Shown here piece by piece: positions 1 to 23,383 of a DNA stretch of 23,383 bases. The DNA is from Nostoc sp. DedSLP01. GTDB lineage: Bacteria > Cyanobacteriota > Cyanobacteriia > Cyanobacteriales > Nostocaceae. The position numbers were made by a program, and so were the translations under genes. Where the stretch lies: positions 1 through 23,383 of the forward strand of contig JAVRCJ020000069.1 in the NCBI GenBank assembly GCA_034530875.2. Reading direction: 5' to 3'. The number at the start of each line of letters is the position of its first letter. Position 1 is the first letter of the stretch. Under the pieces are notes generated by a model. It did not search any database and was not told where the DNA came from. It saw only the letters and a program-made list of their open reading frames with translations.

Positions 1-245
1 CCCTGAAAAGCGATCGCTAACAAGAGTGGAATGGATGAAACAAGTATGTAGGGGGTGTGCAAAAATTTTTGTAGGTAGAAAAAGCTTACTCGTTCATGAA
101 ATACTTTCTTTAATACAAGTAAGCCAATAGCATAACTACTACTGTGACAAAGGTTATACTTAACCATGCTTCTTTAGCTATTGTAATATTTTCCGCTTTT
201 TATATACTTTTTACGTGGTTACCCAGCTAGGTGCAAGATATGAGT

Positions 246-433
246 TTGAGCAATTTCCGTGACAGTGGCTCGGCGACCTAGTGTTTGAAATACTTCTCGC
301 TGTACTTTCTTTATCTGGCTGAGTTTCTCGTTAACGTGAATCGGTAAGCGAACTGTGCGAGACTTTTCGGCGTAGACGCTCTGCGGCTTGCCGAAGGCAT
401 CGCTCTAGTAATCGCTTGAGTAACCCACCAGTA
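246..433 (-). pseudogene. Fragment of a group 1/2 (RpoD/SigB-type) sigma-70 factor gene, regions 2.3/2.4-3, truncated at both ends and frameshifted
   Basis: Manual minus-strand translation, omitting 373-398, gives YWWVTQAITRAIAEKSRTVRLPIHVNEKLSQIKKVQREVFQTLGRRATVTEIAQ. This matches the RpoD-family signature YWWIRQAITRAIA..SRTIRLPIH. Similarity is lost above ~433 and below ~246. Confidence 0.9.
373..398. repeat. 26-nt short dispersed repeat (SDR5-like) inserted into a HIP1 site
   Basis: GCG(370-372)+TAGACGCTCTGCGGCTTGCCGAAGGC+ATCGC(399-403). Removing the insert restores both GCGATCGC and the sigma reading frame. Confidence 0.8.
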
Positions 434-840
434 ATAATAATTCACTTGTTAATAACGGGTACTGACCAATTTCTTGCAAATAGACACGTACCAGATCGGA
501 ACTTAGGCTGGACATACAACTTTCAAAATTCTCCACAATTAGACAAATCTAAAAGTATAAATCAAATAGCCTCATCAAGGGGGAGAGTGATTTTTCTCTA
601 CTAAGTAGACGTAGTTCTATGCTAATTATTTAGAGATAAGTATGAATTATTACTTATATCTCTACAGATAATTTAATTAACGTTTGGTTATAGATATAAC
701 ACTCTGTATTTGCCTTGATAGACCGAAGTAACTAACACCCTAACAATTATTCTGTTGAGTTTTTATATTTTCATCTGTATAGCTTGTCAACTCAGCGCTG
801 ATGAGTCATTTTGTCATGGATTAGTCTAAACTCCAGTAGC

Positions 841-880
841 GAGTGGTTCGCGATATTTTATCGCGAACCACTCTTTCTTT
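841..880 (+). terminator. Intrinsic terminator-like hairpin with no credible gene upstream
   Basis: Perfect 15-bp stem GAGTGGTTCGCGATA-ttt-TATCGCGAACCACTC followed by TTTCTTTT. Confidence 0.7.
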
Positions 881-1369
881 TCCACATTCCGTGAAAAGCC
901 AGATAAATTATTACCTTTGATAGTTTTATTTTTGAGCAACTTATTTCTCAGGATATAAGTTATTTGGTATCTTTTATAGATAGTTTAATTATTAATACTA
1001 AAATAGTTTGGAGTTAAGAACAATTAAAATATTAATTTTTCAACTTTCTTTTTTAATCTTCATAAAATTTTTTACTTTACAAACAAAATTGAAAGCACTT
1101 AAACTTAGTCAATTTTTCTCAGTATATCAATAAAAAGTGAATGTTCTTCACAAAAATTATTTTTAGCGATCGATAATTCCTCTGGATAACAAGGAATTGC
1201 AACAACTAATTTTTGCGCTATAAAGCGCTTTAGCTAACTTGAATTGTATGTAGCCAATACAAACCAGGCAGCGCTGTTTTATGCCAAATTTTTTGAATTT
1301 ATGAATATTGCATATTGGGGTTTGAAAACTGTTAGACAAGAGTAGCATTTTCAACAGAGGTGGATGGTT

Positions 1370-3424
1370 ATGACAAAGCAACTATCACTTGAACAAGTCC
1401 TTGCTTGTGGTGTGGAAACTAATATTGCCACTACAATACTGCCGCAGGTCAATCAGTGCCTTACTTCTCTACCTGCTGACTGCTGGCAGTATCTAACTCA
1501 AGGCATCCTTAAGCCTACTCATCCCTTTGCACTACACGAACTTCTTTACAAAACCACCTTCTCCGACTGGGACAAAAGCCAAGGTTATCCTCCTGCTTGG
1601 TTTCCTTCTCACGAGCAGATACAGGTGACTAATATTGCTGCGTTAATGAAGAAGTTAAAACTAGATTCATATACAGAACTTCACGCTTGGTCAACACAAC
1701 ATCGCGCTGAATTTTGGGACATAATTATTCAACGTTTGGGTATTCGCTGGCGAGAAAAATATACCCAAATTGTTGACTTGTCAGACGGTGTTGAGTCGCC
1801 GCAATGGTTAGTAGGCGCTCAATTTAATATTATTGAAAGTTGTTTTCAAACATCCCCAAATATCCCTGCCATTATCTTCCAACCAGAAGGAGGTTCAATT
1901 TCTACTCTCAGCTATGGTGAACTCTACGCCTTGACCAACCGAGTTGCAAATGGGCTGGTGAATGCTGACTTTCAAAGAGGCGATGCGATCGCAATTATGA
2001 TGCCGATGACAGCCGAATCTGTAGCAATTTACTTGGGGATTGTCAAAGCTGGTTGCATTGTAGTTTCTATTGCTGACAGTTTTAGCGCCGCCGAAATTGC
2101 CAGGCGATTGTATTTGTCTAACGCTAAAGCAATCTTTACCCAAGACTATATTTTGCGTGGCGGTAAGCAGTTGCCCCTTTACAACAAAGTAGTAAACGCC
2201 GATGCGCCTGTTGCGATTGTGTTAGGTTCATCTGTTGAACTACGTCCTGGCGATTTAACTTGGCAGGAGTTTCTCAGTTCTAACGAGCAATTTGATGCTT
2301 TCCCTACAGATGCTAGGGCTTACACTAATATCCTATTCTCCTCTGGCACCACTGGAGAACCCAAAGTCATTCCCTGGACGCAAACCACCCCAATCAAATG
2401 TGCTGCTGATGGGCATCTGCACCAAGACATTCAGCCAGGCGATGTAGTGGCATGGCATACAAATTTAGGATGGATGATGGGGCCTTGGCTGATTTACGCT
2501 AGTTTAATCAATCAGGCAACGATCGCTCTTTATTATGGAAAACCTACAGAGCAAGAATATGGTCAGTTTATACAAAATGCAGGCGTAAATATACTTGGTG
2601 TAGTACCAAGTCTAGTCAATAGTTGGAAAACAACTGGTTGTATGCAAGGTCTAGACTGGAGTGCTATTAAAGCTTTTAGCTCGACAGGAGAGTGTTCCAA
2701 TCCTGAAGATATGTTCTACCTCATGTCCCTAGCAGGATACAAACCAGTTATCGAATATTGTGGCGGTACAGAAATCGGAGGAGCCTATATAACTGGCACT
2801 TTAGTACAACCATCAACTCCCTCAACTTTTACAACACCTGCCTTGGGGCTAGACATAATTATTCTCGACCCAGATGGTCATCCTACTAACAAAGGCGAGG
2901 CATTTATTATCCCCCCATCAATTGGACTCTCCACTGAGTTGTTAAACGCAGACCACCACGAGATATATTTTGCTAACGTCCCCCAAATCCAGGATTTAGT
3001 ACCTCTGCGTCGTCATGGCGACCAGATACAACGGTTGCCCTACAGCTACTACCGCGCTCACGGTCGCGTTGACGATACCATGAATCTCAGCGGCATCAAA
3101 GTTAGCTCTACTGAAATTGAACAAGTTCTAAATGCCGAGTCAGGAATATCTGAAACTGCCGCTATTGCTGTTTCCTCTTTATCAGGAGGGCCAAGTCAAT
3201 TAGTTCTGTATGTGGTGGTCAAACCGGATGTCCAGAAGGATAAAGCTGCGATCGCCACATCCTTGCAAAAAGCAATCAACCAGCGTCTCAATCCTCTATT
3301 TAAGATTCACGATATTGTCATCGTCGATCGCTTACCTCGCACTGCTTCTAACAAAGTTATGCGCCGTGTGTTGCGCGACCAATATCAAAGTACTTTACCT
3401 CAACCTACCAAGTTATATGCGTAA
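1370..3424 (+). CDS. AMP-forming acyl-CoA synthetase (probable acetoacetate-CoA ligase; resembles plant AAE17/AAE18 type)
   Basis: AMP-binding motif ILFSSGTTGEPK, plus EYCGGTEIGG, RHGD, GRVDDTMNLSGIKV and LPRTASNKVMRR. ATG 1370 is best spaced from the GAGG RBS; ATG 1364 is the alternative. Confidence 0.85.
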   Translation: MTKQLSLEQVLACGVETNIATTILPQVNQCLTSLPADCWQYLTQGILKPTHPFALHELLYKTTFSDWDKSQGYPPAWFPSHEQIQVTNIAALMKKLKLDSYTELHAWSTQHRAEFWDIIIQRLGIRWREKYTQIVDLSDGVESPQWLVGAQFNIIESCFQTSPNIPAIIFQPEGGSISTLSYGELYALTNRVANGLVNADFQRGDAIAIMMPMTAESVAIYLGIVKAGCIVVSIADSFSAAEIARRLYLSNAKAIFTQDYILRGGKQLPLYNKVVNADAPVAIVLGSSVELRPGDLTWQEFLSSNEQFDAFPTDARAYTNILFSSGTTGEPKVIPWTQTTPIKCAADGHLHQDIQPGDVVAWHTNLGWMMGPWLIYASLINQATIALYYGKPTEQEYGQFIQNAGVNILGVVPSLVNSWKTTGCMQGLDWSAIKAFSSTGECSNPEDMFYLMSLAGYKPVIEYCGGTEIGGAYITGTLVQPSTPSTFTTPALGLDIIILDPDGHPTNKGEAFIIPPSIGLSTELLNADHHEIYFANVPQIQDLVPLRRHGDQIQRLPYSYYRAHGRVDDTMNLSGIKVSSTEIEQVLNAESGISETAAIAVSSLSGGPSQLVLYVVVKPDVQKDKAAIATSLQKAINQRLNPLFKIHDIVIVDRLPRTASNKVMRRVLRDQYQSTLPQPTKLYA

Positions 3425-4607
3425 AGTCTATATTGTCTCAGCAGTCCGCACGCCCCTGGGTAAATTTGGTGGTGTACTAGCGGGACTATCTCCCGTAGAT
3501 TTGGGGGCCCATGTCATGCAAGCAGCGATCGCCAAAGCAGGAATTCCGGCAGTAGCTTTAGACTTATATATTATGGGTAACGTCCTTCGAGCCGGACACG
3601 GACAATTGTTGCCCCGCCAAGCAGCGATCGAGGCGGGAATTCCAGAAACAGTGAATGGGTATGCTGTAGATATGGTCTGCTCTTCAGGCATGATGAGCTT
3701 ACTCAACGCAACTAATACTATCCGAGTTGGGGACGCAGATATAGTTCTCGCTGGAGGTATGGAATCAATGTCTCAGGCGGGTTTTTTACTATCTCACAGA
3801 GCGAGGTGGGGTTATAAATTCTTATTGGGTGTGCCAGAGTCATTAACAGACCTACTACTCTGTGATGGATTGACTGATGCTACCACAGGGCAAACGATGG
3901 GAGAACAGGCAGAACGCATTGCCGAAATGTACGGATTTTGCCGTCAGGAATTAGATGAAGTAGCATTTTATTCTCATCAAAAAGCGGCTGCGGCAATGCA
4001 GCGAGGTAGCTTTGGCAAAGAGATTGTCCCCATCACAGTGAAAACCAAACAGGGCAAGCAATTAGTAGATACGGATGAAGGAATTCGTCCTGATACTACC
4101 TGCTTTGACCTTGCTAAACTACATTCTGTTTTTCAGCCAAATGGTGTACTGACAGCAGGAAACAGTAGTCAGATATCAGATGGTGCTGCTGCTGTGATTT
4201 TAGCCAGTCCGTCAGCAGTGGAAAGATATGAATTGCAGCCGAGCGCAGAAGTGTTAGGTGCGACTTGGGCCAGTGGTGAGACTTGGCGTTTCCTAGAAGC
4301 ACCCGTTTGGGCAGTTAAACAGTTGTTAGAAAAGCTCGGCATGACGGTAGCTGATATTGACTTGTTCGAGAATAATGAAGCTTTTGCTGTGAGCAACTTG
4401 CTTTTTAGTCAGTTATTGAGCGTTCCCAAGGAAAAGTTAAACGTTAACGGCGGTGCGATCGCTCTAGGACATCCCATTGGAGCCTCTGGAACAAGGCTGG
4501 TTGTCACATTGCTCAATGCTTTAAAAGAACAGAATAAAACCGTGGGCATAGCTGCCCTATGCCACGGTACTGGTGGAGGAACTGCAATTGCAATCAAACG
4601 GCTTTAG
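3417..4607 (+). CDS. Acetyl-CoA C-acetyltransferase (thiolase)
   Basis: Typical N-terminus MRKVYIVSAVRTPLGKFGG; catalytic motifs VCSSG, NEAF, GHPIGASG and ALCHGTGG. ATG 3417 overlaps the upstream stop (ATGCGTAA), so the ORF-track start at 3210 is over-extended. Confidence 0.93.
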   Translation: MRKVYIVSAVRTPLGKFGGVLAGLSPVDLGAHVMQAAIAKAGIPAVALDLYIMGNVLRAGHGQLLPRQAAIEAGIPETVNGYAVDMVCSSGMMSLLNATNTIRVGDADIVLAGGMESMSQAGFLLSHRARWGYKFLLGVPESLTDLLLCDGLTDATTGQTMGEQAERIAEMYGFCRQELDEVAFYSHQKAAAAMQRGSFGKEIVPITVKTKQGKQLVDTDEGIRPDTTCFDLAKLHSVFQPNGVLTAGNSSQISDGAAAVILASPSAVERYELQPSAEVLGATWASGETWRFLEAPVWAVKQLLEKLGMTVADIDLFENNEAFAVSNLLFSQLLSVPKEKLNVNGGAIALGHPIGASGTRLVVTLLNALKEQNKTVGIAALCHGTGGGTAIAIKRL

Positions 4608-4626
4608 ACTTTTGGTTAGATTGTCT

Positions 4627-5538
4627 TCATTGCAGTAAATCGCTATACAAACCATCCCAAAAAACGGCGATCGCTTCTAGAATCTGCCATCCTCCTTCAA
4701 AGAATTTGGTGCGATCGAAGTTAGGACTGAAGTAAACCTCTTCTAATTCCTCAAGGGTGTGTGCAGCGTGTTGTGCCTCCACCCGGTTATGCCAGGTGAA
4801 GAATGCCAAACGTAACTGCGGATGACGCATCTGTTTAATACGTGTAAAACCATCTTCCAATTCCTGCCAGAAACCAGCCGCCGCCCAGTGTTCGACGGCA
4901 AAGCTAGCACCCTGGGCAATCTGGCGATCGTCGCTACCGTAGAGGTGAATCAGTTCATCACAGAAGTGCAAGGTTGTAGGACTGCCGTGCTTGCGCTTGC
5001 CCATATCTGCAAAATCTAGCCCCAGCCCCTTAGCCACCCCCAGCAGCCATTCAAAATGAGCTGCTTGGAAACGGCAAATACCACCGTCTACTGTGCCTTC
5101 AGTGCTGACTAATTCGGGATCTCCTTCTTTGTCCTTTGCTTGCTCAGTGAGTGCAATAAGGTTAGGGATTTGTTCGGTGTGGCGGTAAATGACTCCCAGT
5201 TCGTTGAGCAATATCTCCCGACTAGCCCGCGACTGCTGGAGAGTAGGAGAATTGATAACTTTCAACAAAGCTGCAACGAGGAACTGGTTAGAGAAAACAG
5301 AGAATTGCTGAATAAAATGCCGCAGTTCTACATCTGTAGCTGTGCCTTTTTGAAACCACTTAGTATAGGCATTGTTTCTGATAATGCGATGGTGCAATAA
5401 TTTGCGCTCAACATCTTTGAGAAACTCTTGAAAGTCGTCTATCTGCTGTTGCGTTAACGTGCCTTGACGCAAACGCTCTTGAATCCGCGAAGAAATAGTC
5501 AGATGAATTCGCTTTTTTGAAAATGCTTGAGCGATCAT
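4627..5538 (-). CDS. Heme-oxygenase-like diiron oxidase (CADD/PqqC/TenA-fold iron-containing redox enzyme)
   Basis: Helical protein with the candidate diiron ligand series NELG, AAHFEWL, FAVEHW and FFTWHNRVEAQH (H-x3-E-x2-H, like CADD H-x3-D-x2-H). AGGAG RBS upstream. Confidence 0.7.
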   Translation of the reverse strand: MIAQAFSKKRIHLTISSRIQERLRQGTLTQQQIDDFQEFLKDVERKLLHHRIIRNNAYTKWFQKGTATDVELRHFIQQFSVFSNQFLVAALLKVINSPTLQQSRASREILLNELGVIYRHTEQIPNLIALTEQAKDKEGDPELVSTEGTVDGGICRFQAAHFEWLLGVAKGLGLDFADMGKRKHGSPTTLHFCDELIHLYGSDDRQIAQGASFAVEHWAAAGFWQELEDGFTRIKQMRHPQLRLAFFTWHNRVEAQHAAHTLEELEEVYFSPNFDRTKFFEGGWQILEAIAVFWDGLYSDLLQ

Positions 5539-5673
5539 ATATATTACTCCTAGTTTGAAACTAAAAAATAAAGAACAAAAAACAGAAATAGAGAATAGAG
5601 ACCAGGAGAGAATTACTTATATAGCAACCCGTGTAGGAGATCCAAACAAACCTATTGCCTATTGCCTCCAGCC

Positions 5674-6831
5674 TCACGCAAGCCAACTGTAAACATAATT
5701 TTTGTCTTCCAAAGCCATAGCATTCGTCGTCAGTCTCAATGGTCGAAAAGTATCAATCATCACAGCAAGTTCGTTAGTTCGTTCTTTGCCGATTGACCCT
5801 TCGTACATCCCTGGGTGCGGGCCATGAGGAATACCACTCGGATGTAAGGTGATCGAGCCTCGCTCAATTCCTTTGCGAGACATAAATTTGCCCTCAACGT
5901 AGTAGATAACCTCATCTGAATCGACATTAGAGTGATTGTATGGGGCTGGAATTGCCTGGGGATGATAGTCAAACATTCGCGGTACAAAGGAACACAAGAC
6001 AAAGCCAGGGCCATCAAAGGTTTGATGCACGGGTGGTGGCTGGTGTATTTTGCCTGTAATTGGCTCAAAGTCCTCAATATTGAATGCAAATGGCCAAAGA
6101 TGTCCATCCCAGCCAACTACATCCAGAGGATGATGTTTATACAAGTAACGACTAAACCCACCGCGAGCTTTGAGTAATACCTCAAACTCTCCTTCTTCAT
6201 CGTGAGTAATCAGTGCTGATGGCGGACGAATATCTCGCTCGCAATAAGGTGCGTGTTCGAGGAATTGACCGTACTGATTGAGATAGCGTTTGGGTGGCTC
6301 AATATGCCCGTATGCTTCGATCACAAGCATTCGCTGCTGTACTTCTTCATCTGGCAAAATGCGCCAAACAACCCCAGTCGGAATCACCAGATAATCCCCC
6401 GGTCTATAGTGGATGATTCCATACTGACTTTCTAGAACACCCCTGCCTTCGTGAATGAAAATTACTTCATCTCCATGTGCAAAACGATACCAATATTGCA
6501 TAGGTGCTGTAGGCACAGCTACGGAAATACAGACATCTGCATTGGCTATTAAAGGAATCCGAGATGCAATAGCATCGCCTTGAGCAGTTAGAGTTGCTGT
6601 ATGCAGATGACGGTGGCTCAGGGGAACCGATTCTTCATAAGATATATCTCTTTTGCTCTCCAGCAAAATTTTCTGGATTTGAGTGGGTGGATGCAGGTGG
6701 TAAAGCAGGGATTGAATACCCGAAAAACCACGAGTTCCCATCAGTTCTTCGTGATATAAAGAACCATCAGTTTGATGAAATTGAGTGTGGCGTTTATGAG
6801 GAATATTTCCTAATTTGTAGTAATAGGTCAT
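5674..6831 (-). CDS. hmgA: Homogentisate 1,2-dioxygenase
   Basis: HHPLDVVGWDG, IHQPPPVHQTF, FVPR, PYNHSNVDSDEV, IPHGPHP and ELAVMIDT motifs; adjacent to hppD. Confidence 0.95.
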   Translation of the reverse strand: MTYYYKLGNIPHKRHTQFHQTDGSLYHEELMGTRGFSGIQSLLYHLHPPTQIQKILLESKRDISYEESVPLSHRHLHTATLTAQGDAIASRIPLIANADVCISVAVPTAPMQYWYRFAHGDEVIFIHEGRGVLESQYGIIHYRPGDYLVIPTGVVWRILPDEEVQQRMLVIEAYGHIEPPKRYLNQYGQFLEHAPYCERDIRPPSALITHDEEGEFEVLLKARGGFSRYLYKHHPLDVVGWDGHLWPFAFNIEDFEPITGKIHQPPPVHQTFDGPGFVLCSFVPRMFDYHPQAIPAPYNHSNVDSDEVIYYVEGKFMSRKGIERGSITLHPSGIPHGPHPGMYEGSIGKERTNELAVMIDTFRPLRLTTNAMALEDKNYVYSWLA

Positions 6832-6886
6832 GGTTTTACCCCGCTTGTTTGGGTTTACCGTAGCTCCTTCTTTAAAACGGCATCAT

Positions 6887-7975
6887 CTAAAGATTTCCTC
6901 GCCGCGCTTGCTCGCGCTCAATTGCTTCAAACAAAGCTTTGAAATTTCCCTCTCCAAAGCCTTGGCAGCCATGTCGCTCAACTACCTCAAAGAACAGTGT
7001 TGGTCGATCTTCTACAGGCTGAGTGAAAATTTGTAACAAATAACCATCGCGATCGCAATCTACAAGGATTCCTAATTCTGCTAGTTTATCCAGTGGCTCT
7101 TCAATTTTCCCTACCCGTTCTTCTATGTTCTCGTAGTAGGTTGGAGGAATGTTGAGAAACTCAACCCCTGTTGCTCTAAGTCGGGAAACCGTCTCGATAA
7201 TGTTGCTGGTTGCAAGGGCGACGTGTTGAATTCCAAGACCCTGATTATATTCTAGATATTCTTCAATTTGAGACTTCCGTTTGCCTTGGGCTGGCTCATT
7301 GATCGGCAATTTGATTTTACCTGTACTGTCCTGCATCACTTTGGACATCAAGGCAGAGTATTCTGTGGAAATAGTTTCATCGTCAAAGTGTATTAATAGC
7401 TCAAAACCCATAGTATCAGCGAAGAACTTAGCCCACCGCTCCATACCACCCAGTTCGACATTACCAACTACATGGTCAATGTTAGTTAGACCTACTCCCT
7501 TTCCCTTAGCTGAGTCTCGAGGCTGAAAACTAGGTGCGAAAACTCCAGTGTAATTACTGCGCTCTACAAACTTGAGCAAAATATCGCCATAGATGTGAAT
7601 AGCAGCGTAGCGAATTATTCCATATTCGTCTTTTTCTTCAGTGGGTGGAATTGCTCCCACTGCACCCCGCGCGGTTGATTCCTGGTAGGCACTGGCGGCA
7701 TTAGGAACTTCCAGCGCAATAACAGCTATGCTATCGCCGTGCTGAAGTACACTTTTACAGATGGGATGATTTGGATTCAAGCCACTACTTAAAAGAAAGC
7801 GAATTTCGCCTTGCTCCATAACATAGGAAGCCGTTTTGCGATCGCCAGTTTCTAAACCCCGGTAAGCTGTATTGGTAAATCCGAAAGCTTGGGAGTAAAA
7901 CAGTGCTGCTTGCCTGGCGTTACCTACATAAAATTCAAGGTGGTCGAATCGTTGAATCGGAAAAAAATCATTCAC
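6887..7975 (-). CDS. hppD: 4-hydroxyphenylpyruvate dioxygenase
   Basis: DHVVGNV, SQIEEYL, GIQHVAL, GYLLQIFT, FFEVVER and GFGEGNFKALFEAIEREQARRGNL. GTG start with an AAGGAGG RBS. Confidence 0.97.
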   Translation of the reverse strand: MNDFFPIQRFDHLEFYVGNARQAALFYSQAFGFTNTAYRGLETGDRKTASYVMEQGEIRFLLSSGLNPNHPICKSVLQHGDSIAVIALEVPNAASAYQESTARGAVGAIPPTEEKDEYGIIRYAAIHIYGDILLKFVERSNYTGVFAPSFQPRDSAKGKGVGLTNIDHVVGNVELGGMERWAKFFADTMGFELLIHFDDETISTEYSALMSKVMQDSTGKIKLPINEPAQGKRKSQIEEYLEYNQGLGIQHVALATSNIIETVSRLRATGVEFLNIPPTYYENIEERVGKIEEPLDKLAELGILVDCDRDGYLLQIFTQPVEDRPTLFFEVVERHGCQGFGEGNFKALFEAIEREQARRGNL

Positions 7976-8059
7976 GGTAATTCCTCCTTTCGGGAACTAC
8001 AGTTATTAGTAGAAGGGAAGAAATAAAAGTAAAAGAGTAATATCAAGACAGTCTATTTA

Positions 8060-8079
8060 TGCAATACAAAAATATTGCA
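8060..8079. promoter_or_regulatory. Candidate operator palindrome in the divergent hppD / hypothetical-fahA promoter region
   Basis: TGCAATA-caaaaa-TATTGCA, perfect 7-bp arms. Confidence 0.4.
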
Positions 8080-8298
8080 GATACGTTCGTATTTTTGCGC
8101 CTATCCTGCGATTTCTGCTTTGCAGTGCTTGTCTAATGCGCTTTTACGTAAATTAATTTTTCTACCTATTTTAAGTATAGATATGTCAACAAGAAAATTT
8201 ACAAGTATGTAACTAAAAATTAACCAGAGCAATTAAAGTTCTAGATTTACATCGGTTAATTCTGAGTTAGCATGATTTTAGTCAGGAGATTATCTCCA

Positions 8299-9186
8299 AT
8301 GCTGGCATTGATAAAAACACTGTTCTCATCAATTGTTGACTATGCTGGACTGTTCCCCCCAGCAAAACTCACTATGGAAGAGGCGATCGCCAATTATGCT
8401 CGCTATCAAAATACTTACCACCACTGGATGTTAGGGAACTTTGTACTACCAGTGTCGCGGATAAATGAGTTTGAACAACTGCTTTTAAAGTTGCCTATAG
8501 AAGGGAGTAAAACTAAACACTGGCGGCTCAGTTTAATAATCTCTCAAGAAGTGGAGTCGGCGATCGCCAAAATTCAAGCTCTAAATGACAATCATAGAAT
8601 AGCGATCGCCTCCCTAGAATTTCCGCCGCTTTCCCTGAGAGAAATTGATAAAGTATTTCCCGATCTTCCTGCTGACATTGAGGCGTTTTTTGAAGTTCCT
8701 TATAATGAGGACTTGAAAGCATATTTAACTTTACTGCAACGCCCTGGTATATCGGCTAAAATTCGCACTGGCGGATTGAGTGCCGAGTCTTTTCCTACTA
8801 TTTCTCAGCTTTATGGGTTTATCTTTGCTTGTGCTGAAGCTCAAGTTGCTTTTAAAGCAACTGCTGGACTGCATCATCCCCTACCAGGGAGCTATCCCTT
8901 AACATACGAGCCAGATAGCTCTAATGCGATGATGCATGGCTTTGTGAATGTAGCAGTCTTAGCAGCACTGGTTTATTGGCAGAAGGTAACTGCACAAGAA
9001 GCCCTAGTAATTCTTAAAGAGTCCACTATCGAAAGTTTCCAAATTTCAGCAGATAGCATTGTTTGGAAAGACCGCCAACTGAACATCTGGGAGCTACAAA
9101 AGGCTCGGCAAAGTTTCTTTCGTTGTTTTGGCTCTTGCTCATTTCAAGAACCCATAGAATCACTCCAGAATCTGAAACTGTTATGA
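8299..9186 (+). CDS. Conserved hypothetical protein translationally coupled to fahA
   Basis: Enzyme-like motifs VDYAGLFPPA, AKIRTGG, FKATAGLHHP, MHGFVN and FGSCSFQEP. AGGAG at 8284-8288 favours ATG 8299 over 8272. Its stop overlaps the fahA start (ATGA). Confidence 0.8.
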   Translation: MLALIKTLFSSIVDYAGLFPPAKLTMEEAIANYARYQNTYHHWMLGNFVLPVSRINEFEQLLLKLPIEGSKTKHWRLSLIISQEVESAIAKIQALNDNHRIAIASLEFPPLSLREIDKVFPDLPADIEAFFEVPYNEDLKAYLTLLQRPGISAKIRTGGLSAESFPTISQLYGFIFACAEAQVAFKATAGLHHPLPGSYPLTYEPDSSNAMMHGFVNVAVLAALVYWQKVTAQEALVILKESTIESFQISADSIVWKDRQLNIWELQKARQSFFRCFGSCSFQEPIESLQNLKLL

Positions 9187-10502
9187 GCCGTTCAATCGAT
9201 CGAACTCACGATCCAAATTTGCGTAGTTGGGTGGAATCTGCCAATCAAAAGGATACTGATTTTCCCATTCAGAACTTACCTTTTGGCGTGTTTCGCCATC
9301 GTAATGGTATCCGAAGCTCGCGAATTGGGGTAGCGATCGGCAACCAAATTCTAGATTTGACATCATGTTACCAGTCAAGACTGCTCCAAGAACTTCCCGA
9401 ACAATTGCAAGCAGCTTGTACGGCTGCTAACTTAAATCCCTTGATGGCTTTAGGAAGTTGGGCTTCATCGGCATTGCGTACTCGCCTGAGCGAATTGCTG
9501 CGCTGGAATGAACAAAAGCCTTCGTCGGAGGCAAAACTGTTAGTGCCGATGGTAGAAGCTGAACTTTTATTACCTGCGAACATTGGCGATTATACTGACT
9601 TTTACGCTTCTATTTTTCACGCCACCAACGTTGGAAAGCTATTCCGTCCTGACAATCCCTTACTCCCTAACTACAAATACGTTCCTATTGCCTACCACGG
9701 ACGAGCCTCTTCCATTGTACCCAGTGGTACATCTATCAAGCGCCCCCAAGGTCAGCGAAAAGCTCCTGAAGATACTGTGCCTCATTTCGGTTCTTCTGTG
9801 TCTCTAGACTATGAAGTGGAGGTCGGCTTTCTGATTGGTGCTGGCAATCAACTAGGACACCCCATATCTATTGCCAACGCAGAGTCACACGTGTTTGGAC
9901 TTTGCTTAGTCAATGACTGGTCAGCACGGGATATCCAAGCTTGGGAGTACCAGCCCTTGGGTCCCTTCCTCAGCAAGAGCTTTGCCACGACGATTTCTCC
10001 TTGGGTGGTAACTTTGGAAGCTCTGGCACCTTTCCGTTGCCCTGCTTTTGAACGTTCCCAGGAAGATCCGTCGCCCCTACCTTATCTGTCTGGCTCAATT
10101 AATACCAGAGTGGGTGGAATAGATCTGATACTTGAAGTGCTACTTAATTCGGCACAGATGCGCGAGCAAGGGATAGAGCCATTTTCTATGAGCCATGCTT
10201 CTTTTAAACAAATGTACTGGACAATAGCTCAGATGATTGCTCACCACACTAGTAATGGTTGCAATCTCCGCCCTGGAGATTTACTAGCTAGTGGAACAGT
10301 TTCTGGTACTGAATTAGGTTCTCAAGGATCTCTGCTAGAAATCACTCGGCGTGGTTCTCAGCCTATTAAACTAGCAACAGGTGAGATCCGAACTTTCCTG
10401 GCTGATGCAGACGAAGTTATTATTCGCGGATACTGTGAGAAAGAAAACTATGCCAGAGTCGGGTTCGGAGAGTGTCAAGGCATAGTTTTTGCTGCCGAAT
10501 GA
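9183..10502 (+). CDS. fahA: Fumarylacetoacetase
   Basis: DFPIQNLPFGVF, GDYTDFYAS.FHATNVG, YHGRASS, LDYEVEVG and NDWSARDIQAWEYQPLGPFLSKSF. Start ATG 9183 lies in an ATGA overlap. Confidence 0.95.
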   Translation: MSRSIDRTHDPNLRSWVESANQKDTDFPIQNLPFGVFRHRNGIRSSRIGVAIGNQILDLTSCYQSRLLQELPEQLQAACTAANLNPLMALGSWASSALRTRLSELLRWNEQKPSSEAKLLVPMVEAELLLPANIGDYTDFYASIFHATNVGKLFRPDNPLLPNYKYVPIAYHGRASSIVPSGTSIKRPQGQRKAPEDTVPHFGSSVSLDYEVEVGFLIGAGNQLGHPISIANAESHVFGLCLVNDWSARDIQAWEYQPLGPFLSKSFATTISPWVVTLEALAPFRCPAFERSQEDPSPLPYLSGSINTRVGGIDLILEVLLNSAQMREQGIEPFSMSHASFKQMYWTIAQMIAHHTSNGCNLRPGDLLASGTVSGTELGSQGSLLEITRRGSQPIKLATGEIRTFLADADEVIIRGYCEKENYARVGFGECQGIVFAAE

Positions 10503-10661
10503 GTGAGGGAAGATATGCGATTTTCAGCCAAAAGACATATAACACCTAACTAGTACATAATTACTATAAAAAGAGAATGAAAATAAACCCACCCTAACTC
10601 GGTTAGGCATTAATTCCTCTTACCCTTCTAAAATGAGCGAACATACAGTTCAAATTCCTCT

Positions 10662-11837
10662 TTAAAACTTGAGTATTTCCCAGTCATAGTTGTCGGGAAA
10701 AGGTTGTATTTCCCAGACTATGCTTTCTCCTGCTTCTAAGGCAACTTCTACGTACAATTGTTCTACAGCCGTTGTAGCTACATCTTCGTTATTGGGAAAA
10801 GGCTGTAAATCTTCGGTGAGTAATCGCAGTTTAAAACCACCAGGAATAGCTGCACCGACGGCGGCGTTACGTAATTCAAAACGCCAAATAGTTGCATCTT
10901 GATTATTTTGTGGTGCGATCGTCATCTCATAGATTTGGCCTGCGATCGCCAACCGACGAGAGAGAATAGTACTTGGTTGTGTGTCTTCCACACCCCGCGC
11001 CTCAGCAGCACTCAGTTGTAAATCAAAGCTTCTCCAACCGACAGCCTCAGCAACTTGAGAAATACCGCTTTGCAACCATTGGATAATTGACCATTGTTCT
11101 GGTAATCCTAAGCGTTGTTGATATAAATTTTGTCGCCAACCGCCATGTTGAATTAATCCACCCCACAGTTGAAAAGGGATTTCTTGCCGGGGTGTAAGTA
11201 TTTCCGGGTTTCCCAGACGGGCTATTAAATTTTGTGCTTGTTGTGGCGATAAATTGGGAATCTCTTGAATAGTGCTACGGGTGGGTTCTTCCGGACACAA
11301 TTGACGCGCCAGAGCTAAAACGCTGATGTCGTTGATTATATCAGTAGCATCCAGGGAATAAGTGCGATCGCTGGCATCATAACTACCTTGAGTTTTCAGT
11401 TTTTCATGGTTGCAATAACCCCAAATCCTGACGTAGCCTTCATCTGGCTCGACTTGCACAGCTAAATAATAATCACCTACCCAACTAGGAATATCCACCC
11501 ATTCTTGAGGTACTCGGAATTCACTCAAATCAATTGCTTCACTAGGTATCAAGACTAATCTGGTTGCCTCAAGGGTGAGTGCAATTCCATTAACCAGTTC
11601 CCAAAAACTGGGTAAAGCAGTAGTACTTGGCCAAACCTTTGTTTGTGGCGTCCAGTCTTCTTGCAACCATAGCAAGATAGCACCCAGGCAAAGTTGATTA
11701 ATATAAGCTTGATAGCGAGAATTAGCATTAGAAAAAGCTTGACTGTCCAAATCCGCTTGGTTTTGCAGAATTATAGGGATTTCTAAAACCAGATCTGTTG
11801 AGCTAGCGAAAGTAAATACAGTGGTGTCAATAGTCAT
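10662..11837 (-). CDS. DUF1822-like protein (candidate sigma-factor partner / anti-sigma)
   Basis: AYINQLCL, LPSFWELVNG, FRVPQEWVDIPSWVGDYYLAVQV, RIWGY and a C-terminal GFKLRLLTEDLQPF domain, typical of the cyanobacterial genes that follow these sigma-like factors. Start set at MTIDTT because the upstream extension runs through STRR-like DNA. Confidence 0.75.
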   Translation of the reverse strand: MTIDTTVFTFASSTDLVLEIPIILQNQADLDSQAFSNANSRYQAYINQLCLGAILLWLQEDWTPQTKVWPSTTALPSFWELVNGIALTLEATRLVLIPSEAIDLSEFRVPQEWVDIPSWVGDYYLAVQVEPDEGYVRIWGYCNHEKLKTQGSYDASDRTYSLDATDIINDISVLALARQLCPEEPTRSTIQEIPNLSPQQAQNLIARLGNPEILTPRQEIPFQLWGGLIQHGGWRQNLYQQRLGLPEQWSIIQWLQSGISQVAEAVGWRSFDLQLSAAEARGVEDTQPSTILSRRLAIAGQIYEMTIAPQNNQDATIWRFELRNAAVGAAIPGGFKLRLLTEDLQPFPNNEDVATTAVEQLYVEVALEAGESIVWEIQPFPDNYDWEILKF

Positions 11838-11999
11838 GGCGATTACTCTTGGGGATTGGGCATTGGAAATTTGCAAGTTTGAGATTCTGAGGTAGATGGA
11901 TAGAGAACTTAAGGAGATGAACGAAGCTTTGAAGTGGACGAACAAACTCCCACTTGTCCCTACCTCTGGCTACCTCCCCTGCCCCGTTCCAATTCCCAG

Positions 12000-13166
12000 T
12001 CATACAGCATAGTAATTTTTCAACCATTCCTCCATTAATGTGTTTATACTATGCAGTAGGTCTGAGGTAAGAGAAATATGCAAACTATCTTTACTCCAGT
12101 TAGCTAAAAAGCGTAACAAAGTTTCTTGGGCTTTTTTTAGTCGCCGCGAGACAGTATACTGCTGTATTTGTAATTGTTTGGCAATTTTGTCTTGAGTTAG
12201 TTCTTTAGCATAATAAAGTTGTAATATTTCTTGTACTTGCGGTTCGAGTTCAGCGATCGCAGCTACTAAAACTTTGTTAATTTCAGTTTGTTGAAACTTT
12301 CTTGTTTGTTCTTCTTCTTGAGCAAGAATTTGATTAATTAGAGATTCTTGCTGTGTTTCAGGAATATTATCAAGCCATTCCCACGAATCATCACCACCTT
12401 TAGGGATATTAAGAGAGTCAACCCTAAAATAACGATAGCGGCGTGCAGCTTTAGCCGCATTTAAAAGCCACTTTTCTAGGGTTTGGTAATTTACTTGCTG
12501 ACCGCTTTGGCAATTATAAGCTTTAGCGATCGCCTCCCAAGTCTCATTGTCTGGTTGGGAAATTTGACGAGAAGTACCTTTTTGAGTTGGGATATATAAA
12601 GTTTTGAAACAGTTCCAAGCTAGGACATAAGCATTAATATCCTCTGGTAATAAGGCTGCATTTTGTAAAGACTCTACCAAAAACTTTTTAGTGATTTTTC
12701 GTAATAGTCCCCAATCTGTACAAATATCAATTTCACGATTTTGGCGTAAATTTTCCCGAATAGCACTGCTAAAGATGGCACTGGCGTAGTTTTTTAAAAT
12801 AAAGCCTCGATCTGGATTAAATCCTTTGAGGACTTTATCAACTTGAGCGATGGCAATTTGAAAACAGTCTGATAATTTGTACTGAGTACTCGCAAAACTG
12901 TTAACTGTTTTTTGGGATGCCCAATAACAGGATTCTTGCAAGTAAGCCGCAAGATGCTGTTTAGCTAGTAGCGTTGTTTCAGGAACGAGCCAAAATTTAT
13001 ACCAATATAAAATCCAAAAATTTTCCGAAGTTTCTTGAGGAGTGCGGTTGAGACAACTTTGGATACTGCGACGTAACCTTGATTCCGTCGCCCAACCACT
13101 GAAGCGATCGGCGTCAAATTGCACAAAAGTTGAAAAGATTTCAATGATGCTTTGCCGAGGATGCAT
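12000..13166 (-). CDS. Atypical cyanobacterial sigma-70-family (HetZ-related) RNA polymerase sigma factor
   Basis: Region-2-like HLAAYLQESCYW and KGFNPDRGFILKNYAS; region-4 HTH ILQLYYAKELTQDKIAKQLQIQQYTVSRRL. Confidence 0.8.
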   Translation of the reverse strand: MHPRQSIIEIFSTFVQFDADRFSGWATESRLRRSIQSCLNRTPQETSENFWILYWYKFWLVPETTLLAKQHLAAYLQESCYWASQKTVNSFASTQYKLSDCFQIAIAQVDKVLKGFNPDRGFILKNYASAIFSSAIRENLRQNREIDICTDWGLLRKITKKFLVESLQNAALLPEDINAYVLAWNCFKTLYIPTQKGTSRQISQPDNETWEAIAKAYNCQSGQQVNYQTLEKWLLNAAKAARRYRYFRVDSLNIPKGGDDSWEWLDNIPETQQESLINQILAQEEEQTRKFQQTEINKVLVAAIAELEPQVQEILQLYYAKELTQDKIAKQLQIQQYTVSRRLKKAQETLLRFLANWSKDSLHISLTSDLLHSINTLMEEWLKNYYAV

Positions 13167-13202
13167 AAAAAATTGGAACCCAACCTATAGGAAGAGTGAA
13201 AG
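13162..13202 (+). promoter_or_regulatory. Conserved promoter-like motif, copy 1 (faces the 144-aa secreted protein gene; overlaps the sigma start codon)
   Basis: TGCATAAAAA-attggaaccc-AACCTAT-aggaag-AGTGAAAG. Confidence 0.7.
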
Positions 13203-13350
13203 CGTTAAAGGACGCCTACACAAACTTTACTACAAGGTGTGAGGATTATATTTCGACTTAAATGAAATATTTTATACTTAGCCAACTGGTAATCATGTCT
13301 ACTTATCAATAAGTTACAAAAACAATTACGAATAATGGAGTGTGACTAAA

Positions 13351-13785
13351 ATGTTGAAACGTTCTATGAGTATTATTGCTGCTAGTAGCATCTTAACTAC
13401 TGCTTTAATCAATCCTGCTTTAGCTGTACCTGCTGACTTTATTGGTACTTGGGTAAATAAAGATGCCAATACTTCTAATATTACTCGTTTAGTAATTACC
13501 TCAGGTGGTAGCAATAAATTAAATATTCAGGTGTTTGGCAAATGTCATCCTAGTGATTGTAATTGGGGAACTGCACCATTACTTACCTATGGTATTAATG
13601 TCCAAGATACTAATCATAAATATGCAACAGCCAACTATAATAAAGGGTTTGCAAATTCCTTCCTCACCTTGGGATCTGCTGGTCAAGAATTACTGTTGCA
13701 AGGCTATACGCAGTTTTTAGATAATAGCGGCAGGCAGAATTACTATTCTCGTGAATACTTTCAAAAGCAAACAAGAGTGAGATAA
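13351..13785 (+). CDS. Secreted hypothetical protein (144 aa, beta-rich, CHPSDCNWG motif)
   Basis: Sec-type signal MLKRSMSIIAASSILTTALINPALA|VP, GTWVN motif and a C-x4-C pair. GGAG at 13337-13340 favours ATG 13351 over GTG 13342. Confidence 0.8.
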   Translation: MLKRSMSIIAASSILTTALINPALAVPADFIGTWVNKDANTSNITRLVITSGGSNKLNIQVFGKCHPSDCNWGTAPLLTYGINVQDTNHKYATANYNKGFANSFLTLGSAGQELLLQGYTQFLDNSGRQNYYSREYFQKQTRVR

Positions 13786-13818
13786 ACGATCGCTAGAAAT
13801 CAGCTTTATCCCAGCATT

Positions 13819-13842
13819 AAACCTCGCCTATGCGGGGTTTTT
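13819..13842 (+). terminator. Intrinsic terminator after the secreted protein gene
   Basis: AAACCTCGC-ctat-GCGGGGTTT followed by TT. Confidence 0.7.
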
Positions 13843-13886
13843 CTATTTGTATTCAAAAAATAATTTTCAAAAAATTTCCCCAAGGC

Positions 13887-13927
13887 TGCATAAAAATATC
13901 CAAGCAAACCTATTGACTAAGTGAAAG
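13887..13927 (+). promoter_or_regulatory. Conserved promoter-like motif, copy 2 (faces the precursor-ATP-grasp operon)
   Basis: TGCATAAAAA-tatccaagca-AACCTAT-tgacta-AGTGAAAG; all three blocks and both spacer lengths are identical to copy 1. Confidence 0.75.
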
Positions 13928-14121
13928 GTGAAACTGGAAAACTCTAATCGGAGCTTTTAAACAGTTGTCGCACTATCATATTTTACTTAATCAAGTAATC
14001 TTGTTTTCATCTGTCACGAATGAGTTACAGGAGAAAAAAGATGAAACATAAGTAGCCGTAAACATGTGATAAATCGAGTCACAGCAATAAAAGTAATAAA
14101 TCAACTTAAAGGAGAATCGCA

Positions 14122-14553
14122 ATGAAGATTACAACTTCAACTTCTACACGTTTAGCATTAGTAATGGGTTTAGCGATCGCTAATTCAATTATCAGTACTG
14201 TAGCTAAAGCTGAATCTATCCCTAATTTAGTAGTTTCTGATAGCTATAGCGTATCAAATAAGCCTTTTATTACTAATTCTGCCCGTCGTGACACTCTTCA
14301 TAATTTGAATCAACGACCGTTGAATAGTGTTTTAGAAACCGACGGTGGTAAAACAAAAGAATCGAGTGATAAAGGCAAAGATTCTAGCGATAAAGGTAAG
14401 GATAGTAAAGAGACTTGCGAAAGCGGTAACTGTGGTGGTGGTTTTCTAGATAGAGCTAATCCAGTTATTTTACCAGCAGATCAACTGAAAGTTCCTGTAC
14501 TACAAAATGTACGTCCTCAAAGTTTAATTAAAGCTAACAAGCCAATCTTCTAG
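14122..14553 (+). CDS. Secreted low-complexity protein; putative RiPP (graspetide-like) precursor / ATP-grasp substrate
   Basis: AAAGGAG RBS; signal peptide ending VAKA|ES; central GGKTKESSDKGKDSSDKGKDSKETCESGNCGGG; lies directly upstream of two ATP-grasp-type genes. Confidence 0.7.
   Translation: MKITTSTSTRLALVMGLAIANSIISTVAKAESIPNLVVSDSYSVSNKPFITNSARRDTLHNLNQRPLNSVLETDGGKTKESSDKGKDSSDKGKDSKETCESGNCGGGFLDRANPVILPADQLKVPVLQNVRPQSLIKANKPIF
14362..14403 (+). repeat. Two 21-nt coding tandem repeats (SSDKGKD x2)
   Basis: tcg agt gat aaa ggc aaa gat / tct agc gat aaa ggt aag gat: four differences, all synonymous. Confidence 0.9.
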
Positions 14554-14559
14554 AAAAAC

Positions 14560-14592
14560 AGATTCCCGACTTCTTCAAGAAGTCGGAAATCT
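14560..14592. repeat. Palindromic hairpin between the precursor and enzyme genes
   Basis: AGATTCCCGACTTCTT-c-AAGAAGTCGGAAATCT (16-nt arms, one mismatch); resembles a common Nostocales dispersed palindrome. Confidence 0.75.
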
Positions 14593-14627
14593 AAGCCTCC
14601 CATGAGAAAAATTATGGACTAAATACT

Positions 14628-15413
14628 ATGGATTTATTAATTATTGGTTCGAGTGATGACATTTTTTGCCAAGCAGTTAACGAATTGGTTAGACAAAAAG
14701 GTTATGCGAGTGCAATTTTAGATGTTTGCAATGCTGCAAGAATGTTTTCTATCAGTGTTACTTCTGGAAAATCATATATTACACCAGAAATCCCAGTTAT
14801 TTTACGTATTCCGCCACAGACGCCGATTCGCGCTAGTTTTGATGATTCTTTTATTTATGATGAGTGTCTTGCTACTTTATGGGCAGCGATGACATTATCT
14901 AAATCACCAGTAATTAATCGTCCAACTGCAAATAGTCTTTGGGGTAATTTATCGTATTCTTCTAACTTGACTAAATTAAAGGCTGGTTATACTAGCAATC
15001 TAGAAGTATTCTCTTCACAAGTTCCACCATCGCCGCAAGCATTACTCGATAAACAATGGTATCTTCAAGATTTAACTACTTATAATACTGCTGCATATCC
15101 AGAAATTCCTCAAGGGGTGGGGCCATTTCGCGCAAGTTGGGTTTCGCCTAACCTGGAATATGAAATTGTTGTTGTTTTAGAAGATAAAGCATGGCGTTGC
15201 ACCAATACATCTCTAGAACATTTGCAGTTAGAAGAAAAAAGTATTTCGCTATTGAGAAATTTAGATTTGGTATTTGGTACTGTAACTTGGAGTATTGATA
15301 GCAACCTAGAAAGTGCCAATATTGCTCGTATCAACCCTTATCCATCGCTGGAAGAAATACAGTTTGTTTGGTCGGATTTTGCTCCCGCACTTTTGGAGAA
15401 TATTTTCTCATGA
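14628..15413 (+). CDS. Degenerate ATP-grasp-like protein
   Basis: Collinear with its neighbour: PVINRP (cf. NVINRP), LDLVFGTVTW (cf. LGLKFAGWDF) and ARINPYP (cf. LEVNPMP). It lacks the metal-binding D/E residues and is ATGA-coupled to the next gene. Confidence 0.6.
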   Translation: MDLLIIGSSDDIFCQAVNELVRQKGYASAILDVCNAARMFSISVTSGKSYITPEIPVILRIPPQTPIRASFDDSFIYDECLATLWAAMTLSKSPVINRPTANSLWGNLSYSSNLTKLKAGYTSNLEVFSSQVPPSPQALLDKQWYLQDLTTYNTAAYPEIPQGVGPFRASWVSPNLEYEIVVVLEDKAWRCTNTSLEHLQLEEKSISLLRNLDLVFGTVTWSIDSNLESANIARINPYPSLEEIQFVWSDFAPALLENIFS

Positions 15414-17044
15414 TTTATGCAATTGGCCTTGATTCAGACCGCACTTTTTGTCATTTTGTTAACTACGCTGAATCTCGTGGTGTCGAAGTACAAGTAATTA
15501 ATTTACGCGAAGTAATTCAAAATGGAGATTGGCGGCTAGCGTTACCCGATGATAATGAAAGTTGGATAAGTTTTTCTAGCGAAAAGTACATATTAAATCC
15601 TCATGGTTCTTATTATTGTCGCTTGATTGACCTTTCAACCGTACAATCAGATTTACAAGATGCGATGCGATGGAAAAGTCTTCTTGCTGCACTTTGCTGT
15701 TGGCTAGAACATATTCCCGGTAACGTAATTAATCGTCCTGGTGCTGGTGGTAATAATTTCTCAAAACCGCTTCATGAATTTCATCTGCAATCTTTAGGTT
15801 TTCAAGTTGCTGATAGCATTACCAGTTCCAATCCAGAAATTCTAGCTGAGTTTGCTAACGCTGGATTAACAATTGTTAAGACAACATCAGGCGTTCGTGC
15901 CGATAGTAGACTGGTAAAATCAGAGGAGTTTCTCGATTTCCACCCAGACGCTGGCCCAGTTCATTTACAAAGATATATACACGGTGCTGATGTGCGCGCC
16001 CATGTAGTGGGTAATAGAGTTCACGCAGAATTGATAAAATGTCCGCAGGTAGACTATCGCCATTTTCATGAAGAAGCTGAGTATATCGAGTGGGAGTTAC
16101 CAGAAGCTTTACACCAAAAAATTATTAGTGCAACTGCCGCATTGGGGTTAAAGTTTGCAGGTTGGGATTTTAAAGTTACCAACGATTTAGAGTACTGGTG
16201 TTTAGAAGTTAATCCAATGCCGGGATACGATGGATATGATATTCGGGCAGATGGTAAAATAACAGATTCGCTGTTAGCTTTGCTGACAGAAGATATTACA
16301 GAAAATAGTATTAGTTGGTATGCAGATTCGAGGAATGAAATTTTCTCAGAACAAATTGTGACAGTCGAACAGTGTAATGATATTTGTTCTGTAATTCATA
16401 GTTTAAGAGAATTATGGATAAAACGAGGAAACTCTCCAAAGTTTTTCTATACTTTAGGTACAGCTAGTTATTTAGATTTCTTAAATCAACCTAATTTTTC
16501 TAGAGATTATTATACTATAGCTCGTGAATATAATCTAATTCTAGAAGAACACTTAGGTTGGCTTTATAAGTTAGTTAAAGAATATTTAGAGCAGACGCTT
16601 ATAAACCCTGTAATGTATAAACCAGGTGCAGCACTGCCCGGTTTTCATATTTGGCAAAATGCTAATCTTATTACTAAACCCAATGCTACTACACACTTCG
16701 ATTTGCAGTACCGAAACATCAAATGGGATGAAGATAAACTCGATACTGTAAACACAATATCCTTTACTTTACCAATTAAACTACCTAAAAGTGGTGGTGG
16801 TTTGAATGTTTGGGATTTCAACTATATCAATGATTATAGCCAAGCGATCGCAGGTGATGTAGACATTCTTAAACGATTTAGAACTAAAACTTTTCATCGC
16901 TATAAAGTTGGTGAAATTGTTTTACACAGCGGACATACACTTCATCAGATTGCACCAACTACTTACATTTATCCTGACGATGAAAGAATAACTCTACAAG
17001 GTCATGGGTTATTTTGTGATGGTCAATGGTTACTGTACTGGTAA
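15410..17044 (+). CDS. RimK-like ATP-grasp ligase fused to a C-terminal 2OG-Fe(II) oxygenase domain
   Basis: ATP-grasp motifs: NNFSKP, IVKTTSGVRA, HLQRYIHGADVRAHVVG, DYR, FAGWDF, CLEVNPMPGY. Oxygenase motifs (from ~16335): HFD (HxD), SGGGL, HTLHQIAP, DERITLQGH. Start ATG 15410 lies in an ATGA overlap. Confidence 0.85.
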   Translation: MIYAIGLDSDRTFCHFVNYAESRGVEVQVINLREVIQNGDWRLALPDDNESWISFSSEKYILNPHGSYYCRLIDLSTVQSDLQDAMRWKSLLAALCCWLEHIPGNVINRPGAGGNNFSKPLHEFHLQSLGFQVADSITSSNPEILAEFANAGLTIVKTTSGVRADSRLVKSEEFLDFHPDAGPVHLQRYIHGADVRAHVVGNRVHAELIKCPQVDYRHFHEEAEYIEWELPEALHQKIISATAALGLKFAGWDFKVTNDLEYWCLEVNPMPGYDGYDIRADGKITDSLLALLTEDITENSISWYADSRNEIFSEQIVTVEQCNDICSVIHSLRELWIKRGNSPKFFYTLGTASYLDFLNQPNFSRDYYTIAREYNLILEEHLGWLYKLVKEYLEQTLINPVMYKPGAALPGFHIWQNANLITKPNATTHFDLQYRNIKWDEDKLDTVNTISFTLPIKLPKSGGGLNVWDFNYINDYSQAIAGDVDILKRFRTKTFHRYKVGEIVLHSGHTLHQIAPTTYIYPDDERITLQGHGLFCDGQWLLYW

Positions 17045-17239
17045 TATAATCTTCCTAATCTATCACAATTCTTTAGATAGAAAACTTAGCGGCTGAGGAC
17101 TAAAATTCAGTTTTGATGAATTCTGTATAGCAATCTTATCTAAGTTGTAAGTTTATGCTAGTTTTAGCTTAAAGTACAAATAGCATATCATTATGAAAAA
17201 CTTTTTGAGAAAGTTTTGGCATCTTTGCATATATTTTGA

Positions 17240-17316
17240 TGCACATAACAAGACTCCCCTGTAGTCCTCACTTAGCAAGGTAGGGGGACAGCGACAGTCG
17301 GGGAGAAATATATGCA
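17240..17316. repeat. Degenerate palindromic dispersed-repeat / MITE remnant
   Basis: Arms TGCACATA/TATATGCA and CTCCCC/GGGGAG flank a GC-rich hairpin core within AT-rich intergenic DNA. Confidence 0.45.
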
Positions 17317-17333
17317 ACTTCACAAAAAAAATA

Positions 17334-17446
17334 GGCGTTGCTGAATAAAGGGATGAAAATTAAAAATCTGATTTCTCTCTCCTCTTACTCTCTGCACCTC
17401 TGCGTCTCTGCGTGAGATAAAAATCATCCCACCAATCAGTAACGCC
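17334..17446. mobile_element. 113-bp MITE-like element with 23-bp imperfect terminal inverted repeats
   Basis: Left end GGCGTTGCTGAATAAAGGGATGA; right end reverse-complemented GGCGTTACTGATTGGTGGGATGA; internal CTCTGC(AC/GT) octamer tandem. Confidence 0.75.
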
Positions 17447-17498
17447 AGAAAATGGTATTACGCAGTAAAAACCTGAAACCTCATTTAGGATTACTATA

Positions 17499-20400
17499 AT
17501 GTCACCAATTGGAATCCCCAGTCGCTCAACTTCAGTCAAACAAACTGCAATTCCTAAGCTGTGGCTCATGTTGGTGGGAGTCAATAAATATCAAGATGAC
17601 GGACTACCCAGCCTTAATTATTCAACAGTAGATTGTCAGGGTTTAGCAGAAGCATTGGTAGATGCAGCCGCACAATTTACCGAAACAGAGGTGAAAATAT
17701 ATCATGATTTTGCACCGCAACCACCATCTTTAGAAAACATCCGTGCCAGTCTCCGACAAATTACCACTGCGGCTCAACCTATTGATACTATTTTATTTTA
17801 TTTTTCCGGACATGGGATTGTAGAACCAAACACGCAGCAAGCATTTTTGTGTTTGGCAGATACTCAAAAATCCGATCTTCAAAACACAGCTTTAGCTTTA
17901 CAAGAACTTTTACAATTATTGGGTAATAGTGGGGCGCAAAATCAGCTTGTTTGGCTAGATGCTTGTCATAGCGGCGGGATGACACTCAGAGGTATAACAA
18001 AAGAACCATTGCTGAACGCTACAACAAAAATGGTTGAAGTTTTACAACAATGCGCTGCTAAAAGTAAAGGTTTTTATGCTTTGCTTTCCTGCGATAATAA
18101 CCAGCAATCTTGGGAGTTTCCCGAATTGGGACATGGGGTGTTTACTTATTATTTAATGAAAGGGTTGCAAGGTGAGGCAGCAGATAACCAAGGCTTAATT
18201 TATGTGGATAATTTATATCGATATGTATATCATAAAACTCTCCAATATATAGATAAAAGCAATCAACAGTTACGGCTGATTAATCAGCAGAAAAAAAATA
18301 AAGGAGAAACTCAAATTTTTCGAGAATATCCGTTACAAACTCCCAAGCGAATTGTTGAGGGAGTCGGAGAACTAATTGTAGGCAGAGGATTAACTACGGT
18401 AACTCTTGGGGTGCGTCGGATAGGAATAGTAGTAGAGGGATTATCAGTTAGCAAAACAACACTAGATATTAGCAAATTTCTCGGAAATACTGGGGATTTT
18501 ACACTAGAGTATTTGCCAGCAACAAAAGTATCTGCCGATCGCCTCAAAGAAGCGATCGCTAGTGATTTACAACAACCAGCATCAGAAGTTATTCTACTTT
18601 ATCTGCGGGGACGAATTGAAGAAACTGAAACAGGCGAATGGTTATTGCTGGGAGAAAATATTCGTATCAAGCGTTCCTGGTTGAAACAACAGCTACGCCA
18701 ATGCAGCGCTCAACAAATTATCATCCTCGATTGTCCTGTAGCTAATACATGTTTGCAAGATTGGGTAGAAGATTTGCAACTTGACTCCCACCAAGGACAA
18801 TGTATCATAGCCTACGCCTCGCCTGCTGATGCACCAGAACGCTTCGCCGAAAAATTTCTCGATACTTTGATGGCAGCTTCCCAAGCAGATGGACTCTCAG
18901 CCGCCGCAGCGATCGCTCAACTACAACTATCCTTGGCAGGTAGCGGTGTTCCTCTTTACATCTGGCTATCAGGCAGACAAGGCATTATAGAAATTCTCCA
19001 AGCAAAAACGGGAGCAAACACGCCAAAATCAACCACAGGATTGGATTTGGGAGTATGCCCTTATATGGGGCTAAGTGCTTTTTCCGAACAAGATAGCCAG
19101 TATTTTTACGGTAGAGAAGCCTTAACTCAGGAGTTAATTCACCAACTACGCGATCGCTCTTTTTTAGCCGTCATCGGTGCTTCCGGAAGCGGCAAATCTT
19201 CAATTGTCCAAGCTGGTGTAATTCCCCAACTGCGATTGGGCAAACAAATACCCAGTAGCGAACAATGGTGGATTAGAAGCATTCGTCCCGGAGCAAATCC
19301 GCTTGAAGCTTTAGCGCAGCAGCTTGGGGGAGCAGGGGAGCAGGGGAGCAGAGGGGCAGAGGAAGCAGGGGGAGTAAAAGAGCAAAAGAATTATTCTTAT
19401 CCAATCCCCAGTCCCCAGTCCCCAGTCCCCAGTCCCCAATCCCCCCATCTTTTGTTAGAGGGAATATTTCACCAAGGGGTAGAGGGATTTGTTTACTGGA
19501 TACGCAATCAACCCCATCGAGTTGTGGTGCTAGTGATAGATCAGTTTGAGGAACTGTTTACTTTAGCTCCAAGCCCAGATAGAGAGCTATTTTTAGAATT
19601 ATTGCTGGGAGCAGTGCAATATGCTGGCGATCGCTTCAAATTAATTATTACTTTACGGGCAGACTTTATTGCCTCCTGTTTAGAAGTACCAGCACTGGCT
19701 AAAGCTTTGCAGGATTTGAGCATATTAGTTCCACCGAAGCTAAGTTTGGATGATTATCGACGGGTGATTCTCAACCCAGCTCAACAAGTCGGGTTAAAAG
19801 TAGAACCAGAACTAGTGGAAGTATTATTGCGAGAGCTAAATCGCTCACCAGGAGATTTACCATTACTAGAATTTGTTTTAGAGCAATTATGGCAACATCG
19901 AGTTGCTGGTGAGTTGACTTTACAAACCTATCAAGAGCAACTAGGCGGAATTCAAGGAGCATTAGAGCGATCGTCTCAGGCTGTTTACGAAAGTTTCGAT
20001 CCTCAAATGCAAGAATGCGCTAAATGGATTTTTTTATCTTTGACACAACTAGGTGAAGGTACAGAAGATACTCGCAGGCGGGTACATAAATCAGAGTTAA
20101 TAGTCAAAAAATATCCAGCCGCATTAGTAGAAAAAACCCTCAACGCCTTAACTGCTGCCAAGTTAGTAGTGATGAATTTAGAACAAGAAGAACTAACAAA
20201 AGGACAAGGTAGACAAGGAGAACAAGAAAAAATTTCTCCCCCTGCTTCCCCTGCCTCCCCCGCCCCCATAACAGTAGAAGTTGCCCATGAAATCCTCATC
20301 CGTCATTGGTCAACTTTACGCTGGTGGTTAGAAGAAAATCGCGATCGCTTGCGAAAACAAAGGCAAATTGAGCAAGCTTCACAATTGTGGCTACAACGCA

Positions 20401-22727
20401 GTCAGCAAGCTGATTTCTTATTACAAGGAGTGCGACTAGCTGAAGCAGAAGATATCTATATTAAATATACCGACGAACTTTCTGCTGATGTGCAACGGTT
20501 TATTGAAGCTTGTTTAGTACAAAGAAAACAACAGCAACTACAAGAAAAAAGAAGACTCAAGCAAGCTCAAAGGGCTGTAGTTGCACTCAGTATTTTAGGA
20601 TTAGCGGCTGTCTGTTTCGGCTCCTTAGCCTATTGGAAATCTCAAGCAGCCCAATTGCGAGAAATTGAAGCCTTAAATGCCTCATCTCAAGCTAATCTTT
20701 TGTCACATCAGCAGTTAGAAGCGCTGATTGCCAGTGTCAAAGCAGGTAAACAGCTAAAAAACACTCTTGTAGCACCAACCGATTTGCAAACTCAGACTTT
20801 GGGTGTTTTACAACAAGTAATTTCTGGAACCCAAGAGCGCAACCGCTTAGAAGGGCATAGCGCTGAAGTATCGAGCGTGAGTTTTAGTCCTGACGGTAAA
20901 ACAATTGTATCGGCTAGTAACGACAAAACAGCCATAATTTGGGGACATGATGGCACCAAGTTACGGACATTAACAGGGCATACTGGTACAGTCCGGAGCG
21001 TCAGTTTCAGCCCGGATGGTCAAACGATCGCAACAGCTAGTTTCGATCGCACCGTCAAGCTTTGGAGAACTAAGGACGGTTCTTTAATTAGAACCCTAAA
21101 CGGTCATACTGCGGAGGTTCTGAGCTTATCTTGGTCTACGAACGGCGAGACCATCGCCACAGGTAGCGCCGATGGCACTGCTAAAATTTGGAAAGTTAGC
21201 GATGGTCATTTGCTGAGAACTTTTAGCGGATATCGGGATTTTGTTAATTGTGTCAGTTTTAGCCCTGATGGGGAAATTTTGGCGATCGCTAGTGCAGATA
21301 AAACCGTTAAACTTTGGAGTGTTAGCGATGGAGCGTTGCGGCAAACCCTCCAAGGACATAGCGCCGGAGTCTCCAGCGTTGCTTTTAGCCCCGACGGCCA
21401 AACTCTAGCTTCAGCCAGTGAAGATAAAACAGTGAGACTATGGCACAGAGACGGCAGCTTACTGAGAATTATTCCAGCCCACAACGCAGAGATCCTCAGC
21501 GTCAACTTCAGTCATGATGGTCAAACCCTAGCTTCTACCAGCGCCGATAGCACAATCAAAATTTGGAGTTCTCAGGACGGCTCTTTACGTCAAACTTTAC
21601 TAGGGCATAGTATTGCAGTATACAGCGCCAGTTTTAGCCCCGATGACCAGACTTTAGTTTCGGCTGGCGCTGATAAAACTGTTAGACTTTGGCAGCTAGA
21701 TAATCCTCTATTCAAAACTCTCACAGGACATCAAGGTAAACTCTATAGTGTGAGTTTTAGCCCGAATGGGCAAATAGCCACTGCCGGTCAAGACACTACG
21801 ATAAAACTTTGGCAGCGTGACGGAACTTTGCGCCAAACCCTGGAAGGTTATGATACTTCAGTTTACGGACACAGTAAGGAAATCTACGGTTTAGCCTTCA
21901 GTCCTGACGGCGAGACATTAGCCTCAGCGAGTCTTGACCATTATATTAAACTTTGGCGGACTCGTGACGGCTATATGATTAAAACCCTTCAAGGGCATCA
22001 GCGCGAAGTCAATAGTCTCAGCTTTAGCCCTAATAGTCAAATTCTGGCAAGCGCCAGTGCTGATACGACCATTAAACTTTGGAATATTCAAACAAAAGCT
22101 TTAATTAAAACTCTCCAAGGGCATACGGCTGAAGTTTTGAGCGTCAGTTTCAGTCCTAGCGGTCAAGTACTGGCCTCAGCTGGTAGAGATAACAAAGTTT
22201 TGCTTTGGAGAGTTAAGGATGGTAAGTTACTGTATAGTCTGCCAGGACATACTAACGCTGTCAACGCCATTAGTTTTAGTCCTGATGGTAAAATACTCGC
22301 CTCGGCTAGTGCTGATAAAACGATTAAACTTTGGCAAGTCAGCAATGGAGCTTTACTACAAACTCTTACGGGACATACTGATAGCATCTACAGCCTCAGC
22401 TTTAGTCCTGACGGCCAAACAATCGCCTCAGCTAGCGGTGATGGAAGCATCAAACTTTGGAACCGTGAAGGCAGAGAACTCAAAACTCTTCTAGGACATA
22501 CTGATGCAGTATTGAGCGTCAGTTTTAGCCCTGATGGGAAATTTTTGGCTTCTGCCAGTTTTGATGGTACAGCTAAACTTTGGCGTCTTCTGAGCGCGGA
22601 ACTGCAAACCCAAGATTTAGACAATCTACTGATTCGCAGTTGTAATTTACTAAAAGATTACCTCAAAACTAACCCCAAGATTAGCGATCGAGAACGGGGT
22701 TCGCTATGTTCAGATTTACGGAGCTAG
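17499..22727 (+). CDS. Caspase-family (peptidase C14) - degenerate caspase-like - STAND NTPase (nSTAND1-like) - TM helix - 14x WD40 protein
   Basis: Catalytic dyad motifs YFSGHG and [32 protein letters not shown]; Walker A GASGSGKS; Walker [36 protein letters not shown]; hydrophobic [23 protein letters not shown]40 array. Confidence 0.92.
19326..19446 (+). repeat. In-frame STRR block inside the NTPase domain
   Basis: GGGGAGCA-type repeats, then five CCCCA(G/A)T heptamers (19406-19440; STRR1); translated [15 protein letters not shown]...[15 protein letters not shown]. Confidence 0.9.
20202..20267 (+). repeat. Second in-frame STRR-like block
   Basis: GACAAGG-type and CCTGC(T/C)TCC-type 9-mers; translated GQGRQGEQ...[11 protein letters not shown]. 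Confidence 0.75.
20853..22583 (+). repeat. 14 WD40 repeats (likely two 7-bladed propellers)
   Basis: Counted 14 units of the form [21 protein letters not shown]. Confidence 0.9.
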
Positions 22728-23022
22728 AATCGATGGTGTTTTGTAAACCTGTACCCAGTTGCAACAAGACATCTCTGCGAGGAGGTTTAGGCCCCGGCCC
22801 TTTGACCGGCGTCGTACCACCGGTTGGCCCTGGAGATTCGCCATTCCCTGGGTTAGAGAGTTGATTTTGAATTGCAGGAGCTTGAAATTCTACTTGTACC
22901 TGAGTTGGTTGTAAACTACCAACTTTGGGTGCGATCGATTGTATGGGATTTGCCAAAGTGGGTAGAGCAGTGAATAATACTGTTGGTAACGCGATCGCTA
23001 AACTCAAAATTTGCTTTTGCAT
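22681..23022 (-). CDS. Secreted Pro/Gly-rich hypothetical protein (113 aa)
   Basis: Signal peptide [26 protein letters not shown]; purine-rich AGAGGAAAAAGG upstream; motif copy 3 upstream; 3' end overlaps the caspase gene by 47 bp. Confidence 0.7.
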
Positions 23023-23139
23023 ATCAAGCCTTTTTCCTCTTTAATATATACTTAAAGCTGAACTACTAGAGAGCCTATCCCTTTGCAGATATTTAGCTAC
23101 AAAGGCAAGCAACAGCATTCCAGATTGTAGGTTTAAAAC

Positions 23140-23180
23140 CCTTCAGAAACTTAATAGATCTAGTTGAGTTTTTTTATGCA
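23140..23180 (-). promoter_or_regulatory. Conserved promoter-like motif, copy 3 (faces the 113-aa secreted protein gene)
   Basis: Minus strand reads TGCATAAAAA-aactcaacta-GATCTAT-taagtt-TCTGAAGG; same spacing as copies 1 and 2. Confidence 0.65.
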
Positions 23181-23223
23181 GTTTTCTGAGTAGTGTTTCC
23201 AGAACTTATCGAGTAAGACGATA

Positions 23224-23313
23224 GGCACAAAACTCCTGAGTATGTGGGTGACTCAGGAACTCACATACGTCCTTCAGGCAGGAGATGTAGTGCCAACGGC
23301 AATTTTAATTGCC
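23224..23313. other. Nested inverted-repeat structure (structured RNA or IS200/IS605-end-like remnant)
   Basis: Stems GGCAC/GTGCC, CTCCTG/CAGGAG and GTATGTGGGT/ACTCACATAC; alternative stem TCCTGAGT/ACTCAGGA; then GGCAATT-tt-AATTGCC. Confidence 0.45.
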
Positions 23314-23383
23314 AGGTGTACATTAAAGAATTAACGTGAGTTCGACAGAACTAAAAAATGACAGTAGCGATCGCCCTTCAGGT

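Follow-up and report, generated by a model that had tools for sequence, protein, structure and literature searches.

Positions 10662 to 23180 of the window, which is the whole 23,383-nucleotide stretch of contig JAVRCJ020000069.1 from Nostoc sp. DedSLP01 that was analysed, are best explained as encoding a transmembrane, protease-gated sigma switch whose output would be a battery of exported small proteins, a reading to which we assign a probability of roughly 55%. The parts, their linkage, their co-occurrence across genomes and a promoter-like box of fixed spacing are read directly from the sequence, and from these we infer the steps of a mechanism. A WD40 double propeller lying outside the cytoplasm would bind a cue, and the STAND domain would oligomerise and activate an Arg-preferring C14 protease. 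The protease would cut DUF1822 after Arg281 and free the sigma factor, which would read TGCATAAA (-35), N15 and CTAT (-10), inducing both the receptor gene, as a positive feedback, and exported proteins that vary with the strain, among them one of three interchangeable modified-peptide cassettes.

The caspase-STAND-WD40 proteins of cyanobacteria have been catalogued since 2010 and mostly taken as cell-death proteins. If the proposed mechanism is true, one of them would act as a receptor in signalling, with DUF1822 (at Arg281) as its named substrate and a named transcriptional output, and the sigma-DUF1822 module predicted in 2021 would serve two different protease families. The original prediction described the circuit as undescribed, which overstated the case, as Kaur et al. 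(eLife 2021, PMC8195603) had already reported an extracytoplasmic function (ECF) sigma factor with DUF1822 beside EACC2-caspases and, separately, listed the receptor architecture. New here are the coupling of the receptor with sigma-DUF1822, the content of the regulon and the swappable cassettes, through which a previously predicted signalling pathway would gain named targets and a candidate cut site.

All genes named in the original prediction lie within 10662..23180 where it had placed them, and profiles confirmed the sigma-like gene, DUF1822 and the caspase-STAND-TM-WD40x14 protein; the three signal-peptide genes are present too, the signal peptides being assigned by eye and hydropathy. The features are:

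10662..11837, minus strand: DUF1822 protein, 391 aa from its probable start at 11837, putative anti-sigma factor (PF08852, E 5e-119)
10995..10997, minus strand: Arg281 of DUF1822 (A-R-G), candidate cleavage site
12000..13166, minus strand: oversized sigma-70-like factor, 388 aa (TIGR02937, Sigma70_r4, weak Sigma70_r2)
13162..13188, plus strand: promoter-like box 1, TGCATAAA-N15-CTAT, divergent from the sigma gene and overlapping its start codon
13342..13785, plus strand: SP1, signal-peptide protein, 147 aa, no Pfam family
13819..13840, plus strand: terminator-like hairpin after SP1, from a consensus scan whose total count is not above shuffles
13887..13913, plus strand: promoter-like box 2, heading the exchangeable cassette slot
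14122..14553, plus strand: SP2, graspetide-like signal-peptide precursor with a tandem SSDKGKD core (residues 81-94) and CxxxxC
14628..15413, plus strand: G1, 261 aa, partner of the ATP-grasp enzyme, no Pfam or NCBIfam match
15368..17044, plus strand: G2, ATP-grasp ligase fused to a 2OG-Fe(II) oxygenase-like domain by below-cut-off profile matches, probable start 15410
17499..22727, plus strand: receptor-protease, 1742 aa, with C14 caspase (24-230), pseudocaspase (~305-500), nSTAND1 (521-971), TM helix (1026-1044) and 14 WD40
22681..23022, minus strand: SP3, signal-peptide protein, 113 aa, Pro/Arg-rich core GP[RK]PP[RK][RK], convergent with the receptor gene
23154..23180, minus strand: promoter-like box 3, upstream of SP3

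The receptor-protease and the sigma-DUF1822 pair

The protease domain of the receptor is a Peptidase_C14 (PF00656; 65.5 bits over a cut-off of 21.4) with no CHAT or HetF match. Its catalytic dyad, already described as intact, is invariant (His105 and Cys156 in 44 of 44 full-length homologues), and D45 and D154 are likewise present in all 44 and C46 in 43. D45, C46 and D154 may belong to the acidic S1 pocket that would give a preference for Arg/Lys. Characterised non-animal C14 proteases favour Arg/Lys (PMC5756287). The second caspase-like stretch carries Arg in place of the catalytic His, and its hhalign alignment to the first domain is in the correct register and weak alone (E 0.053). The nSTAND1 match is strong (PF20703, 411 bits, E 1e-122), with Walker A (GxSxSGKSS) and Walker B (hhhhDQFEE) intact in 44 of 44 homologues, and a single hydrophobic 19-mer (mean hydropathy 2.33), the TM candidate, lies between the NTPase and the 14 WD40 stretches found by profile search. 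The caspase-pseudocaspase module occurs joined to STAND-TM-WD40, to GUN4 or to an unnamed C-terminus, a variable sensor on a constant protease. In PADLOC 2023 only a generic caspase model matched (E 3e-17), with no match for the sigma factor, DUF1822 or SP1.

The sigma factor scores 117 bits against TIGR02937 (sigma70-ECF superfamily; cut-off 42.9), with Sigma70_r4 above its cut-off and Sigma70_r2 weak (E 0.007), and Foldseek gave 12 matches at E<=0.001, each a sigma chain and with a low TM score. DUF1822, which we think fairly probably inhibits this sigma factor, is modelled by AlphaFold2 (mean pLDDT 72.6) with a predicted N-terminal restriction-endonuclease-like alpha/beta domain, a helical middle, a linker (245-289) and a C-terminal Ig-like sandwich. 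VIA-align of the model gave middling Z scores (DpnI, Z 8.1, rmsd 3.6 over 141; Hjc, Z 7.8; Ig-like, Z 6-7), and Foldseek returned nothing at E<=0.001.

Whether this receptor protease cuts DUF1822 is, in our estimate, an even bet. An A/V-R-G/S motif surrounds Arg281 in 31 of 31 aligned DUF1822 proteins from receptor loci and the window, and Arg fills this alignment column in 46 of 53. The residues before the Arg vary with the protease, being small with C14 and G-M-R or F-x-F-R with CHAT. The motif falls in the low-confidence linker, for which low pLDDT from a 15-row alignment is no proof of flexibility, and by analogy with HetF/PatU3 it is a candidate Arg cut site. DUF1822 residues R242 and R294 are as conserved as R281, and one homologue (L117) has Lys at the Arg281 position.

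A box of fixed spacing and the exported small proteins

The upstream motif that the original prediction had ascribed to the three small Sec-signal genes proved to be TGCATAAA-N15-CTAT, starting at 13162(+), 13887(+) and 23180(-). These are three of the five exact copies in the 8.57-Mb genome, where other spacers (10-21) yield 0-3 copies each. A matrix scan scored the three window boxes at 52-57 bits and the next site at 17 bits, a result that is not independent because the matrix was built from homologous loci. Across 53 receptor loci there are 71 sites with spacer 15 versus one for all other spacers 10-21 combined; as the loci are related by descent, such counts overstate independence. Box 1 runs across the start codon of the sigma gene, which is on the other strand, so the first bases of the box are under coding constraint too. 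Of 21 exact sites in five genomes, 16 are located 64-111 bp ahead of genes for small signal-peptide proteins; the reversed pattern gave six sites. Where the SP2-G1-G2 cassette lies away from the sigma factor and receptor, the exact box is kept in each of the three genomes concerned, and sigma and receptor are both encoded elsewhere in all three.

On sequence grounds the box is supported as a promoter-like element ahead of genes for small exported proteins, including ones distant from the sigma gene, and it probably marks a real regulon of this sigma factor. The receptor gene is a predicted target as well, with the box immediately before it in 14 of 53 loci. The regulon is predicted to reach beyond the locus. 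These two features and the exchangeable peptide cassette were absent from the original prediction. The receptor gene of this window lacks its own box; box 2 is 3.6 kb upstream of it. One exact copy, on another contig (C30), points antisense into another gene and was treated as chance. Scans for housekeeping-type promoters and terminators gave counts not above shuffles. Five RNA runs contained only 5-6% of the words sampled. The box could serve directly as a reporter, and it leads to small exported proteins as well as to three types of modified-peptide cassette whose precursors carry signal peptides.

SP1 is present in 9 of 53 receptor loci and adjoins the sigma gene in 4 of 10 genomes where sigma and receptor are unlinked; an avidin-like barrel (nearest named Atlas cluster Avidin, 0.80) is a weak lead. 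When filled, the slot in front of the receptor gene carries one of three interchangeable cassettes, each a signal-peptide precursor with an ATP-grasp or radical-SAM maturase, and the majority of receptor loci have none. In the cassette of this window, S82, K84, G85, K86, D87 and K91 of SP2 do not vary across the 12 homologues aligned, which range down to 38% identity, and SP2 and G2 accompany G1 in 9 of 9 loci. G1 is possibly a degenerate ATP-grasp (Atlas RimK cluster 0.93, 33% of members, taken as a lead). The matches of G2 (TIGR04187, E 2e-16; RimK, E 4e-4; WelO5, E 1e-3) are all below cut-offs. Compared with graspetide clusters, SP2 has a conserved core and the enzyme scores under every graspetide model cut-off. 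The alternative cassettes pair radical-SAM enzymes with Cys-rich or aromatic-repeat precursors. The SP3 family (19 representatives at E<=0.001) is found in 18 of 53 loci, and elsewhere other Pro-rich signal-peptide genes occupy the same place.

Linkage across genomes and competing explanations

Checked across genomes of filamentous cyanobacteria, the proposed linkage largely held: a sigma gene lies inside the retrieved flanking DNA at 33 of 53 receptor loci, and at 28 of the 44 with at least 7 kb upstream, leaving 16 with enough upstream DNA and no adjacent sigma. Of genomes without an adjacent sigma, 10 of 10 tested encode one of the same branch elsewhere. The caspase-pseudocaspase module is found in 13 of 41 genomes, all 13 of which also have a non-CHAT-linked sigma, including cases with the GUN4-type sensor (one of the 13 sigmas, L109, moved between trees; broad branch support 0.72). 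Eleven genomes with full-length sigmas in CHAT-linked branches have no caspase-pseudocaspase. Within this genome, each of the remaining full-length sigma-DUF1822 pairs adjoins a protease of its own, a place occupied in this sigma branch by the caspase, and six EACC2-type CHAT-like sensor genes (three Pfam-typed, three ORFs) lie beside other DUF1822 genes. A near-identical locus sits on a plasmid (L034), and the distribution within the genus is patchy (7/24).

The box before the receptor gene would explain linkage without any cleavage if the receptor were only one of the products of the sigma regulon, an NLR-like protein for death or defence, with sigma and DUF1822 under another input such as a CHAT-CHASE2 protease elsewhere. 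The six EACC2-type sensor genes fit such an arrangement, as do nSTAND1 proteins reported in counter-invader systems (PMC8195603). We hold it to be rather unlikely, as the caspase takes the place of the adjacent protease seen with other full-length pairs, the type of protease is reflected in the residues preceding the DUF1822 Arg, and caspase-pseudocaspase accompanies this sigma branch in 13 of 13 genomes even with a GUN4-type sensor. The box might instead be read by a transcription factor or a paralogous sigma, with the block a mobile island of co-regulated genes lacking a signalling link. The plasmid copy and the patchy distribution would suit this, and since the box is exact beside one CHAT-linked sigma gene (L110) and present as a one-base variant beside three others (L104, L107, L146), a paralogous sigma could read it. 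The strict promoter-type two-part spacing, the tight 64-111 bp to start codons and the absence of a box (<=1 mismatch allowed) from the three CHAT-linked sigma loci of this genome (20 kb each) make this improbable.

A protease-gated sigma switch is compatible with a peptide acting on the WD40 domain, which would add one step. A Pro/Arg-rich SP3-type peptide as ligand or antagonist, in quorum or kin-recognition feedback, is suggested by the presence, in many lineages, of a Pro-rich signal-peptide gene that has a box before it and runs convergently to the receptor gene, and by faster divergence of the WD40 domain (tandem copies in L058, 93% identity in caspase-STAND vs 67% in WD40). In L043 the caspase-STAND part groups with the Nostoc clade (0.998) and the WD40 part with another (0.999), and its peptide is of the RPRPRGPGG type found in part of the clade holding that WD40. 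This is one swap only, and as WD40 and peptide gene are adjacent a single recombination would move both; nine full-length receptors (L061, L063, L076, L078-L081, L083, L084) have no such downstream gene. The SP3-type ligand is unlikely, and equally doubtful is the fuller scheme in which an NLR-type transmembrane receptor, rather than killing the cell, cuts an anti-sigma factor to release a secreted arsenal, including Sec-signal modified peptides with three chemistries swapped behind one promoter and an SP3-type peptide co-evolving with the WD40 domain as ligand or antagonist.

The original prediction held that one of the products might feed back as ligand, which, taken for the modified peptide of the ATP-grasp cassette, would make that peptide the WD40 ligand. 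In favour of this, the cassette is located immediately before the receptor gene, a signal peptide is present on its precursor, and the cassettes are polymorphic, like signalling specificity groups. The sensor is invariant with respect to cassette type, which argues against this: none of the 590 WD40 columns distinguishes cassette A (10 rows) from cassette B (5 rows), and identity within and between types (91.4/89.5%) is about that of caspase-STAND (92.3/91.2%). Near-sister receptors also carry unrelated cassettes (L036 B and L037 C; L040 A and L053 C), and most receptor loci have no cassette, making the claim very improbable. The modified peptides would be outputs, with competition or defence as their most likely role.

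Relation to described systems

The EACC2-caspase systems (Kaur 2021) are alike in combining sigma, DUF1822 and a caspase-superfamily protease fused to a variable sensor, with stimulus-induced peptidase activation proposed to lead to transcriptional output, and here too the ECF-like sigma and DUF1822 genes are adjacent. They differ in the EACC2 domain before the protease, for which a Peptidase_C14 beginning at residue ~24 (24 in the profile match) leaves no N-terminal room, in using CHAT rather than C14 plus pseudocaspase with a STAND-TM-WD40 sensor, and in a DUF928 gene that is missing here. DUF1822 is labelled TPR-like there, and the model here is not TPR-like. The accessible part of that paper gives no promoter box, regulon or cut site. 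When two paralogous CHAT sensors were used as BLAST queries by their N-terminal 380 residues, no receptor homologues appeared among the matches shown. The CASPASE+CASPASE+nSTAND1+BetaPropeller architecture in the portion available of supplement file 1 of Kaur 2021 (PMC8195603), and the caspase-WD40(14) proteins in the portion available of Jiang 2010 (PMC2853523), are identical in kind to this receptor. Among 21 of 52 places in Kaur 2021, none names a sigma or DUF1822 neighbour for it, and the accessible text of Jiang 2010 contains neither the word 'sigma' nor a substrate or output. For STAND, caspase, ECF sigma and WD40 together in cyanobacteria, Kaur 2021 was the only literature match, in a search whose scope excluded most subscription papers.

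In type III CRISPR systems (Csx29/Csx30/CASP-sigma, CalpL/CalpT/CalpS and PCaspase/PCc-sigma, as given in the accessible part of bioRxiv 2023.06.23.546230) a sigma factor is released when a protease cleaves its inhibitor, as proposed here. The window, in contrast, has no CRISPR or oligonucleotide-sensing part, and the input would be a transmembrane WD40 sensor. The cassettes resemble graspetide clusters, in that an ATP-grasp enzyme adjoins a precursor whose Ser/Lys/Asp core is repeated (available sections of Makarova 2022, PMC8939145), and radical-SAM RiPP clusters, with radical-SAM enzymes beside Cys-rich or aromatic-repeat precursors. They differ in the Sec-type signal peptides of the precursors, in lacking a peptidase or transporter, in maturases that all fall below family cut-offs, and in three chemistries behind one promoter box. 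Peptide mining by known leaders or cut-offs would overlook them.

HetF of Anabaena PCC 7120 cuts PatU3, which binds HetZ, at R117/S118, according to the part of PMC9457339 available. The likeness lies in a membrane caspase-superfamily protease with outside repeats and an inhibitor cut after Arg, and PatU3, encoded with and binding a transcription regulator, recalls DUF1822 and its sigma factor. HetF differs in being a CHAT protease without STAND. By hhalign, sigma against HetZ and DUF1822 against PatU3 gave no profile similarity (probabilities 0.1 and 0.6, from shallow profiles), which makes the precedent an analogy, and NF037963 had no match on this contig. The genome carries a separate hetZ-patU3 locus.

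Gene content and conservation of the block

The contig, which is the entire window, belongs to an 8.57-Mb genome; among its named relatives, Nostoc species come closest. The block of a sigma-like factor, DUF1822, a caspase-STAND-WD40 protein and three small genes that the original prediction described was found in full. DUF1822 and a 388-aa sigma-70-like gene lie on the minus strand, while the plus strand carries the signal-peptide genes SP1 and SP2, G1 (the partner of an ATP-grasp enzyme), G2 (an ATP-grasp/oxygenase fusion) and the 1742-aa receptor, with a third small signal-peptide gene, SP3, convergent at the block's end.

Features of the window and of the receptor
1364-5538: heme-oxygenase-like redox ORF (PF14518, E 0.003), with ORFs that, from sequence features, we take to be acyl-CoA synthetase-like and thiolase-like
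5674-10502: aromatic amino-acid breakdown genes, including fumarylacetoacetase (Pfam), a 304-aa ORF without a family and two ORFs presumably homogentisate dioxygenase-like and hydroxyphenylpyruvate dioxygenase-like (named from sequence features)
10662-11837, minus strand: DUF1822
14559-14593: strong 16-pair hairpin separating the precursor SP2 from G1, where the ratio of precursor to enzyme may be set
Receptor residues 24-230: Peptidase_C14 domain
Receptor residues ~305-500: second caspase-like stretch, weakly alignable to the first domain (E 0.053)

Following these two stretches, the receptor carries nSTAND1 and 14 WD40 repeats. All 44 full-length homologues (window counted) retain both Walker motifs, a hydrophobic helix between the NTPase and WD40, an Arg at the His position of the second caspase-like stretch, and His105 and Cys156, in agreement with the intact dyad noticed originally. 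Kaur 2021 (PMC8195603) includes this architecture as CASPASE+CASPASE+nSTAND1+BetaPropeller, and caspase-WD40(14) proteins are catalogued in Jiang 2010 (PMC2853523). The sensor end is variable, with GUN4 in place of STAND-WD40 in some genomes. Tandem second receptor copies occur at L048, L049, L050, L054 and L058, the L058 copies sharing 93% identity in caspase-STAND versus 67% in WD40. The whole block is also copied, at 95–97% identity, on a Nostoc linckia plasmid (L034).

The proposed linkage recurs in other genomes. Among 53 loci encoding a relative of the caspase-pseudocaspase module, the fetched flank holds the sigma in 33 and DUF1822 in 31, and the sigma is present in 28 of the 44 loci having at least 7 kb upstream. 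Ten of the 20 loci without an adjacent sigma were examined genome-wide, and all ten genomes encode one elsewhere that belongs to the same well-supported branch (0.99), adjoined by SP1 in four. The aromatic amino-acid breakdown genes do not recur beside the module across the 53 loci. The module was found in 13 of 41 genomes, each with a sigma outside the branches linked to CHAT-type protease sensors (one, L109, shifts between trees); 11 genomes with full-length sigmas in CHAT-linked branches lack the module, and the other 17 have no full-length match above about 40% identity, two fragmentary matches being left unclassed. Within the Nostoc genome itself, three other full-length sigma-DUF1822 pairs adjoin CHAT-CHASE2 sensors, two with DUF928. 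Based on this distribution and these partners, sequence comparison indicates that the sigma family is divided by protease partner, the receptor-linked branch going with the C14 module.

A promoter-like box and exchangeable cassettes

The upstream motif noticed at the three small genes was recovered as TGCATAAA-N15-CTAT (boxes 1–3, ahead of SP1, the SP2 cassette and SP3). The genome contains five exact copies, three inside the window, and 0–3 copies for each other spacer; across the 53 loci there are 71 sites with spacer 15 and a single one with spacers 10–14 and 16–21 combined. Because these loci are kin, tests away from the locus are stronger. With G1 as a query against 301 genomes, three others with the SP2-G1-G2 cassette were recovered, all with the cassette amid unrelated genes, an exact box 103–111 bp upstream of the precursor, and the sigma (56–70% identity) and protease encoded elsewhere. 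Those three and two further genomes hold 21 exact sites versus 6 for the reversed pattern, of which 16 lie 64–111 bp ahead of a small signal-peptide-like gene (called by eye and crude hydropathy), one before the receptor and four before neither. A fourth exact box in the Nostoc genome lies 86 bp ahead of a 153-aa Cys-rich signal-peptide gene (L094:2158-2619 (-), contig C50), the product of which contains a pair of repeats with Cys and matches no Pfam family. Dedicated sigma promoters have two conserved blocks at fixed spacing and a steady distance to start codons, and the box looks like such a promoter; the regulon is well supported. A box identical or one base off also adjoins some CHAT-linked sigma genes.

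Box 1 begins with five bases that are the reverse complement of the sigma start. Its overlap with that start codon, at 13161-13166 and on the opposite strand, is conserved in distant genera (L116, L117, L118, L124, L188, L191), and negative autoregulation through promoter interference could result. Away from the locus, four genomes share box-led, unannotated signal-peptide genes of ~210–220 aa (two families) and a 140-aa gene (L174, L179, L175, L180, L183, L187, L185, L189).

Alternative cassettes in the slot behind box 2
A: SP2, G1 and ATP-grasp/oxygenase; the window plus 9 loci
B: Cys-rich signal-peptide precursor and radical-SAM enzyme; 4 loci plus a broken one; closest model TIGR04463, under its cut-off
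C: aromatic-repeat precursor and a different radical-SAM enzyme; 5 loci; closest model DynA, under its cut-off

The SP2 core, SSDKGKD, is unchanged down to 38% identity and offers Ser/Lys and Asp side chains, such as graspetide enzymes link (PMC8939145).

DUF1822 as a candidate substrate

In the predicted structure of DUF1822 (pLDDT 72.6), the N-terminal alpha/beta domain is similar to restriction-endonuclease folds and the C-terminus is Ig-like (Z 6–8, middling, for both). Between them come helices and then, at 245–289, a stretch of low confidence. The model is not TPR-like, which is how Kaur 2021 labels DUF1822. Within the low-confidence stretch, A/V-R-G/S is present in every one of the 31 receptor-linked DUF1822 proteins, the window's included, CHAT-linked proteins have G-M-R or F-x-F-R types at the same place, and Arg occupies the column in 46 of 53. 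Characterised non-animal C14 proteases cleave after Arg or Lys (PMC5756287), and HetF cuts the inhibitor PatU3 between R117 and S118, with release of HetZ proposed (PMC9457339). By analogy the conserved Arg is a candidate cut site, suggestive only, as two flanking Arg are equally conserved and no similarity of DUF1822 to PatU3 or of the sigma to HetZ was detectable.

A proposed circuit and its alternatives

The most likely reading (probability about 0.55) is that an outside cue would be bound by the WD40 propellers and drive STAND oligomerisation, after which the protease would cut DUF1822, and the freed sigma would transcribe the receptor together with exported proteins and modified peptides, a set that varies. 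From the N-terminal cytoplasmic protease and single helix we infer that the WD40 part probably faces outward. The products, among them modified peptides, Cys-rich proteins and, at one locus, a CVNH gene, are of a kind that suggests a role in competition or defence. In 14 of 53 loci the box stands immediately ahead of the receptor gene, which makes the receptor a probable target of its own sigma; that it is merely an output of the regulon is possible, if unlikely, and control of the block as an island by another regulator appears improbable.

It had been proposed that one product might feed back as ligand. Were this a modified peptide, the sensor should track cassette type, but none of 590 WD40 columns tells the 10 rows with cassette A from the 5 with cassette B, and near-sister receptors bear unrelated cassettes, making this highly improbable; from these alignments, the modified peptides are most readily taken as outputs. 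As candidate ligands, SP3-type peptides fit better, given the Pro-rich signal-peptide gene downstream of the receptor in many lineages, the faster divergence of the WD40 part and one locus where WD40 and peptide type change together. That change is only one event, between genes that are physically linked, and no such gene lies downstream of nine full-length receptors. SP3 feedback, as a step added to the cue-driven release of sigma, is doubtful.

Kaur 2021 describes ECF sigma and DUF1822 adjoining EACC2-caspase sensors and proposes that peptidase activation leads to transcriptional output. Sigma factors released by a protease are described for type III CRISPR systems (bioRxiv 2023.06.23.546230). 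The receptor locus lacks EACC2 and thus would work like the Kaur systems without being a member. The circuit had been called undescribed: its general kind was anticipated by Kaur 2021. Among the papers that a literature search could reach, which leaves out the bulk of the subscription literature and some of the Kaur supplements, none couples the receptor to sigma-DUF1822 or gives the box. The module is real and conserved, with exchangeable peptide cassettes and a testable candidate cut site, and is a new variant of the predicted sigma, DUF1822 and caspase-family kind. Three more, shorter DUF1822 genes in the Nostoc genome (L090, L091, L092) each adjoin an EACC2-type sensor gene, and two carry a short regulator-like ORF upstream.

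Follow-up and report, generated by a model that had tools for sequence, protein, structure and literature searches.

A predicted graspetide cassette of Nostoc sp. DedSLP01 combines a Lys-Asp/Glu repeat precursor, a pseudo-ATP-grasp partner, and an ATP-grasp/oxygenase fusion

What is made from a protein with a predicted signal peptide and Lys-Asp/Glu repeats that is encoded beside two ATP-grasp-like proteins, one of them fused to an oxygenase? Such a locus lies in a 23,383-nucleotide stretch of DNA from Nostoc sp. DedSLP01 (contig JAVRCJ020000069.1), which at its full length is called the window here. An earlier reading, made from the sequence alone, had proposed a graspetide-like cassette belonging to a new class. 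Inspection of the open reading frames of the window returned the three plus-strand genes that this reading had described, designated A, B, and C, along with the core string and 36-aa tail of A (Table 1). Gene C (15410 to 17044) encodes 544 aa from an ATG that overlaps the stop codon of gene B (ATGA). This start was adopted because the one given by the ORF program, a TTG at 15368 (558 aa), disagrees with the consensus start of the homologues, MIYAIG.

Table 1. Features of the cassette (positions in the window)
Feature	Position	Strand	Basis
Shine-Dalgarno-like AAGGAG	14109..14114	+	7 nt 5' of gene A ATG; sequence
Gene A, 143-aa precursor, graspetide group 35	14122..14553	+	18 homologues including self; identical group-35 row (PMC13097080, supplement 2)
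Predicted Sec signal peptide, aa 1-30, cleavage after AKA (assigned by hand)	14122..14211	+	A28, A30 invariant
Leader-like recognition motif PFITNSARRDTLHNL, aa 48-62	14263..14307	+	in 69/75 precursors
Core, aa 77-104	14350..14433	+	7 Lys, 7 Asp/Glu; Cys99, Cys104
C-terminal motif (L/I)L...P-I-F, follower-like, at very end	14521..14550	+	conserved termini
Stem-loop between genes A and B	14559..14593		dispersed palindrome type
Gene B, 261-aa pseudo-ATP-grasp partner	14628..15413	+	profile alignment, AF2 fold, motif loss, predicted heterodimer
Gene C N-terminal domain, PsnB-like ATP-grasp ligase	15410..16291	+	R71, K119, K157, R196, D215-Y-R217, D253, E266, N268 intact
Gene C C-terminal domain, WelO5-fold 2OG/Fe(II) oxygenase	16310..17044	+	H429-x-D431...H512 + R526, hydroxylase-type triad

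The stem-loop between A and B has 20 similar palindromes across the genome, and other cyanobacterial loci carry unrelated hairpins in the same position; it may raise precursor mRNA relative to enzyme mRNA. A promoter scan gave no excess over shuffled sequences (11 versus 13.4). In one lichen metatranscriptome, short contigs matched portions of the three genes, and of the gene upstream of them, at 90 to 99% identity; as such contigs reveal neither strand nor level, they are not counted as evidence of expression.

The sequence-only reading would have been refuted had homologous ATP-grasp pairs generally lacked a neighboring K/D/S-rich ORF, and it withstood this check. A K/D/E-repeat ORF was present at 74 of 80 related loci, where the ATP-grasp gene had its partner at 78 and an HxD 2OG/Fe(II) oxygenase at 71. 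A search of four whole cassette genomes that have no local oxygenase did not find the enzyme in any of them, one of which is 100% complete. At the 80 loci, the cassette has no recurring peptidase or transporter family beside it, in line with the earlier remark that no dedicated gene for either lies adjacent. An MNIO enzyme with a DUF2063 partner was found neither in the Pfam scan of the window nor among recurring neighbors, nor did a beta-lactamase-like CorD gene recur at the 80 loci, among which Corallococcus is absent. The cassette ranges over at least six phyla. Signal peptide, heptad period, Gly-Gly, and gene fusion are cyanobacterial rather than family-wide features; since signal peptide, Cys pair, and fusion all come from roughly one cyanobacterial clade, their occurring together does not amount to independent evidence.

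The graspetide-like logic was borne out by the ATP-grasp domain of C, which has its catalytic residues intact, linked precursors, and the plesiocin synthetase PsnB as its nearest solved relative (E 2e-33, 119 bits; RimK, 5.6e-12). R71, K119, K157, R196, D253, E266, and N268 were found in 50 of 50 synthetases and DYR in 48 to 49; PsnB R72, K172, R213, and DFR map to residues kept in 48 to 50 of the 50 C homologues, and DFR-like motifs are found in RimK too. In a 25-row outgroup tree, which leaves out the wrong-frame row L096, L093, L099, L112, L113, L115, and two family rows, a 100/98 branch separates LysX/ArgX- and GshB-like ligases from the graspetide side, where the family joins at an open polytomy. 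Its stem is long (2.08), and 46% of bootstrap trees, built without a true bacterial RimK, group the graspetide-like rows without the cassette family. For the family tree, 16 near-duplicates of 81 rows were removed, and L019 is labeled signal-type though its precursor was not found there. C scores far under every NCBIfam graspetide cutoff (TIGR04187, 60 versus 350), including the MvdC and MvdD equivalogs (27.4 versus 425 and 23.1 versus 475 bits), and under that of RimK TIGR00768 (29.6 versus 143.4 bits); a Pfam scan at E 0.1 gave no ATP-grasp match for B or C. A Brunnivagina synthetase is 83% identical to C, and this species has a group-35 row (PMC13097080).

Gene B was correctly called a pseudo-ATP-grasp: it has the fold and lacks the ATP, Mg, and acceptor motifs. 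It aligns with the C profile (hhalign, P 97.6), and its AF2 model (pLDDT 96) has PsnB as best fold match (TMq 0.67). In the ESM Atlas, B fell into unnamed clusters and into one in which RimK is named for 33% of the members. B and C are predicted to form a heterodimer (score 0.88; best of 3 controls, 0.00), with runs agreeing in at least 96% of contacts and a partner pLDDT of at least 88. Of 157 solved complexes, 116 pass the mark set for this score, as do 2 of 215 mismatched pairs, and the score may stem from likeness to solved ATP-grasp homodimers. The most conserved residues of B, F75, E79, and E126, sit in the predicted interface.

The second half of the fusion, read in the same ORF from the outset, has the WelO5 fold, a DSBH (VIA Z 21.4, rmsd 2.9, 228 aligned). 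Oxygenase H129, D131, H212, and the 2OG-binding Arg, R226, are invariant in 52 of 52 members, and the Asp of the HxD site lines up with D166 in the G166D structure of WelO5. WelO5-type halogenases have an HxG/A iron site in place of HxD, and a halogenase reading was rejected on the HxD found in 73 of 73 domains. At E 0.05, PF13640, the family of the corallotide oxygenase CorC, matched none of 52 oxygenases, and 19 match WelO5 weakly.

By-hand inspection also agrees with the predicted signal peptide of A, and with it probable export: n-, h-, and c-regions are recognizable, with a K/R n-region, a hydropathy of 2.18 over 12 aa, and an AxA whose residues A28 and A30 are invariant in 18 of 18 homologues (A included). 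A hydrophobic signal-like stretch (hydropathy cut of 1.8, chosen after the first precursor results) occurs in 26 of 26 cyanobacterial precursors versus 0 of 45 others, and the Cys pair has the same distribution. The microviridin PFFARFL leader and TxKYPSD core are indeed absent from A, a genome-wide scan placing them on contigs C32 and C34 only, but a related conserved leader motif, PFITNSARRDTLHNL, had been overlooked. Its consensus is PF(I/L)xxxxRxDxLxxL, and position 15, left free by the search pattern, is Leu in 52 of 58 unique motifs. At the other end, the last two residues are hydrophobic in 52 of 55 unique termini, with Pro at -3 in 39. Several other leads on A were dropped. Gly-Gly as a family-wide PCAT site fails because several homologues have no Gly-Gly and no PCAT recurs near the cassette; the sole Pfam match of A, TadZ_N, is spurious; and the ESM Atlas returned nothing at 0.9 or above, a PatX match at 0.77 not being taken up. 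EGKCG is a bufferin-type motif, and the likeness of CESGNCGG in A to it was set aside, there being no MNIO in the cassette.

The core of A, GG-KTKES-SDKGKDS-SDKGKDS-KETCESGNC-GGG, has acids at +1 and +4 of K79, K86, K93, and K96 and at +3 of K77, K84, and K91. It holds four K[DE]xx[DE] units, more than chance would give: shuffles average 0.31, and 0 of 20,000 reach four; this pattern was picked post hoc, and shuffles take no account of tandem duplication. Among 10,735 Met-started ORFs of at least 60 aa in this genome, A alone has four such units within 25 aa. The heptad repeats first noted in A hold for the cyanobacterial branch and not for the whole family, whose cores repeat every 3, 5, 6, or 7 residues; K-[D/E]-x-x-[D/E] is common to all of these, period 4 being the exception. 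Nine unique signal-type cores together contain 32 K[DE]; an acid stands at +4 of 31 of these, at +3 of 1, and at +5 of 2. Across 49 non-signal cores, 94% of Lys have an acid directly after them and 78% have one at +4 (shuffles, 37%). Overall, the +4 acid is found in 820 of 1,035 cases, with 0 of 4 in L071 (period-4 KDGD repeats); in period-3 cores it is an automatic outcome of the period. K-[D/E] adjacency alone is near-universal in cores, and acids at -2 and -5 of Lys are also enriched. Cores reach about 150 aa and 45 K[DE] units.

Gene linkage, folds, motif presence and loss, and the group-35 listing are computational observations; beyond them, we consider it reasonably likely that a B/C heterodimer forms lactams between Lys and Asp/Glu, mostly at the i,i+4 spacing of corallotide, that the oxygenase hydroxylates the product, and that Sec exports it in this branch. 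B and the ATP-grasp domain of C would mimic the asymmetric PsnB homodimer, with C as sole catalytic subunit, and would bind A through the PF(I/L)xxxxRxDxLxxL leader, the C-terminal motif, or both. C would then phosphorylate Asp/Glu side chains and couple Lys epsilon-amines to them, giving repeated omega-lactams. The predicted Lys(i)-Asp/Glu(i+4) rings are K79-D83, K86-D90, K93-E97, and K96-E100; pairing at i+3 by the remaining three Lys could bring the total to as many as seven. As optional tailoring, the HxD domain might hydroxylate the stapled units at Lys C5, the position used in corallotide, or at Asp C-beta. In the cyanobacterial branch, provided that SecY admits a chain with several lactams, Sec exit, signal peptide loss, and a Cys99-Cys104 disulfide would follow. 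Because no peptidase is linked, the product probably acts as a small stapled protein, not an excised peptide.

Four other chemistries were weighed against this one. C might act like RimK or LysX, activating core Asp/Glu (or a free amino acid) and adding free amino acids to side chains, with Lys serving in recognition or acylated by an external acid. C matches MptN (E 8.5e-9) and, likewise weakly, RimK family models (E 4e-7). These matches, the long stem of its family, and a highly charged, low-complexity substrate would suit such an enzyme, but the closest structure and HMM to C are those of graspetide synthetases, and fixed Lys-acid spacing suits intramolecular pairing. The R[ST]N...GG loop has a role in free amino acid binding. 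It is present in RimK and LysX/GshB-like rows and in 0 of 50 synthetases, which weakens this alternative, one that the sequence-only reading had itself offered, and we regard it as unlikely. Isopeptide bonds between separate A chains, or between A and another protein, would yield a polymer or coat and would account for the great length of the cores and the lack of a peptidase and a transporter; both precursor termini are conserved, and corallotide cores aggregate (PMC13097080). Against this quite improbable outcome, graspetide synthetases described as characterized cyclize within one chain, and the Sec signal of this branch could not serve a polymer already cross-linked in the cytoplasm.

The bonds might also differ in kind or register. 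Esters, as the main bond or mixed with lactams, would arise in the cyanobacterial branch if the conserved Ser pair of SSDKGKD donated to Asp. Across 18 close homologues, S82 does not vary and S81/S89 hardly do, and precursors of predicted group 34, with their S/T-E-x triplets, offer a parallel (PMC13097080). Nevertheless, Ala and Cys also occur at the two Ser positions (ASDKGKD, ACDKCKE), in-register Ser/Thr are scarce or lacking in most family cores, and the 129-aa core of L088 contains no Ser/Thr at all, so Ser/Thr are dispensable; we hold esters to be very unlikely. Lactams might instead join adjacent K-[D/E] or run backwards to the acids at -2/-5, an arrangement to which the adjacency in non-signal cores (KDGD included) and the enrichment at -2 and -5 would lend themselves, or the oxygenase might work first or independently on linear peptide, as SmaO, which acts on Asp, is described to do. 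Heptad cores, however, fix the acid after K[DE] at +4, and graspetides with lactams at i,i+4 and at i,i+3 are already known, so that we give these variants only a slim chance.

If lactam stapling by the B/C pair is right, it would supply peptide engineering with an enzyme pair for dense i,i+4 lactams with few sequence demands, bring an enzyme/pseudo-enzyme heterodimer into partner-dependent graspetide synthesis, and add a new peptide hydroxylase family whose nearest relatives are WelO5 halogenases, as well as a Sec-exported graspetide. An i,i+4 Lys-Asp/Glu lactam is a classic helix-stabilizing staple. A wider reading, whole-protein stapling, is possible but doubtful: an obligate enzyme/pseudo-enzyme heterodimer would grip both ends of a 120- to 300-aa protein and set overlapping i,i+4 lactams (about 45 units at most), the invariant Glu79 of B steering the lysine in trans; a new WelO5-fold hydroxylase would decorate a product that is never excised; one cyanobacterial clade would have gained a Sec signal and disulfide, giving an exported, possibly metal-binding or surface mini-protein; and the FIxxxxR(P/x)D handle would join groups 32, 35, and 39 in one unstudied superfamily.

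Several known systems resemble the cassette in part. PsnB (group 2; PDB 7DRM), the top sequence match of C and top fold match of B, is described as forming an asymmetric dimer in which one subunit carries the core and a helix acts in trans; it differs as a homodimer with TxxxxEE ester cores and no oxygenase (10.1101/2021.03.09.434688). Myxomiditides share tandem Lys-Glu lactams, (KxxE)n, cooperating ATP-grasp proteins, and a follower peptide, but have a microviridin core and PFFxRFx leader, and their MyxD2 is catalytic when partnered, not dead (PMC12848669). Branch 8 loci of Makarova et al. 2022 likewise place an ATP-grasp beside a catalytically inactive one, although with linked peptidases and, in that account, no predicted precursors (PMC8939145). 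We infer that a sister family with an approximately 235-aa divergent partner, seen at L119-L121, corresponds to branch 8; a search of the 11 supplements of that paper turned up none of DKGKD, KDFKD, and KEGKD and neither of two group-35 accessions. Bufferins have a Sec-signal precursor, as predicted for the cassette, and share Cys/disulfide, an enzyme with partner protein, and a small-protein product, but rely on MNIO/thiooxazole chemistry (PMC11626156). A Klebsiella CfmP preprint was not relevant to the cassette. Literature text searches found no paper on graspetide "group 35", no occurrence of "inactive/inactivated ATP-grasp", and, by title and abstract opening, none on this system for graspetides with signal peptides.

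The closest ties are to groups 35 and 15 of Carter et al. 2026 (PMC13097080). Because a precursor identical to A is already filed under predicted group 35, beside close homologues, the proposed new class did not stand; the graspetide class and, through corallotide, lactam and hydroxylation chemistry were known. The 34 group-35 rows are mostly Nostoc, with Frankia, Streptomyces, and Streptomonospora; synthetase membership is defined by clustering in the SSN at alignment score 70, and the group-35 text remarks on long repeat precursors, presents no characterized product, and says that the loci hold only synthetases and precursors. The oxygenase, dead partner, and signal peptide go unmentioned in that account, and many rows give two synthetase accessions, presumably B and C. 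The alphaproteobacterial and acidobacterial members found here are without group-35 rows. The cassette, if read rightly, corrects the published description of the group and widens its range. Corallotide (group 15, CorABCD), whose partner-dependent synthetases make KxxxD lactams that then undergo 2OG/Fe C5 hydroxylation, shares a large precursor, repeated KxxxD-type units, a 2OG/Fe oxygenase, and a synthetase partner. There, the activator is the oxygenase CorC (PF13640), CorD is beta-lactamase-like, and five spaced repeats are described from Corallococcus only (PMC13097080), whereas the cassette combines a WelO5-like oxygenase with no PF13640 match, a pseudo-ATP-grasp partner, and dense repeats.

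The cassette comprises genes A (repeat precursor), B (pseudo-ATP-grasp partner), and C (ATP-grasp/2OG-Fe(II) oxygenase fusion). The sequence-only reading had described A as a protein with a signal peptide and Lys-, Ser-, and Asp-rich repeats behind a Gly-Gly, and the sequence of the window bore this out exactly, with the signal peptide as a predicted one. Counted with a K[DE]xx[DE] pattern that was picked after inspection of the data, the core of A contained 4 units (shuffle mean, 0.31; 4 reached in 0 of 20,000 shuffles), a density matched by no other of the 10,735 ORFs of the same genome. In other cyanobacteria the A-B-C trio has unrelated neighbors, indicating that it moves as one unit. Of 301 genomes of the family, 22, its own included, held strong matches to the B profile (E value of <1e-40), and 7 others held weak half-length matches. 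The DUF1822/sigma pair, the 147-aa protein, and the nSTAND1/WD40 gene adjoin the cassette in close Nostoc relatives only.

Locations of the cassette genes and of features noted alongside them (plain coordinates, window, contig C69; G000, the Nostoc sp. DedSLP01 genome; L, loci of relatives and sister loci)
Feature	Location	Strand	Remarks
Gene A, precursor	14122-14553	+	143 aa
Gene B, partner	14628-15413	+	261 aa
Gene C, ATP-grasp/oxygenase	15410-17044	+	544 aa from ATG overlapping stop of B
Tyrosine-catabolism region	1364-10502		acyl-CoA synthetase, thiolase, haem-oxygenase-like, homogentisate dioxygenase, HPPD-like, and fumarylacetoacetase genes
Cassette flanks	10662-13785 and 17499-22727		DUF1822/ECF-like sigma factor pair; 147-aa unknown protein, probably secreted; nSTAND1/WD40 protein, N-terminus caspase-like by eye
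Two microviridin-type loci, same genome	G000:C32:75600-78100; G000:C34:26700-29300		PFFARFL leaders, KYPSD or KFPSD cores, paired ATP-grasps
Transposase-like ORF at expected precursor site	L019:3758-4942		
HxD oxygenase as two tandem paralogues	L073, L075, L076, L079, about 6800-9700		third 2OG-Fe(II) oxygenase (PF03171) further downstream
Sister cassette, other Nostocaceae	L119:3753-6399; L120:3595-6338; L121:3506-6047		in order: conserved ~290-aa unknown protein, ~235-aa divergent ATP-grasp partner, intact ATP-grasp

Relatives were gathered by running the ATP-grasp alignment against a set with a single genome for each species, and the best 80 of 141 were analyzed. These 80 belong to Cyanobacteriota, Actinomycetota, Pseudomonadota, Acidobacteriota, Planctomycetota, and one archaeon. 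Among these best 80 loci, 78 had a B-like gene, 74 were immediately preceded by a K/D/E-repeat ORF, and 71 had an oxygenase. In 25 loci, all of them cyanobacterial, the oxygenase and the ATP-grasp form one fused protein. No family of peptidases or transporters recurred with the cassette. No precursor was called in 6 of the 80: L046, L080, and L083 are contig edges, L061 has a repeat frame but no called start, L019 has no precursor within 5.2 kb upstream, and the sixth is L041. This last locus, a partial family ATP-grasp in a Nitrososphaeraceae (archaeal) metagenome-assembled genome, groups with cyanobacterial rows, and no partner gene was found there. The oxygenase was not found genome-wide in any of the four tested cassette genomes lacking a local copy, one of them 100% complete, and the putative tailoring step is therefore optional. 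At 50% clustering, the B profile collected 182 proteins, the weak tail of which may include a sister family.

Other genes recurred nearby. In 13 loci (L036, L044, L047, L049, L050, L053, L054, L069, L071, L073, L075, L076, and L079), the precursor is immediately preceded by a pentapeptide-repeat-like gene (~120 to 135 aa). Directly upstream in 13 actinobacterial loci is a luciferase-like monooxygenase gene (L035, L037, L039, L040, L042, L043, L045, L048, L051, L052, L063, L070, and L074), and a further family, PhyH-like by eye, recurs in 18 loci, mostly these. The intact ATP-grasp of the sister cassette matched the C profile with an E value of about 1e-54; no adjacent repeat precursor was seen at its three loci, and it may correspond to branch 8 of Makarova or to group 32 of Carter.

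Precursors share an N-terminal motif, a Lys/acid core, and a hydrophobic C-terminus. The N-terminal motif, P-F-(I/L/V)-x4-R-x-(D/E)-x-L-x-x-L, was found in 69 of 75 precursors with a search pattern that set positions 1 to 3, 8, and 10 and left both Leu free. The C-terminus reads (L)L...P-(I/V)-(I/F/V/M), its final two residues being hydrophobic in 52 of 55. In 49 unique non-signal cores, with repeat periods of 3 (KDS), 5 (KEVGE), and 6 (KEGKDF), an acid stood at +1 from 94% of the Lys and at +4 from 78% (shuffles, 37%); period-4 KDGD repeats lacked the +4 acid (820 of 1,035 overall in non-signal cores). In A, the 7 Lys and 7 acids can, by their spacing, be paired in order at i+3 and i+4. In 9 unique signal-type cores, mostly heptads, an acid stood at +4 after 31 of 32 K[DE]; these cores are akin to each other and thus are not nine independent tests. 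A signal-like hydrophobic stretch was present in 26 precursors, all cyanobacterial and each with at least two Cys, while two Cys occurred in none of the 45 without it (4 were unscorable). Signal-type precursors fall in about one clade (two changes on the tree, one also being possible); the Leptothoe locus (L036) has neither signal nor fusion.

All NCBIfam matches of C were below cutoff, the best being TIGR04187. Against solved structures, the family profile matched the plesiocin synthetase PsnB best (E value of 2e-33), followed by PruB and MdnC, with RimK at 5.6e-12. When PsnB chain numbering is offset by 20, R196 and D215-Y-R217 of C coincide with PsnB R213 and DFR233-235; these residues and R71, K119, K157, D253, E266, and N268 were conserved in 48 to 50 of 50 homologues.

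B had no match in Pfam or NCBIfam but aligned over its full length with the C profile (P of 97.6; E value of 4.7e-12), and its model is an ATP-grasp fold (pLDDT of 96) with PsnB as the top structural match (TMq of 0.67). B has lost the catalytic motifs: ExN was found in 4 of 124 B proteins versus 49 of 50 C proteins, D[FYW]R in 8/124 versus 49/50, and GxD[VIL]R in 0/124 versus 45/50. Conserved instead were D11, R60 (aligned to R71 of C), F75, E79 (124/124), N97-R-P, E126, R168, W221, and P239. The predicted B-C complex scored 0.88, versus 0.00 for the top of three controls, against a mark that 116 of 157 solved complexes attained, as did 2 of 215 mismatches; contact agreement was ≥96% and partner pLDDT ≥88. 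This pass may do no more than mirror the resemblance to ATP-grasp homodimers of solved structure. F75, E79, and E126 sit in the modeled interface, and the F75/E79 helix maps approximately to that of the trans-acting Arg101 described for PsnB. PsnB is reported as an asymmetric dimer in which one subunit alone holds the core (10.1101/2021.03.09.434688), so a dead second subunit would be a natural end point; Makarova branch 8, as described in PMC8939145, offers precedent for an inactive partner.

The oxygenase domain model (pLDDT of 91) best matched WelO5 (Foldseek TMq of 0.72; for WelO5 [VIA], Z of 21.4, rmsd of 2.9, 228 aligned; runner-up Z of 15.4). An HxD iron site marks a hydroxylase rather than a halogenase. 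HxD was present in 73 of 73 domains, which speaks against the halogenase reading, and its Asp aligned to D166 of WelO5 G166D; together with a distal His and Arg invariant in 52 of 52 domains, it points to a hydroxylase.

On testable features the cassette reads as a graspetide system with predicted ring formation, and microviridin, RimK ligase, and halogenase system were each rejected as its identity. We think it probable that a B-C heterodimer forms Lys-Asp/Glu lactams, mainly i,i+4, that the oxygenase hydroxylates, and that Sec exports the product. RimK/LysX-style amino-acid ligation is unlikely: the RimK-type R[ST]N...GG loop occurred in 0 of 50 synthetases. A 25-row tree, which held no true RimK row, recovered the family as a clade (99/100) with a long stem; a branch supported at 100/98 separated LysX/ArgX- and GshB-like ligases from the graspetide side, where the family lies. 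Intermolecular cross-linking is still less likely. Equally improbable is a different lactam register or step order. An ester graspetide is the least likely of these.

By precursor sequence, the cassette belongs to predicted group 35 of Carter et al. 2026 (PMC13097080), which has at least 34 rows, in one of which the precursor is identical to A. The text of that paper gives group 35 loci as synthetases and precursors only, the latter often long and repetitive, and its two characterized systems are groups 21 and 15. Its group 15 product, corallotide, has the nearest chemistry: its KxxxD lactam is followed by hydroxylation of Lys at C5, for which a 2OG/Fe enzyme is used that doubles as synthetase activator. 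The cassette would work like corallotide with a PsnB-like enzyme. Published accounts also describe tandem KxxE lactams in myxomiditides (PMC12848669), Asp beta-hydroxylation by SmaO, and Sec export of bufferins (PMC11626156). In supplement 2 of PMC13097080, some group 32/39 precursors combine K-[DE]-x repeats with a motif, FIxxxxRP(D/E/A), that resembles the group 35 leader and is C-terminal in group 32, and group 34 precursors carry S/T-E-x triplets, likely the ester counterpart. Relative to these sources as cited, the new elements are the dead partner with its predicted B-C heterodimer, the linked oxygenase family, a putative two-ended precursor recognition, a candidate K[DE]xx[DE] rule, and the apparent cyanobacterial pairing of a signal-like stretch with two Cys.
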